Below are positions 1 to 64,000 of a stretch of 64,000 bases of DNA, piece after piece. A program made the position numbers and the translations under genes. Every line of letters begins with the position of its first letter. The first letter of the stretch is position 1. The notes under the pieces are model-generated. The model ran no database searches. It was not told where the DNA came from and saw only the letters and a list, made by a program, of their open reading frames with translations. Source of the stretch: Bacillota bacterium (GTDB lineage: Bacteria > Bacillota > Peptococcia > Peptococcales > BICA1-8); contig JBMOKT010000008.1 in assembly GCA_049323895.1 (NCBI GenBank), forward strand, positions 250,243 to 314,242, in the 5' to 3' direction.

Positions 1-572
1 GGTGGCGCAGATAACCAAACCTCTGCCCCCATTCGTGTCAGACCTAGAATGTTTGACCTTGCCACCCGGCTGTGGAGTATATCGCCTACGATTACTACCT
101 TTTTGCCTGCTATCGTTCCCTTATGCTGCATAATAGTAAACATGTCCAAAAGGGCCTGGGTGGGGTGTTCATGAGTCCCGTCACCCGCATTTATGACCCT
201 GGCCTTAACCGCTTGGGCAAGAATATAATGGGAGCCGCTTGCCGGATGCCGCATAACAACCACATCAGCCCCCATGCTATCGATAGTTTTTGCAGTATCC
301 TTTAAGGCTTCTCCCTTAGTGACACTGCTGGAACTGGCGCTGATATTAATTACATCAGCCCCCATATATTTTCCGGCTAATTCAAAGGAACTGCGGGTCC
401 TAGTGCTGTTCTCATAAAAGAGATTTACCACGGCCTTCCCTCGCAAAGTAGGTACTTTTTTTATTTCCCGGCCAATAATTTCTTTCATTGCTTTAGCATT
501 GATAAATATTTCATTGATTTCCTGGCTGCTTAAATCCGAAATGCTTATTAAATCCTTGGCAGCTATACCCAT
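1..572 (-). CDS. pyrB: aspartate carbamoyltransferase catalytic chain, 5' part only (the gene continues past the window start)
   Basis: Absent from the ORF track because it is open at the window edge. Reverse translation from ATG (comp. 570-572) gives [47 protein letters not shown], which carries the STRTR and HPTQ ATCase signatures. GGAGG SD at comp. 581-585. PyrR attenuators lie upstream. Confidence 0.9.
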
Positions 573-590
573 GGGAATTACCTCCTTCAT

Positions 591-850
591 ATATAGTGGC
601 TAGTGGCTAGTAAGGGTAGGTGCTGATGACTGGTGACTGGTAGTTTGAGAGTGTGATAGTTTGAGAGTGTGATAGTAAAGAACGTTACTTATAAATGTTC
701 GAGTTTTCTAGACGTGACCATAGTGTCATTGTGTATGACATCGTAACACTGAAACAAGAATTCATAGGCGTCACAATGACATGACTATTCTTCATAAAAA
801 ATTAGCCTACACAGGTATGCCAACTATACTGTAGCTACTTCTATTTAGTT
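591..850 (+). repeat. mosaic short-tandem-word island A. Module order: (GGCTAGT)x2, (GTGACTG)x2, (AGTTTGAGAGTGTGAT)x2, GTAAAGAACGT, CGTGAC/GTGTCAT words, CTGTAGCTACT.
   Basis: Read directly: gtggctagtggctagt 596-611; gatgactggtgactggt 625-641; a 16-bp unit repeated at 642-673; gacgtgacc..gtgtcat..gacatcgt..gtcacaatgacatgac 710-790; ctgtagctact ~829-839. It fills the space between the pyrB SD and the second PyrR terminator. Confidence 0.8.
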
Positions 851-869
851 TGTCTTAAAACTGCTAATA

Positions 870-1017
870 TATAAAAAGCCGGGTCAAAAGACCCGGCAGG
901 ATGTTAATAGTTTAGGGGAGTTCAAAGTGAATTTAGTGCTAAATTGCTAGCCACTAGCCACTAAGAACTAGCCACGCTTATTTCTTCCTTGCCGACCTCA
1001 CAGGACCGTTTTAAAGG
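870..1017 (-). promoter_or_regulatory. PyrR-binding transcription attenuator, copy 2 (pyrB-proximal)
   Basis: Minus-strand RNA carries the PyrR loop GGUCCUGUGAGGUCGGCAAGG (comp. 987-1007), then the intrinsic terminator GCCGGGUC-UUUU-GACCCGGC plus a U-run (comp. 873-897). GGUCGGCAAGGA can alternatively pair with UCCUGCCGGGUC as an antiterminator. Confidence 0.8.
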
Positions 1018-1035
1018 ATATCCAATTTAAAGTTA

Positions 1036-1175
1036 TATAAAAAGCCGGGTCAAAAGACCCGGCAGGATTATCAATATAGTTTAGCAAAGCTCAATGTATT
1101 TAGGGCTAATTACTAGCCACTAAGAACCAGCCACTAACTTTTTCCTTGCCGGCCTCACGGGACCGTTTTAAAGGT
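1036..1175 (-). promoter_or_regulatory. PyrR-binding transcription attenuator, copy 1 (promoter-proximal)
   Basis: PyrR loop GGUCCCGUGAGGCCGGCAAGG (comp. 1144-1164), then an identical terminator (stems comp. 1044-1051 and 1056-1063, U-run comp. 1039-1043). This copy is about 167 bp upstream of copy 2. Confidence 0.8.
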
Positions 1176-1195
1176 TCTGCATATTTGTTTTCTCT

Positions 1196-1249
1196 ATTAT
1201 AACCTTTGGTGATATGGTTGACAAGCACATTTTTCTAGGGTAATAATAT
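1196..1249. promoter_or_regulatory. back-to-back sigma-A-like promoters for the pyr leader (minus) and the HAD gene (plus)
   Basis: Minus strand: TTGTCA (comp. 1219-1224), 17 nt, TATAAT (comp. 1196-1201). Plus strand: TTGACA 1218-1223, 17 nt, TAATAA 1241-1246. The two -35 boxes overlap in a palindrome. Confidence 0.5.
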
Positions 1250-1319
1250 TTGGGGACATACTATTCGTAGTATATATTTGGGGGCAATCTCAACCCATTA
1301 GCAAAAAAGGAGCATTGTT

Positions 1320-1955
1320 ATGAATATTAAAGGAATCTTATTTGACTTGGATGGTACATTAATCAATACCAATGATTTAATTGTGGAAACCTTTCAATAC
1401 ACCTATAAGAAAATCTTAGACTTGGATGTTTGCAGGGATGATATTACCTGCCGTTTCGGTGAACCACTTGTAGACACCTTAGCCCAATATTGTCCGGAGA
1501 AGGTTGATTTACTCCTTAAGACTTACCGGGACTACAACTTTGCTAAGCATGATGATTTAACTACTATATTCCCCGGGAGCAAAGAAACTGTTATTGAGCT
1601 TAAAAAACGGGGATACAGTTTGGCGGTAGTAACTTCTAAAAAAAATATAGGTGCACATCAGGGATTAAACCTTTTTGGACTCACCCCATACATAGACTGT
1701 TTTATAGGTTATGACGATACAACAAGCCATAAGCCCAACCCCGAGCCTGCCTTAAAAGCTTTGGAAGGACTAAGGATTGCACCCCAAGAGGCACTAATGG
1801 TAGGAGACAGTCCTTATGACATTCTTTGCGGGAAAAATGCCGGAACTTATACGGCGGTAGTTAAGTATACTGAACACTCCCTTGAGAAACTCATGGAACT
1901 GAAGCCCGATTATGTATTAAATGAATTAGGGGATTTGTTGAGTATTCTAAAATAA
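1320..1955 (+). CDS. HAD-IA family phosphatase (PpaX / phosphoglycolate-phosphatase-like)
   Basis: HAD motif I FDLDGTLINT, motif II VTSK, and motifs III/IV K..GDSPYDI. AAGGAG SD at 1307-1312. Confidence 0.75.
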   Translation: MNIKGILFDLDGTLINTNDLIVETFQYTYKKILDLDVCRDDITCRFGEPLVDTLAQYCPEKVDLLLKTYRDYNFAKHDDLTTIFPGSKETVIELKKRGYSLAVVTSKKNIGAHQGLNLFGLTPYIDCFIGYDDTTSHKPNPEPALKALEGLRIAPQEALMVGDSPYDILCGKNAGTYTAVVKYTEHSLEKLMELKPDYVLNELGDLLSILK

Positions 1956-1983
1956 TAGGTTGGTATAAATTCAGCCCTCGAAT

Positions 1984-3084
1984 TCAGCCCAGTCTATCCT
2001 TAATTAAAGTATTAAGTATTTCCACTCCATGGTTAAGGGCTTCAAGATTAAAGCTCATATCCTGGTGGTGCAGTCCAGGTTCCAGATCAGCTCCCAAACC
2101 GATATAGGCAGTCTTTATTTTCCCTTGTCGGGCATAGAAATGAAAATCCTCGCCACCGGGAGTTAATACAGGTCCCAGAGATTTGCCCAATACCTGTTGA
2201 ATAGCTTTTTGTGCATTTTCTACTAGCTCATGATGGTAATCAGCACCGGGGACTCCTCCCAAGATTTCTACCTCGGCCTCTGCACCTATGCTAGCCGCAC
2301 CATTTTGGACGGCATTTACGGTCTTTTCAATCAGAAGTTCCATAAGCTGGTTGCTTTGGGCCCTTAAATCAAAGACCAAGTGGGCAGTATCGGGAATTAT
2401 ATTAAATGCCTCCCCTCCCGCTGCCAGCTTTGTAGTTTTTATTGAGTGAGGGACTACGGGATTAACCCTAATGGCATTGATAGCGTGTACTATGTTTGCG
2501 GCAGCATCAATTACGTTTATCCCCAAATGGGGACGGGCTCCATGGGCTGCTTTCCCCTTTATTTGTGCCTTTATTACATAAGCAGAACCATGGCATAAGG
2601 CAGGGGTTGCCTCCCCCAGCTTAGCCTCCTGGATAGGGCGCAAATGTATGCCATACATTTCCTCTACATCATCTACAAAACCACTGTTCAGTATTAATTT
2701 AGCCCCCTGGAGAGTTTCCTCAGCAGGTTGAAAAACAATTTTTAAGCTCCCCCTGCCGATTCCTCTTTGAGCAGCTTCCAAAGCTGCCATTAAGACCATG
2801 GTACAGTTTGCATCATGACCACAGGCATGTATAACTTTAAGGTTCCCGTCAATTGTGAAGGGAAGAGCATCCATATCAGCCCGCAAGGCAACTACCGGTC
2901 CCGGCTCCTCCCCTTTAAAAACTCCTACAACTCCTGTGGAGTTGCCTGCATTCCTATACACCTTGAAACCCTTCTCTTCCAACGATTGAGCCAAATAGTT
3001 AGCAGTTTCCTTTTCCTCCATACCTAACTCAGGCATGGAATGGAGTTTCTCATATACTTTAATTATTTCCTCCAACCCTATCAC
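1984..3084 (-). CDS. M20-family amidohydrolase / aminoacylase
   Basis: 366 aa with the HACGHD metal-binding block and the QPAEE catalytic block typical of M20D amidohydrolases. Confidence 0.7.
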   Translation of the reverse strand: MIGLEEIIKVYEKLHSMPELGMEEKETANYLAQSLEEKGFKVYRNAGNSTGVVGVFKGEEPGPVVALRADMDALPFTIDGNLKVIHACGHDANCTMVLMAALEAAQRGIGRGSLKIVFQPAEETLQGAKLILNSGFVDDVEEMYGIHLRPIQEAKLGEATPALCHGSAYVIKAQIKGKAAHGARPHLGINVIDAAANIVHAINAIRVNPVVPHSIKTTKLAAGGEAFNIIPDTAHLVFDLRAQSNQLMELLIEKTVNAVQNGAASIGAEAEVEILGGVPGADYHHELVENAQKAIQQVLGKSLGPVLTPGGEDFHFYARQGKIKTAYIGLGADLEPGLHHQDMSFNLEALNHGVEILNTLIKDRLG

Positions 3085-3145
3085 CTGTTTCTAAAATATA
3101 CTTGTATAAGTATAACAACAAATAAAAATATAGTTCAACCCTTTT

Positions 3146-4759
3146 TTATAAGGTAGTATGGGGTGGAATAGGAGCGGAAACTTTAACATCTATAAGGGAA
3201 GGCTTATTGGAAGCAAAAGCCTCTTTTAAAACATTATCCAGTTGGACTGCTTCAGTTACTTGATAGCCTTCCCAACCACAGCCTTGGGCAACTAATTTAA
3301 AATCGGGGTTATAAAGATTTGTACCGGTTTGACTGATACCGGCAACAATCATTCTGTTTCTTTCCATGGAAAGGGAACTGTTATTAAAGACGACTGTCTT
3401 AACATTAATTCCCCGTTCCACGGCTGTCACCATTTCACCCATGGACATGGTCAAGCCCCCGTCACCTACCAGTGCAATAACCTGGCGCTCAGGAAACTCC
3501 AGCTTAGCAGCCAAAGCAGCCGGCAGCCCAAAGCCCATACTCCTCCATGAACCCGAAATCAAAGGAATTTGCTGCTGACCTTGAAAAACCTTATCAAACC
3601 ATAACACATGCTCGCCAACATCAAGGGCAATTACTGCATCTGCAGCCGCGTTTCCTTCAACAGAAGAAACAAGCCTCTGGGGTAGAATGGGGTTAACATC
3701 TGAATTAACCTCTTGCTCCAGATCATTAATCCATTTTTCCCGAACTGTTTTAACTTTTTCTACCCACCTGCGATTCGGCTTTCCTTCAAACATATCACGA
3801 AGAATAGATAATGACTTTTCAATACAACCCTCTATACCAACACTGATTTTATCTTGAAGCCCTAAATTCTCTAATATGCCATCCAATTGTATAATGGAAA
3901 TCTTCTTTGGTACAAACCTTTCAGGCCACCAGGTTGAACCAATGGTCAACAGACAGTCGGCTTCTTCTAGTAACATAGATGCGCCATTGCTTCCAGCTAA
4001 TCCTAGACCGCCCACCAAATAATTAAAATCCCTGGAAATAATCCCTTTAGCCGGCAAAGAGTAGGTTATGGCAGCACCTAATTGTTCTGACCATTTTTCT
4101 ATCATTTGTCCTTTGCCCCGGGCTCCCCTGCCTATTAAAAACATAGGTTTTTTCGCCTGCCGTAAAAGCTGAACCGCCCTTTGCAAGCCCTGTTCATCAG
4201 GCATTTTGTGTGCGGCAAAAATGGAATCTTGAGGACGGGGCTCCTGGGTACAGGGCTTAGTAAAAATATCCTTTGGCACTGCTATGTGAGAGACAGTACC
4301 TTGAACCATGGAGGTTTGCAAAGCCCTATAAATTAACTCCACCGTAGGTTGGGGATCGGTCAAAAGGGCTGAATACTTAGCTAATGGCTGGATTAATATC
4401 TTTTCATCTATATATTGTTTATAACCTGTTCCAATGTATTTTGTCGGTACTTGGCCCGTAATGGCAATTACAGGAACTTTGTCAGAATAGGCATCTCCTA
4501 GACCGTTAATTAAATTAGCGGTTCCGGGACCTGAGGTCGCTGTACATACAGCAACCCTCCCTGTTAGCTTTGCTTCAGCTGATGCCATAAAGGCCGCAGC
4601 ACTTTCGTGCCTTGCTTGTACATATTCTATTTGGGGATGCCTGTTAATAGCGTCTAAAAATGTTAAAATGGCATCACCAGCATAACCGTAAATTCTTTTC
4701 ACCCCCCACGAAGCTAACTGGTCTAAAATTGCATCGGCTACTGTTCTTTTAACTGGCAT
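3146..4759 (-). CDS. thiamine-pyrophosphate-dependent enzyme (acetolactate synthase / pyruvate oxidase superfamily)
   Basis: 537 aa. N-terminal TPP-pyrimidine domain (ILDQLASWGVKRIYGYAGDAIL) and the C-terminal GDGG..(24)..NN TPP-binding motif (LVGDGGLTMSMGEM...VVFNNSS). Confidence 0.75.
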   Translation of the reverse strand: MPVKRTVADAILDQLASWGVKRIYGYAGDAILTFLDAINRHPQIEYVQARHESAAAFMASAEAKLTGRVAVCTATSGPGTANLINGLGDAYSDKVPVIAITGQVPTKYIGTGYKQYIDEKILIQPLAKYSALLTDPQPTVELIYRALQTSMVQGTVSHIAVPKDIFTKPCTQEPRPQDSIFAAHKMPDEQGLQRAVQLLRQAKKPMFLIGRGARGKGQMIEKWSEQLGAAITYSLPAKGIISRDFNYLVGGLGLAGSNGASMLLEEADCLLTIGSTWWPERFVPKKISIIQLDGILENLGLQDKISVGIEGCIEKSLSILRDMFEGKPNRRWVEKVKTVREKWINDLEQEVNSDVNPILPQRLVSSVEGNAAADAVIALDVGEHVLWFDKVFQGQQQIPLISGSWRSMGFGLPAALAAKLEFPERQVIALVGDGGLTMSMGEMVTAVERGINVKTVVFNNSSLSMERNRMIVAGISQTGTNLYNPDFKLVAQGCGWEGYQVTEAVQLDNVLKEAFASNKPSLIDVKVSAPIPPHTTL

Positions 4760-4820
4760 GTTTAACCCTCCTTTTTATAGCTATAGATTTAGAAAAAAAA
4801 TAAGTAATTATACACTTCAA

Positions 4821-4853
4821 TAATTAAAGGTGCGGCATGGAAACCGCACCCTA
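4821..4853 (-). terminator. probable intrinsic terminator after ATPase paralogue 1
   Basis: Minus strand GGGTGCGG-TTTCCAT-GCCGCACC followed by TTTAATTATT. Confidence 0.5.
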
Positions 4854-4939
4854 CATATTGGCTAATGGTCAATAGCTTGATAGCAATGAAAAACCTTAAT
4901 CTAGCGTCAGCGAAATCTTTAATGTCTATTAAATAATCT

Positions 4940-5018
4940 TGCAGCGGCAAAATCTTTAGTCCGAGATCGCTTCGTGCCTCTATGACAATTTCATTGTAAC
5001 ACTCGCCCACTATCTTAT
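4940..5018 (-). repeat. mosaic-vocabulary island Y. It starts at the ATPase TAG stop and shares a 37-38 nt block with 33430-33467.
   Basis: Minus strand reads TAG-ATAAGATAGTGGGCGAGTG..AATGAAATTGTCATAGAGGCACGAAGCGATCTCGGAC. The block at 4959-4995 is the reverse complement of 33430-33467, apart from a CG/A difference (one indel, one substitution) and a C/G substitution. Confidence 0.6.
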
Positions 5019-7736
5019 CTATCTTGCATCCTGCAAGTTTCCTGTACCAAAGAAGCTCTTCCTCGCAAACTTAACTATTTCAGCTACCAGTAGTGGGGTT
5101 AAGCTTAAGCCTAAAGCCACAGCTAAATCGTTAGTTTGCAGTGCCGATGTTTCAAATACCCCTCTTAGAAATGGGATATAAATAACGGCAAGCTGGGCTA
5201 AGGCCGAAAAGAAGAAGGCAACTACTAAAGCACGATTGGTAGTGATGCCTGTTTCAAATATTGAATCTTCGAGGCTGCGTACATTGAAGGAATGTACCAG
5301 CTGGGAAAATGCCATAGTTACAAAGGCCATGGTATGTGCTTCTTCAATAGTTCTTCCCCACTCTAAGGCCAGCCAGTAACTTGTCAGAGAAATAAAACCT
5401 ATGGTTACACCTAGAATAAGAATATCCGTTCCAACTCCACCTGCAAATACTCCTTCCTGGGGATCTCTCGGCTTTTTACCCATTACACCTTTTTCAGGTG
5501 GTTCGAGACCCAGGGCCAGCGCAGGAGGTCCATCAGTTACCAGGTTCATCCACAATATCTGGATGGGAGTTAAAGGACTGCCCAGACCCAGAAGGATGGC
5601 AGTAAAAATTGCAACAATCTCCCCTGTGTTACATGATAAGAGATACTGGATTGACTTGCGGATATTTGCATAGATAGTTCTGCCTTCCTCAACTGCATTA
5701 ACTATGGTAGCAAAATTATCATCCAAAAGAACCATGTCAGAGGCTTCTTTGGAAACCTCGGTTCCCGTTATACCCATGGCTGAACCAATATCTGCCCGTT
5801 TTAGAGCAGGGGCATCATTAACACCGTCACCTGTCATGGCAACAACATGACCGTGGGCCTTTAATGCATCAACAATGCGAAGTTTGTGCTCGGGCGATAC
5901 CCTGGCGTAGACTGTGGTTTTTAGAACATGGTCTTTTAGTTCATCCTGGCTCATCTTTTCCAGTTGGATACCGGTTAAGATACCGTCACCCTTACGCCAA
6001 ATATCGAGTTCTCTGGCAATCGCCAGGGCCGTATCCTGATGGTCACCGGTTATCATTACAGTTTTAATTCCCGCTTTACGGGCGATAGCTACAGCGTCCT
6101 TTACCTCATCACGTGCGGGGTCAATAATTGCATAAAAGCCAATAAATGTAAGATCATTCTCCACATTTTCCGAGGTTAGTTCTCCAGGAACCTGCTTCCA
6201 TTTACGCATAGCCAGGGCTAAAACCCTTTGCCCCTGGGAAGCCAGCTTGGAGTTCACTTCTAAGACCTTATCATATATATCCTTACTCAGAGGAGAGATG
6301 CCTTGTGGAGTAACAAGTTCCTTGCAACGGGCTAAAAGTATATCGGGAGCACCTTTGGTAAAAGAAACTATCTCCTTATCCATGTTATGAAAGGTAGTCA
6401 TCATCTTCCGGGCTGAATCAAAAGGTATTTCTTCGATACGGCTGTACTTTTTATCTACTTCCTCCTTGGTCAGTCCCGCCTTAGCTGCTGCAACTACCAA
6501 GGCACCTTCTGTGGGATCACCTATAATCTGATAACCTTTGTCTGTCTTATCAATACGGGCATCACTATTTAAAGCACCGCCTAATAACATCAACTTCAAA
6601 TTTGCATCATCTAAGGGATTAATTTTGCCGCCCTTTTCCCTGGAAAATTCTCCTTCCGGTTGATATCCCGTTCCAGAAATTTTTAAGAAATCACCATTTG
6701 TATAAATATTGGTAACTGTCATTTCATTTTTAGTTAATGTACCTGTTTTATCAGAACAAATGTAGGTAGCCACACCCAGAGTTTCTACCGCCGGCAGTTT
6801 TCTGATGATGGCATTACGCCTGCTCATTCTTGTAACCCCTAGTGCCAGTACAATGGTTACTACCGAGGGAAGACCCTCAGGAATTGCAGCAACTGCCAAA
6901 GCAATAGCAGTCATAAACATTTCTAAAACATCTTCTCCACGTAAAAGTCCAGTTATAAATACAACGGCAACAATCACACCGGCGGCCATTCCTAATATTT
7001 TGCCGAGTTTAGCAAGTTGCTGCTGTAAAGGGGTAGGTTCCGGCGGTGTCTCCTGAAGCATCTGGGCGATACGGCCTAATTCGGTTTTCATACCTGTCTC
7101 AACAACAATAGCTTTACCCCTGCCACCCGTGACTGTAGTACCTCTGAAAATCATATTCTTTCTGTCTCCTACGGGAACCTCATCGGCTTTAATTGCTTTA
7201 AGGTCCTTTTCGGACGGAACAGATTCACCTGTAAGAGCTGCTTCGTTTACCCTTAAAGAAGCGGATTCTATAAGCCGAGCATCTGCCGGTATAGCATCAC
7301 CGGTGTCAAGTAAGATTACATCACCCGGTACTAAATTATCTACTTCAAGCTGTGATACCTTGCCGTTACGCAAAACTTTGACTGCGGCCTTTGTCATTTC
7401 TTTTAAAGCCTTGAGGGCTTGTTCTGCCTTGTTCTCCTGGAATACACCCAAGGCTGCGTTTAAAATAACAATAATCAAAATTACTATAGTATCTTCCCAT
7501 TCACCTAATGCCCCGGAAATTATAGCTGCACCAATTAGTATCAAAACCAGTACTTCCTTTAATTGCTCAATGAACATGGAGATTAAGCTCCTGGGCGGCG
7601 GCTCTTTGAGAGCATTAGGTCCATAAGTATTAAGGCGGTCTTCCACCTCTTTGGAAGTCAGCCCCTGCTGGGCATCAGTTGATAAATCCTCAACTACCTG
7701 TGGGCCCTCCATGGAATACCATCTTTTATCAGACAA
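5019..7736 (-). CDS. P2-type (SERCA/PMR1-like) cation-transporting P-type ATPase, paralogue 1; probably a Mn2+/Ca2+ exporter
   Basis: 905 aa with TGES, CSDKTGTLT, TGDGVNDAPAL, the TM4 AIPEGLP and the TM6 NLVTDGPPALAL. TTG start with AAAGGAGG SD. A yybP-ykoY riboswitch lies in the leader. Confidence 0.9.
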   Translation of the reverse strand: MSDKRWYSMEGPQVVEDLSTDAQQGLTSKEVEDRLNTYGPNALKEPPPRSLISMFIEQLKEVLVLILIGAAIISGALGEWEDTIVILIIVILNAALGVFQENKAEQALKALKEMTKAAVKVLRNGKVSQLEVDNLVPGDVILLDTGDAIPADARLIESASLRVNEAALTGESVPSEKDLKAIKADEVPVGDRKNMIFRGTTVTGGRGKAIVVETGMKTELGRIAQMLQETPPEPTPLQQQLAKLGKILGMAAGVIVAVVFITGLLRGEDVLEMFMTAIALAVAAIPEGLPSVVTIVLALGVTRMSRRNAIIRKLPAVETLGVATYICSDKTGTLTKNEMTVTNIYTNGDFLKISGTGYQPEGEFSREKGGKINPLDDANLKLMLLGGALNSDARIDKTDKGYQIIGDPTEGALVVAAAKAGLTKEEVDKKYSRIEEIPFDSARKMMTTFHNMDKEIVSFTKGAPDILLARCKELVTPQGISPLSKDIYDKVLEVNSKLASQGQRVLALAMRKWKQVPGELTSENVENDLTFIGFYAIIDPARDEVKDAVAIARKAGIKTVMITGDHQDTALAIARELDIWRKGDGILTGIQLEKMSQDELKDHVLKTTVYARVSPEHKLRIVDALKAHGHVVAMTGDGVNDAPALKRADIGSAMGITGTEVSKEASDMVLLDDNFATIVNAVEEGRTIYANIRKSIQYLLSCNTGEIVAIFTAILLGLGSPLTPIQILWMNLVTDGPPALALGLEPPEKGVMGKKPRDPQEGVFAGGVGTDILILGVTIGFISLTSYWLALEWGRTIEEAHTMAFVTMAFSQLVHSFNVRSLEDSIFETGITTNRALVVAFFFSALAQLAVIYIPFLRGVFETSALQTNDLAVALGLSLTPLLVAEIVKFARKSFFGTGNLQDAR

Positions 7737-7889
7737 TAGTACTACCTCCTTTATAACCTGATAATATAGTTTTCAACAAATAATCCATAACCATACCTAA
7801 TCCTCCCCATAATTTTGTGGTTATCAGGCTTTCTTATTCATTTACCCAACCTAATTATTTAGTAAAAACTTTGTAAAAAATTAAATCCT

Positions 7890-8012
7890 AAAAAATAAAG
7901 ACCTTTACCAATATTGGTAAAGGTCTCGCAAGCAACAGTTACGTTGACAATAAAGCCGGGGCTTAAAAACCCGTTCTGACGACTTTACTGTAGAAGCTAC
8001 TCCCCTTTAACA
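7890..8012 (-). promoter_or_regulatory. yybP-ykoY (Mn2+) riboswitch with expression-platform terminator
   Basis: Minus strand: AAAGGGGAGUAGC..AAAGUCGUCA..CCGGCUUUAUUGUCAACGU..UUGCGAGACCUUUACC (aptamer comp. 7916-8012). This matches the conserved cores of the family as I recall the L. lactis yoaB element. The 3' P1 strand is also the 5' arm of the terminator AGACCUUUACC-AAUAUU-GGUAAAGGUCU plus a U-run (comp. 7890-7926). Confidence 0.9.
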
Positions 8013-8131
8013 TATTACATTATTTTACATCTATATTTTACATTAAACATTTGAAACAAGCAAGGCAGTTTTTTAAAAACTGTTCAAGGAACTTTATTAA
8101 TATACCTTTCGTCTATTATTAAATATACTAA

Positions 8132-8914
8132 ATGTGCAATAAAATTAAGGAGTTGTTTGCATTGGAAAGAATTAGTCTCGGCTTTAAGGTTTTACAGGAA
8201 AATCTCTGGTTATGGTTTGTGGCCTTAGGTTTAAATTTATTGGTTTTTTTCGTGGGGATAATAACCAAAACCCTTAAGCTAGTACCCCCTGGCATACATT
8301 TAAAACTTGGCATGCCTAATGGAATTCCTGAAATGTCTAATATTCTTCAGCAGCCCCAAACCCATGGGATCAATATTGACCTTAGTCCTGCCTTTATAGT
8401 ATTTATACTGGTGGCTCCCTATTTAGCAGGAGGTTTTATTTCCAGTATATTTAATATCCTCAAAGGTTATGAAATTTCTAAAGAAACCTTTATGAGCGAT
8501 TGTAAATACTTTTATCTGAGGATGCTGGCGGTTAACATCTTAACTTTACTATTGCTTCTGGCAGCATTTTTACCAGCACTAATATTTCCTCCTTTAATAA
8601 TTGTCTCCATAATTTTTGTAATGTTTTACACATATTTTTGGCAGCTTGCTCTAATCAGAGACGATTTGGAAATAGGTGAAGCGCTTTATAAGGGGAAAAG
8701 TCTCTTTAAAGATAACCTGTCAAATGTATTAGGATTATTAATACAGATCGCTGTTCTATCTGCTATAGTAAGTATTCCTTTAAATATCCTGGGACAGAAT
8801 GTAATGGGCTATTTATTTTCAATCCTAATATGGACTTATCTAGGTTCCATATTTGTTATTGCTGTTATCAGTCTGTTTAAAGATCTGGAAGAAAAACCAG
8901 GTATTTTGGATTAA
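8132..8914 (+). CDS. hypothetical polytopic membrane protein
   Basis: 260-aa ORF with several hydrophobic helices and no motif I recognise. A TTG at 8162 preceded by AAGGAG may be the true start. Confidence 0.5.
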   Translation: MCNKIKELFALERISLGFKVLQENLWLWFVALGLNLLVFFVGIITKTLKLVPPGIHLKLGMPNGIPEMSNILQQPQTHGINIDLSPAFIVFILVAPYLAGGFISSIFNILKGYEISKETFMSDCKYFYLRMLAVNILTLLLLLAAFLPALIFPPLIIVSIIFVMFYTYFWQLALIRDDLEIGEALYKGKSLFKDNLSNVLGLLIQIAVLSAIVSIPLNILGQNVMGYLFSILIWTYLGSIFVIAVISLFKDLEEKPGILD

Positions 8915-9033
8915 GTCAGGGAAAGAGTATTTTCAATAGGGAGAATTTCCTTATTTTTGTACTGGATTCACACCGTTTGCATGGATTAAAATTGACAAGT
9001 GGCATCTTACTCTTTTTCATCAGGAGGTCAAAT

Positions 9034-10563
9034 ATGCAGAAAATCATTAGAATTCTCCCTGCCCTATTGTTGATCCTTTCCTTTATTTTATTCCCGGCAA
9101 ATGTTTTAGCAGGGGAAGAAAAAATCAGCTTTATGTATCTCCATGGCGGGAAAACACAGGACTATATAAACCAGTTCCAGTTAGCAAAAGGGTCTGTTGA
9201 TATCATTAGTCCCAATTATTTTGAACTAGATAATCAGGGAAATTTAGTTATTAATGCAGACAATATATTAACAAATTATATGCATGGGCAAAAGGTAAAG
9301 GTTGTTCCTTACCTGAGCAACCACTGGAACAGAGAGATTGCCCAGACCGCCCTTAAAAACCCCGAAAAATTGGCCCATGATTTGGCAGTGGCAGCTGATA
9401 TCTATAATGTAGACGGGATAAACATCGATTTGGAAAACCTGACATACGAAGACAGAGCCCAGCTCACTAAATTTGCAGGTCTCCTTAAAAACAAGCTGGC
9501 ACCAAAAGGGCGCACTGTTTCCATTGCAGTAGCTGCTGTGGAAAAACCCATGACGACAGGCTGGTCTGCAGCCTATGACTTGGCTAACCTAAGTAAGGTT
9601 GTAGACTATATTATTGTAATGGCCTATGACCAACACTCTAAGGAAAGCGCTCCCGGACCTGTTGCCGGCCTGGATTGGGTTAAGAGGCAGCTAGATTATA
9701 TGACAACCCTGGTTCCTAAAAACAAACTGGTTTTAGGCGTCCCTTTTTATGGCAGAGTTTGGACTAATGGACAAAATGGCGGAGGAATCTGGTACAATGA
9801 CAGCATAAAAGCCATCAAGGAAAATAAAGCTGTTGCCCAATGGCACAACCAGTACCAAGTTCCCTATGCAAAATACACTAAACCCGATGGAAGTACTAAG
9901 GAAATATGGTTTGAAAATGCCAGAAGCCTTGAAGAAAAAATTAAATTAGTGGAAAGTTATGGTCTGAAAGGTGTGGCAGCCTGGAGGCTGGGACAGGAAG
10001 ACCCAAGCATCTGGAAAGGATTCAGCACCTTGTTAAAAGGGAAATACTTCAGGGATATACGGGGTCACTGGGCAGAAAATGATATCTCTTACCTCAGCAG
10101 CCGCAGTTTAATCAGCGGCCGGGATACATACAATTATGCCCCTGACGCCGGTGTCACCCGAGGGGAAGCTGTAGCTATCCTTTCCCGTATTTTCAACTGG
10201 TCCAGTGCCCCTAAGAACCCCTTTAGCGATGTTCCAAATAACCACTGGGCAAAGGAACCCATCCTTAAAGCTTATAACCATTCCATTATCCATGGCGTCA
10301 GCAGTAATAAATTTGGTCCCGAGCAAAGACTGACCAGGGCCCAACTGGCGGTTATTTTGCAAAGGGCTTTCCGGATAGAAGAAACTAACAATCAAAACAA
10401 AAATAAATTCCAGGATGTTCCCCAAAACCACTGGGCAGCCAAGGAAATATATATTTTAAGCAATAAAGGCTTCATCGCCGGGCAAAGTGCTAAAAAATTT
10501 GCCCCTGACATTTATGTTACCAGGGCTGAGTTAGCTGCAATGATAGCAAGGATGATAAAATAA
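9034..10563 (+). CDS. secreted glycoside hydrolase family 18 (chitinase / spore-peptidoglycan-hydrolase-like) with three C-terminal SLH domains
   Basis: Start at MQKIIRILPALLL.. (signal peptide, AGGAGG SD) rather than the ORF-track start at 8977. GH18 catalytic DGINIDLE motif. Three SLH repeats (F[RSQ]D[IV]..HWA..). Confidence 0.85.
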   Translation: MQKIIRILPALLLILSFILFPANVLAGEEKISFMYLHGGKTQDYINQFQLAKGSVDIISPNYFELDNQGNLVINADNILTNYMHGQKVKVVPYLSNHWNREIAQTALKNPEKLAHDLAVAADIYNVDGINIDLENLTYEDRAQLTKFAGLLKNKLAPKGRTVSIAVAAVEKPMTTGWSAAYDLANLSKVVDYIIVMAYDQHSKESAPGPVAGLDWVKRQLDYMTTLVPKNKLVLGVPFYGRVWTNGQNGGGIWYNDSIKAIKENKAVAQWHNQYQVPYAKYTKPDGSTKEIWFENARSLEEKIKLVESYGLKGVAAWRLGQEDPSIWKGFSTLLKGKYFRDIRGHWAENDISYLSSRSLISGRDTYNYAPDAGVTRGEAVAILSRIFNWSSAPKNPFSDVPNNHWAKEPILKAYNHSIIHGVSSNKFGPEQRLTRAQLAVILQRAFRIEETNNQNKNKFQDVPQNHWAAKEIYILSNKGFIAGQSAKKFAPDIYVTRAELAAMIARMIK

Positions 10564-10596
10564 GGGAATGACTTTTAAGTCATTCCCTTATTTTAT
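10561..10596 (+). terminator. intrinsic terminator of the GH18-SLH gene
   Basis: AAGGGAATGAC-TTTTAA-GTCATTCCCTT followed by ATTTTAT. Confidence 0.75.
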
Positions 10597-10607
10597 CATC
10601 CCCAGGC

Positions 10608-10865
10608 AAAGGTAAGCTATTAGGTCATTCTGCATGACAGGTAAAGGTTGAGAAAAAAATTAGTAGGGAACAACCCCAGTGTCGTTCCGTAAACTCTTGG
10701 CATCTGCTTAAGAGATAGTTTTTAGGGATGCATCTTGCAGTATAACTTATGAGCAGATGCATCCCTGTAAATTGCCTTTCATCGGATGCTAGCAGCTTTA
10801 GGTTAACCCTAACCTCAACCTTTACCTTTACCTGTCATACTGAATTGCTCCAAAGCTTACCTGAC
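10608..10865. repeat. MITE-like mosaic island H with ~23-bp terminal inverted repeats and an internal 12-bp hairpin
   Basis: The left arm tctgcatgacaggtaaaggttgag (10630-10653) is the reverse complement of the right arm ctcaaccttta(ccttta)cctgtcat (10814-10838). Outer words aaaggtaagct (10608-10618) and agcttacct (10854-10862). Internal agggatgcatct..agatgcatccct. The left end aaaggtaagctattaggt is identical to 56709-56726. Confidence 0.7.
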
Positions 10866-10881
10866 CCATAGTATATCCCAT

Positions 10882-10919
10882 GAGCTTAAATCAGGTCACT
10901 TGTGACCTGATTTAAGCTC
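10882..10919 (-). terminator. stem-loop overlapping the stop codon of the ABC-2 permease gene
   Basis: gagcttaaatcaggtcac-ttgt-gacctgatttaagctc forms a long perfect stem. There is no clear U-tract, so a terminator role is uncertain. Confidence 0.4.
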
Positions 10920-11916
10920 TGCTTTCATACTTCTTAATTCCCCAATAGGCTAGTACTAAAAATACTAAATTAATTGTCATATTCCAGCCAAATATGGGCA
11001 GCAGTTCCCCCCATGTGCCTGATTCCCAAAATATGCTGCGGTAGCCGGCAAAGGTCCAATAGGTAGGTACCCAATACAGGAAGTATTCCTTGCTTCTGGG
11101 TATAAAAACAGTTATCAAAGGAATAACAATAAAAAACATGCTTCCTATTTTAGTATTTGCCAGGGCTGTTAGTTGGTTATTGCTAATGGCACCTATCATA
11201 ATGCCGAATAATGTGCTTAAAAAAACTCCTCCTAAGGTTATCAGCAGCAACTGCAGCCAGTTGACTTCAATACCCAGGATTAAGATTATTAATACCACCA
11301 TTATAAAGGCAATTCCCATCCCCAATAGAGTTTTACCCATTAGATATTCAACATTGGTCAGAGGAGTGACATAAAGGGCCTGACGGGTCTTAAACTCTTT
11401 TTCCTCGGTTAAAGCAAACCCGGTCAGCATACCCCCTATCATTAAAGGAAAAATGCACAATAATATGGCAGTCATCATATAAACCGGCTGTTTAGGTTTG
11501 TTTAGGTTTATCTGCCCAACCTGGGCTCCCTCCAAAGATCCCGATAGCTTATTTGTCACAGCACCGGCTAATTCAAGTACAGCCTTATCTTCATTACCCT
11601 CTGCAATAATAGTAAAGGATTTCCCTTCCTGTTTTTCCGCAATAATCCCTACCGCATCATCCCACCTTAAGACACGCTCCTTCATTTCCTCTGAAGTATC
11701 TACATATTCTACCTGGGCTAACTCCTGGATTGGCGACATGCTGTTCTTATCTTGTTCCAGAAGTACTACATCAAAAGAATTGGCTGAAAGTACCGGAAGA
11801 AAAAAACGCATCAAGAGAGCAAGAATTAATGGGGCTAAGAGGGCATAAAGAAAAATATTGTCTCGTAAACCATTTCGAAAGTCCTTACCGATTAAAACAG
11901 CTATTCTATTAAACAT
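10912..11916 (-). CDS. ABC-2 type exporter permease
   Basis: 334 aa. One N-terminal TM helix, a large loop, then a C-terminal cluster of 5 TM helices. Last gene of the marR-ATPase-permease-permease operon. Confidence 0.7.
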   Translation of the reverse strand: MFNRIAVLIGKDFRNGLRDNIFLYALLAPLILALLMRFFLPVLSANSFDVVLLEQDKNSMSPIQELAQVEYVDTSEEMKERVLRWDDAVGIIAEKQEGKSFTIIAEGNEDKAVLELAGAVTNKLSGSLEGAQVGQINLNKPKQPVYMMTAILLCIFPLMIGGMLTGFALTEEKEFKTRQALYVTPLTNVEYLMGKTLLGMGIAFIMVVLIILILGIEVNWLQLLLITLGGVFLSTLFGIMIGAISNNQLTALANTKIGSMFFIVIPLITVFIPRSKEYFLYWVPTYWTFAGYRSIFWESGTWGELLPIFGWNMTINLVFLVLAYWGIKKYESRA

Positions 11917-11928
11917 TTTCCTTCCCCC

Positions 11929-12966
11929 TTAATTCCATAATTTCTGCTGACTGAAACGCATCTTAGCTAAATAAAAGAGAATAACATCGTATATTACAAA
12001 GGTAACTATTCCTTTAACAACTACTTCTTCCTGACCTAAGGAGAAGGCTGCCTGACGCAAACCAAAAATAAGGTCATAGGTAGGTAGCCATGTTATAAAA
12101 TCAGGTGAAAAACTGGGAAAGATGTAGCTGGCAGTGGGCAGGGTAAATACACCCAAGACCAAGACTGCCGGAAACAAAAACTGGGACAGGTTGGAAAAAT
12201 AGCTGGCTACAATCAAACCCAACAGGCTGGTAAAGCAACTGCCCAAGACAACTAACACAAGAAGCTGTAAATAGTCTGGCTGCAATCCTAGTGTCGGTAA
12301 TGCCAGCAATAGGGTAAAAAACACCGCTAATACTGCCATCATCACCACCTTTGCCAATAGATATTGTCCTATTTTCGAAGGTGTTACCAAAAAGGCTTTC
12401 AAGGTCCCCTCGTCCTTTTCAATAAAAATTAGAGCTGCAATGAAAAACATCCCTATCATGAACACTTCGCTAAATAAAAACATTGGTACTAAAAATTTGT
12501 TAAAGGGAGGTTTAATATACCCTTGCATACCAATTTTTTCAATTGCATAGGCATTATCCATCTGCAAGTAGTTTTTGGCAAGATAATCCTCAATGGTGAC
12601 AACCATTAAATTCTTTAATTTGGGGTCTTCCCAGCCCTGAAAAAGATATTGAATCTGCGGGGCTTTCTCCCCTTTTTGGGCAACTAACCCCCAGGCATAA
12701 TTCTCATCCTGCAGTTTTTGCTTTACCTGCTCATCGCTGTCTAATTTAAATTTACTCCCTTTAAAATCCGCCAGTGCCTTATCGAGTACATCTGCTCCCG
12801 ACTCATCTGCATAATATATCACAGGATCCATCACTAACTCTTCGGGAATGGCAAAAAAGATTGTTAGTATATAGATGACCGCCAGCAGTAAGAGGATGGA
12901 GAAAAAGTGGTTTCGCAATCCTATTTTAATTTCCCTCGCTGTTAAGGTACTTAAATTAGCAAACAT
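11929..12966 (-). CDS. ABC-2 type exporter permease
   Basis: 345 aa with the same architecture as its neighbour. Its start abuts the stop of the ATPase gene. Confidence 0.7.
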   Translation of the reverse strand: MFANLSTLTAREIKIGLRNHFFSILLLLAVIYILTIFFAIPEELVMDPVIYYADESGADVLDKALADFKGSKFKLDSDEQVKQKLQDENYAWGLVAQKGEKAPQIQYLFQGWEDPKLKNLMVVTIEDYLAKNYLQMDNAYAIEKIGMQGYIKPPFNKFLVPMFLFSEVFMIGMFFIAALIFIEKDEGTLKAFLVTPSKIGQYLLAKVVMMAVLAVFFTLLLALPTLGLQPDYLQLLVLVVLGSCFTSLLGLIVASYFSNLSQFLFPAVLVLGVFTLPTASYIFPSFSPDFITWLPTYDLIFGLRQAAFSLGQEEVVVKGIVTFVIYDVILFYLAKMRFSQQKLWN

Positions 12967-13817
12967 TATTTAAGCCCCCTCCCCGTCAGCTTGACAAAGA
13001 TTTCTTCCAGGGTGGCTTCCTGGGAATGGATTGTTTCTACATCCTTTTCAGCTATCAGCCTTTGCAGCTTTAGCTTATCCTCTGCTAAATCTAATGACAG
13101 GGTTTCTTTTTGCAGACCTTGGGAATTCCGGTATTCTACCTTAACCAGATGCTTGCCGAATTTAATTTTTAAACTGCGGGGAGTATCCAAAGCCACAATT
13201 TTGCCTTGATGAATAAAAGCAACTCTGTCACACAATTCTTCTGCCACAAACATATTATGGGTTGTGAGGAAAATGGTAACTCCCTGTTCCCGTTGTTCCT
13301 TTATCAATTCCTTCATATCCAGAGCGCTCTCGGGATCCAAACCTGAAAGAGGTTCATCTAAAAACCAGATTTTTGGTTTATTTATAAGTGACCTGGCTAA
13401 CATAAGCCTCTGCTGCATCCCTTTAGAATAAGCAGCGGTTTTTTTATTTTCCGCACCTACAAGATTTACCCTTTTTAATAATTCCATGGGTGCATAAGTA
13501 GGTACCCCATAGAGCTTAGATTGATAGACCAGATTTTCCAGCCCTGTCAGTTTCTTGTAAAGGTTTGGTTGTTCAAAGCAAACACCTATCAGGTTAAAAA
13601 GGTTATTATCCAGTTTCTCCAAATCGAATCCTCCTACACTAACCTTTCCTTCCTGTAGTTTCAAAAGCCCGATTAGTATCTTTTGGGTAGTACTTTTGCC
13701 GGCACCATTAGGACCAAGAAAACCAAAAATTTCCCCCTTTGAAATATCAAAGCTGACATCATCTACTGCATATACCTGGCCATCATAGGTGTGTTTTAAA
13801 TTATTAACTGAAATCAT
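12966..13817 (-). CDS. ABC transporter ATP-binding protein
   Basis: Walker A GPNGAGKST, signature YSKGMQQRL, Walker B IWFLDEP. Start taken at MISVNN (AAGGAGG SD) rather than 13847. Confidence 0.9.
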   Translation of the reverse strand: MISVNNLKHTYDGQVYAVDDVSFDISKGEIFGFLGPNGAGKSTTQKILIGLLKLQEGKVSVGGFDLEKLDNNLFNLIGVCFEQPNLYKKLTGLENLVYQSKLYGVPTYAPMELLKRVNLVGAENKKTAAYSKGMQQRLMLARSLINKPKIWFLDEPLSGLDPESALDMKELIKEQREQGVTIFLTTHNMFVAEELCDRVAFIHQGKIVALDTPRSLKIKFGKHLVKVEYRNSQGLQKETLSLDLAEDKLKLQRLIAEKDVETIHSQEATLEEIFVKLTGRGLK

Positions 13818-13933
13818 CTTACCTTCCTCCTTAAAATTCTTTTGCAAAATTATTCGTATTAATAATTATTCTTCATTCGTAATATTTATCCAAAGAAAAA
13901 GTGCATTATATCTGCACATTAAAGTCAAATAAG

Positions 13934-14380
13934 TTATGCCTGGGTTATTTTAAGAAAAATCTTTTTCAGGAATTCCATTTCCTCCTCTGTCAGATTAGCA
14001 GTTACTTTAGCCACCAGGTGTTTCATCATTGATTCAAGTTTAATCATTGTTCCTTGGGCTAAATCTTTACCCTTTTGACTTAAACTAACCATTACAACCC
14101 TGCGGTCTTCCTTACTTCTTAATCTTTCAACCAAATTTTTCTGCTCCAAACGATCAACAATAGAGGTAGTGGTACTAAAGGGTAAATTGAGCCTCTTGGA
14201 AATATCACTGACTTTAAGTTCCTTTTCCCTTAATAAAATCAGTAAGATAAAGATTTCTGTCTTGGAAAGGGTCATATCCACTTCCAACCAGTCAATGGGG
14301 TTATATAAGTTTCCTGTATTAGTCAACAAATAATCCATATATTTTTCAAAGAATTGCTTTTCTATTAATACCACCTCCAA
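13934..14380 (-). CDS. MarR-family transcriptional regulator
   Basis: 148 aa with a winged-helix block (KVSDISKRLNLPFSTTTSIVDRLEQKNLVERLRSKEDRRVV). First gene of the exporter operon. Confidence 0.8.
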   Translation of the reverse strand: MEVVLIEKQFFEKYMDYLLTNTGNLYNPIDWLEVDMTLSKTEIFILLILLREKELKVSDISKRLNLPFSTTTSIVDRLEQKNLVERLRSKEDRRVVMVSLSQKGKDLAQGTMIKLESMMKHLVAKVTANLTEEEMEFLKKIFLKITQA

Positions 14381-14524
14381 ATTATTCGCACTTCGTATTA
14401 TTTACATCTAGGATAAAACATATACCAGAGAAAATCAAGGTATTTTTATATATTAGGAATAATTTACCTACAAAAGTAAAAAATACAGTATACCCTAAAT
14501 TTAAATATGAAAGGATGACCTCGG

Positions 14525-15340
14525 GTGGAATCAATATTCAATGCCTATGTAGTTGCCAAAGAAATTAACCTCAACAGTCTTGCCGGGCATTTTGGGGTAA
14601 ATAAAAAATTCCGCTGGGAGGATCCTTTAATCTTAAAGGGTACAAATTTGACAGGTATCATCAATGATTGGGAAAACAAACTTATCTATGTTTTTTATTT
14701 TGGCAGTATTGTCTTTATTAACTTTTCCCACCACGAAGCAATGGATGTTTTGAATTATTTAAATAAGACCGTGAAAAATATCAATTCAATCCATCCCCAC
14801 AGCTTTCAGGATGATTTTAAACTGGTAATAGATCCAAGGGGAGATTCCAGTATCAATTATGAAGATATGGTCGCCAATGAATTCCAGGACTATTATCTTG
14901 AAATCATCTCCACTATTTTGGCTAAATCTGTTGCCTTAGAGAAAATTGAGAGTGAAATGGATAAGCTTTTTGATGATGTTGAATACATAGTAGATTTATT
15001 AGACAGGGGAAGATTTAATGTATCTGATCAGCGGCTTGCTAAAACTGCCTCAAAAATTTTACGCTATAAGTTTAACAGCATTTCCTACATATTACTTTTA
15101 GATAAACCTGATATTACCTGGGTTAATGAGCAGGCAGGCACCCTTTATACTGAACTGAGCACACTGTTTGAATTGGATGAACGCTTTACAGTAGTCCAGC
15201 AAAAATCCGAAACCCTGATGGATGTCACCCAGTCCTTTACCAGCTTGACCCACGCCACCCGGGGGACCAGGTTGGAGTGGATGATAATTATTCTGATTGC
15301 TTTTGATATAGTGCTCTCCCTGCTCGAAAAAATATTTTAA
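14525..15340 (+). CDS. RMD1/DUF155-family protein with a C-terminal TM helix
   Basis: 271 aa. The overall pattern and the C-terminal LEWMIIILIAFDIVLSLLE helix resemble bacterial DUF155 proteins. Called from memory of the family only. Confidence 0.5.
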   Translation: MESIFNAYVVAKEINLNSLAGHFGVNKKFRWEDPLILKGTNLTGIINDWENKLIYVFYFGSIVFINFSHHEAMDVLNYLNKTVKNINSIHPHSFQDDFKLVIDPRGDSSINYEDMVANEFQDYYLEIISTILAKSVALEKIESEMDKLFDDVEYIVDLLDRGRFNVSDQRLAKTASKILRYKFNSISYILLLDKPDITWVNEQAGTLYTELSTLFELDERFTVVQQKSETLMDVTQSFTSLTHATRGTRLEWMIIILIAFDIVLSLLEKIF

Positions 15341-15381
15341 CCCGCCAGGCTGCGGTAAGTGCCAGTGATAGTTGCTCTTCT

Positions 15382-16644
15382 CTATTTACCAACCTCTCTG
15401 ATAAGGTTGTTTTTATCATCAAATCTAATTTCTTGGGCCTGTTCAACTATTTCCAGGTTTTGATTCTCCCGTATCTCATCTAACAGACTTTCCGAACAAT
15501 ACATTTCATCTAAAAATAAAGTATTTTTAATAATTGCTATTTTTGCCTTGGTAATATCCTTAAGGTGTAAGGTCTTAAGGCTAGTTTCCATAATCTCTTT
15601 ATGGGAATTTAAAATAACAGGAATCATACCCCTCTGCACAAAACCTGTAGTAAGGCAGTTTAAATAGGTTGTATGGTAATCAATTTTATCAAAAAGCCTT
15701 TTTGTAATAAAATCAGCCAAACCTATGCCGTTGGCATTGCCATAGGAGGCATCAGTTAAATCCAAAACTGCAATCCGTTTATATACTGGTTTTTCGGGCT
15801 CGGGTACTCCCTGGATACGCCATCTTCCAATAACATTTGTATCCATACCTGTACCGCTGTAATTTTTACCCATTGCTTCTATCACTAATAAATCCAGGTT
15901 ATCAAAAGGGATTTTAGGCATTAATTCTTTAGCATATTGCAGCAGGTCAATTTCAGCATCCTCAAATTCTCCGGGCAGAAGACCTTTTAGCAATGCTGTT
16001 TCTTCATAACCGTTTTCTACTATGGCTATACCGGCTAGGACTTTGGTTTCCTGCCTTACTACCCGCGACAACTCTAAAATAATTTCGCCTATTACATCAG
16101 GACCTTGTGAATGTATTGCCTCAGCACCTGGTGCTCGGCCTAAACCAATGCCCAGCATTTTTAGAAGCCCAGACTCCCTTGGAGCCCGAAAGGCAGTATG
16201 GGGCTTAATACGGTTAATAACAATAATCCCATCTGCCTGAGCGGCCTCTTTGGCACAATATACAGGTATCTGGTGGGTAGGAGTTGAACCTAGTAATACT
16301 ACCTCCGCTGAAGCAAGGACAGGGCAGCCCATTGATTCCTGGGTTACTCCCAGATGGGCCAGGATTTCTCTCTGCCCCTCTCCCGTTCCGCCCCCATGGC
16401 TGCCCATAGCTGAAACAATAACGGGATTGCCACCTTTTTCCTTGATAAATTCCACTACAGCGACATAAATTTTGTCTATGCCGTTAATACCCCGGCTTCC
16501 TCCTGTAATGGCAATAGTCTTATTTTGCAACTTATCCGCCAGGCTTAATTTCTCTAATTCTTCTTTTACTGCCTGCAATACTTTCTCCAGTCGGGGTCTG
16601 GGCAAATGCTGTTTTATCTTCAGCATTTTTGGCAAACCATGCAA
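15382..16644 (-). CDS. LarA-like (DUF2088-type) protein of unknown specificity
   Basis: 420 aa. Blocks ITGGSRG, SAMGSHGGG and ADGIIVINRIKPHTAF..G..K line up loosely with LarA blocks but lack its canonical residues. TTG start directly after the TRAP permease stop (TAATTG). Confidence 0.35.
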   Translation of the reverse strand: MHGLPKMLKIKQHLPRPRLEKVLQAVKEELEKLSLADKLQNKTIAITGGSRGINGIDKIYVAVVEFIKEKGGNPVIVSAMGSHGGGTGEGQREILAHLGVTQESMGCPVLASAEVVLLGSTPTHQIPVYCAKEAAQADGIIVINRIKPHTAFRAPRESGLLKMLGIGLGRAPGAEAIHSQGPDVIGEIILELSRVVRQETKVLAGIAIVENGYEETALLKGLLPGEFEDAEIDLLQYAKELMPKIPFDNLDLLVIEAMGKNYSGTGMDTNVIGRWRIQGVPEPEKPVYKRIAVLDLTDASYGNANGIGLADFITKRLFDKIDYHTTYLNCLTTGFVQRGMIPVILNSHKEIMETSLKTLHLKDITKAKIAIIKNTLFLDEMYCSESLLDEIRENQNLEIVEQAQEIRFDDKNNLIREVGK

Positions 16645-18570
16645 TTAAATCACCTCGGTCAAGTTTTTAGCTTTTTTCCTAGCTGATATATTGTGGAAAA
16701 TAAAGGCTGCACCCACAATGATTAGTCCCGGAAGGTCGGTATATAAACCGGGCTTAATTAAAAGCAGTGCCCCAGCAAAAAAAACAAAACGTTCAAAGTA
16801 GCTCAATTTTTTTGCATAGTAGTTCTCCGCAGCGATAGCTAGGCTGAATACCCCTATTATACCAGTTATAAAGGCTAATCCAGCCTTAAAAAGGGTAAAA
16901 TTTTGCATCAGCAATATGGGACTGTAAACAAAAATAAAGGGAATCAAGAACCCGGCCAGGGTCAATTTTAACCCTTGCCAACCGGTCTTCATGGGGTCAT
17001 CACCTGCTATAGCAGCAGCAGTATATGAAGCTAAAGCCACCGGCGGAGTAACATTGGACAAGGCGCCGAACCAGAAAACAAAGAAATGGGCTGCCAAGGG
17101 AAGGACACCTGCTTTTACCAAGGCCGGTGCAGCGGTTACTGCCACAACTATATATAATGCCGTTGATGGAAGTCCCATGCTGAGGAAAATGCAGGCAAAC
17201 ATTACTAAAACTAAGGCAAAGAAAATAGTTCCGCCGGAAATTTTAATAATATTGTGGGCGATAACAGAACCTACTCCCGTCATGCCGGCAACCCCGACAA
17301 TAAAACCGCAGGCAGCGCATGCCATGCCTACAATGAGGGCACCCCGAGCCCCATCTTCCATAGCCTTCAGGGCTTCCTTGACCCCAATCCGATTGGCACC
17401 TTTAGCCACCCAGCTGGCAATAATTGTAGAGATAATACCTGCGAAACCGGCAAATAGAGGTGTTTTCCCGGCAATCAGTGTGTAAATAATAACTAAAATG
17501 GGTAATACCAATACACCTTGTTTACGGAGAACATCCTTTAATGTAGGCAGCTGGTCGGCAGGCAAACCCTTTAATCCCAGCTTCTTTGCTTCGATGTCTA
17601 CCATGATAATTATGCCAGCATAATAGAGAAGTGACGGCAGTATAGCCGCTGCCATTATTGTTAAATAAGGAACACCTAAAAATGAGGACATGATAAAGGC
17701 CGCTGCACCCATAATAGGAGGCATAATCATACCACCCGTAGAAGCTGCAGCTTCTACCGCTCCAGCAAAATAAGGCTTGTAACCAATTCTTTTCATAAGG
17801 GGAATGGTAAAGGTTCCCGTAGTAGCCACATTAGCAACAGCACTTCCACTTAAAGTCCCCATCATTGCTGAAGAAAGAACAGCTACCTGGGCGGGACCCC
17901 CTCTTTTTTTCCCGGCAATAGCTAAGGCCAAGTCATTAAAGAAATTGGCAGCGCCGCTGACATTCAGAAATGCACCAAACAAAATAAAGATAAAAATATA
18001 AGTGGCAGATACAGTTAAGGTTATACCAAAAATCCCCTCATAAGTTAAATACATTCTGTATAAAATCCTCTCCCAGCTTAATCCGGCATGACCGAAAAGA
18101 CCGGGGAAATATGGACCATACTTTGCATAAAGGAGAAATATTATTGATAGTATGGGAATAAGGGGTCCAATTGCCCTGCGGGCAGCTACTAGTACCATTA
18201 CAATTGCTAAAATAGCAAAGAAGAAATCCCTGCCGTTGGCAATAGAGTTACGAACAAGGTGGAGGTCATTATAAAAGAAGACTATATATAGCCCCACCAC
18301 AGCCCCTAGGGAAGCTAAAAAAATATCCCACCAGGTAAAACGGTCTGTTGGTGATTTTTTGCTGGCAGGAAATAATAGGAAAGTTAATACCAAGAGAAAA
18401 CCCAAATGAACTGCATTTTTGAATACTCCTGGTATCACACCGAAGCTGTTGTACCAGATTTCAAAGAGAGAAAAAGCAATTAGCAGTACCGTTACAACCT
18501 TCCCCTGAACACCTGTTAAGTTTCTAGCAATTAGGACACTTTCTTTATCTTTTATCTTAGGTGTTGACAT
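16645..18570 (-). CDS. TRAP transporter fused permease (TAXI-associated 4TM/12TM type)
   Basis: 641 aa, highly hydrophobic throughout. Adjacent to a TAXI solute receptor. Confidence 0.8.
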   Translation of the reverse strand: MSTPKIKDKESVLIARNLTGVQGKVVTVLLIAFSLFEIWYNSFGVIPGVFKNAVHLGFLLVLTFLLFPASKKSPTDRFTWWDIFLASLGAVVGLYIVFFYNDLHLVRNSIANGRDFFFAILAIVMVLVAARRAIGPLIPILSIIFLLYAKYGPYFPGLFGHAGLSWERILYRMYLTYEGIFGITLTVSATYIFIFILFGAFLNVSGAANFFNDLALAIAGKKRGGPAQVAVLSSAMMGTLSGSAVANVATTGTFTIPLMKRIGYKPYFAGAVEAAASTGGMIMPPIMGAAAFIMSSFLGVPYLTIMAAAILPSLLYYAGIIIMVDIEAKKLGLKGLPADQLPTLKDVLRKQGVLVLPILVIIYTLIAGKTPLFAGFAGIISTIIASWVAKGANRIGVKEALKAMEDGARGALIVGMACAACGFIVGVAGMTGVGSVIAHNIIKISGGTIFFALVLVMFACIFLSMGLPSTALYIVVAVTAAPALVKAGVLPLAAHFFVFWFGALSNVTPPVALASYTAAAIAGDDPMKTGWQGLKLTLAGFLIPFIFVYSPILLMQNFTLFKAGLAFITGIIGVFSLAIAAENYYAKKLSYFERFVFFAGALLLIKPGLYTDLPGLIIVGAAFIFHNISARKKAKNLTEVI

Positions 18571-18640
18571 ACATAATTATCCTCCTTCAAGGTTTGAGAT
18601 AAAGAGGTAGTCCCAGAGGACTACCCCGTAAAATTACTGC

Positions 18641-19690
18641 TTATTTTGCTTCTGGTGGAATTAGTCTGTCAGGAATATTCATACCCTTTTCTTTAAAGTA
18701 TTTGTAGGCACCTGCATGGAGGGGAGCAGGAAGACCATCCAGTGCAGTCTCTAAGGTAATATTCTTTGCTGACTGGTGAACAGCATGCATTTCTTGCAGG
18801 TTTTCAAAGAGTGTCTTTGTTAACAAGTAAACAGTCTCTTCATCAGTGGGTGCACTTACCGCCAGCCAGTTGGGCTGGGCAATGGTATTAATAGGCTTGT
18901 CTTGACCCGGATATACGTTTGGCTGAATTGTATAGGCATACCAGGTATCAAAGACACTGTTAATTCCTTTTAGGTCTTCCTCAGTGAAATCTAATACTCG
19001 CACTTTAGTGGGGCTGGCATAGAGGTCGGTAACAGCCGATGCAGGTGGTCCTGCAGGCATTGAGGCACCGTCTATGTTGCCGTTTTTCATAGCGTCGGCA
19101 GATTCACTATATCCTAGATACTCAGGCTTAATATCATTAGCAGTTAAGCCTAAACCTTTCATAATTATCAATGTGGATTCCTCAGTACCGCTGCCGGAAG
19201 GTCCTACGGAGATTCCTAAACCTTTTATATCCTTGACATTTCCGGTTTTGACCTTATCCTCCACCAGGGTAAAATGCTCTACATTAGGCCACAACATACT
19301 AATAGAACGAAGCTCTTTGTATGCATTGCCTTCAAATTTTCCTTTACCGGACCAAGCCATAGCACCAATAAGACCTTGCATGATGGCCAGTTGTGCTTCA
19401 CCTTTTCTAAGGATATCAATATTTTCCACAGAGCCTGCAGATGATTGTCCAGTAACATTAATATTTTGTTCTTTTAGTTTGTCGGTCCAAAGGGTAGCCA
19501 TTCCCATCCCTATAGGATAATAAGTACCACCTGTAGAAGCTGTAGTAATGGTTAAAAATTGTCTTTTAGGAGGAGCAGGTTTCTCTCCCTCAGTTTTTTT
19601 CCCTCCTCCGCCGCCCCCGCAGCCGGCAACAGTAATAACGAAAGATAAAATAATTAATAAAGAAATAACCTTAATCCACTTTTTTTTCAC
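18641..19690 (-). CDS. TAXI-family TRAP transporter solute-binding lipoprotein
   Basis: 349 aa. Lipobox VAGCGGGGGG, then TTASTGGTYYPIG, which is typical of TAXI receptors. Confidence 0.8.
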   Translation of the reverse strand: MKKKWIKVISLLIILSFVITVAGCGGGGGGKKTEGEKPAPPKRQFLTITTASTGGTYYPIGMGMATLWTDKLKEQNINVTGQSSAGSVENIDILRKGEAQLAIMQGLIGAMAWSGKGKFEGNAYKELRSISMLWPNVEHFTLVEDKVKTGNVKDIKGLGISVGPSGSGTEESTLIIMKGLGLTANDIKPEYLGYSESADAMKNGNIDGASMPAGPPASAVTDLYASPTKVRVLDFTEEDLKGINSVFDTWYAYTIQPNVYPGQDKPINTIAQPNWLAVSAPTDEETVYLLTKTLFENLQEMHAVHQSAKNITLETALDGLPAPLHAGAYKYFKEKGMNIPDRLIPPEAK

Positions 19691-19734
19691 ATGATTTCCC
19701 CCTCGTAATTAATTCATTAAACATAAAAGAAAAA

Positions 19735-20520
19735 CTACTGGATACTCACCTCCCTCCCCACTGTTTTATTATTAAGCTTATTCTCAAGTTGTCGGCAGGT
19801 AATGGTAATGTCCTCTAAATGCTCCAGCATGGCACTTTTAGCCTTTTTCGGATTTCTCTCTGCAATGGCTTGAAATATTTTTTTATGCTGGTCTAAAATA
19901 TCCTGGGGTCTGCCGGGGATACACCTGGAATATTGCCTGGTATGCTTTTGACAGTGTTTGATTAACTCGCTCAAGCTTTCCATAACCTGATAAAGAATTG
20001 AATTATGGCTGGCTTTAGCAATTATAAGATGATAACTTAAATCGGTCTCTTCCCCTAATTTACCTTGTCTCATTTCCTCCTGCATCTTAGTAAGTACTTT
20101 CTCTATTTCCCCTAAATCCTCTTCATTGGCATTTTCAGCAGCCAAAGCAGCTATATTGACTTCAATGGCTTTTCTGGCATCCAGCATTTCATAAACAACA
20201 CCGGATTTTATTAAAATATTCACAGCCAGCGGATGGATATGGGTATGCAGGTCTATATCCCTGATAAAGCTTCCTTCTCCATGGCGCATTTCAATAATTT
20301 CCGCCATTTCCAGAGCACTTAAAGCTTCGCGGATGGAAGGACGGCTTACACCAAACATTTCTTCCAATTTTTTTTCCGTAGGAAGTCTATCACCAGGCAT
20401 CAATTCGCCATTACTGATTAGAGTTATTATTTGCTCTGCTATTTCTTGCGGTATCTTACGTTTAGAAATTTTTTGCACTTCCACTATAACCACTCCCCTA
20501 GTTGTAAGACAACATGACAA
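19735..20520 (-). CDS. GntR/FadR-family transcriptional regulator
   Basis: GntR HTH (GDRLPTEKKLEEMFGVSRPSIREALSALE) plus a C-terminal FCD-like helical domain. The true start is probably a GTG near 20484 (GGGGAG SD). Confidence 0.8.
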   Translation of the reverse strand: MSCCLTTRGVVIVEVQKISKRKIPQEIAEQIITLISNGELMPGDRLPTEKKLEEMFGVSRPSIREALSALEMAEIIEMRHGEGSFIRDIDLHTHIHPLAVNILIKSGVVYEMLDARKAIEVNIAALAAENANEEDLGEIEKVLTKMQEEMRQGKLGEETDLSYHLIIAKASHNSILYQVMESLSELIKHCQKHTRQYSRCIPGRPQDILDQHKKIFQAIAERNPKKAKSAMLEHLEDITITCRQLENKLNNKTVGREVSIQ

Positions 20521-20623
20521 TCTATTTGTCTGTTTATATTCTCCAGCACATTCGCAATTCCTTCCAGGTTGTTTTTAAAAATTGTTAACTTTCTTATAAT
20601 TTAAAATAATGCTTTTGGTAAAA

Positions 20624-21067
20624 TTAATTTATCATCCTACTTACTATCCGCTCATAAACCTGCTCAAATAATAATCCCGCGGCAAACCAGACTGGTGCAT
20701 AATCCAATCTTATATACCCCCGAACGGAAAATGGAGTATCGCCGCTATAATCCCAAGGACAAGCACCTATTAATGAATGTAATAAAAATCCTGTTAAAAA
20801 CTCCATAGCAAAAATCAGAGACATATAAATAAGCCCTCGAATCCACCACTTGTTATCCTTTATTTCCAGGTAAATATCCTCTAAAAATACAGCCAAGCCA
20901 TAAATAGGAAACATCCAAAGATAGGTATGGCTATCAAGGGTCCATTCTCCTTTTAAAAGAGACCCCAATCCTGTCCAAATTATTTCAACTATCCAACCTA
21001 GTAATCCATAGAAAACAAATTTTTTCAGCATAAATATATTTTGTGTAAAATTTAGGGGAGAATACAT
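20624..21067 (-). CDS. small polytopic membrane protein (resembles the PF06541 'putative ABC-transporter type IV' family)
   Basis: 147 aa, 4 TM helices. The PWDYSG..YIRLDYAPVWFAAG block resembles that family. Called from memory. Confidence 0.4.
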   Translation of the reverse strand: MYSPLNFTQNIFMLKKFVFYGLLGWIVEIIWTGLGSLLKGEWTLDSHTYLWMFPIYGLAVFLEDIYLEIKDNKWWIRGLIYMSLIFAMEFLTGFLLHSLIGACPWDYSGDTPFSVRGYIRLDYAPVWFAAGLLFEQVYERIVSRMIN

Positions 21068-21137
21068 TTTTTGTTTGCCGGAATTTAAATATTTTGTTAA
21101 TATATCTATATATCACGATATATGGGAGGTTTAGTAA

Positions 21138-21491
21138 TTGAATCAAATTCTTAACATACTAATTGGTGTTTTAGTGGTCTATCAGCTTTATAATTTTTAT
21201 TTGGTATTTAAGGCCCCTGCCATTATACCTTCCGAGGCTAAAAAAATGAAAAAAGATGTATTTTTTTTAGATGTGCGTACTGTAAACGAGTACAGCAGAG
21301 GCCATATTCCAGGTTCCAAAAATATTCCCTTGCACCAACTTGGAAAAAGACTTGCAGAAATACCCAGGGATAAAACAATTATTGTTGTCTGCCAAAGTGG
21401 AACCCGCAGTGCTAAAGGTACAGTAAAGCTATTAAAGCAGGGATTCAAAAATGTTTTCAGCCTAAAAGGCGGCATGGTGGCCTGGAAATAG
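21138..21491 (+). CDS. membrane-anchored single-domain rhodanese (sulfurtransferase)
   Basis: N-terminal TM helix. Rhodanese active-site loop CQSGTRS. TTG start with GGGAGG SD. Confidence 0.8.
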   Translation: MNQILNILIGVLVVYQLYNFYLVFKAPAIIPSEAKKMKKDVFFLDVRTVNEYSRGHIPGSKNIPLHQLGKRLAEIPRDKTIIVVCQSGTRSAKGTVKLLKQGFKNVFSLKGGMVAWK

Positions 21492-21557
21492 ACGAAAAAA
21501 ATGCATACCTTACCCTTATTTTTCTAATACTAATATTAAAATAGGGGGTGAGTTATT

Positions 21558-21950
21558 GTGCGGTGGCGTGAAACCGAGATTCGTGATATTATGTTAAACC
21601 CGTCCAGCATCGGTATCAAAGTAACACCAGAGGATGTTTTCCTATTAAATGTCCGGGGCTATTACCTGCTGCTTGCAACCAAGTTTTCTAAAGAAGAGTT
21701 GACAACAGAAAAATTCCAAGAACTTTACCTTAAATTTTTAGGTTTAGCACAGGAAAACGGTTTTTCCGTGGAAAGACACGATGTTAATTTTTCCGAAAGC
21801 TGGCTGCATAACCAAATAGAAAGGGTTAATGAAAAAAGGAAATTTGCCAGTGCCATAATGAATATGCTGGATACAAATAAAACATCCAATGATGTAGTAT
21901 TTAGTGCTCTGGAATCAGGTGATTTGTACGAAGTGAATCCGATACAATGA
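21558..21950 (+). CDS. hypothetical protein
   Basis: 130-aa ORF with a GTG start behind GGGGGTGA. No motif recognised. Confidence 0.45.
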   Translation: MRWRETEIRDIMLNPSSIGIKVTPEDVFLLNVRGYYLLLATKFSKEELTTEKFQELYLKFLGLAQENGFSVERHDVNFSESWLHNQIERVNEKRKFASAIMNMLDTNKTSNDVVFSALESGDLYEVNPIQ

Positions 21951-21958
21951 ATGCGAAA

Positions 21959-22019
<61 letters not shown>

Positions 22020-22057
22020 AATTGTAACAGAAAAGCAAAGCAGTCAATGCCAGAATT

Positions 22058-22090
22058 AAAAAAACGGGCTTTACGCCCGTTTTTATTTTT
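22058..22090. terminator. bidirectional intrinsic terminator
   Basis: AAAAAAACGGGC-TTTAC-GCCCGTTTTTATTTTT has an A-run and a U-run on both sides. It lies between convergent genes. Confidence 0.8.
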
Positions 22091-22204
22091 CATCACTATT
22101 AATCTTACCTTTACCTTATTTACAATGTCACGATGTCACATCCCGGTAAATTGCCATTCATCATACCACGTCTTTTACTTTCACACTATCACACTTTCAA
22201 ACTA
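22091..22204 (-). repeat. mosaic island B (inverted module order relative to islands A and F)
   Basis: cttacctttacctta; gtcacgatgtcaca; a 26-nt core at 22137-22162 that is the reverse complement of 55654-55679 (25/26); ctttcacactatcacactttcaaactat running into the TAG stop of the next gene. Confidence 0.75.
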
Positions 22205-24073
22205 TTTAACTGTCTGTGCATACTGCAAAATAATATTCAGCCAATAATATGCTTCTTTTACCTTCAATGTCCGATTGTTGTTTAGCTTGCCTGCTAACAG
22301 GTCATCCGTCAATCCAGCGCCTTTAATCGAAGACCAGGCATCCTGTTCAATATCTTTGCCAAAGGACTCTAAGATAATTTCAGCAGCTAAATCTCTTGTA
22401 AGGGGCTCATTTTTTTCCAAGTAGGTGTATTTATTTAAATCCATCATTTCCTGGGCTAAGGTCTGGTAAAGTTCAGGGTTTGACCTCTGGATTATATTTT
22501 GAATGCCGAAAACAAACATATGCTTAGTTGCAGCGGTATCTGCCCCAATATTATTTTTATAACCACCTACAATCAGTCCATAGTTCATTAATCCTCTGAG
22601 AGACTCATAGTACCATTCCCCTTGATAAGGGTAGCTTAAGTTAAAGTGTTCTATATAAGCCCCCTGGCTGGATAAGACCGATCTTAGTTTTTTGATAATT
22701 GGTTCATCTTTGGTCATTGCCCGGAAAGTAATTCCTTCCCCTAGTGATATTGCTGCAGCAACACCTGCAGCTTGACCCGTCGCCATTCCGGTAGCAACAA
22801 TTCTTACACTGCCTGCTGCCAGTGATGAATAGCCCGCAGAACGTCCAGTGACTAATAAATTATCAATTTCCAGAGGTACCAAGGAACGAAATGGAATTGC
22901 ATATTGGATAGGGTCACAGGTAACATAGCCTAAGTCATATATAGTCTGGGCTTGAACATCAACAGGATATCCGCCAATGGCAATGCTGTCCCAATGGTCT
23001 CGATTTTCCCAGATGTCTGAGACTGGCAGTTGGTACTCGGTCAAGACATGTCTGGTCTCCCTAACGTATAGCTCGGGAGGATAAGAGGAAATTTCCGCTC
23101 TTTCAAAGCCCTGAAAATTCTTGCGTAAATATTCTAAAATATGAGCAGTTTCCCGCTTGCCTTTTTCGATAGCTTCCTGCTTTGATTTCTGGTCAAGACC
23201 GTCTACACCGAAAATCTGCAGAGCATTGATATAAACCTCATCATTACCTATACGGGACATATTAAGACCCCTGAGGCGGGTGTTTTCCTCAACAGGCTTA
23301 TACATGTTTATTAATTGACCAAAGCCCCAGGCAATCTCGTTATTTGCATTGGAATAACCAAATTTCTTAGATTTTACAGTCTCTCTAACACCGTTCCAGT
23401 CTACCCCTTTATAGTGCAGCATTAAAGTGACAGCCATCTTTTTATCCGGAAGCCCTATGTCTTCACTGCCAATAAAATATGGTGCCCCGGCCAGTACACT
23501 GAAATCGGCATCCTGGGTAGCATCAATAAAACGCTTGCCAATTATTTTTATCTGTTCTCCTTCTTTATTAACTAACATTTCCGATAGGCTGTTGCCGGTT
23601 TCATTCTTTGTTATATCAACCACATCGGTATTTAAATATAAAGTAAGATTCTTTTCCGCCTTTACCAGTTGGGCAAAGGCAGATTTTGCCTCAGCAATAT
23701 CAAAAGTGGAATAGCCGCTGAGGGACTTATGCCATTCCTTAAAAACCCCTTGTGATGTTAATTTTCCATTAGCGCCTAATGGAAAATCAATAAAATTCAT
23801 CATGCCAAAGGTAAATAAGCCGCCTAATGCATCCCGTTGTTCTATTAAAAGAGTTTTGCTCCCGTTTCTTGCCGCTGCTACCGCCGCTGCTACTCCCTCA
23901 GGCTCACCTCCTACAACTATAACCTCATAGGATTCAACCCGGGGAGGGATTTGTTCCTTATCTCCATCTAATTTAGGTGTTTCACTGTGAGTCTGCCCTG
24001 TTTCCGTAGAATAAAAAGCAACAAGCAGTAAAAGGAAGCAAATAAGGATTATAGACTTACGGAATATTTTCAA
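22202..24073 (-). CDS. secreted FAD-dependent oxidoreductase (PF12831-like)
   Basis: 623 aa. Signal peptide, then a dinucleotide-binding fold VIVVGGEPEGVAAAVAAARNGSKTLLIEQRDALGG. Confidence 0.65.
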   Translation of the reverse strand: MKIFRKSIILICFLLLLVAFYSTETGQTHSETPKLDGDKEQIPPRVESYEVIVVGGEPEGVAAAVAAARNGSKTLLIEQRDALGGLFTFGMMNFIDFPLGANGKLTSQGVFKEWHKSLSGYSTFDIAEAKSAFAQLVKAEKNLTLYLNTDVVDITKNETGNSLSEMLVNKEGEQIKIIGKRFIDATQDADFSVLAGAPYFIGSEDIGLPDKKMAVTLMLHYKGVDWNGVRETVKSKKFGYSNANNEIAWGFGQLINMYKPVEENTRLRGLNMSRIGNDEVYINALQIFGVDGLDQKSKQEAIEKGKRETAHILEYLRKNFQGFERAEISSYPPELYVRETRHVLTEYQLPVSDIWENRDHWDSIAIGGYPVDVQAQTIYDLGYVTCDPIQYAIPFRSLVPLEIDNLLVTGRSAGYSSLAAGSVRIVATGMATGQAAGVAAAISLGEGITFRAMTKDEPIIKKLRSVLSSQGAYIEHFNLSYPYQGEWYYESLRGLMNYGLIVGGYKNNIGADTAATKHMFVFGIQNIIQRSNPELYQTLAQEMMDLNKYTYLEKNEPLTRDLAAEIILESFGKDIEQDAWSSIKGAGLTDDLLAGKLNNNRTLKVKEAYYWLNIILQYAQTVK

Positions 24074-24127
24074 TTAATAAACCCCTTTCCCAGGCAAATA
24101 TATTTTTAATACTTTCAAAAGTCAAAC

Positions 24128-25162
24128 TTAATCAATTTTCTTAAATGTTACTGCGTCAAGACTGGGAACAACATTTATCCAAGCATGCTGACCAAAAAAT
24201 TTCATTGGCTTTCCATCAACATAAAATTCAAACTCACTTTCGGCATTACTTTTTTTCCAGCTGCCTCTATATACCTGGCCATTTGTAAAGAAAAATGCCT
24301 TGTCACCGCCAATAATTTCAATATTAGATTTCAGTATTTTTCCATCCATATATTCACGGGTTTTGGCTGCCATAACAATGACATTTTCTGTATAAATCTC
24401 CTCCCCTGTCAAAACCTTATGGGGTATACCGTTAATATATCTTTTAAACCTTGCTCCATCCCATTCATATGTAACAGTATATAGGTATTTAGGGTCAGTG
24501 GAGTATGTAATATCTACCAAACTTATGGGTTCTCCGCCAGGCATGTCTTTACCCAAGGGCAGAGGCTTAAGAGACAGGAGTTCATAACCTTTTTTGTTAG
24601 CGCCAGTAACCATGAGCTCAGTACTGGTGTAAAGATTATGAGGGGGTTTGCGGCTTTTATCCCTCTGGAAATAGGCTCCTGAATTATAAATTTCATCAAA
24701 ATCTTTTAATTTGAGTTTGGCAATTAGGTCTAGTGCTTCGGCACTGCCCCCGGCATGAGCAAAAGGCAAATCATGACCCTTTGCAATATACGCAAAATAG
24801 TAACGGGCACTCCTAATAGGTCCGATTTTTTCCGCCTGGTTAGAATGGAAAACCGCTAAATAACGGGTTATTCCACCTTCGGCAAGTATTTCATATACCC
24901 GGTCAGCTTGGTTTAAACCGCTGTGGGGATAGGCATTGCGGTGGTTATCAATAGAAACAATAAAGGCTCCCGGTAATTCCTTATTTTCCTTAACCAGAGG
25001 CTCTTTAGTACTTATGGGGGGCGAAGTTTCGGGGATAGATTCTTCTACCTTTTCCGAATTGGTGATTACTTTTTCCGTACTTTCCTTTTCAGGCTCCTTA
25101 TTGCTGCAACCAGTAGAACTTAACAATAAGAAAACTAGGAATAAAAATAGAAATTTACGCAT
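24128..25162 (-). CDS. DUF3048 (YerB-like) lipoprotein
   Basis: Lipobox LLSSTGCS. Family block PHSGLNQADRVYEILAEGGITRYLAVF. Confidence 0.7.
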   Translation of the reverse strand: MRKFLFLFLVFLLLSSTGCSNKEPEKESTEKVITNSEKVEESIPETSPPISTKEPLVKENKELPGAFIVSIDNHRNAYPHSGLNQADRVYEILAEGGITRYLAVFHSNQAEKIGPIRSARYYFAYIAKGHDLPFAHAGGSAEALDLIAKLKLKDFDEIYNSGAYFQRDKSRKPPHNLYTSTELMVTGANKKGYELLSLKPLPLGKDMPGGEPISLVDITYSTDPKYLYTVTYEWDGARFKRYINGIPHKVLTGEEIYTENVIVMAAKTREYMDGKILKSNIEIIGGDKAFFFTNGQVYRGSWKKSNAESEFEFYVDGKPMKFFGQHAWINVVPSLDAVTFKKID

Positions 25163-25243
25163 ACTAACACCTCTGCATTAATGGTTTAGTATTCTCTTTC
25201 TATCACATCCCTAGCTTTTCCTTCTTAACTGTATGGAAAAGAC

Positions 25244-25714
25244 CTATAAATCCTTAAATTTTCTAAAAAGATGGCTGTTTTCCAATAAATGCAGCAACGG
25301 CAAACCCAGAAGGTAGCAGGCTCCAATCTGACCTAAAGCTACATATCCCGCTGTCAGGTAGAAAGGCATATCTGAGAAGAAACTCCACATATAGCCAATA
25401 ACTAAAGCATTTATTACTACGGGCGGAAGGGGAGCAAGCCATTTGTTGGGCATTTTACGGGTCAAATAAGCTGCCAGCAATGTGGCTAAACTGCCAAAGA
25501 CAATGTCATAAATCCCTAATCCACTATAAATATTTGCTATTGCACAACCGATAAAAAGTCCTAAAATACTCTGAGGCATCAAGAAAGGCAGGATTGTCAA
25601 AGCCTCCGAGACCCGCAACTGAACAAAATTATAAGATAAAGGGGCTAAACCGATGGTTAATGCTGCATAAATAGCGGCAATTAGGCTAATCTTAGTAATA
25701 GATTTTGTATTCAT
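25244..25714 (-). CDS. queT: QueT-family queuosine-precursor transporter (ECF S-component-like)
   Basis: Start at MNTKSITKISLIAAIYAALTIGLAP.. (GGAGG SD at comp. 25720-25724). About 5 TM helices. N-terminal pattern typical of QueT. Confidence 0.65.
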   Translation of the reverse strand: MNTKSITKISLIAAIYAALTIGLAPLSYNFVQLRVSEALTILPFLMPQSILGLFIGCAIANIYSGLGIYDIVFGSLATLLAAYLTRKMPNKWLAPLPPVVINALVIGYMWSFFSDMPFYLTAGYVALGQIGACYLLGLPLLHLLENSHLFRKFKDL

Positions 25715-25906
25715 GTTTACCTCCAAAATCAATATGAAAGGGTGAGTTATTTGCAAAGCACCGGAAACACTGGAGAAACTGTAAAATCTTCAGGTCAATA
25801 TGTAAACAAATACGGGAAGAAAGTTTCTTTAGAAGAGGGAAAGAATTTTCCTCCTTGCCCTGAAAAAGGCATTCCTACCAGTTGGCAAAAGGTTGATTAG
25901 AGGACT

Positions 25907-26632
25907 CTAGACCCAGTTCTTCAAACCTTCCATATCAGTAATAACAATACTTTTTCCCGAAATATCAACAACTTCAGCTTGGTTTAATTTACTCAAAATC
26001 CTGCTTATTGTTTCTCTGGTTGTTCCTACAAAGGCGGCAAGGTCCTGGCGTGTTATATTAACGCAGAGTTCAGTACCTGCTTTGGTTTTCCTGCCATGGC
26101 CTTCCGCAAGGGCAATCAATACCTGAATGGTCCTTTCAACAGCATCATTAGCGCCCAAGTGTCTGATTCGCTCCTGGATAGTAAGGATTTTACCAGTTAA
26201 AGCTCTAATTAGCTGCAAAGCAATACGGGGATTAGCTGAAACAAGATTCTCCAGCTTGTCATTCTTTATCATGCCTATTTCTGCATCCTCAATTACTTCT
26301 GCACTAGCGGGATAGGTGCTTTTTTCCTGAAAAAGTGTAACCTCGGCAAAGATATCACCAGTTCCCAGAATATGAATGATTATTTCCCGACCGGTTTCGG
26401 AAACTTTGGAAATTTTCACCTTACCCGACTTAACAAAATATAGGGCAGAACCGGGATCCCCTTCCATAAAAATAATTTTTCCCTTAGGAAAAGACTTTTC
26501 TTCTATTACCCCACTAATTAAATTTAATAAGTTATCATCTAAATCCTTAAATAAACCTACCTTTTTTAAAAAAGCCTGGTTTTTAACGTCCAAATAACCT
26601 CCTCCTTTTTTCAAAATAGTTTTCCCATACAA
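25907..26632 (-). CDS. Crp/Fnr-family transcriptional regulator
   Basis: cNMP-binding beta-barrel (FMEGDPGSALYFVKSGKVKI) plus a C-terminal HTH (RQDLAAFVGTTRETISRILSKL). The start may be a TTG at 26593 behind GGAGGAGG. Confidence 0.85.
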   Translation of the reverse strand: MYGKTILKKGGGYLDVKNQAFLKKVGLFKDLDDNLLNLISGVIEEKSFPKGKIIFMEGDPGSALYFVKSGKVKISKVSETGREIIIHILGTGDIFAEVTLFQEKSTYPASAEVIEDAEIGMIKNDKLENLVSANPRIALQLIRALTGKILTIQERIRHLGANDAVERTIQVLIALAEGHGRKTKAGTELCVNITRQDLAAFVGTTRETISRILSKLNQAEVVDISGKSIVITDMEGLKNWV

Positions 26633-26792
26633 TAAAAAAGCCGGGATAAATTTTTCCCAGCGAATAACTACTCAAAAACAGTTTTGATAACGCAGGTCGC
26701 TGCCACTGCGAAAGTTGTACTATCAAAGAAAATATATCACCTATTAACCTAAAAATCAATGGTTGATTCCTATCAGAACTAGTCTGTTTATC

Positions 26793-27875
26793 CTATTTAT
26801 TCCCAGGACAGGTATACTGCTTTTGGGGCGTTACATTTATCTCGAACTTTTCCATATCCTCTACCAGACTCCAAACTTTGTTCATTATCCTTTGTCCCTC
26901 AGCAACCATGTTATAGTAGTGTAAATGGGTCAAATTAGAAGCATTATTGGCTAACAGCAGTATTTCTTTTTCCACCTCTTTTTCTTCTTCTGCAAATTCA
27001 TTAATTATTCTTGATTCCAGCGGTTTGCCATAAAGTATGTGGTCATAAATCCTTTGGTGGTATAAGAAGATTGATGTTAAATAGTGGTGGATTTTCTGGC
27101 GAATTTCATGGTGACATTCATCAGGAGGAGCTAAAATAATACTTCGATGGATTTCCAACAATCTTTCCAAGTTTGATTGAACTGCATTAATGGATTTTCT
27201 TATTAAAAAATAGCTATCTTTGGCTTTACCTTCCTGGTATCCTAGCATACTTTCAATAGATAGTGCATAAATTCCTCGAGTCTCTTCTAACAATTCTTTC
27301 AAATATAAGGTTTTATCCTTCACTTCTTTTTTGCTTAAATAAGTTTCCCTGACAATATCATTGACACACAGATAATAAAAATCTTCAAAGATATGGCGCA
27401 GCTTATCAACCTTTTCTATCAGCCGAGAAGTATGACGGGGCGGTATCAATAGGTTAAGGGCAAATGCAACTGCCAAACCTATGAATATCATTATCATTCT
27501 GTTTTTAACTATTAAAAAGTAATCTCCTCTTCCTGCCTCGCCTACCAGGATTAAGGTAATAACCGCCAGTATGATACTCTCCTGCCAGCCTAACCTAATA
27601 CATATCCAGATTGTTAATATTGCAGCTAAAGCTATAAGAAGCATATTTCCGCTAAAATAATAGGCAATAAAAATGGCAATTATACAGCCAATAGTTGTTG
27701 CTAATAACTGGTTTTTAATTGTGTTTAGAGACCCTTTTAGGGATGGCTGCAGGCCAACCAGTGCAGTTATTGCTGCCAACTCCCCATTCCCAAGGTTTAA
27801 CATGTTGGAAATCAAAAGAGCAAAGTATATTCCAACCCCTGTTTTAAATGTTCGCATTCCTAATTTAATTTTCAC
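26793..27875 (-). CDS. aromatic-acid-exporter / FUSC-like membrane protein (UPF0421, YgaE-like)
   Basis: N-terminus (V)KIKLGMRTFKTGVGIYFALLI.. followed by a soluble helical C-terminal half. GTG start at 27875 preferred over the ORF-track start at 27974. Confidence 0.6.
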   Translation of the reverse strand: MKIKLGMRTFKTGVGIYFALLISNMLNLGNGELAAITALVGLQPSLKGSLNTIKNQLLATTIGCIIAIFIAYYFSGNMLLIALAAILTIWICIRLGWQESIILAVITLILVGEAGRGDYFLIVKNRMIMIFIGLAVAFALNLLIPPRHTSRLIEKVDKLRHIFEDFYYLCVNDIVRETYLSKKEVKDKTLYLKELLEETRGIYALSIESMLGYQEGKAKDSYFLIRKSINAVQSNLERLLEIHRSIILAPPDECHHEIRQKIHHYLTSIFLYHQRIYDHILYGKPLESRIINEFAEEEKEVEKEILLLANNASNLTHLHYYNMVAEGQRIMNKVWSLVEDMEKFEINVTPQKQYTCPGNK

Positions 27876-28033
27876 AAAAGAACACTTCCCTGAAGATATA
27901 TAATAATAGAATATTATAACTACTTGGAATAAATTACAATAGCAAAAATTAATCAATAATACTATTTTTGCCATCTATTACTATTTATTACATTTGCATT
28001 TTAATTTTAACTGTGTTATGATAATTATACTGT

Positions 28034-28109
28034 CGCGGGATAGAGCAGCTGGCAGCTCGTCGGGCTCATAACCCGGAGGTCGGAGGTTCAAATCCTCCTC
28101 CCGCAACCA
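28034..28109 (+). tRNA. initiator tRNA-Met (anticodon CAT)
   Basis: CGCGGGATAGAGCAGC..TCGGGCTCATAACCCGG..GGTTCAAATCC..CCCGCAACCA. It has a C1:A72 mismatch, three G:C pairs at the base of the anticodon stem, and an encoded CCA. Confidence 0.9.
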
Positions 28110-28147
28110 AAAAAAACGCCTGCGGCGTTAGTATTTATCTAAACGAT

Positions 28148-28180
28148 AAAAAAACACACTTTTCTAGTGTGTTTTTTTAT
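28148..28180 (+). terminator. intrinsic terminator downstream of the tRNA
   Basis: AAAAACACACT-TTTCT-AGTGTGTTTTTTTAT. A weaker hairpin AACGCC-TGC-GGCGTT sits at 28115-28129. Confidence 0.7.
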
Positions 28181-28247
28181 TTAGCTATTAGTATTTTGAA
28201 AATTTTGGGTTATAATATTAACAAACTTGCCACATGGAGGTAAAAGA

Positions 28248-28892
28248 ATGAGTTCCTTACAAAACAGATACACTTTAAAGGAAGAATTATTTAACAGCAT
28301 CACCCATGGCATAGGTGCCCTTTTTAGTATTGCCGCCTTAGTTATTTTAGTAGCCTATGCCAGCATCCAAGGTGATCCCTGGCGCATAGTAAGCTTCAGT
28401 ATTTACGGTTTTACTTTATTCTTTCTCTATCTTTCCTCTACCCTTTATCACAGTGTTTTCCATTACCGGATTAAAAGAATTTTAAGGATCTTTGACCACT
28501 CCTCCATTTTTTTATTGATTGCCGGCAGCTATACCCCTATTACCCTTGGCTTGATGCGTGGTGTTTGGGGCTGGGTTTTATTCGGACTTGTCTGGTCCCT
28601 GGCTATATTTGGCATCATCCTCAAGATTATCAGTCTGGAAAAAATGAAATACTTTTCCCTTGGTCTTTATATACTCATGGGCTGGCTGATTGTTGTTGCC
28701 GTTAAGCCCATGTTGGCAGTGGCACCCGCCGGTCTTTTCATGTGGTTATTGGCGGGGGGTCTTATCTACACCTTAGGGGTCATATTTTATGTTTGGAAAA
28801 AGCTCCCTTACAACCACGGAATCTGGCATTTATTTGTCCTGGGAGGTAGTGTAACCCATTTTCTAGGGATATTGTTTTATATAGCAATGTAA
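28248..28892 (+). CDS. hemolysin-III / PAQR-family membrane protein
   Basis: 7 TM helices. N-terminal EELFNSITHGIGA and C-terminal HGIWHLFVLGGS motifs. GGAGG SD before the ATG at 28248. Confidence 0.85.
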   Translation: MSSLQNRYTLKEELFNSITHGIGALFSIAALVILVAYASIQGDPWRIVSFSIYGFTLFFLYLSSTLYHSVFHYRIKRILRIFDHSSIFLLIAGSYTPITLGLMRGVWGWVLFGLVWSLAIFGIILKIISLEKMKYFSLGLYILMGWLIVVAVKPMLAVAPAGLFMWLLAGGLIYTLGVIFYVWKKLPYNHGIWHLFVLGGSVTHFLGILFYIAM

Positions 28893-28916
28893 AAAACGAG
28901 CTAAGGCTCGTTTTTT
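28891..28916 (+). terminator. intrinsic terminator
   Basis: AAAAAACGAGC-TAAG-GCTCGTTTTTT. Confidence 0.8.
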
Positions 28917-29077
28917 GGTGACTAGTGACTAGTGACTGGTGACTAGTCAATTGGATAGTTTGAAAAATTTAAGAATTCGATAGTGCAAATCTTAGGGTAT
29001 AGCTTATTGGTTAGTTTAATAAACTCTTTCACTTTTTCACTCTTTCACTAATAATTTCTGTAGCTACTGTAGCTACT
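28917..29077 (+). repeat. mosaic island C: (GTGACTA/G)x4, GATAGTTTGAAA words, (CTCTTTCACT)x3, (CTGTAGCTACT)x2
   Basis: gtgactagtgactagtgactggtgacta 28918-28945; ctctttcactttttcactctttcact 29024-29049; ctgtagctactgtagctact 29058-29077. Confidence 0.85.
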
Positions 29078-29112
29078 AAAAAAGTGCCCCCATTTTGGGA
29101 GGCACTTTTTTA
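29078..29112. terminator. bidirectional intrinsic terminator
   Basis: AAAAAAGTGCCCCC-ATTT-TGGGAGGCACTTTTTT. Confidence 0.75.
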
Positions 29113-29120
29113 TGGAAAAA

Positions 29121-29960
29121 TTACAGCTTAAGAATAGACCATTGATTTTTGAGGTGGTCAACAAGGTTATTTGTATCAATGCCGTCGTGGCACTGGATGC
29201 AATCCATCTTACCCCTGGTGTTTTCTAAAGTTCCGCCTTTACCGTGGCAGGTCATACATTCTCCAACGGACTCAGCATCCTTCAATACCGGTGTAAATGT
29301 CTTATTGAAGTATGCATTTAACATTTGAACTGTTTTACCGGCTACATCAGCTGTCAGTCTGCCGCAGCGCTCACTGCGTTCTTTTCCTTCGGCACGGTAT
29401 TTAGAAGCTGCACACCAGTCACTAACAGAAACATGACAGAGAACAGAACCACAAGCACTAGTAACCAATTTTCCTTCTGCCTTGCCTGCTTTACCTTTCG
29501 GAGGCATATATTCGGGGAAGGGGAAGGTAGTATACCATTTATATAATTCATCAATAATCTTGTTGGCATCTTTACCAACTACAGTATTAATTGCTGTTGA
29601 AGCACCAATTAAGGCTCCGCAAAGAGTTGCCCATGAAGCTCCACCTGTTCCGCCCCACTTCATAATATCTGACGGAATACTGGTATAAGGTGCACCTACT
29701 TTTTCTCTCAACTGGGCAATAACGGCATCAAAAGCACCATAAGAGCACTGGCTGCTCATATAACCCCAGTAGCCTAATTCCTTGGCCTTTTCTACATCCA
29801 ATTGCACATAGGGCAAGGGATGAACGGGGGCTTCATCTGCCTTTGCCGCGTTAATACTAAAAGCTCCAAAGATTCCACCGCTGACAGCTAATGTTCCTGC
29901 TGTTGCAGCACCCGCAGTAATAAAATTCCTTCTGGTTAATTCCCTTTTTTCAATACTCAC
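29121..29960 (-). CDS. Tat-signal C_GCAxxG_C_C-family redox protein with two C-terminal CXXCH haem-c motifs (split-Soret cytochrome c-like); likely electron acceptor of the hydrogenase
   Basis: Twin-arginine signal TRRNFITAGAATAG. SQCSYGAF and LCGALIGA blocks of the C_GCAxxG_C_C family. CMTCH and CIQCH. Last gene of the hydrogenase operon. Confidence 0.65.
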   Translation of the reverse strand: MSIEKRELTRRNFITAGAATAGTLAVSGGIFGAFSINAAKADEAPVHPLPYVQLDVEKAKELGYWGYMSSQCSYGAFDAVIAQLREKVGAPYTSIPSDIMKWGGTGGASWATLCGALIGASTAINTVVGKDANKIIDELYKWYTTFPFPEYMPPKGKAGKAEGKLVTSACGSVLCHVSVSDWCAASKYRAEGKERSERCGRLTADVAGKTVQMLNAYFNKTFTPVLKDAESVGECMTCHGKGGTLENTRGKMDCIQCHDGIDTNNLVDHLKNQWSILKL

Positions 29961-30056
29961 TAATTAAACCTCCCTTAAGACAAATTTGATTTTTCTCTAC
30001 TCTATTTAACACTGGGTCTGCTGCTTTACAACCACCTCCTGTTTAAAGATTTTATT

Positions 30057-30521
30057 TTAACAAGGGAATAATTTAGTGTGCAAATATTTAATAACCTTTT
30101 CTTTTAGTAAAGGGACTCCCTGTTTAACCTGAGGGGACAATTCCATTCCCCAGGAAACGTCTGCCACCTGGATACCCATTAAGGCTACCTGCAAATCAAT
30201 ATCCAGAAGCTTTACAGCATGCAGGAGTTCTCTTACCCCCACCTGGTGAAAAGACATCTGAGGTGAAATACCATCCAGGGTCCTTCCTTCCCAGAAGAAA
30301 ACTGTTCCCGGCTCCTCACCTACATCCAAGGCATCAATAACCAATAGGGAAGAATATCCCTCCACATATGCCAATAGATCAAGACCCAAAGTTCCGCCAT
30401 CTAAAAAGGATACTTGGGGATTTTGGTAATTTTGCTCCAACTCACGTATTACCAGCGGTCCGAGTCCGTCATCGGTCAGCAAGACATTGCCAATGCCTAG
30501 AACTAAAATTTTGTTATCCAA
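30057..30521 (-). CDS. [NiFe] hydrogenase maturation endopeptidase (HyaD/HybD family)
   Basis: 154 aa with the GIGNVLLTDDGLG motif. Sits directly after the large-subunit gene. Confidence 0.85.
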   Translation of the reverse strand: MDNKILVLGIGNVLLTDDGLGPLVIRELEQNYQNPQVSFLDGGTLGLDLLAYVEGYSSLLVIDALDVGEEPGTVFFWEGRTLDGISPQMSFHQVGVRELLHAVKLLDIDLQVALMGIQVADVSWGMELSPQVKQGVPLLKEKVIKYLHTKLFPC

Positions 30522-30545
30522 GATTTTGTCTCCAGTCGTATATTT

Positions 30546-32105
30546 TTAGAAACGAATCAGTTTTTCCCCCTTGGGGCTTACCACATGAACTGCACAAGCC
30601 AGACATGGGTCAAAGGACCTAATTACCCTTACTACATTGACAGGATTATCTTCATCTACCGGAAGTCCGATTAATGCCTGTTCAATTGGACCACGGATTC
30701 CTTTCTCATCCCGGGGTGAAACGTTCCAGGTAGTTGGAACTATCATTTGGTAGTTCTTCACCTTGTGGTCTGCTATTTCAACCCAATGCCCCAGTGCACC
30801 TCGAGGAGCCTCGGTCAGCCCTGCACCACTGCCTGCTAGGGGTGGTTCCCAGGAATCTGAATCATGGATAGCAGCCCTTCCTGTACTGTTTTGCCTGCCT
30901 TGTTCCAGCACTTGTTCCAGTTCTTTCAGCCATTTAAACATGGCATCAGCCACCAGTATGCTTTCTTGGGCTCTGGCCAGGTGACGAGCTACTGCACCCT
31001 GCTCCATACCATACTCGGCCATGAGTTTTGTAAATGGCTCATATTTATTGATAAGCATCCTGGCTAAAGGACCGACTTCAGTTGATAATCCTTTGTATCG
31101 GGGAGATTTAACAAAGGTATATCCACCAGCATGTTCTAAGTCTACCTCGCTTTTCCCATTACGGGGATGGGCGGGAGGAGAATAGGCATACCAGGAACTT
31201 GTTACTGATTCAGTAATTTGATTTTCATCAAGTGGTTCAATAACCCCGTCTTTACCCAGAAAACCTCCGGCAAACAGATTGGTTTTACCCATATCATCCA
31301 TGGGGAAAGCACCATACGCCAGGTAATTCCCAGTTCCTTTGCCAACGCCCAGTTTGACCAGCGGCAGAAGAGGACCGGTGGCGAAAGCTACTACATCAGG
31401 AACATACACATTCTTTACAAACTGAACAACATCTGTCAGTATCTGTCTGAACTGGTTTATCTGCTCAGTCTTGGGATAGACAGTAACGCCTCCTACTACA
31501 ATGCTTGACTGGTGAGGCTGCTTACCACCCAAAATAGCAGACATTTGTTTTGCTCTAGCTTGTATTTTAAGGGCTTCTAAGTAATGGGCGACTGCAGCGG
31601 TAACAATCTCCGGATCCTTAACACTAAAATCATCGGGCTTATAGCGGGGTGTTAAGGGAGCTGTATCTCCCGACTCAACCATTTTCACAACCTTAGCTTT
31701 TACTTCAAGAAGTCCTTTGTCATTGCCCTGATAATCTTTAATAGCTAAAACATCCAGATAGTCTAATGCTGAAAGATGATAAAAATGCAAAGGATGATCA
31801 TGAAGCCATAGGGCCCCTACCAATAAATTTCTGATTAATCTGGCGGCAGTTGGTAAAACCGCACCGTGGGCTTTTTCCACAGCTATGGATGAGGTCCATC
31901 CATGGGAAGCCATACACACACCGCAAATCCGTTCAGTTATGTACACCGCGTCCCGGGGGTCTTTACCCTGGATTATTTTTTCCAAACCTCTGAACATAGT
32001 ACCTTTGGTCCATGCATCAACTACTTTCCCGTTTTCAACTTGAACCTCAACCCTTAAATGACCTTCAATCCGAGTTACGGGATCAATTACTATTCTTTTA
32101 CTCAT
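30546..32105 (-). CDS. [NiFe] hydrogenase large subunit
   Basis: N-terminal RICGVC and C-terminal DPCLACAVH Ni-binding motifs, followed by a cleavable tail. Overlaps the small-subunit gene by ATGA. Confidence 0.95.
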   Translation of the reverse strand: MSKRIVIDPVTRIEGHLRVEVQVENGKVVDAWTKGTMFRGLEKIIQGKDPRDAVYITERICGVCMASHGWTSSIAVEKAHGAVLPTAARLIRNLLVGALWLHDHPLHFYHLSALDYLDVLAIKDYQGNDKGLLEVKAKVVKMVESGDTAPLTPRYKPDDFSVKDPEIVTAAVAHYLEALKIQARAKQMSAILGGKQPHQSSIVVGGVTVYPKTEQINQFRQILTDVVQFVKNVYVPDVVAFATGPLLPLVKLGVGKGTGNYLAYGAFPMDDMGKTNLFAGGFLGKDGVIEPLDENQITESVTSSWYAYSPPAHPRNGKSEVDLEHAGGYTFVKSPRYKGLSTEVGPLARMLINKYEPFTKLMAEYGMEQGAVARHLARAQESILVADAMFKWLKELEQVLEQGRQNSTGRAAIHDSDSWEPPLAGSGAGLTEAPRGALGHWVEIADHKVKNYQMIVPTTWNVSPRDEKGIRGPIEQALIGLPVDEDNPVNVVRVIRSFDPCLACAVHVVSPKGEKLIRF

Positions 32106-33127
32106 TTTTTCGCCTCCTCGGGATTAGCAAATAAAGGTGAAAACTGCTCATAAAATTCCGGCTGACTGCATCCTGAGCAGGGGGAACCCGCATATCCACA
32201 GAAACTTACACCATTATTCCACCAAGAGGTTCCACAATTGGTAAAGGTTTCTTTCCCTTTACACCCTTTATGGTAGAGACACCAATCTGTTGTAGCCGGG
32301 TCATTCCAATCCAGCAGAAATTCACCGTTCTCATAATGCAGTCTGCGGTGGCAGCTGTCATGAAGTGTATAACGGTAATAAGCAACAGGACGGCGATTCT
32401 TATCCAAACGGGGAAGTTCATTATGGCTAAGATAATAAAGGATTATGCCCACAAGTCTATCGGGTTTGACCGGGCAACTGGGCAAATTGACCAGATTTTG
32501 CACCTTAATAATGTCTTGTGCCCCGACAGCACCTGTATTACCTGCTCTGGGAATTCCTCCATATGCCGCACAGGAACCTGCGGCTATTACCAGCTCTGCT
32601 CTTGCAGCAGCTTTTTCAAACTGTTCCCTAAAGGAATGTCCTTCAACCATACAATAGCGGTCATCGGCTGTTGGAATAGAACCCTCTAATACCAATAGAT
32701 AGTTACCTTCCTTAATTGCCTGGTCGAGACTTGCCACAGCCTCAGTCCCCGCTGCTGCCATAATAGTGGGATGGAATCTTACTGAAAGCAGATCAAGTAT
32801 AATTTTTTCCGGTCCGGGATCTAAAGAAGAAAGCAATGAAGAACTGCACCCGGTACAACCTTGTCCCTGCATCCAAATTAAGGGCTTTTTAGCTAAGTTA
32901 GCTGCTGCGGCATCGGCCATCTTAGGTCCGAAACTTACATCAAGACCTAATGCCAGACAGCTTGCGGTACAAATCTTGATAAAATCCCGCCTGCTAACCC
33001 CCCTTTTCTCCAGACGTTCATATCCATGCTCCATGGATTTTTTCTGCTCTTCTTTCAAAGAACTAACCTCCTTTACCCTATTTTTAAATACTAACCTTAA
33101 AATTTTAAGGAAAGATAATACTTTCAC
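32102..33127 (-). CDS. [NiFe] hydrogenase small subunit, Tat-exported
   Basis: SRRDFIK twin-arginine signal and the GQGCTGCS proximal-cluster motif. The real start is probably the TTG at 33058 (GGAGG SD) or the ATG at 33034, not 33127. Confidence 0.9.
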   Translation of the reverse strand: MKVLSFLKILRLVFKNRVKEVSSLKEEQKKSMEHGYERLEKRGVSRRDFIKICTASCLALGLDVSFGPKMADAAAANLAKKPLIWMQGQGCTGCSSSLLSSLDPGPEKIILDLLSVRFHPTIMAAAGTEAVASLDQAIKEGNYLLVLEGSIPTADDRYCMVEGHSFREQFEKAAARAELVIAAGSCAAYGGIPRAGNTGAVGAQDIIKVQNLVNLPSCPVKPDRLVGIILYYLSHNELPRLDKNRRPVAYYRYTLHDSCHRRLHYENGEFLLDWNDPATTDWCLYHKGCKGKETFTNCGTSWWNNGVSFCGYAGSPCSGCSQPEFYEQFSPLFANPEEAKK

Positions 33128-33379
33128 AAATAAAATAAAACTGATGAGGTGTCATAATAATATTTATAATATTCTAAAAATTTTTTATGGCAAAGCCCCT
33201 TTATTCCAGATGCAGCAAGGGATGCATTAAAAATTTCAAACATATATATAGCTTATTATTCTGCCTAATTTATAAAATTCCTTTATGTACCTAATTAATT
33301 ATGAGATAAACTTTCGACAAATTTACTGCATTTTTCGACAAATTTCGGAAAAGATAGTGATTTTTGTAACATTAATTAG

Positions 33380-33500
33380 CCTGCAGCTATAGTTGCTGGT
33401 TACTGGCGACTGCTGATGAAGGAAAAGGAAATGAAATTGTCATCGGAGGCACGAAGCGATCTCCGACCCAAAAGAAACAATCCATGTAATAAGATTTTAC
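33380..33500 (+). repeat. mosaic-vocabulary island X (degenerate GGTTACTGGCGACTG heptamers plus a block shared with 4959-4995)
   Basis: gttgctggttactggcgactgctgatg, then aatgaaattgtcatcggaggcacgaagcgatctccgac at 33430-33467. Confidence 0.55.
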
Positions 33501-33513
33501 TATTAATTGCATT

Positions 33514-33544
33514 AAATTGGGCGGACACTAGGTCCGCCCAATTT
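33514..33544. terminator. stem-loop / terminator after the cupin gene
   Basis: AAATTGGGCGGAC-ACTAG-GTCCGCCCAATTT. Confidence 0.55.
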
Positions 33545-33572
33545 AATTGTTTATCATCCTTAGTTGCAAATA

Positions 33573-33917
33573 TTAAATTTCTTCAGCAAATCTTTCATCC
33601 CCTGGCCCCGGGGTCAGGGTGACATATAAGGATAATTCCTCTCCTCCGTCATTTACCAGACTGACCATTTCATTTTCCTGGTAAATCATTACCTGCCCAA
33701 CCTCTGCATCAATTGATACATTGTCGGCAGTAAATTTACCTTTGCCCTTAAGAATCTGGATAATTGTTACCATTCCTGGGTGGTTATGACTTGGCAAAGA
33801 TTGACCGGGCTTGAAATTAAGTACGAAGGCTAACACATCCTTATCCCTGTAAACAATCTTTTTTGTTAAAAACTTATCGGAATAAACCATTTTTTCTTTC
33901 AAGTTAAGTATTTGCAT
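33573..33917 (-). CDS. cupin-domain protein
   Basis: 114 aa with the cupin motif PSHNHPG. GAGGAGGG SD. The start overlaps the end of fprA, suggesting translational coupling. Confidence 0.7.
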   Translation of the reverse strand: MQILNLKEKMVYSDKFLTKKIVYRDKDVLAFVLNFKPGQSLPSHNHPGMVTIIQILKGKGKFTADNVSIDAEVGQVMIYQENEMVSLVNDGGEELSLYVTLTPGPGDERFAEEI

Positions 33918-35115
33918 TTTTTCCCTCCTCTATGTTCAGCAGTTTTTTTCCAAACAACTTCCCAAAATGTTCACACTCTTCTATTTCATCAATAGAAGGT
34001 TCATATTTTATTTTTTTCCCCTCCAGGACAACTTCTATTCCTGCTTCCTTAAGTTCCCGTTCAAGAATAGCAACTCCCTCTCCGCTCCAGCCATAGGAAC
34101 CAAAAGCTGCCCCTACTTTACCCTTAAACTTAAGCCCTTTAATCATTTCTAAAATAGCGGCAGTATCTGAGAGAATGCCATTATTAATGGTTGAACTGGC
34201 AACCATTATCCCTTTTGACTTAAAAACCTCGGCGATTAAATCATTTCTATCGGATTTACCAATATTAAATGTCTTGGCAGGTACACCTGCATTTTCCAAT
34301 CCGCGGGCAATTGCCAAGGCCATTCTCTTTGTTGCCCCCCACATAGTATTATACAGAATTGTAACTCCACCCTCATGGTAATTGGAAGCCCATTCATAAT
34401 ATTTCTCTATTATCTGCAGAGGATTTTCCCTCCAGATCACACCGTGGCTGGGGGCAATCATCTTAATCGGTAAATTTAAACTTTTAACCTCTTCTACCTT
34501 ACTTCTAACCAGCTTACTAAAAGGTGTTAAAATATTGGCATAATACTTTAGGGCCTCCTGGAAAAGCTCGCATTGGTCTACCTGGTCATTATAAAAATGG
34601 GGTGTTGCATAGTGCTGTCCAAAAGCATCGTTTGACAACAAAACATCTGCCCCTTGAACATAAGTCATCATTGAATCAGGCCAATGGAGCATCGGCGCTT
34701 CCACAAAAATCAGCTTATATTCCCCTAAATCTAAAGTGTCACCAGTCTTAACAATTTGAAAATTCCAATCCCTGTGAAAATGTTTTTTTATCATCTGAGC
34801 ACCGTTCTTAGTACAATAAATTGGTGTACCTGGTATTTGTTCCATTAGATGTGCCAGGCTTCCGCCGTGGTCTACTTCAGTATGATTAATTACGATTAAA
34901 TCAATATTTTTAAGTCCTACATTTTTGTCCAATGCATCAACATACTGTTCCTTAAAGGGGGTCCACACAGTGTCTATGAGAGCAGTTTTTTTATCTCTGA
35001 CCAAATAAGAATTATATGTGGAGCCACGGTGGGTTGAGTACTCTTCTCCATGAAAAAGTTTGATTTCCCAATCCTTAATACCTACCCAGTAAATGTTTCT
35101 ACTGATTTCAAGCAT
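33904..35115 (-). CDS. fprA: flavodiiron protein (FprA-type O2/NO reductase)
   Basis: 403 aa. Metallo-beta-lactamase-like di-iron motif NHTEVDHGG plus a C-terminal flavodoxin domain. Confidence 0.85.
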   Translation of the reverse strand: MLEISRNIYWVGIKDWEIKLFHGEEYSTHRGSTYNSYLVRDKKTALIDTVWTPFKEQYVDALDKNVGLKNIDLIVINHTEVDHGGSLAHLMEQIPGTPIYCTKNGAQMIKKHFHRDWNFQIVKTGDTLDLGEYKLIFVEAPMLHWPDSMMTYVQGADVLLSNDAFGQHYATPHFYNDQVDQCELFQEALKYYANILTPFSKLVRSKVEEVKSLNLPIKMIAPSHGVIWRENPLQIIEKYYEWASNYHEGGVTILYNTMWGATKRMALAIARGLENAGVPAKTFNIGKSDRNDLIAEVFKSKGIMVASSTINNGILSDTAAILEMIKGLKFKGKVGAAFGSYGWSGEGVAILERELKEAGIEVVLEGKKIKYEPSIDEIEECEHFGKLFGKKLLNIEEGKNANT

Positions 35116-35136
35116 CTTTCTTCCTCCTTTTAAATA

Positions 35137-35331
35137 TTAATCTTCCGCACATATGGCCCTAACGGGACAAGTCCTTTCTGCTTCCCGTACACATTCCTCC
35201 AACCCTGGGGGAACATCTTCCGTTACTGCATATGCAAAATCACAGTTTGGATACATTTGGAAAACTTCAGGACATAGGGCAGGACATGCTTCACAACCGA
35301 TACACAAACCTTGGTCAACAGATACTTTCAT
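35137..35331 (-). CDS. small [4Fe-4S] ferredoxin
   Basis: Start at MKVSVDQGLCIGCEACPALCP.. (GAGGAG SD) with a distal CPVRAI. The ORF-track N-terminal extension to 35442 is unlikely. Confidence 0.8.
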   Translation of the reverse strand: MKVSVDQGLCIGCEACPALCPEVFQMYPNCDFAYAVTEDVPPGLEECVREAERTCPVRAICAED

Positions 35332-35501
35332 TTTTTTCACTCCTCGTATTTTCATCTTCCTAGTTAAATAATATTCCTTCCCGCCCTTTAATTCGATGAT
35401 AATTATCACACTGCTTGTTTTTTGTCTAATATATATTACCACTAAGAGTTAGATTATAAACAAAAAGCCAAATATTTCACCAATAAAAATAATTTTACAT
35501 A

Positions 35502-35530
35502 TTGACTCTGTTATATATTACATCTATACT
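35502..35530 (+). promoter_or_regulatory. sigma-A-like promoter of the T-box leader
   Basis: TTGACT 35502-35507, a 17-nt spacer, TATACT 35525-35530. Confidence 0.6.
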
Positions 35531-35539
35531 ATTCTTAAA

Positions 35540-35812
35540 TATTATAACAACTGTGAAAGAGAAAAGTAGTCTTAACTTGGGGTTTACAGAGAGCCGGGGA
35601 TGCTGGAAACCGGCAACAACATGTAAGATGAAGTTCCCTCCGGAGTTGTCCACTGAACAATAGTAGGTGCGACCGGAAACTTCCACCGTTAACAGGAAGG
35701 GGATATTAAGGTGTTCTTGACACTGCGTATCCTATTAAGCTGGGTCACGTTTGACCAACTAAGGTGGTACCGCGGGTAACCTCTCGTCCTTATAGGGATG
35801 AGAGGTTTTTTG
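35540..35812 (+). promoter_or_regulatory. T-box leader RNA (tRNA-sensing riboswitch) with terminator
   Basis: Stem I elements: AGAGAAAAGUAG, the AG bulge ACAGAGAGCC and the distal loop GGGGAUGCUGGAAACCGGC. T-box sequence AAGGUGGUACCGCGG at 35761-35775. Terminator AACCUCUCGUCC-UUAUA-GGGAUGAGAGGUU plus a U-run at 35778-35812. Confidence 0.9.
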
Positions 35813-35825
35813 TTTTGTTTTTCAC

Positions 35826-35875
35826 GTAGGACGGCAGGATTGGGCAGGATGGCAGGATGGGTAGGATGGGCTTAT
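35826..35875 (+). repeat. degenerate tandem GGCAGGAT(G/T) repeat
   Basis: ggcaggattgggcaggatggcaggatgggtaggatggg, directly after the T-box terminator. Confidence 0.8.
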
Positions 35876-35985
35876 ATTCCTTTGAGAGGAAGGTGTTAAA
35901 GTTTCCCGTAAAACAAAAAATCAGAAAATTACAAGACACCTCTTCTCAACTACTTTTTTAAGAATTCAAGGAGGATCAACAGAAA

Positions 35986-36117
35986 ATAAGTATTCCATTA
36001 ACAATTGTCCTTATATACATCGGGGTTTTATATATAATATCCTGGTATTCTACCAGACTTTCCAAAAATAGCGGTTTAGTAGGTAATTATCCCAAAAAAA
36101 TGCACCTTGTATGTTAA
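35986..36117 (+). pseudogene. possible remnant of the T-box-controlled gene: a 43-codon hydrophobic ORF with a strong SD but no canonical start
   Basis: AAGGAGGA at 35968-35975, then ATA AGT ATT.. encoding ISIPLTIVLIYIGVLYIISWYSTRLSKNSG.. with a stop at 36115. The ..WYSTR.SKN.. pattern resembles the N-terminus of sodium:solute symporters (PutP/OpuE-like). This resemblance is judged by eye only. Confidence 0.3.
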
Positions 36118-36155
36118 CCCCTGCTTAACATATGTGGTGCACTTTTAATGCTGGT

Positions 36156-37091
36156 TTATTTTATTTCAAAGCTTTTAATATGTGGCACACGGCTGAGGTT
36201 GGCTATTTCATAAAAAGGGATTAGCACTGTAATAGGGTCTACTGAGGTAATCTGGTAGCCAAGCTGCTTTAAATCCTCCATGGCTGCGTTTTGGTCCCCC
36301 TTAACACTAATCTGGACAGATATAACCTGCTCTGCTTTTCCTTTCATAAGTATTTCTTTTATCTTTTGATTGGTTTCATCCCCATATAATCCTTCCATAG
36401 CCGGCAGGCTGATACCGTCAAACTTGTATCTTTCACTGTTCCAGATAAAACCGCCGTCATCAGCCGCTAGATTATATTTGAAATCCACATACCCTTTTTG
36501 GAATAAGAGATTTATTTCCCCGCCTTTTCTTTTTACTCCCACATACCTGGCATCATAAAAAATTATATTTGAAAACTCTCCTTGCCTTTCTTTAGGAACA
36601 ACTTCCATAACTTTTGCCAGGGCATCCCCCAAGGTAACCTTATCAAGGAGAGATCCATCTTTATACGCTTCTAAAATATCAACCTGATTAGCCTGTGGGT
36701 CTCGATTTTCATTAAAATTACGGGCAACAATAGTGTAACCATGGTTCCTGACAGCCTTATCCGCAGGATTTAACCCTTGTGCATCAGCATAAACATGACC
36801 ATAGTAATTATTTAATAAACCGTTCTCAATTTTTTCCATTGGTATATATTTTTGTGCAAAAATAAATAAAAGCAAAACAATACAGATATTAATACCCACA
36901 TATTTAAACTTCCTGTCACGTCCGAATGCTAATTCAGCGGCTGTAGTAAATCCGGCTGCAATAAGCATAAAAACAGGATAAACGACAACCCACCCCATCA
37001 AATAATCGTCATAGACATAAATCCAAGCCCCAATGTTTAAAAGTAATAGGACAGGAATGGTAATCCAGCGGGAAAATTTAGGAACCTTCAT
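36156..37091 (-). CDS. hypothetical membrane-anchored protein
   Basis: Start at MKVPKFSRW (AGAGGTG SD). Three N-terminal TM helices and a soluble C-terminal domain of about 210 aa with no motif I recognise. Confidence 0.5.
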   Translation of the reverse strand: MKVPKFSRWITIPVLLLLNIGAWIYVYDDYLMGWVVVYPVFMLIAAGFTTAAELAFGRDRKFKYVGINICIVLLLFIFAQKYIPMEKIENGLLNNYYGHVYADAQGLNPADKAVRNHGYTIVARNFNENRDPQANQVDILEAYKDGSLLDKVTLGDALAKVMEVVPKERQGEFSNIIFYDARYVGVKRKGGEINLLFQKGYVDFKYNLAADDGGFIWNSERYKFDGISLPAMEGLYGDETNQKIKEILMKGKAEQVISVQISVKGDQNAAMEDLKQLGYQITSVDPITVLIPFYEIANLSRVPHIKSFEIK

Positions 37092-37238
37092 AACAACACC
37101 TCTAATTGGATACGGGCAGAATTTATTTAGCACCGTTTTATTTGGTGATTATATAAATTCTAGGCAGTCCTTAAATATCCTTTTAAAAGAAATCTTTTAT
37201 GTTATACTTTAGATACATAAAGGTAAGGAGGTATTGCC

Positions 37239-37598
37239 GTGTCTATAAAAATTTACATAGACCATATCCCTGAAAATATTATAAACCAAATGAAAATACT
37301 TAATATTATTGCCAATAAGGACCAGGTGCGAGGTGTTTATGTAAATACTTTCCTAGGTAAAATAAGAGAAGCTTATGTTTTAACTCCCGACAAACTTATT
37401 GCATGGAAAACAAGAATGAATGGTAATGAAAAGAATATAATCAGTTTTAAAAAGATAAAAGATATAACTTATTTTGAGAAAGGCATTTATGGGACTATCA
37501 CCTATCATATCTCATCTAAGAAGACCTATGAGCTAAAACTAAACCGCCAAGATAGTGAGAAGTTTTTAAGCCTTTCTACAGACATCTGGAATAAATAA
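37239..37598 (+). CDS. hypothetical protein
   Basis: 119-aa ORF with a GTG start behind AAGGAGG. No motif recognised. Confidence 0.45.
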   Translation: MSIKIYIDHIPENIINQMKILNIIANKDQVRGVYVNTFLGKIREAYVLTPDKLIAWKTRMNGNEKNIISFKKIKDITYFEKGIYGTITYHISSKKTYELKLNRQDSEKFLSLSTDIWNK

Positions 37599-37692
37599 TT
37601 TTCTAACCACTGACCCATATGGGCACACAGATGCACACGGTTTTGAGTAAGTGTCCATCCGTGTGTGATAGTCACCTGCTACGTGATTTACA

Positions 37693-37878
37693 CTACTTGT
37701 CAGATATGAGTTTACCGCCCACTGCCACGTTGTCTGCACTGTTTTCTTTAATAACTACAATAAAAGAATTATCCTGGAATTCCGGCAGCACCTCTTTGGC
37801 AGCTCTGGTTAACTTGGCAGCAAGCTCTCCCTTCTTCTCCTTGTTCAAAACAGGCCCATCGAATTCTATAATTGGCAT
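37693..37878 (-). CDS. 4-oxalocrotonate tautomerase family protein
   Basis: 61 aa. MPIIEF.. supplies the catalytic Pro1, and size and pattern are typical of the family. Confidence 0.75.
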   Translation of the reverse strand: MPIIEFDGPVLNKEKKGELAAKLTRAAKEVLPEFQDNSFIVVIKENSADNVAVGGKLISDK

Positions 37879-37940
37879 ATCTTCACCTCCTTATCCTTAT
37901 TATTATTTTGTTATAAAAAAAAGATGCACAATGCATCTTT

Positions 37941-38363
37941 TTAATTCAACCCTAAGGTTTTCTCAATATCTAAAAGCAACAAGAGCCGGTCTTTATACTT
38001 ACCAACCCCCTCTATGAATTTCCTCTCTACCGCTTCGGTAAATTCAGGGTTTTCAATATCTTCTTCTTTAAGCCTGATAACCTCTGTTACATTATCAACA
38101 GTTATGCCAACAGTAATATCGTCTTTATTTAAAATTATCACCCTGGACTGGTCTGTCAGCTTTTCCTCCGAATTGGCAAATCTTTTGTGGAGATTAATAA
38201 CAGGGACCACTACTCCCCTTAAATTGATAACACCTTTAATAAAATTTGCAGTCTTAGGTACTCTGGTAACATTGGTGGGTCTAATAATCTCCCTTACATC
38301 ATTAATTCTTACCGCATATTCTTCCTGACCCAGTCTGAAAGCAACCAATTGTCTTTCTACCAT
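37941..38363 (-). CDS. cheW: chemotaxis coupling protein CheW
   Basis: 140 aa with a CheW-like domain (QLVAFRLGQEEYAV..IINLRGVVVPVINL). Confidence 0.9.
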   Translation of the reverse strand: MVERQLVAFRLGQEEYAVRINDVREIIRPTNVTRVPKTANFIKGVINLRGVVVPVINLHKRFANSEEKLTDQSRVIILNKDDITVGITVDNVTEVIRLKEEDIENPEFTEAVERKFIEGVGKYKDRLLLLLDIEKTLGLN

Positions 38364-38375
38364 AAGTGTTCCCCC

Positions 38376-40355
38376 CTAAAATAAGGTTGTAATATCCAGG
38401 ATTAAAGACACTTTTCCGTCACCTAGTATTGCAGCCCCTGCAATTCCAGGAATTCCATTTAAAAACTTTCCTAAAGAACTGATTACAATTTCCTGCTGCC
38501 CAATCAATTCATTTACAATTAAACCGAGCAGTTTGTCATTCTTTTTAACTACTACAACGTACAATTCATTATCCGTCAGATTTTCCAGATTTGGAACTCG
38601 CAAAACTTTACCCAGCCGTACCAGAGGAAGGACATTGTTTCTTAAAACCATGACTTCCTGGTCTTGAACCTTTTTAATCTCGCCTAAATCTATACTAGTA
38701 GTTTCATTAATATTAGCCAGCGGTATGGCGTAGATTTCTTCTCCTATCTTCACCATAAGGGCCTGGATAATTGCTAGTGTAAGAGGAAGCTTGATAGTAA
38801 AACGGGTTCCTTGTCCCTCTCTTGTTTCAACAGCAACTTGTCCCTTTAAGGCTTGGATTTTAGATCGTACAACATCTAGTCCCACTCCTCTCCCGGAAAG
38901 GTCTGTAATCTGACTGGCAGTACTAAAACCTGGGGAGAAGATAATATTTACAATTGCATTTTCATCCATTTGCTCTAATTGACTTTGGGTAAACAAACCC
39001 TTCTCCAAAGCTTTCTTTTTGATAGCTGTTACATTTAGACCCTGTCCATCATCTTCCACCATAATAACAATAGAATTACCTTCCTGCTTAGCTGTCAGGC
39101 GTAAGGTGCCCTGGGGGGACTTGCCTTTTTTTTGTCTTTCTGCGGAGCTTTCAATACCATGGTCTATAGAGTTGCGCAGGAGATGAACTAAAGGGTCAGA
39201 AATTTCATCTATCACTGTACGATCTAATTCTGTTTCCTTACCCTCCATTATTAGGTTTATCTCTTTCCCCAGTTCCTTTGTGACATCCCTTACCATACGA
39301 GGGAATCTATTAAAAACCTGTTCGATTGGAACCATTCGTACATCCATAACAACTGCCTGTAAATCGGAAGATATCCTGTCAATCTGTTCAGCCGTCTCAT
39401 TTAAAGCTGTTAAATCATTGGTTTTAAAAATTTGTTCTAATCTTGTTTTGTTTATTACCAATTCCCCTACTAAATTCATAAGACGGTCCAGTTTACCAAT
39501 ATCCACTCGAACTGTCTGGCTAATCTTATTACTTCCGCCTTGCTTTTTGGCGTCCTGCTCCTTCTCGGAGCTTGCGGGGTTTTCTATTTTAGTCCCCTCT
39601 CCATCAATCTGTGCCTTTGGTTCATAAACGGTGCTAAGGGCCTTGATTTCGGTAATTTGCACTTCACTTATTTGATCAATTACTTTTCTTACTTCAGCTT
39701 CTTTCCCTGTAGTAATTAATATAACGGTAAATTGGTTGTCAAACTTCTCATCTTCAATATCCTGAACAGATGGGATGGATTTTATTATTTCTCCCAGCTT
39801 CTCTAAATTGTTAAACACCATAAAAGCCCGGACGGCTTTCATGATGCAATCGGGAACAATACTTACAGTTATTTGAAAACTGTTTAACTGTTTTTCCTGG
39901 GCGGTCTTTATAGCATGATGGTCATAATCGTTCAACTCAACCTTGTTATAATCTGCAGTCGTTAAACTTGCTTCTGCAGAAGGGTCAAAATTTTGTAGTC
40001 TGTTTAAAAGATTGGAAATATTATAACCTTCCACATTCTTTGCTGCCACATTTTCAACCATTATTTCAAGGGCATCGACACAGTTAAAGAGAATTTCACC
40101 AATCTCCGGGTTAAAGGCAAATTTATCCTCCCTCAATTCATCTAACATATTCTCCATCTTATGGGTTAATTCAGCTATTTTTTCAAAACCCATGGTTGCC
40201 GACATTCCTTTTAATGTATGGGCAGACCTGAATATTTCATTTACTGCATCCTTATTCTGCGCATCCTGCTCTAATTTTAATAATTCTTGGTTTAAAATTT
40301 GCAAATGTTCCCTTGATTCTTCTAAAAATAAGTTTAAATATTCACTAATACTCAT
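38376..40355 (-). CDS. cheA: chemotaxis histidine kinase CheA
   Basis: Hpt H-box FRSAHTLKGMSATMGF, kinase N/G1/G2 boxes (HLLRNSIDHGIE, DDGQGL, GRGVGLD) and a C-terminal CheW-like domain. Confidence 0.95.
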   Translation of the reverse strand: MSISEYLNLFLEESREHLQILNQELLKLEQDAQNKDAVNEIFRSAHTLKGMSATMGFEKIAELTHKMENMLDELREDKFAFNPEIGEILFNCVDALEIMVENVAAKNVEGYNISNLLNRLQNFDPSAEASLTTADYNKVELNDYDHHAIKTAQEKQLNSFQITVSIVPDCIMKAVRAFMVFNNLEKLGEIIKSIPSVQDIEDEKFDNQFTVILITTGKEAEVRKVIDQISEVQITEIKALSTVYEPKAQIDGEGTKIENPASSEKEQDAKKQGGSNKISQTVRVDIGKLDRLMNLVGELVINKTRLEQIFKTNDLTALNETAEQIDRISSDLQAVVMDVRMVPIEQVFNRFPRMVRDVTKELGKEINLIMEGKETELDRTVIDEISDPLVHLLRNSIDHGIESSAERQKKGKSPQGTLRLTAKQEGNSIVIMVEDDGQGLNVTAIKKKALEKGLFTQSQLEQMDENAIVNIIFSPGFSTASQITDLSGRGVGLDVVRSKIQALKGQVAVETREGQGTRFTIKLPLTLAIIQALMVKIGEEIYAIPLANINETTSIDLGEIKKVQDQEVMVLRNNVLPLVRLGKVLRVPNLENLTDNELYVVVVKKNDKLLGLIVNELIGQQEIVISSLGKFLNGIPGIAGAAILGDGKVSLILDITTLF

Positions 40356-40382
40356 CTTTTACCCCCTAGAAATCAAATTAGG

Positions 40383-40853
40383 TTAGGCTGCTCTTTTCTC
40401 TGCAGATATATTGATGGTTATTTTTGCCCCTTCAAAAATATTAACCGGTACACAAATCATTTGTTCCTTTTGAGTAATCACAATATTACTACCCTCTAAA
40501 ACAGTGGGGCTGGTTATGTTAATGGCTATTCCCTGATTTGCAAAAAGGGTGGCCGTAGTGCCTAAAATCATATTGCACAGTTCACTGACGGCACTCTTTG
40601 AAAGCTCATTAAATTCAACATCCATACCACCCATCATTTGGGAGGCTATATTTACACAACTAACCTTATCAATGTTTATTATTACTTTTCCATTCATTTC
40701 TCCCGTTACACCAATAATAATTAGTAGCTCCTCTTGGCTATTTACAGGCGTATCTTTTACATAGGCTTTTTCAAAGGCCGGCATTGTACCCAAAACCTGG
40801 GTGACAATATCACTGGTGGCCTTTAAAAATGGATTAATATATTTAACATTCAT
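40383..40853 (-). CDS. cheX: CheX/CheC-family chemotaxis phosphatase
   Basis: 156 aa. N-terminus MNVKYINPFLKATSDIVTQVLG is typical of CheX. Located in the che operon. Confidence 0.7.
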   Translation of the reverse strand: MNVKYINPFLKATSDIVTQVLGTMPAFEKAYVKDTPVNSQEELLIIIGVTGEMNGKVIINIDKVSCVNIASQMMGGMDVEFNELSKSAVSELCNMILGTTATLFANQGIAINITSPTVLEGSNIVITQKEQMICVPVNIFEGAKITINISAEKRAA

Positions 40854-40993
40854 TGTTATTTACACTCCTTTAATTATGTATTACTAAATAGCATTCCTGG
40901 AGGCAGCCTGGCAATCTTAGCATATAACCTTAGACCCTAGGCTTTGCGTCCTGCCCTTTCGAACAGTTTGCCCTTATTGTAAATAATTGATTT

Positions 40994-41029
40994 TAAAAAG
41001 CCAACACTAGAATTAATTCTGTGCTGGCA
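40994..41029 (-). terminator. intrinsic terminator after the mcp gene
   Basis: Minus strand GCCAGCAC-(loop)-GTGTTGGC followed by TTTTT. Confidence 0.6.
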
Positions 41030-41153
41030 TATCTTTTTAATCTAATAACCTCCCATTTTAACTAAATTTGGTTATTATTATATATTATAATCACAAAATT
41101 TTCCATATTTTTCGACATATAATTAAAATTTTTTTATAAAATTGGGGGGTTAT

Positions 41154-42872
41154 TTAAATTTTAAACTGGCTGATTTTATCCCCTAACTTCTGAGTCATAT
41201 TTTCCAACTCGGACATAGTTGCCCCTATCTCTTCCAATGTACCTGCCTGCTGTTGAATACCTGCTGAAATTTCCTGGGCATTTGCCGCAGTTTCATCAGT
41301 CACTGTAACAATATCGTTTACAGAGGCTGTCATTTCCTGACTCAATGCCGACTGCTGCTGGGCGGCAGCGGCCATTTCCTGGATTTGCGTATTTATTCTG
41401 CTTATTGCATTTACAATCTCAACAATTCTGCCTTTAGCCCCCTGAACCTGGGTAACAGTACTAGTAATCTGCTCACCGGTTTTATTGCTGGTAATAACAG
41501 CACTCTGGGTTTTTTCTTGTATATTCTTAATAAGATTTTGAATTTCTTTAGCGGATTTTGCAGATTCCTCTGCTAGTTTTCTAACCTCATCAGCAACAAC
41601 GGCAAAGCCCCGTCCATGTTCACCGGCCCTTGCTGATTCAATAGCGGCATTGAGGGCTAAGAGGTTGGTCTGGTCTGCAATACTGCTGATAATATTGACA
41701 AAACCAGAGATATTGTCAGTTGCTTGAACCAAATCCTGCACAACTCTGCCTATCTCTTGTCGACCAGTATCCAAATGGTTAACAGTTTCTTCAACCTTAT
41801 TCATAGCCTGCAAAGTATCCTCGGACTGCTTGCTGATTTTCATACCGACCTCCGATGCATTTTGGGAGGAATTTGCAACATGCTCCGCAGATTTAGCAAC
41901 TTCTTCTGCACCAATATTTGTTTCCTTGAGTATTCCGGCATTGCTTTGGGCACCTTGGGCAACTTTATCTATTCCGATAGCAATATTTGTCATGCTGGCA
42001 TTAGATTCTTCCAAAGCCTTGCTGATTTGTTCAGTAGATAAAGTAACTTGTGATATGGTAGTGTTTATCTCCTCTACTAAAGAACGGTTGGCATTAATCA
42101 TGGTGTTAAAACTATCGGATAAGATTCCTAACTCATCTTGTGATGATATCTCGGACTTAACTGTTAAATCTCCCTTGCTGGCTATTTCCATATTTTCCTT
42201 TAAAACTTTTATTGGCTTAAGAATATACCTATTGGCATAAAACAGTACAGCAATAATTGTTAACAACACTAATAAAACCAGGGCGATTATGATTTTCTGC
42301 CTCTCAGCATTCATAATTTCTGTAACATCATTGATATATATACCTGTTCCTACTATCCACTCCCACGGAGCAAAAGTAGAAACATAGGACATTTTGGGTT
42401 CAATTTTAGTAGTATCATCATAATACTGCCATTGGTAATTTAAGTACCCTGAGCCTTGCCTTTTAGCAATATCTACAAACTCTAAAAATATTTTTACCCC
42501 ATTGGGATCAACTATATTGGAAGCATCCTTGTTTTCTAATTCTGGTTTAAAGGGATGCATTAATACATTAGGCGTAAAGTCATTAATCCAGATATAGTCC
42601 TGGGCACTATCGCCAAATCTAATGGCTCTTAAAGCATCCTTAGCAGCTTTTTGTGCCTCTACAGTTGTTAGCTGTCCTTTCTCGGCTTGGGAATGGTAGA
42701 ACTTTATAATTGAAAGTGCGGAATTAACCAAATCCCTGGTCTGGTCTTCTTTTTCGTGATAAATTTTATCACTGATAGACGGTAGAATATAGAAGAAGGT
42801 AACAAGTGTAAATAAAACTATGGGTATAATCGCTAAGATAACTAATTTTCCTTTAATACTTTTTCCAAACAT
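41154..42872 (-). CDS. methyl-accepting chemotaxis protein with a Cache-type extracellular sensor
   Basis: TM, periplasmic Cache-like domain, TM, HAMP, and the conserved signalling hairpin [39 protein letters not shown]. Confidence 0.9.
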
Positions 42873-43045
42873 CTTCTAACGACCCCTTTTCTTAACCTTA
42901 TTTTACTTTATATTACCTATTACCTATGTTCGCACTTAGTTAAACAAACACCTTACAAAATTCGACATATTTTTTAGGAAAAAATCTTATATATTAAATA
43001 AAAAAATAAAATACTACAAGCATTAGTAGATGTGGTGCTTTAATT

Positions 43046-43082
43046 AGAAAAAAACATATTAATTTAGTAATTAATATGTTTA
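43046..43082 (-). terminator. intrinsic terminator after sbcC
   Basis: Minus strand AAACATATTAAT-TACTAA-ATTAATATGTTT followed by TTTTTT. Confidence 0.7.
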
Positions 43083-43114
43083 AAGTGAAGACTATATTTT
43101 TGACAGATAAGCAG

Positions 43115-46100
43115 CTAAGCAGTTTCTATACTTAGGCACGTACCCCGTCCTCCTTTTAGGGCGGGTTCAACAACAAGACTGCGGGAAATTCTGGCCCTCA
43201 ATTCAGGGACATGGCTAATAATACCGATGGTCATTTTTTCCGTATGCAGCCTTTCCAGAGAATTCATCACAGTTTCCAGCAAAAAACTATCAAGGGTGCC
43301 AAAGCCCTCATCCAAAAAGAAAAATTGCAAGGGATACTTGCCTTTAAGTTGGATTTGTCCCGATAAAGCCAAAGCTAATGCCAAAGAGGTCAAAAATGTC
43401 TCCCCGCCCGAAAGGGTTGCAACAGGTCTGCGCAAACCACCATTGGCATCATCCCTGATTATAAAACCTCCTTCAGAATCTACTTCCAAAGCATACCGGT
43501 AGTTGGTTAATTCACCTAATCTGCGGGAGGCATCTAGAGAAATGCTTATAAGCTGTTCTTCTGCCATGTATTCCACAAAGGTATTGCCGCGAAATAGCTT
43601 TTCTAATAGGACGAGCTTGTCCAGTTCCATGCTTAATAGTTTCCTCTCCCTCTCTAAGTCCTGCCAGCGGACATAATTATTATTCAGGGTTTGGAGATTT
43701 CCCTCCAGCTTATGTACTTTTGCTTGGGCTTCCTCCAGTTCCTTTTCCAGGGTAATTTTTTGCCTCGAAAACTGGAGCCATTGTTCTTGGGTAATACTCC
43801 TCCCAGCTAGTTTATTTTCCAAGGCTTCAATATTTTTTTCTTTTATTAATAAGCTATTACGGTAACTTTCAATTTCGCCTTTTAATTTTTCACATTCCGC
43901 AGGCAAAAGGAATGAAGACTCTGCCTCCTCACAGGAGTTAAAGCCATACTCAGCTAATTTATCATTTAATTGCCTTTCACCTTCAAATATTCTGAAACAA
44001 ATCCCCTCTATTTCTTGATCCGCTGACAAAAGGGCACCTTTTTTTTCCTCCCAGGAAATCTTTGTCTGCTCCTTATTTTCTACTGCTTTATTAAATTGCC
44101 TATTTATAGATTCCAATTCAATCAAAACCAACTCTTTTGCCTCTTTGGGTTTTTTTCCACCGGTAATATCGTTAATTTTAGATGTATACTCAGATATCAA
44201 ATTATTAGAGTTCTGCCCTTCTTGCTTAATAACTTCCAGGCTTTGCAGCAGTTTTGCCTTCAAGTCTTGTCGTAGGGAAAGCTGTTCATAGTAATAATCT
44301 AACTGCTGAACTGCTTCTTTTTCCAAGCTTCTTAATCTTTCTACATCCTGTTTTGCCTCCTTGAGTAAGTCAACTCGGTTTAAAATCTCTTCAGCCGACA
44401 GTCCCTGGGCAGAATTCTTAAAAGCAAGCAGCTTTTCATCCCGTTCTATAATGAACTTTTTTTCCTTTTCCTTTAAGTCTTCCAAATCTTCACCCATGGC
44501 AGCAGCTCTTGCTTCTTCTTGCTTCAAGAAAACATACACTTGGTTTACTTGTTTTGAAAGGGCGTCTGCCTCTTTTGCCAGTCTTTCCTTATGACTGGTA
44601 TATGAATCCAATAAAGTTTGTTGATTTTGATAGTACTCCTTTTCCTCTGCCAGCTTCATCTTGATATGGGCAAGAGACAACTGCTGCCAGTTACCAGGGA
44701 GATTTTGCACATTTAAATCAAGAGCTGTTTGCAGTTCCCGAGCTTTAGACTCTAACTGAATCTCTTCTTTTTTAATATTTTCATTTTGTATTTTAAGGGC
44801 TGCGATTTCCTGGGCAATAACTCTGTATTTTTCTTCAATTTCTTTTAGGTTTTGTTTATGCGACAGCAGCGCATTTTGCAGGTTTGCAATCCCATCCTCT
44901 GACCCGTCAAGGATTGGGGCCGGGTTGGGATGGTCTAGAGAACCGCAGACGGGACAGGGAATATCTTTTTGCAGCCTGCTGCTTAATAATGACCCATAGC
45001 TTTGCACTTCCTTTTCCTTAATAAGGATTTCCAGGTCATTAACTGCAGAAACAAATTTTTCCCTCTGTAAAGCTGCTTGATTAAGATAGAGCACCTGTTC
45101 CTGTAATTGTCTTTCGAATAATCTTTGCTTATCTCTATTTTCAGATATTTGCTTCTGGATATTGACCAATAATGTCTGGTAGTGTTCTAAAGTAAATACT
45201 TCTTTTTCCCATTGGGAAATTTTCATGAGGAGACTATTTAGTTCATCTTGTTCCAAGACGGGTCTCGGCAGTTGATGATTTTCTTGTTCCTTTATTTGTT
45301 GCCGCCGTGATATTTCTTCCAGTTCATGCTGATATGCTTTTACTTTCTTTTGAATAGCATCAAAATTTTCTTCTTTATTTTTTTTATTTAGATTGAACTC
45401 AAGTAAACCCTTTTCAGCATCCATAAAGACCTGCAAAGTTTCTTTTTGTCTATTAATAACTTCCTCCTGCTTCAGAAGTTGTTCTTTTGCTTGTATTGCC
45501 CCATTAAGATCGTCTCTTTTATTTTGAAAAAAGGTCTTTTTCTTATCTAGTTCCTTAATCTCAGCTATAAGAGCCTGATATTCATTATTTAAAGCTGTAT
45601 ATTCTGCCAATAGCAATTCACGCTTACCCTGCAGCTCATCCCTTTTTTGTTCAGCAATAAATGCATCTTCCAGTCTATGCAGGGTAATTTTCAGCTTTTC
45701 CCCCTGGGTATTTATTATTTCCTGCCATTTTAGCAGGTCCTGTTCTGCCCCCTGATAAGCCTGTTTTACTAATACCAACTGCGCTTTCAATATTGCCGCT
45801 TCTTCTGTTCTTTGTCTTTTGAGTTTGTTTTCATTTTTGAGATATGTTATAAAGGGCTTTAGATAATCAGCCTGAACAGCACCTTTTAGCCTTTCCTCTT
45901 TCCCCCTGATTTCTTCCTGTAAGCTTTGCAAGGAATTTTGTATTTCTAACTCCTGAGCTAGTTCCTCCTGGAGTTGTAAAATCTGCTTAAAATCTTCCTC
46001 TCTTTTTCTGAATTCCTCCGCCTTTGTTTTCAGAGTTTGCAGGATTTTTGTTTCCTGCGCCAGATTCTCTGTCAGGTGTTCTATTGCCTCAGGTGATGCA

Positions 46101-46720
46101 TCACCAAGTTCACTTTGCCTGCCTCTGATCTTCTCTTCATTTATTTTAGTATGGTTTAAACGGTTTTTAATGTTCTGTATTAACTGTTCACCGTATTTCT
46201 CCAGGTTAAAAATCCTTTGCAGCATTTTCCTTCTTTCCGCACCCTGCAGTGTTAAAAACTCTTGGAATTTGCCCTGGGGAAGGACAACAGCACGGGTAAA
46301 ATCCTCTGAAGTAAGCCCTAGAATACCCTGTATTTTTTCATCCACTTCCCTTTTTTTATCAGCAATGACCTGAGGTTCATCCTCCATGAATTCCATCAAA
46401 CGGCAGCTCTGTTGATTTATGCTGCCGTCACTGCTCTTCTTATAAGAGCGTTCAGCACTAAACTTCCTGTCTCCTATTTCAAAGGTAAAACCCACATATG
46501 CTTTTTCCTCATTTTGATTAATAATTCCCGAAGTAGCACCCTTTGCCCGCTCAACCTTACCATACAAGGCCAGGGTTATAGCATCGAGAACCGTTGATTT
46601 GCCGCTGCCCGTTGGTCCGAATATTCCAAATACGCCTGCTTCACAAAGGGAAGTAAAATCAATTTCCTGTTGCTCCCGAAAGCTATTGAGACCTGCAATA
46701 ATTAGATGAATAGGTTTCAT
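43115..46720 (-). CDS. sbcC: SbcC (Rad50-like) exonuclease ATPase subunit
   Basis: 1201 aa. Walker A GPTGSGKST, long coiled coils with the CPVCG zinc hook, signature LSGGETF, Walker B FFFLDEGFG. ATGA overlap with sbcD. Confidence 0.95.
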   Translation of the reverse strand: MKPIHLIIAGLNSFREQQEIDFTSLCEAGVFGIFGPTGSGKSTVLDAITLALYGKVERAKGATSGIINQNEEKAYVGFTFEIGDRKFSAERSYKKSSDGSINQQSCRLMEFMEDEPQVIADKKREVDEKIQGILGLTSEDFTRAVVLPQGKFQEFLTLQGAERRKMLQRIFNLEKYGEQLIQNIKNRLNHTKINEEKIRGRQSELGDASPEAIEHLTENLAQETKILQTLKTKAEEFRKREEDFKQILQLQEELAQELEIQNSLQSLQEEIRGKEERLKGAVQADYLKPFITYLKNENKLKRQRTEEAAILKAQLVLVKQAYQGAEQDLLKWQEIINTQGEKLKITLHRLEDAFIAEQKRDELQGKRELLLAEYTALNNEYQALIAEIKELDKKKTFFQNKRDDLNGAIQAKEQLLKQEEVINRQKETLQVFMDAEKGLLEFNLNKKNKEENFDAIQKKVKAYQHELEEISRRQQIKEQENHQLPRPVLEQDELNSLLMKISQWEKEVFTLEHYQTLLVNIQKQISENRDKQRLFERQLQEQVLYLNQAALQREKFVSAVNDLEILIKEKEVQSYGSLLSSRLQKDIPCPVCGSLDHPNPAPILDGSEDGIANLQNALLSHKQNLKEIEEKYRVIAQEIAALKIQNENIKKEEIQLESKARELQTALDLNVQNLPGNWQQLSLAHIKMKLAEEKEYYQNQQTLLDSYTSHKERLAKEADALSKQVNQVYVFLKQEEARAAAMGEDLEDLKEKEKKFIIERDEKLLAFKNSAQGLSAEEILNRVDLLKEAKQDVERLRSLEKEAVQQLDYYYEQLSLRQDLKAKLLQSLEVIKQEGQNSNNLISEYTSKINDITGGKKPKEAKELVLIELESINRQFNKAVENKEQTKISWEEKKGALLSADQEIEGICFRIFEGERQLNDKLAEYGFNSCEEAESSFLLPAECEKLKGEIESYRNSLLIKEKNIEALENKLAGRSITQEQWLQFSRQKITLEKELEEAQAKVHKLEGNLQTLNNNYVRWQDLERERKLLSMELDKLVLLEKLFRGNTFVEYMAEEQLISISLDASRRLGELTNYRYALEVDSEGGFIIRDDANGGLRRPVATLSGGETFLTSLALALALSGQIQLKGKYPLQFFFLDEGFGTLDSFLLETVMNSLERLHTEKMTIGIISHVPELRARISRSLVVEPALKGGRGTCLSIETA

Positions 46721-47949
46721 TGAGACTCAACCTCTCTCCCTTGATCCACTAATTCCAAAAATAATTTAAGAAGTTCGTCCTTTGGCTCGGACTGAAAATT
46801 CTTCATGTAAAAGCTTTTAAAAAGTTCATCTATTGGAAGATTTATGCGGTCTTCCCATTGTGCCTCTTTTTGAACCATATTTTTTAAAACAGGTCTGATA
46901 TTAATAATATCCGGTCTTATTTCCTTCAATTGTTTAATCTCACCTATAGTTAAAGGCTCATCCAGATGGATAGCCAAGTCGATCCAAGCAAGGTAATCTC
47001 TTTTTTCCTGGCACCATTTAAATACCTGCTGTATTCCTAAAGGGGCATCCCACCGAACTAAGGGGCGGCCGCTGGATAAAGGTATCTCTTTTACAACAGT
47101 TTTACTGCCGGGGCTGCATTCTATCAAATACACAACCTTGGTCTGACCCGCTTCGGAAAAACTGTAGGCCAAAGGAGAACCCGAATACCTCGCATTTTCT
47201 TTATCCCCCACCCGCTGGGGTCTATGCAAATGACCCAATGCAGTATAATGAGCTTTTTCTAAAGGAAGCATTTGTATATCGACAGCAGGGGAACCACCCA
47301 ACTGGATAGGACGCTCCGATTCACTCTCCCTGCCCCCCCGCACAAATAAGTGACTCAGGCAAAGGTTCACTGTATCGTGTCGATAATAACTGCTAAGGTT
47401 ATTTATAAGGGCTCCCACTCTTTGGGAGTAACTTTTTTGCATGACTTCTTCATCCAGGTTAACGGCTAAAATTTCCTTTAGCCTTTGTTCTGAGGGGTAC
47501 GGAAGAGCAATTATCACTGCCTGATGGCTGCAGCCGGGAACAGCCAGTTTTAACCAACCCGGACCTGCATTCACCCTCTGCACCTTCCCCGTCTTAGTAC
47601 CCAATACTGACGCCTGTTCCTTAGGCAGACCCAACAGAGTAATTCCCAACTGTTCCGCTAAGGGATCAGAGGCTGTAATCCGTTCCGGATTGTCATGGTT
47701 GCCGGCAATGGCAACTATCCCCCTCCTGCCTCCTGCCGACAGATTAAATAGTCCTTGATAAAAAAGCTGTTCCGCTTTGGCAGGGGGGTTGGGGGTGTCA
47801 TAGATATCACCTGCTATCAGCACCAGGTCAACCTTCTCCTGCTCTACAATATCACACAATTCATTTATAAATGCTTCCTGCTCTTGGTGCCTGTCCCTGC
47901 CTTCCAGAGACCGCCCCAAATGCCAGTCTGATGTATGTAGGATACGCAT
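46717..47949 (-). CDS. sbcD: SbcD (Mre11-like) nuclease subunit
   Basis: Start at MRILHTSDWHLGR. Phosphoesterase motifs GDIYD and GNHD. Confidence 0.9.
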   Translation of the reverse strand: MRILHTSDWHLGRSLEGRDRHQEQEAFINELCDIVEQEKVDLVLIAGDIYDTPNPPAKAEQLFYQGLFNLSAGGRRGIVAIAGNHDNPERITASDPLAEQLGITLLGLPKEQASVLGTKTGKVQRVNAGPGWLKLAVPGCSHQAVIIALPYPSEQRLKEILAVNLDEEVMQKSYSQRVGALINNLSSYYRHDTVNLCLSHLFVRGGRESESERPIQLGGSPAVDIQMLPLEKAHYTALGHLHRPQRVGDKENARYSGSPLAYSFSEAGQTKVVYLIECSPGSKTVVKEIPLSSGRPLVRWDAPLGIQQVFKWCQEKRDYLAWIDLAIHLDEPLTIGEIKQLKEIRPDIINIRPVLKNMVQKEAQWEDRINLPIDELFKSFYMKNFQSEPKDELLKLFLELVDQGREVESQ

Positions 47950-48000
47950 ATCTTGCATCTCCCTTCTTTTCGATGTTACGTCTAGTAAGCTAGTCTTCAT

Positions 48001-48267
48001 GATAATACACTTTAAGTGGCTACAATTGTTATAGTGCTACAGTGCTACCGAAAAATACTAAAAGGTTATTTACTATGAAAGCTGCACATTCATGGTCACA
48101 CTTTCTTTTACTATCACACTATCAAACTATCAAACTATCGCACTCACAAACTACCAGCACTAGCCACTAGCCACTAACAACTAGCCACTGTTTTTTACCA
48201 GTCACCAGTCACCAGTCACCAGTCACCAGTCACCAGTCACCAGTCACCAGTCACCAGTCACCAGTCA
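48001..48267 (-). repeat. mosaic island D between addA and sbcD, inverted orientation, ending in (CCAGTCA)x10
   Basis: gtgctacagtgctacc 48034-48049; ctatcacactatcaaactatcaaactatcgcactcacaaactacc 48111-48155; cactagccactagccactaacaactagccactg 48158-48190; a perfect 70-nt heptamer array at 48198-48267 abutting the addA TAG stop. Confidence 0.9.
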
Positions 48268-51200
48268 CTATAATTGTATCGCTTTACCTAGACTAAACAA
48301 ATACAAATATCTTTCTTTAACCTTTTCCTTAGTTATAGTCTCTACAGCTCTGGTATAAAGGTTTATTTGCCCGGAGTACCTATCGATAAACCCTGAGAGG
48401 TCTTCATCCTTTATTTGGTCACTTTTATAATCAATTAAAACCCAGCCTCCATCCTCATACCACATGCAGTCAATTACCCCTTGCAGTAATACTTTATCAG
48501 AGGTATCGGTCCCAATATCATCATAAATCTCCTGAACATCCAAGGTTAAACTGAAGGGAATTTCCCTTTCTGCCCTTTGGGCCCTTTTAAGTCTTTCCCC
48601 TAGAGAACTCTCAAAAAAGAGCAGGATATTTTCCTGGGGGATTGACTCTTTTTGTTCTGGAGTTAGTAACTCCCTGCTTAATAAATCCTCCAGAAACATC
48701 TCCAGGTATTGCCCGGTGATTTTCTGATGTAATGGAATATGCTGCATCACACAATGGATAGCAGAGCCTTTTTCTACAGCTGTCAAAGCCTTCTTCTTTT
48801 GAAGAAATACGGGGCGCCTTCTAAATCCTTGAAAAATCCTGTTTTCTTGTAAATCAAGCTGCACTTCCTGAAATTTATGCTTAATCTCGGTAACACTAAC
48901 TTTAGCCCCTTTGGTGCTTACCCCGGGAAAGGGGTATGTCCACTCCAGCTTTTCTGCAACCTGTCTATAAAGCTGGGGATCAATCTGTACCTGCTGTAAA
49001 TCCTTAATGCTTTCCAGCATTTCCCTGGTTGCTGCAACCTGCTCATCTTCCTGGACGTTTAATTCTTCTTGCAGAACGGCAATTTCCCACGCAGATTCAT
49101 CTTCCAGCAGGGAAATTGCCTGCTGTGGGACGAATCTACGCAAGGGGATGCCATCCCTGTGCCTGGTTAACGCAGGTCCAAGCCAATCCAAAAAGCTGTC
49201 GGCCTGGGCAAGGAAGCTGTCGGGAATTTTAACAGAGGGAATGTCTAAAAATTGAGCCCAGTCCTCAATTTGTTTCTGTACCTTTCTTACAGTACCAATC
49301 ATTATCAACTTTTCCCTGGCTCTGGTCATAGCTACGTAAAGTATGCGCATTTCTTCCGCCAAGGTCTCTAGCTTAACCTTAATATCTATGGCAAGTTTAG
49401 CAATTGTTGGATATTTAATCCTCTTCTCAGGATCGATAAAAACAGGTCCAAGACCTAAATCCTTATGCAGAGTAATATCTTGCCTGGTATCCAGCATGTT
49501 AAACTTTTTGCCCAGCCCGGCAATAATTACAACGGGAAATTCCAAGCCCTTGCTTTTATGGATACTCATAATACGGACGACGTTTTCGTTTTCACTAAGG
49601 GCTTTAGCCGCCTCTAAATCACTTTTATTTTCCTCCATTCTTTGCAGGAAACGGAGAAACATAAACAGCCCCTTGAAACTGGTTGTTTCAAATTGCCTGG
49701 CCCTGTCGTGGAGGGCCCGCAGGTTTGCCTGCCGCTGGCTTCCCCCGGCCATTGCACCTACATAATCGAAATAACCCGTTTCCCGATACAAAGTCCAAAT
49801 AAGGTTTGCCAGTTCATTCTGACGGGCCAGGGTTCTCCAGTTTTCCAGCCGGGACAGGAATCCTCCCAATTTTTCGGCTAATTGGTCCTTTGTTTTCTCG
49901 ACTGTTTGTAATATAGCCTGGTAAAAATCACCTTGAGGACAATGAAGTCGGATATTTGCCATCTCCTGGGAACTTAATCCCACTAGAGGCGAGCGAAGCA
50001 CCCCAGCCAAAGGGATATCCTGCCGGGGATTATCTATAATCTTTAATAAGGAAAGCATAATCTGTACTTCCGTAGCTTTAAAATATCCCCTTCCCAGTTC
50101 TCCATAAACAGGAATTCCCAGTAAACGGAACCTTTCCAGAAAGGTCTCTGCAGAACCTTTAGGTGAGCGTAGAAGGATAACAATATCTGAATAGGTAATG
50201 GTCCGATAGTCGTTTGTTTTTTTATCAAACACAAGACAATTCTGCTCTATTAGTTCCTTAATCCGATTACCTATTATAACCGCTTCCCGTTCTACGGAAG
50301 TCAGTTGCTCTGCCTCTTCCATATCTTTTTCTACTAAATAAAATTCTACCGGACCTGCCAAACCAGCTTGCCCTTGACATTCTGGGTAAACTACGCCGCA
50401 TCTGAGGCGAGCCTCCTGGTTATATTCTATCTCCCCTAAATCCTTGCCCATTAATTGCTGAAAAACAAAGTTTACTCCATCCACAATCTCCTTGCGGCAG
50501 CGGAAATTACTAGCTAAATCTATCCGCCGGTCTGCATATCCTTCCTTGTTTGCAAAGCGGTAATATTTTTCCTGGAAAAGTTCAGGCCTTGCCAGACGGA
50601 AGCGGTAAATACTCTGCTTCACATCACCCACCATAAAAAGATTATCAGGACGGGAAACAAGCTGTAATATGGTTTCTTGAACGTCATTAATATCCTGGTA
50701 CTCATCAACTAAGACTTGGGAGTACTTTTCCTGGAGCTTCATGCTGACGGCAGAAGGTATTATCTGTTCAGGAGTTGAATTTGTTGCCATTAACAGTTGG
50801 AGACAGTAATGCTCTAAGTCATTGAAATCCATAATGTTTCGCCGTATCTTGGCCTTGGCATACTCTTCCTTAAACTCCATAACTAAGCGTCCGAGAAGCT
50901 CCAAATAAGGTTGTACAATTACTAAATCATTAATAAAGTCCTGGGGTAAACGATGAAAATATTTATTCTGCAGTCCTTTCAATATATCTTTGGCCTTATC
51001 TCTAAAGTATTTTACCTTTTCCTGCAGCTCCGGATTACTTTCTTCTTTTTTTGCCCTAGGCAGCCTGCCAAAGGCCGCAGTGGATGCCGCATCGTAGGCT
51101 TCCTTCCAGGAAAGGGATGCTGCATTTAATATATCTTCCAAGAGATAAATTTCCTCTTGAAGTGTAGCAATATAAGCGGCAGGTCCTCCCGGTGCCCCTG

Positions 51201-51891
51201 CCAGCCTAAATGCCTGCACCAGCATTTCCCGGGCAGTACTGAATTCCATTTTAATGCTTGGCAATAGGTATTGAAACCATTCCGAGCCAGTAAAACCAGT
51301 AATTACCTCTTCCAGCCATTTTTGCGGCCAGGGATTGCTTTGGGCAAAGGAAAACAGTTTGATTATCAAGTTCTGTATCAAGACATCATCCTGTGAACCT
51401 CCGTAGGCATCTATCAATTTGCTAAAACCGTCGCCGTCGACGCAGTTTGTGTAGTATTTTTCCAGGATTTCCTCCAATACATCCAGCCGTAAAAGTTCTG
51501 CCTCCGTCTCGTCAGCAATTCGGAAGTGGGGGTCTATGCCTAGAATATAGAAATTCTCCTTCACCACCTCCATGCAAAAGGAATGGAGTGTCATAATTGA
51601 TGCTTTATTAAGCAGGGTACTCTGCCGGTACAAATGACGGGAAAGGGGGTTTCTTTTTGCCGCTTGTGCCAGTGCTGCACCTATTCTCTCCTTCATCTCT
51701 GCGGCAGCGGCATTAGTAAAGGTTACCACCAAGAGGGCATCCACATCAACAGGAGCCTTTTCATCACAAATCAGTTTGATAATCCGTTCTACCAATACAG
51801 CAGTTTTTCCCGAGCCTGCTGCTGCTGCCACTAAAAGGTTGCAGTTGCGAGTATATATTGCCTGTTCCTGTTCCCTTGTCCAGGTGGTCAT
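48268..51891 (-). CDS. addA: ATP-dependent helicase/nuclease AddA
   Basis: 1207 aa. UvrD-type helicase (AAAGSGKT..) with a C-terminal RecB-family nuclease (GVIDCMW..LIDYKSD). AAGGAG SD. Confidence 0.95.
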   Translation of the reverse strand: MTTWTREQEQAIYTRNCNLLVAAAAGSGKTAVLVERIIKLICDEKAPVDVDALLVVTFTNAAAAEMKERIGAALAQAAKRNPLSRHLYRQSTLLNKASIMTLHSFCMEVVKENFYILGIDPHFRIADETEAELLRLDVLEEILEKYYTNCVDGDGFSKLIDAYGGSQDDVLIQNLIIKLFSFAQSNPWPQKWLEEVITGFTGSEWFQYLLPSIKMEFSTAREMLVQAFRLAGAPGGPAAYIATLQEEIYLLEDILNAASLSWKEAYDAASTAAFGRLPRAKKEESNPELQEKVKYFRDKAKDILKGLQNKYFHRLPQDFINDLVIVQPYLELLGRLVMEFKEEYAKAKIRRNIMDFNDLEHYCLQLLMATNSTPEQIIPSAVSMKLQEKYSQVLVDEYQDINDVQETILQLVSRPDNLFMVGDVKQSIYRFRLARPELFQEKYYRFANKEGYADRRIDLASNFRCRKEIVDGVNFVFQQLMGKDLGEIEYNQEARLRCGVVYPECQGQAGLAGPVEFYLVEKDMEEAEQLTSVEREAVIIGNRIKELIEQNCLVFDKKTNDYRTITYSDIVILLRSPKGSAETFLERFRLLGIPVYGELGRGYFKATEVQIMLSLLKIIDNPRQDIPLAGVLRSPLVGLSSQEMANIRLHCPQGDFYQAILQTVEKTKDQLAEKLGGFLSRLENWRTLARQNELANLIWTLYRETGYFDYVGAMAGGSQRQANLRALHDRARQFETTSFKGLFMFLRFLQRMEENKSDLEAAKALSENENVVRIMSIHKSKGLEFPVVIIAGLGKKFNMLDTRQDITLHKDLGLGPVFIDPEKRIKYPTIAKLAIDIKVKLETLAEEMRILYVAMTRAREKLIMIGTVRKVQKQIEDWAQFLDIPSVKIPDSFLAQADSFLDWLGPALTRHRDGIPLRRFVPQQAISLLEDESAWEIAVLQEELNVQEDEQVAATREMLESIKDLQQVQIDPQLYRQVAEKLEWTYPFPGVSTKGAKVSVTEIKHKFQEVQLDLQENRIFQGFRRRPVFLQKKKALTAVEKGSAIHCVMQHIPLHQKITGQYLEMFLEDLLSRELLTPEQKESIPQENILLFFESSLGERLKRAQRAEREIPFSLTLDVQEIYDDIGTDTSDKVLLQGVIDCMWYEDGGWVLIDYKSDQIKDEDLSGFIDRYSGQINLYTRAVETITKEKVKERYLYLFSLGKAIQL

Positions 51892-52180
51892 GGTAACAAC
51901 TCCTTATTCGTCGTGTCGTCTACTCATCTTTTCGTCTTTTCGTCTAGTGGTCATCTCGTGTTGGTCTAAAGTATTAGGTCTGTATGACGACTAATGGTTT
52001 TCATTATTGGTCGGTATTTCGGCTAAAGGGATTTACTGAATGTCAACATTTTTAACCCTGTCTCGCGAATGAGCTTGCGATTGAACAAAAGGATGTTATT
52101 CGGTGACACGGTTTTTTAGCCAACTAGCCACTGACTGATTTTTCTAGTCAGCAACAAGCTCCAAGTCACTAGTCACTACT
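51892..52180 (-). repeat. mosaic island E between addB and addA
   Basis: TCGTC-rich words (cgtcgtgtcgtct, ttttcgtcttttcgtct) at 51909-51946; agccaactagccactgactg 52128-52147; agtcactagtcactact 52164-52180, overlapping the last codons and the TAG stop of addB. Confidence 0.8.
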
Positions 52181-55100
52181 TAACAATTCCCAGACTTGCT
52201 CATTACTTAATGGCTTAATAGTACGGAAGCAGTTGTTTTCTACCTGCCGGTCAAACTGGCAGACAATCAAAAAGGAACAGTAACTGCAAGCTTGAAAACC
52301 CTTAAACTCATAGGGCGAAATACTCACATCCCCCTTTAGTACAGCTTCTCCCGCCTTTTTCATGATTCCCCTGACATGATTTCGTAAAGCCTCTATCTGT
52401 TCAGTATTTACCGCTTTAGAATTCTTATAAAATTGTCCATCCTTATTGATGGCTGCAGGAATAATAGGTGACCAACCGTCCTTGGTTTCTCCATCCATAA
52501 GTTGAAAAACCTCCTGATCTGCCACCAGCAGCCCCTCCATTTTTAGTTCCTTGAGGATGTTTTTTTCCAGTTCATCCTCGGAAATTGGACCTGTCAAAGA
52601 CAGCATAGGATCCTTTAGAAAAAAATATAATATACCGGCAGGCAGCGCTTCTTTGGTCTGCAGCAGCTGGTCGGCATAAGTAAGGACAATGTCCAAATAG
52701 GTTAACAGTTGAAGCTTTAAGCCATAATAGACCTCCATAATACCTAATCCCGCATTGCCCGACTTATAATCTATTACCCTTAGGAAATACTTTCCTTCCT
52801 TGCAGGCTGCATCCACCCGGTCAATTCTTCCTACTAACTCCATTTCCGTTCCATCTTCCAGGGTTATCTTTAAAGCAGGCAAAGAACCTTGGGGTCCAAA
52901 AGCTGCTTCTAAAGCCACAGGTCTGAATTTGCCCCTGCGGGCATGCTCAGCCAAGATGAGAGCAGCTCTTTGGATTGTCTTTTTAAACCTCTTAGTGAGG
53001 TATTTGTATTTTGCCGAGCTTAAAAGAATTTCCCCCTGTACCTGGGGAATCAGCTCTTCAGCAATATTGTCACAAAGGATTATAATGGCTTTTTTATCTA
53101 ATTGAGTCCAATCCAAGTTCTCAACTTCAAGTTTATTAGCTAAGGATTCTAAGGCCTTGTGGTAAAAACGTCCTAAATCAGGCTGGGAAAGTTTAAAAAT
53201 TTCCCTTTCCCGCAAGCCCAGTCCATAAGTACTGAAATGGGAAAAAGGGCAGGCTTGGAATTTTTCTAAACGGGATACGCTGACCCTTAAGGGGTTGCCG
53301 AACAAACCTCTAGCAGTAAGGGAATCAATTGGTAGGGCCTGATTGGTATGAAACAGACCCTCAACAACCCTTTGCAAACCTAATTTGCCTTGTTGATTTT
53401 GCAAAAGCCATTGGTAGATATTCCACCAAACTGGCTCAACAGGTTGTCCCTCCCTAGCCTGACGCAGTTGTATCCCTAAACCCGATAAAGCCTTTTGGGG
53501 ATGGTTTATAAACTCCGGCTCCATCCAGGATAAAGTTTCACATAGCTTAGGGAAAATATCCTTGATCCTTCTAATGATTGAAGAAGGTCTTAATGCCCTG
53601 CCTTCACTATCGGCCAGGGGATAGCTTAGAACTAAATAGTGGCTGGCCCGGGTCAGGGCCATATAGACTAAAAACTCCTCTGTAAAGACCTTTTCCTTAT
53701 TTCCCGGTGCCAGTTCCAGCCCAATATCCTTTAAATAATCCCGCTCAAAATCATTAAATATTCCTTCCGAACCAGGTCTGGCAGGGAAAATCCCTTCCAA
53801 GACACCTAAAATAAATACACCCTTTAAATTAGGATTTCTTGAACGCTCTAATGAACCAACAACCACCTGGTCCAGACCGGGAGGTATTAAACCTAACTTC
53901 AGACTTTGCAGTCCCGTATCAATAATCTTTATAAAGCTATCCAGATTAAAGGGCTGTGCACCCATGGTTTCTGAGATTTGGTCAAGAATATCCATGATGC
54001 CATCCCAGATTTGGTTGTGTTCCCCTGCTGACACCAGCCGTCCCTGCTCTCCTGCCTCTAGTGAGCAATTCTCCAATTTACGTGAGACATCCAATTCAAC
54101 CAATAAATTATATATGGCTGCAACAGCATCAACATTACATTGGCATTGGCGGATTGCAACTGTAAAAGAATGAAGTTCCTTAATACCCCTCCGGCGAATA
54201 CTATTTATATTACCATTGTCTTTGCATTTCCAATCTTTATGGTGGTGCCACCTTTTACCTCTAATACCATAGGCTAATATATAGTTCTCCAATATATCAG
54301 CATCAGCCCGGCTGATATTAGTCAGGTCCGTTTTGAAATAGCGGGACACAGCCTGATAGGACCAATCTTCCATTACTGCCTCTAAGGCTGACCTGAGCAA
54401 CTCAACTAAGGGATGATGCATAACCGTTCTTTTCCTGTCAATAAAAAAGGGAATTTCGTAATCGGAAAAAATAGTCTCTATCAATAGATCATAATTGTTA
54501 AAGTCTCTTAGGAGTAATGCAATATCCTTATACCGCCAGCCTTCATCCCGGCATAGCCTTCTAATTTCCCCCGCTACCGACTCAACTTCCTCCCGCTGGT
54601 TTTGGGAACTGATAATCCTGATGTTTCTTACTTCTTCATCGAAGGGTTGGGCGGCAGGTGCAAAAAAATTCTCTTCTAAATAACTAAGGTCGCGTTGTTG
54701 GGCAAAACGGTATGGTTTCTCATTAACCGCTAAAACATATGGTTTTTCAATTGGGACGCTGCTTTTCAAGGCAGCATCTGTCAATCTGTCAAAGGTTTTG
54801 TTTGTCTCCTGAAAGATATTTCTTTTGTCCAGGGTCAATAAAACATTGACCCTTTTAGCAGTTTGCAGCAGCACCTTAATTACACTTATTTCCTGGGGAG
54901 TAAAGCCAAAAAAACCATCCAGCCAGATTTCTGAATTAATTATAGTGGGAGATGAATGGGCTTTGACACCTAAAAGGCTTAAGGAATCATCGGGATCAAT
55001 AAATTTATCAGCAAGATAATTTTCCAAATCGGAATATATCAGTTCCAATTCCCGCAGCTTGGATAATAAAAGAGAGTCTTCCTGGCTTTTTGCCTGCAAA

Positions 55101-55528
55101 ACATTGTTTAAATCCTGATTACTGATTTGGTATAGCTTGAATTCAGAAATGGCTGAAGATACGCTATCTATAAAGCCGGGGAAGTCACCGGCTTTGTTGA
55201 AAATTTGCAACTGGTCTTTACGATTTTCTATAAATTGACGAATAACCATATGCTTGCCCAGGTCACTAATATGTACCTTATTGCCTCCGCCTGTTTCCTG
55301 AAACACCCGCCAGGCTAAACGGCGAAAGCTTAAAACCTGTGTACCTATAATACCTTGGAGTTGGGGATGGGAAGCCAGCGCTAATTCGTATTGGAAGGTA
55401 GCCTGTTCAGGAACCAACAAAATATGGGGTTTGTTAAGGGGCGACGATAATAGGTCTTCCTTTATATAATTTAGACAGTATGTAGTTTTTCCTGAGCCTG
55501 CAGGTCCCAAAATGAATCGCAAAGTCAT
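52169..55528 (-). CDS. addB: ATP-dependent helicase/nuclease AddB
   Basis: 1119 aa. Walker A GPAGSGKT, a C-terminal nuclease (GRIDRVD..VIDYKSG) and Fe-S cysteines (CPFSHF.. CSYCSFLIVC). Confidence 0.95.
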   Translation of the reverse strand: MTLRFILGPAGSGKTTYCLNYIKEDLLSSPLNKPHILLVPEQATFQYELALASHPQLQGIIGTQVLSFRRLAWRVFQETGGGNKVHISDLGKHMVIRQFIENRKDQLQIFNKAGDFPGFIDSVSSAISEFKLYQISNQDLNNVLQAKSQEDSLLLSKLRELELIYSDLENYLADKFIDPDDSLSLLGVKAHSSPTIINSEIWLDGFFGFTPQEISVIKVLLQTAKRVNVLLTLDKRNIFQETNKTFDRLTDAALKSSVPIEKPYVLAVNEKPYRFAQQRDLSYLEENFFAPAAQPFDEEVRNIRIISSQNQREEVESVAGEIRRLCRDEGWRYKDIALLLRDFNNYDLLIETIFSDYEIPFFIDRKRTVMHHPLVELLRSALEAVMEDWSYQAVSRYFKTDLTNISRADADILENYILAYGIRGKRWHHHKDWKCKDNGNINSIRRRGIKELHSFTVAIRQCQCNVDAVAAIYNLLVELDVSRKLENCSLEAGEQGRLVSAGEHNQIWDGIMDILDQISETMGAQPFNLDSFIKIIDTGLQSLKLGLIPPGLDQVVVGSLERSRNPNLKGVFILGVLEGIFPARPGSEGIFNDFERDYLKDIGLELAPGNKEKVFTEEFLVYMALTRASHYLVLSYPLADSEGRALRPSSIIRRIKDIFPKLCETLSWMEPEFINHPQKALSGLGIQLRQAREGQPVEPVWWNIYQWLLQNQQGKLGLQRVVEGLFHTNQALPIDSLTARGLFGNPLRVSVSRLEKFQACPFSHFSTYGLGLREREIFKLSQPDLGRFYHKALESLANKLEVENLDWTQLDKKAIIILCDNIAEELIPQVQGEILLSSAKYKYLTKRFKKTIQRAALILAEHARRGKFRPVALEAAFGPQGSLPALKITLEDGTEMELVGRIDRVDAACKEGKYFLRVIDYKSGNAGLGIMEVYYGLKLQLLTYLDIVLTYADQLLQTKEALPAGILYFFLKDPMLSLTGPISEDELEKNILKELKMEGLLVADQEVFQLMDGETKDGWSPIIPAAINKDGQFYKNSKAVNTEQIEALRNHVRGIMKKAGEAVLKGDVSISPYEFKGFQACSYCSFLIVCQFDRQVENNCFRTIKPLSNEQVWELLSSD

Positions 55529-55845
55529 ATTTACACCGGCTTTCGTTAAGTAGTTACTGGTGACTGGTATAAAAGTGTGAAATTATAAAAGTGTGATAGT
55601 GTGACAGTAAAAGAACGTGCGGATATAAACGTCTAGCTTACAGGACGTGTCACGATGAATGGCAATTTTCCGGGATGTGCTGCCGGGTCACCGATTGACA
55701 GTCTTTTGTTCTTGACTCTCTTACTTTTTCACTTTTACACTCTTTGAAATTCTTACTTTTCAGTAGCACTGTAGCACAGACACGCTGTATATCATATAAG
55801 CTTTCACACGGACAAGCAGTATTTACGTAATAGCTTACCTTTACA
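55529..55845 (+). repeat. mosaic island F in the addB/ecsC divergent region
   Basis: actggtgactggt; aaaagtgtgatagtgtgacagtaaaagaacgtg; gtctagcttacaggacgtgt 55631-55650; core gatgaatggcaattttccgggatgtg 55654-55679; ctcttactttttcacttttacactctttg; cagtagcactgtagcac; tagcttacctttac ~55830-55844. Confidence 0.8.
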
Positions 55846-55985
55846 ATAAACCGGTTTGACGGTTTAATGTTATATTTCTACCCAAAGAACATATGTTCCT
55901 GCAACTATTATTAAAGAATTTTCGTATACTATAAAAGTAATAAACAAAGGTTGACATGGCTTCAAGAAGGAAGGAAATAAATTTT

Positions 55986-56705
55986 ATGGAATATGAGGTA
56001 AGGGTCAAAAAAGAATTGGCTGCCTGGGAAAAAAAAATCTTATGCAGGACCGGAATCTTGGAACAAATGTCAAGAGGTATGCAGAAGAAGATTGATTCCT
56101 TTATCCCCCCTAAGATACACAAGACAATAAGCAAAACTATGGAAGTAACCATCAAATCAATACTGGCGGGAATCAACCTTATCCCTGTTGATGAAAAAAA
56201 GCTGCGTATCGCCCAGAATCTTAGTTTGGCGGAGGTGGATTGTGAAGTAGATAAAATCATAAAAAACTACAAGAAGGTTGCAGCGGCAACTGGAGCCGGA
56301 ACCGGCTGGGGAGGTTTACTGGGCCTGGCAGTGGATTATCCTGCATTAATTTCTCTGGAATTGAAAATGCTGCAGGAAATTGCCCTAGCCCACGGTTATG
56401 ATATAAACTTAAAACCAGAAAGAACCTACCTGCTTAAGGTCTTCATTTTGGCTTTTTCCGCAGACTCCTGCAGAAAAAGAACCTATTTGGAATTGCTAAA
56501 CTTCCAGAACCAAAGGGAAATAGACTGGCAGCAACTGTACCATGAATATAAGGAACGGGTAGAATTTAAAAAAATGCTCCAGATTATCCCCGGATTTGGA
56601 GCTGTCGTAGGAGCCTGGGCAAACTATGGACTAATAACCGAGTTAGGAGAGACTGCCCGCAACGCATATCGGCTACGATACTTCAAACGGCAAGAGCTAC
56701 GCTAA
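55986..56705 (+). CDS. EcsC-family protein
   Basis: Start at MEYEVRVKKELAAWEKK.. The family pattern (..GAGTGWGG..A..D.PAL) matches EcsC/PF12787 as I recall it. Confidence 0.6.
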   Translation: MEYEVRVKKELAAWEKKILCRTGILEQMSRGMQKKIDSFIPPKIHKTISKTMEVTIKSILAGINLIPVDEKKLRIAQNLSLAEVDCEVDKIIKNYKKVAAATGAGTGWGGLLGLAVDYPALISLELKMLQEIALAHGYDINLKPERTYLLKVFILAFSADSCRKRTYLELLNFQNQREIDWQQLYHEYKERVEFKKMLQIIPGFGAVVGAWANYGLITELGETARNAYRLRYFKRQELR

Positions 56706-57041
56706 GGTAAAGGTAAGCTATTAGGTTAATTTTTCCGTCAGGAAAAGATACACTTTGGGGCTAAATATTCCGTCAGGTATAGAAAAACACCAGTTTGATA
56801 GTGTGATAGTTTGAAAGTTTGATAGTATAATACGTGTCACAATGATTGTCTAGCTTATAGGACGTGACATCGTGTCGCCGTGACATCGAATATCAGCACC
56901 CAATAGTTCTGGGGCTACTGTAGCTACTGTATTTATTTTACCTTTACCTGTCCCAAAAAATATACCCGGAAGCTTACCTCTACCTGTCATGCAGAGTCGC
57001 TTTATAGCTTACCTGACATGCAGTATACCTCCATAGCTCAA
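56706..57041 (+). repeat. mosaic island G between the convergent ecsC and rnhA genes, with GGTAAAGGTAAGCT / AGCTTACCT.TACC inverted termini
   Basis: aaaggtaagctattaggt 56709-56726 (identical to 10608-10625); ttccgtcagg x2; gtttgatagtgtgatagtttgaaagtttgatagt; gtctagcttataggacgtg 56848-56866; cgtgacatcgtgtcgccgtgacatcg; ctactgtagctactgt; agcttacctctacctgtcatgcag 56971-56994; agcttacctgacatgcag 57006-57023. Confidence 0.85.
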
Positions 57042-57527
57042 TCAATCTTCTCTCGCATCTATGGGTAAATCGGGCAGTTGGGCTGCAGTAGTTGCCAACT
57101 GGTCACAACGCTCATTTTCCGGTGTACCGCTATGCCCCCTTACCCAGACAAATTTAACCTCATGCCTAGCAAGGGCTTGCAGAAGCCTTTGCCAGAGATC
57201 GATATTTTTGGCCTTAATCCCTTTTTTGGGGTCCCGGTACCAGCCGTTTTTTTGCCAGCGTTCAATCCACTTTTCTTCAATGGATTTTACAAGATACTGG
57301 GAATCGGAGTAAAGGGTTACCCGGCAAGGCTTTTTCAAAGCCTCCAGCCCTATAACGGCAGCCATAATCTCCATTCTGTTGTTTGTTGTATTTTTGTAAC
57401 CCCCTGATAGCTCCTTGCGGTGGGTTTCACCTTTATCATCGGTAAATAATAAAACTGCCCCATAGCCTCCGGGACCATCAGGATTACCCTTACATGCCCC
57501 GTCGGTATAAATTGTAACCTGCTGCAT
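57042..57527 (-). CDS. rnhA: ribonuclease HI
   Basis: Start at [23 protein letters not shown].. DEDD catalytic pattern (D..E..D..D). GGGAGG SD. Confidence 0.9.
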
Positions 57528-57715
57528 AAACCAACCTCCCAATTTGTGGTTTAATAAAACCTAACCCGGCTTTTGTACCCTTAGATATGCTATTTGCCCC
57601 ACTGATAAAAAACCTCTCCTCTTTATTCTTTGGTTTTAGTTTTTTATTTTCTCCAAATTAGGTAATTTTTCCTTCCTTTTCCTCAGTTTAAGCCACTTTT
57701 ATAAACTGCTAATGT

Positions 57716-58187
57716 CTACTTAAGCCTTGCACTAAACCAATACATTGTTTTAGCTAAAACAACTCCATAAATAATTGCACCTGCAAAATCAGAAGCAGCT
57801 GTATCAAAATGCAATGGTATAGTTGCTTCTATTTTATATAATAGGGAAATGCCATAAAGCAAAAACCAAGTAAATGAACCAAAAATACCACCTTTTAAAA
57901 GATAATTGACACTATTAATTTGAGTGATTAAATAAGCAAAAATAATACCTAAAACTCCAGAAAAAATAATTTGTGCAACCAAAGCAAAAACTGTCTCTAT
58001 TGTATTTTCAGGTTTAATACCATAAATCATAATTGCAGCCCAGTCAATATATCTTAGTTCAGCAACCCCAAAATAAAAAGAAATGGAGTCAAAAATATTC
58101 AGGAGGAAAACCATGGATTTAAGAGATAGATTTGCAAGAGGCTTTTTGGCTGGGATAGTTGGCGGAATTGTTATGGTAAGTTGTTAA
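57716..58187 (-). pseudogene. 4-TM membrane-protein gene whose first ~20 codons are inverted relative to the rest (a split gene in this orientation)
   Basis: The body lies on the minus strand (57716..58114; it starts mid-helix at MVFLLNIF.. with no SD). The missing N-terminus MDLRDRFARGFLAGIVGGIVMV is encoded on the plus strand at 58113-58178. Flipping 58115-58172 between ACCAT (58110-58114) and ATGGT (58173-58177) restores one in-frame 152-codon ORF. Confidence 0.6.
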
Positions 58188-58267
58188 ATATAGTCTTTCC
58201 TATTTTAAATGGAAAATAAAACAAGCATTTATTGTCATATCCCAAAGCCAATAGCCAAACTGATATG

Positions 58268-58317
58268 CTCCCCTTTAGCGGCAGGCAATATTCTTTACCT
58301 GTCTGCCGTAAGGGGAG
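58268..58317. other. long imperfect stem-loop between ATPase paralogue 2 and the split membrane gene
   Basis: CTCCCCTTTAGCGGCAGG..(loop with tctttacctgtc word)..CCTGTCTGCCGTAAGGGGAG. There is no U-tract, so it may be a terminator or an RNA-stability element. Confidence 0.45.
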
Positions 58318-58347
58318 TAGTATATCACTAGGCATAAAATTTATTTT

Positions 58348-61062
58348 TTAGCTGGTTTGCAGCCTGCCTGCAACGGCTCTATCTTTTCTAAAGAGTTTAA
58401 CTATCTCTGAAACAACAAAAGGTGTTAAAGCTAGTGCTAAGGCTATTAAGAAATCATTAACTGGAAGTAATTCAGTTTCAAAAATATCTCTTAAGAAAGG
58501 TACAAATATTACAGCCACTTGTAACGTTGCTGATATAAGAAATGCATAAATTAAGGCACGGTTACCAAAAATACCCCTTTGAAAAAGAGACTGATTTAAA
58601 CTTCTAACATTAAAAGAATGCACTAATTGGGAGAAAGCCATAGTTACAAAGGCCATTGTATGGGCTTGCTCTATTGTTCTGCCCCACTGTAAAGATAACC
58701 AATAAGCTACCAAGGAAATCAAACCAATGGTTGCTCCTAGAATTAAGATATCTTGACCCACTCCACCGGCAAATACAGTTTCTTTCGGATCCCTAGGCTT
58801 TTCCTTCATAACCCCTTTTTCAGGTGGCTCAAGTCCTAATGCTAAAGCAGGAGGTCCATCAGTTACCAGGTTCAGCCATAAAATTTGAATAGGTGTCAAT
58901 GGACTGCCCAAACCTAAGAGAATAGCAGTAAAAATAGCTACAATCTCACCGGTGTTACAGGATAATAAATATTGAATAGATTTTCGTATATTAGAGTAAA
59001 TAGTTCTGCCTTCTTCAACAGCATTAACAATTGTAGCAAAGTTATCATCTAAGAGAACCATGTCAGAGGCCTCTTTGGATACCTCTGTACCGGTTATACC
59101 CATTGCCGAACCAATATCGGCCCTCTTTAAAGCAGGTGCATCATTCACACCATCACCAGTCATTGCTACAATATGCCCATGGGCTTTTAATGCATCAACT
59201 ATTCGTAGCTTATGCTCTGGTGAAACCCTGGCATAAACTGATGTTTTTAATACATTGTCTTTTAATTCTAAGTCACTCATTTTTTCTAATTGCACACCGG
59301 TTAAAACACCATCACCCTTACGCCAAATGTCAAGTTCTCTAGCAATGGCCAATGCAGTGTCCTGGTGGTCACCTGTTATCATAACTGTCTTAATTCCAGC
59401 AGTACGGGCGATAGCAACAGCATCCTTAACTTCTTCCCTGGCTGGATCAATTATTGAATAAAATCCGATAAAAGTAAGGTCTGTTTCCACTGTATCAGAT
59501 TCCGGATTTTCTGGTGCGTCAGTCCATTTGCGGACAGCTAAGGCTAAAACCCTTTGCCCCTGGGAGGCAAGCTTGGAGTTTACATCCAAAAGTTTGACTC
59601 TTGTTTGTTCCGTTAGTTCTATTGAACCTTGTGGTGTCAACAATTCTTTACACCTTGCTATAAGAATATCAGGTGCACCCTTTGTAAAAGATACCACTTC
59701 ATCATTCATCTTATGGAAGGTGGTCATCATTTTACGTGCTGAATCAAAAGGTATCTCTCCTATCCTGGGATACTTCTTATCCAGTTCGCTCTTTTTCAAG
59801 CCTGCTTTTTCTGCCGCTACTACTAAAGCTCCTTCTGTTGGGTCACCAATAATTTTATATCGATTATCAGTAAAATCCAATTGAGCATCACTATTTAAAG
59901 CGCCGCCCTTCAACATAAATTCAATATTTTTATCTGCTGCAGGAGAGATTTGTTCCCCTTTTTCTTTAGTAAATTTACCTTGGGGTTCATAACCAACTCC
60001 AGAAATCTTTAACAATTCATCATTTACATATAATCCGGTGGTAGTCATCTCATTTTTAGTCAAAGTACCAGTCTTGTCAGAACAAATATATGTTGCTACT
60101 CCTAAAGTCTCAACAGCCGGTAATTTTCTAATAATTGCATTTCTGCGACTCATTCTTGTTACACCAAGGGCTAACACAATGGTAACTACGGAAGGCAGAC
60201 CTTCTGGTATGGCTGCAACAGCTAAAGCTATGGCAGTCATAAACATTTCTATCAGATCTTCTCCCCTTAGTACTCCCATTAGAAATGTTACAGCAACAAT
60301 ACCAATAGCTGCTATTCCTAAAATTTTACCTAATCTTGCTAGCTGCTTTTGTAGAGGGGTTGGTTCAGGAGGAGTTTCCTGTAACAGCTGGGCTATTCTG
60401 CCCAACTGAGTCTTCATCCCTGTTTCTACAATAAGAGCCTTACCACGGCCGGCAGTAACGGAAGTGCCTTTAAAGACCATGTTATTACGGTCACCTACGG
60501 GAACTTCCGGTTTATCTATAACCTTGAGATTTTTTTCCGAAGGTACCGATTCCCCTGTTAAAGCAGCCTCATTAACCCTTAAGGAAGCGGCCTCTATTAG
60601 TCTAGCATCAGCAGGAACAGAGTCTCCTGTATCTAAAAGCACTACATCACCAGGAACCAGTTTATCCAGCTCCAACTGATTAATCTTGCCATTTCTCATT
60701 ACCTTTACTGAAGCCTTGGTCATTTCCTTTAAGGCCTTTATGGCCTGTTCTGCCTTGTTTTCTTGATAAACTCCTAAGGCTGCATTTAATACAACTATTA
60801 TCATGATTACACTACTGTCTTCTATTCCTTTTACTATCCCTGAAATTATTGCAGCAACAATTAGGACTAAAACTAGGGGATCCTTCAATTGTTCAACAAA
60901 CATTGACAGTAAACTTTTCGGTGGGGCCTCTTCTAAAGCATTAGGTCCATAGGTGTTAATGCGATTTTCAGCTTCTTGTTGAGTTAAGCCCCTTTCTAAG
61001 TCAGTATTTAGTTCTTTAGCAGCTTGGGAAGCCTCTAATGAATACCACTTTTTTTCAGCCAC
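58348..61062 (-). CDS. P2-type (SERCA/PMR1-like) cation-transporting P-type ATPase, paralogue 2
   Basis: 904 aa, colinear with 5019..7736 and mostly identical by eye (same TGES, CSDKTGTLT, TGDGVNDAPAL, AIPEGLP). GTG start with AAAGGAGG SD. Confidence 0.9.
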   Translation of the reverse strand: MAEKKWYSLEASQAAKELNTDLERGLTQQEAENRINTYGPNALEEAPPKSLLSMFVEQLKDPLVLVLIVAAIISGIVKGIEDSSVIMIIVVLNAALGVYQENKAEQAIKALKEMTKASVKVMRNGKINQLELDKLVPGDVVLLDTGDSVPADARLIEAASLRVNEAALTGESVPSEKNLKVIDKPEVPVGDRNNMVFKGTSVTAGRGKALIVETGMKTQLGRIAQLLQETPPEPTPLQKQLARLGKILGIAAIGIVAVTFLMGVLRGEDLIEMFMTAIALAVAAIPEGLPSVVTIVLALGVTRMSRRNAIIRKLPAVETLGVATYICSDKTGTLTKNEMTTTGLYVNDELLKISGVGYEPQGKFTKEKGEQISPAADKNIEFMLKGGALNSDAQLDFTDNRYKIIGDPTEGALVVAAEKAGLKKSELDKKYPRIGEIPFDSARKMMTTFHKMNDEVVSFTKGAPDILIARCKELLTPQGSIELTEQTRVKLLDVNSKLASQGQRVLALAVRKWTDAPENPESDTVETDLTFIGFYSIIDPAREEVKDAVAIARTAGIKTVMITGDHQDTALAIARELDIWRKGDGVLTGVQLEKMSDLELKDNVLKTSVYARVSPEHKLRIVDALKAHGHIVAMTGDGVNDAPALKRADIGSAMGITGTEVSKEASDMVLLDDNFATIVNAVEEGRTIYSNIRKSIQYLLSCNTGEIVAIFTAILLGLGSPLTPIQILWLNLVTDGPPALALGLEPPEKGVMKEKPRDPKETVFAGGVGQDILILGATIGLISLVAYWLSLQWGRTIEQAHTMAFVTMAFSQLVHSFNVRSLNQSLFQRGIFGNRALIYAFLISATLQVAVIFVPFLRDIFETELLPVNDFLIALALALTPFVVSEIVKLFRKDRAVAGRLQTS

Positions 61063-61228
61063 TATTTAAAACCTCCTTTTTTATTTCTATTTATTATTAG
61101 ATAATTTGTAAATATGAATACAAAATGTTTGTCTTTTCACCTCCGGTTTTATTTATTTTCCAGGGACTATACTTCTATCTTTGATTAGTACAGACTATTA
61201 ATGGTATTAAGTTTGATAAAAATATAAA

Positions 61229-61420
61229 GGTCTTTACCGAAACCGGTAAAGACCACTATATAAAAAGACCTTTACCAATGGTAAAGGTCGAAATTTATTC
61301 AATAAAAGACCTTTACCAAATAAGTAAAGGTCTTGCAACAACGTATATACGTTGACAATAAGCCGGAGATAATTATATCACGAAATGTCGACTTTATTGC
61401 TAAGCTACTCCCCTTTAGGA
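61229..61420 (-). promoter_or_regulatory. yybP-ykoY (Mn2+) riboswitch followed by three tandem terminator hairpins
   Basis: Aptamer at comp. 61325-61420: AAAGGGGAGUAGC..AAAGUCGACA..CCGGCUUAUUGUCAACGU..UUGCAAGACCUUUAC. Three hairpins follow at comp. 61307-61333, 61267-61289 and 61229-61254. Each is GACCUUUACC-type and is followed by a U-run. Confidence 0.9.
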
Positions 61421-61487
61421 CGTATTAAATTGTATATCAAATATTAAGCCATTATGTGATGGAAGTCAAGCATTTTTTTTACCAAGT

Positions 61488-62348
61488 CTAATAACTAAGG
61501 CTGCGAAGTTTCTGAACCCTATCACCAATTGGTGGGTGGGTACTAAATAGCGAGAGCATTTTTTGTGCAGTAAAGGGATTAACTATAAATAGATGACTTG
61601 CAGCAGGGTTAACATTCATAGGCAATACTTTGGATGCCTGTTCAAGCTTTAATAAGGCATTTGCTAATCCTCTAGAATTACCTGCAATTTTAGCACCAGT
61701 TGTATCAGCCATATACTCCCTTGAACGTGATATAGCCATCTGTACTAACATGGCTGCAATTGGTCCTAGAATAATTAGCGGCAAGGCTGCCAGCCCGCCG
61801 GCACCTTCCCCCTCTTCATCACTGCCACCCATACCGCCAAACAATAATGCCCATTGAGCCCAGTTTGCTAAGGTTGTTATTACTCCTGCCATAACGGCAG
61901 CTAGTGTGCTGATTAGTGTATCCCTGTTTTTAATATGTGCCAGTTCGTGGGCTATAACACCTTCTAGTTCTTCATGGTCTAGTATTCTTAATAAACCTTC
62001 TGTAACTGCAACAGCAGCATTCTCCGGATTACGTCCAGTAGCAAATGCATTAGGTTGTTGTGATGGTGTTAAATATAATCTGGGCATAGGCATTTTAGCA
62101 TTTTCCGTTAACCTTTCCACCATCTTATATAAATAAGAATAATGATTCTTATCCAATGGTACAGATTTAGTCATGGAAATTGCTAATTTATCACTAAGCC
62201 AATAGGTTGAAAAATTCATTACTGCAGCAATAACCAGAGCTACTAACATTCCAGTTTTTCCACCCAAAGTTGAGCCTGCCATAATTACTAGAACAGTCAA
62301 AGTGCTCATAAAGATTAGTGTTTTTAACCTATTGTTAAAATTGTTCAA
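61488..62348 (-). CDS. htpX: HtpX-family M48 zinc metalloprotease
   Basis: 286 aa with TM helices and the HELAHIKNRD zinc motif. Confidence 0.9.
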   Translation of the reverse strand: MNNFNNRLKTLIFMSTLTVLVIMAGSTLGGKTGMLVALVIAAVMNFSTYWLSDKLAISMTKSVPLDKNHYSYLYKMVERLTENAKMPMPRLYLTPSQQPNAFATGRNPENAAVAVTEGLLRILDHEELEGVIAHELAHIKNRDTLISTLAAVMAGVITTLANWAQWALLFGGMGGSDEEGEGAGGLAALPLIILGPIAAMLVQMAISRSREYMADTTGAKIAGNSRGLANALLKLEQASKVLPMNVNPAASHLFIVNPFTAQKMLSLFSTHPPIGDRVQKLRSLSY

Positions 62349-62396
62349 TTAAAAATCAACCTCCATATAAAATTATATTTTTATGTGAATTTAGTT

Positions 62397-62822
62397 TTAG
62401 AGTATAAGAGGTGTTTCATTAAGAATCATTGTTAGGGTAGTCATAGTATTTAACAATCTACTAAGGACTGATTGGGATAGCATTTTTGCTTTCTCATCTT
62501 GTTCACAGTTTAATAAACAGTTTTGAAGCTCAATAATTTTCTTCTCAAGATCTTCAAGTTGTTTTTCTATACTCAAGGCAATTTCTAAAGTTTTATCCGT
62601 TTTGGTATTTTTCAATATGTCACAAATTTCAATTAATGAAAAACGTTGTTCCCTTAGCTTCTTTATAACTTCTAAAGTTTGAATTGTTTCTTCGGAATAT
62701 AGGCGATGATTTCCAGAAGTCCGTTCCGTTTCTTGAATTAAGCCCAGTTGAGTATAATAGTCTATTGTTCTTGAACTGACATCAGCTATAGATGCCAACT
62801 CCCCAATACGCAGGTATTTTAT
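62397..62822 (-). CDS. MerR-family transcriptional regulator (start codon uncertain)
   Basis: The HTH ..YLRIGELASIADVSSRTIDYYTQLGLI.. requires a start upstream of the ORF-track TTG at 62798. The in-frame upstream codons have no ATG, GTG or TTG before the stop at 62862-62864. ATA at 62820-62822 would give MKYLRIGELA. Coiled-coil C-terminus. Confidence 0.7.
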   Translation of the reverse strand: MKYLRIGELASIADVSSRTIDYYTQLGLIQETERTSGNHRLYSEETIQTLEVIKKLREQRFSLIEICDILKNTKTDKTLEIALSIEKQLEDLEKKIIELQNCLLNCEQDEKAKMLSQSVLSRLLNTMTTLTMILNETPLIL

Positions 62823-62865
62823 ATCTGTCCCAACGCAAACACTCCCTTTTAAATCAACTATTTAA

Positions 62866-62894
62866 AATATACAGTAGAACGTTACATTAGTCAA
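62866..62894 (-). promoter_or_regulatory. sigma-A-like promoter for merR-htpX
   Basis: Minus strand TTGACT (comp. 62889-62894), a 17-nt spacer containing GTAACGTTCTAC, TATATT (comp. 62866-62871). Confidence 0.45.
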
Positions 62895-63252
62895 AATTAG
62901 CAAGAGTGGAATATTAAGAGAATTAAATAGTTACAATTAGCTTTAAGGAAATGTATATGAAAATTGAATACTTTAGGATGTTTTCCTTTGATTTTAGTAC
63001 ATTATAAAAAAAGCAGCCTATAACTTGTCATTTACAGCCTGTAGGTCCATTGGTATAATAGTTTATAATAAAAAATTAAAAGGAGTATAATTCCTACTAT
63101 GGAAGATAGCATAGAACCTGATTTGTTACTAAAAAAAATGAAATTGATTTTTTGAAGTTAGCAGACAAATAACCCTTTAAACTTATTAATTTTATGGGGG
63201 CTTTTTGTCTTTTTTTATTTTTGTTTATTTACTAAGTGGAGGTTGAGAAAAA

Positions 63253-64000
63253 TTGTTTGTTGAATTACTTATACTATTTCTTCTTATTTTACTTAATGCT
63301 TTCTTTGCTGCTTCAGAAATTGCGTTAATCTCCCTAAATGATAATAAAATAAAAATGCTTGCTGAAGAAGGGGACAAAAAGGCCCAACTGATCAAAAACC
63401 TTTTAAAAGAGCCCAGCAGGTTTTTAGCAACCATTCAGATTGGTATAACCTTGGCTGGTTTTTTAGCTAGTGCTTTTGCATCAGAGAGCTTTGCAGACAG
63501 GCTGGTAGCTGTTATACAATCCAAGGGAATCCCTGTATCCCCAACATTAATCAAGCCTTTTGTGGTAATCATTATAACACTTATACTTGCATATTTTACC
63601 TTAGTTTTAGGAGAACTGGTACCTAAGCGGCTGGGAATGCAGAAGTCGGAGAATATTTCCAGATTTTCTGCTGCTCCCCTTACTTTTTTAGCCTGGATAA
63701 CAGCACCTTTTGTAAAATTATTAACATTTTCCACAAATTCTGTTATTAAGCTTTTAGGCAGTGATCCCCATGCCCATGAAGAAAATGTAACTGAAGAAGA
63801 AATACGCCTGATGATAGATGTTGGTGAAGAAAAAGGCACCATACAAGAAATTGAAAAGGAAATGATTAATAATATCTTTGACTTTGATGATAAAACTGCT
63901 TCGGATATTATGACCCACCGTACAGAAATAGTAGGTATTCCTATTGACCTTAGTTTAGAGGAAATAATTAAAGTCATAAGCGATGAAGAATTTACAAGGA
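63253..64000 (+). CDS. DUF21/CNNM plus CBS-domain membrane protein (TlyC/CorC 'hemolysin' family), 5' part; continues past the window end
   Basis: Not in the ORF track because it is open at the window edge. TTG start behind GGAGG. Translation: LFVELLILFLLILLNAFFAASEIALISLN..LATIQIGITLAG..GELVPKRLG..EEEIRLMIDVGEEKGTIQEIEKEMINNIFDFDDKTASDIMTHRTE. Confidence 0.85.
   Translation, partial: MFVELLILFLLILLNAFFAASEIALISLNDNKIKMLAEEGDKKAQLIKNLLKEPSRFLATIQIGITLAGFLASAFASESFADRLVAVIQSKGIPVSPTLIKPFVVIIITLILAYFTLVLGELVPKRLGMQKSENISRFSAAPLTFLAWITAPFVKLLTFSTNSVIKLLGSDPHAHEENVTEEEIRLMIDVGEEKGTIQEIEKEMINNIFDFDDKTASDIMTHRTEIVGIPIDLSLEEIIKVISDEEFTR

Follow-up and report, generated by a model that had tools for sequence, protein, structure and literature searches.

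Classical promoter invertons include fimS and hin. Known invertons, the intragenic and "partial intergenic" classes among them, are defined by the action of a recombinase on a pair of inverted repeats (Chanin et al., PMC10028968); the thiC inverton carries repeats of 11 nt, and the pipelines used for detection begin with repeats found by einverted (PMC10028968). Microinversions form another described group: the "definite" ones between human and chimpanzee are 17-33 nt long and always lie directly between inverted repeats of 3 nt or more; microhomology-mediated break-induced replication has been proposed for those with very short repeats; and synapsis by a recombinase is physically difficult below the DNA persistence length (PMC8755829). 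Replication template switching, for which Ripley put forward a quasi-palindrome model, is another recognised source: under the four-point model of Loytynoja and Goldman, it can leave an inversion and no other change where just 2-3 nt are identical at the switch points (PMC5453318).

Here we compare with these systems a locus in a window of 64 kb (the whole stretch of 64,000 nucleotides that was analysed), which comes from the metagenome-assembled genome (MAG) of a Bacillota bacterium. Our analysis points to a real, recombinase-independent micro-inversion of 76 bp (58100-58175) that occurred as a single event and inactivated a redundant gene of the DUF6789 family, a reading to which we assign a probability of roughly 0.78.

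The locus as assembled

In the assembly, the minus-strand ORF 57716..58114 translates into a hydrophobic product of 132 aa (MVFLLNIFDS..). Its start matches the Shine-Dalgarno (SD) sequence AGGAGG at one position of six, a score that ties for the lowest among the first starts of 49 long ORFs; by our own count, 34 of these ORFs reach 5/6 or better at one of the first candidate starts. On the plus strand, a perfect AGGAGG at 58101-58106 is followed, after a spacer of 6 nt, by an ATG at 58113, a spacing and strength like those of other genes in the window, and this ATG opens an ORF of 24 codons (58113..58187) encoding MDLRDRFARGFLAGIVGGIVMVSC and a stop. The pentamer ACCAT lies at 58110-58114 and ATGGT at 58173-58177. 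The initial annotation of this DNA had described the MVFLLNIF start without SD, the AGGAGG, the ORF from 58113 and the two pentamers, all of which are present as it reported them. It had further proposed that a small inversion split a membrane-protein gene and that the short ORF is the displaced N-terminus, and had drawn the inversion strictly within the gene, between the pentamers; reversal of 58115..58172 in silico does produce an unbroken, in-frame minus-strand ORF of 152 codons, and to that extent the construction is mechanically sound.

The sequence at the left junction currently reads ..AAAAATATT/CAGGAGG.. (the slash marks the junction, and the piece itself starts with CAGGAGGAAAACC), and that at the right junction reads ..GTTATG/GTAAGTT.. 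(..ATTGTTATG/GTAAGTTG..).

Gene disruption at this site is apparent from neither of the existing annotations. The NCBI annotation lists a "hypothetical protein" of 104 aa (MFZ5943118.1, ACOYVD_03340; window 57716-58030, minus strand) that starts at an internal methionine (MIYGIKPEN) and bears no pseudogene flag, whereas the gene caller applied to the Logan contigs gives the 132-aa MVFLL form. An orphan strong SD and ATG in front of an ORF shorter than 50 aa was found at 14 places in our scan, and in no case but that of 58113 does the ORF correspond to the N-terminus of a truncated neighbour; the window shows no sign of being riddled with events of this type.

Homologues and the extent of the inverted segment

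A search with the restored protein of a protein collection of about 5.8 billion clusters returned 17 relatives. We aligned the 16 full-length homologues, whose identity in the alignment ranges from 30 to 81%. All of them start M-x-L/I-R/K-D-R-..-G-..-G-..-M, with R6, G10 and G14 invariant, and the resemblance of the short ORF to this otherwise missing N-terminus is far beyond chance. The alignment had been named beforehand as one test of the split-gene proposal: no homologue starts at MVFLLN, and the N-terminus is present in 16 of 16. The nucleotide comparison agrees: of the 63 coding bases on the plus strand, 52 match the sense strand of an orthologue (locus L001, 3001-3063), and the number falls to 17 of 63 when these bases are read on the minus strand; the colinear gene body matches L001 at 121 of 150 nt, a level similar to that of the flipped piece. 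These comparisons uphold the proposal that the mini-ORF is the displaced N-terminus of a gene split by a small inversion.

The same alignment argues for different boundaries. In all 16 full-length homologues the corresponding stretch reads ..GGIxM/NIF.., with M21 joined directly to N22 (N/D-I/V-F..) and no VFLL in between, and the DNA of L001 reads ..GGA ATA GTT ATG / AAT ATA TTT..; VFLL thus appears as four extra residues in the 152-aa reconstruction alone, exactly at the junction. The minus-strand codons ATG GTT TTC CTC CTG are the reverse complement of CAGGAGGAAAACCAT, which consists of a canonical SD site, a spacer and the first two bases of a start codon. The AGGAGG had been taken for a mere antisense of two leucine codons; the relation is better read the other way round, with AGGAGG as the native ribosome-binding site (RBS) and the "Leu-Leu" codons as the artefact. 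As VFLL is absent from the homologues and AGGAGG-N6-ATG is restored in front of the gene, the flipped piece is 58100..58175 and not 58115-58172. In the simplest reading it comprises the gene's own SD site CAGGAGGAAAACC and codons 1-21, that is, 13 nt of 5' leader and 63 nt of coding sequence, and the event would accordingly extend beyond the gene proper. On this reading the features are as follows.

58100..58175, plus strand: inverted segment, 76 bp (72 bp without the CA/TG common to both ends)
58101..58106, plus strand: displaced native Shine-Dalgarno AGGAGG of the putative DUF6789 gene, 6 nt 5' of the ATG
58113..58175, plus strand: codons 1-21, MDLRDRFARGFLAGIVGGIVM, the N-terminal tail and the first 16 residues of predicted helix 1
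58176..58187, plus strand: read-through codons V-S-C and stop, antisense of former leader DNA, with no homologue
57716..58099, minus strand: codons 22-148 and stop (NIFDSISFYFG..ARLK), intact and colinear with homologues
58100..58114, minus strand: spurious codons ATG GTT TTC CTC CTG (MVFLL), antisense of the native RBS and start codon
58107..58120, strandless: near-palindrome AAAACCATGGATTT, centred on the native start codon
58173..58177, strandless: ATGGT, the right repeat arm of the initial annotation, a chance match and not a recombination site
58187..58215, minus strand: promoter-like TTTCCA-17-TATATT, just upstream of the right junction, 9/12 matches

Flipping 58100-58175 back yields a protein of 148 aa with AGGAGG-N6-ATG in front of it; 148 aa, rather than the 152 codons proposed initially, is also the length of the three closest homologues, and the alignment with the 148-aa homologues has no indel. 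The restored order is ..AACAACTTAC/CAGGAGGAAAACC ATG GAT TTA .. ATT GTT ATG/AAT ATT TTT GAC.., with junctions ..AACAACTTAC/CAGGAGG.. and ..ATTGTTATG/AATATTTTTGAC.. (un-inverted junction GGAATTGTTATG/AATATTTTTGAC), and the restored leader and RBS read ..CTTACCAGGAGGAAAACCATG... As judged on the coding side, the segment is an exact in-place reverse complement with no base gained or lost. The start context, CCATGG, is a palindrome, and an ATG is therefore present on the minus strand as well; the odds that this new ATG falls in frame are about 1 in 3 (15 nt, or five codons).

The disrupted gene appears, by homology, to be a membrane-protein gene of the DUF6789 family (PF20587), a family of small membrane proteins that is distantly related to DUF1440. 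Precomputed matches to PF20587 exist for 11 of the homologues, to which the restored protein aligns colinearly over its full length with 59-81% identity; the "DUF6789 family protein" of Desulfolucanica intricata (P0005) aligns colinearly with E = 5.6e-56, 65% identity and 100% coverage. Unlike the other family members, the window copy is disrupted, and its reconstruction scores below the Pfam threshold: the 152-aa version reaches 17.7 bits (cut-off 27.1) over profile positions 5-138 of 144. The best match, P0001 (MFZ5944737.1, ACOYVD_11540), has 148 aa, is 79% identical by BLASTP and lies on another contig of the same MAG; it is an intact paralogue within that genome. One further match, P0004, is a 100% identical fragment of 104 aa on a contig of 345 kb; it is the annotated gene of the window itself (MFZ5943118.1, ACOYVD_03340).

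For the paralogue, AlphaFold run on the family alignment gives a confident model (pLDDT 88.8, pTM 0.83) with five helices. Residues 6-30 form helix 1 of this model, and the breakpoint cuts through its middle rather than between helices. Foldseek found no significant match of the model in the PDB (best E = 1.0), and a literature search on the DUF6789 family returned nothing relevant. A scan of a genome-contig collection with the 148-aa restored protein found no relative; the corresponding scan of metagenome contigs found seven distant loci (34-59% identity), among them neither a closer allele nor a second inversion. The homologue loci from metagenome, JGI and Logan contigs are colinear wherever the N-terminus falls within the contig.

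Junctions, assemblies and competing explanations

The junctions placed by the homologues (58099/58100 and 58175/58176) have only CA/TG in common, a microhomology of 2 nt such as accompanies recombinase-independent microinversion and shorter than the flanking inverted repeats of at least 3 nt seen at all definite microinversions in PMC8755829. A local inverted match within 20 nt on either side scores 5, compared with a null mean of 5.8, and a score at least as high occurs at 88% of random sites 76 nt apart; compared in register, the two junctions agree at 8 of 24 positions; and a repeat search found no inverted repeat at the true junctions. Hix- or fim-like recombination sites were rejected, given that both the in-register and the local comparison are at chance. 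Two other candidates were discarded. Exchange at the perfect 8-nt inverted repeat TACCATAA (58018-25) / TTATGGTA (58171-78) would turn 58026-58170 round, in conflict with the finding that the gene is colinear with its homologues from codon 22 on; the pair TAACAA/TTGTTA, as an exchange point, has asymmetric offsets, lying 5 nt outside one boundary and 2 nt inside the other.

Among 38 long ORFs scanned across the 64-kb window, Pfam detects no integrase, resolvase or transposase domain; their Pfam content includes SbcCD, AddAB, EcsC, RNase H, two P-type ATPases and an M48 peptidase, together with MerR, hydrogenase, chemotaxis and transport genes. The initial annotation had considered a dedicated switch unlikely, and the junctions, with no repeat beyond 2 nt, and these 38 ORFs bear this out.

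It is nevertheless worth asking how a reversible phase-variation inverton would fare, in which an invertase encoded elsewhere toggles a cassette of RBS and start codon between ON (148 aa, strong SD) and OFF. Neither half of the gene has a stop or a frameshift, and divergence in the flipped piece does not exceed that in the body; this makes a recent event probable, and it is equally compatible with a reversible one. Invertases can be encoded far from their sites, as is RecV of Clostridioides difficile. The flip is base-precise with no sequence lost on the coding side, the target is a membrane protein, and gene-overlapping invertons are documented (PMC10028968). Against this stand the inverted repeat of at most 2 nt at the true junctions, where site similarity is at or below chance; the lack of a recombinase among the 38 long ORFs; the 76 bp between crossovers, well below the DNA persistence length, at which looping synapsis should be difficult (judging from PMC8755829); the single orientation ever assembled; and the fact that the flip does not recur in related loci, the seven metagenome loci and the JGI and Logan orthologue loci being colinear. 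We therefore regard an inverton of the conventional kind as unlikely. We are more doubtful still of its variant in which the 76-bp cassette is a reversible switch without conventional inverted repeats, turning DUF6789 ON and OFF through a distant or unconventional recombinase or through a recurrent replication-based mechanism; in such a switch the palindromic CCATGG would provide an in-frame ATG in either orientation.

An assembly or sequencing artefact, with an intact gene in the real genome, had been offered initially as one option. The source is a metagenome-assembled genome from one sample, and the two assemblies that we compared may share the same reads. However, Logan contig SRR32167787_19878 (16.7 kb), from another assembly pipeline, is 100% identical to window positions 56863-63114 (6,252 bp), is unbroken at both junctions, over which the two pipelines agree base for base, and runs on for kilobases on either side; by exact look-up, the 132-aa MVFLL product is also encoded on it. 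The intact product has never been assembled: exact look-up among about 15 billion proteins found neither the 148-aa restored protein nor the 152-aa version, and the protein collection contains no relative of the restored protein above 79% identity. A look-up of the adjacent 904-aa ATPase led to the same Logan contig and to no other sample; the organism is thus known from one sample (SRR32167787), in which only the inverted state was assembled. Since a repeat of 2-5 nt is too short for an assembler to invent the junctions, and a de Bruijn graph inversion would need the junction k-mers in the reads, we infer that the inverted arrangement is present in the sequencing reads of this single sample, and we consider an artefact very unlikely.

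The version first proposed, a strictly intragenic inversion of 58 bp (58115-58172) between ACCAT and ATGGT in an ancestral gene of 152 codons, does give an uninterrupted in-frame ORF and does have a 5-bp inverted repeat at its ends. This repeat is at chance level: about 7.6% of the 5-mers in the window recur in inverted form 40-100 nt downstream, and the 400 bp around the site contain 45 inverted-repeat pairs of at least 6 nt. The version would also require a unique VFLL insertion exactly at the junction and an ancestral gene without SD, unlike most genes in the window, and would leave the perfect AGGAGG-N6-ATG as a coincidence, all of which makes it highly improbable. That the locus is a functional split gene, whose 24-aa peptide (with a perfect SD and start) and 132-aa product, both intact, assemble in the membrane into a working protein, is scarcely credible, given that there is no convincing plus-strand promoter, that the 132-aa ORF has no SD, that the break lies inside helix 1 of the paralogue model rather than between helices, and that no other family member is split.

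Consequences, neighbourhood and relation to known systems

The preferred reading, a single micro-inversion of 58100-58175, could have originated from a replication template switch, from microhomology-mediated repair, or from two breaks with excision and reversed rejoining; template switch and break-rejoining are indistinguishable by sequence. From an unchanged upstream promoter, the transcript would now run through the RBS and N-terminus in antisense before it reaches an ATG without SD, and would give at best a poorly translated product of 132 aa from which two-thirds of helix 1 (16 of 25 residues) and the charged N-terminal tail are missing. In view of the SD-less ATG and the loss of the tail and of part of helix 1, we infer that the gene is effectively knocked out, and on the paralogue model it would most likely be off. 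The loss may be tolerated because of the intact paralogue, and the change would be practically irreversible. The 24-codon plus-strand ORF would be a by-product with no evident promoter: the search for a plus-strand promoter found none that is convincing, its single 9/12 match lying inside the gene body at shuffle level. TTTCCA-17-TATATT (58215-58187, minus strand) is a possible, weak candidate for the native promoter, and with it the leader would be very short; the count of promoter-like sites in the region equals the shuffle expectation. An Rfam scan near the site found no RNA family.

Several other features of the neighbourhood deserve mention. The window encodes two paralogous P-type cation ATPases of about 904 aa (5019-7736 and 58348-61062, both on the minus strand) with 74% nucleotide identity over 2.4 kb. 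Upstream of the first, and overlapping its start, lies a 21-codon ORF, MVMDYLLKTILSGYKGGSTIV (7729-7794, minus strand; GGAGG-N7-ATG), which may be a leader peptide or a chance ORF. Between the stop of the second and the DUF6789 promoter region, a strong GC-rich hairpin occupies 58268-58317 (CTCCCCTT..AAGGGGAG, inner stem CGGCAGGCA/TGTCTGCCG); the 172-nt intergenic RNA of the minus strand that contains it folds with -44.5 kcal/mol (z = -3.0), has no T-run after the hairpin and no Rfam match, and the hairpin is probably a terminator or insulator of the ATPase gene. A cluster for the processing of double-strand breaks (SbcC, SbcD, AddA and AddB; 43115-55528, minus strand) lies 2.5-15 kb from the inversion, a nearness that is probably coincidental.

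Farther away, a T-box leader (RF00230, 132 bits, plus strand) is found within 35544-36155, with a terminator near 35780-35812. It is followed by no plus-strand ORF of at least 50 aa until 37239 and by an AAGGAGG near 35970 without a start codon, and the gene next to it (36156-37133, minus strand) has no Pfam match; the T-box may be orphaned, its downstream gene having been lost or rearranged. A c-di-GMP-I riboswitch (71 bits; 40899-40982, minus strand) lies directly upstream of a CheX-CheA operon (40383-40853, 38376-40355), beside which there is an MCP gene (41154-42872).

The event is of an ordinary mutational kind, a micro-inversion giving rise to a cryptic pseudogene with a back-up paralogue. 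Its value lies in being a clean, well-resolved case in which a bacterial gene would be knocked out by the flip of exactly its RBS and first 21 codons, the cause being the flip and not a point mutation or an insertion sequence. It also illustrates a by-product route to a strong "orphan" SD-led mini-ORF. Standard annotation is blind to such events, listing here a 104-aa "hypothetical protein" and no pseudogene, and repeat-based inverton finders would miss the event because there is no inverted repeat; the locus is therefore useful as a caution for both. It would become far more interesting if both orientations were present in the reads, since a true switch would be an unusually small inverton acting at translation initiation without the repeat signature that all current finders use.

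Compared with known systems, the locus shares with intragenic and partial-intergenic invertons the reversal of a small segment over the 5' end of a gene, with predicted loss or recoding of the product. It differs from these and from the fimS- and hin-type invertons in that the defining inverted repeats are absent, no invertase is encoded by the scanned ORFs of the window, one orientation is found in the assemblies, and the segment carries an RBS and start codon rather than a promoter or an internal coding block. In relation to the microinversions of PMC8755829, the segment is longer (72-76 bp vs. 17-33 nt) and its junctions have only CA/TG instead of repeats of at least 3 nt; in contrast to those between human and chimpanzee, the event lies in a bacterial MAG and removes the RBS and start of a gene. 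What it has in common with spontaneous microinversions in general is a short segment turned into its exact reverse complement at the original position, with 2 nt of identity at the junctions, as a one-off event for which no recombinase is needed.
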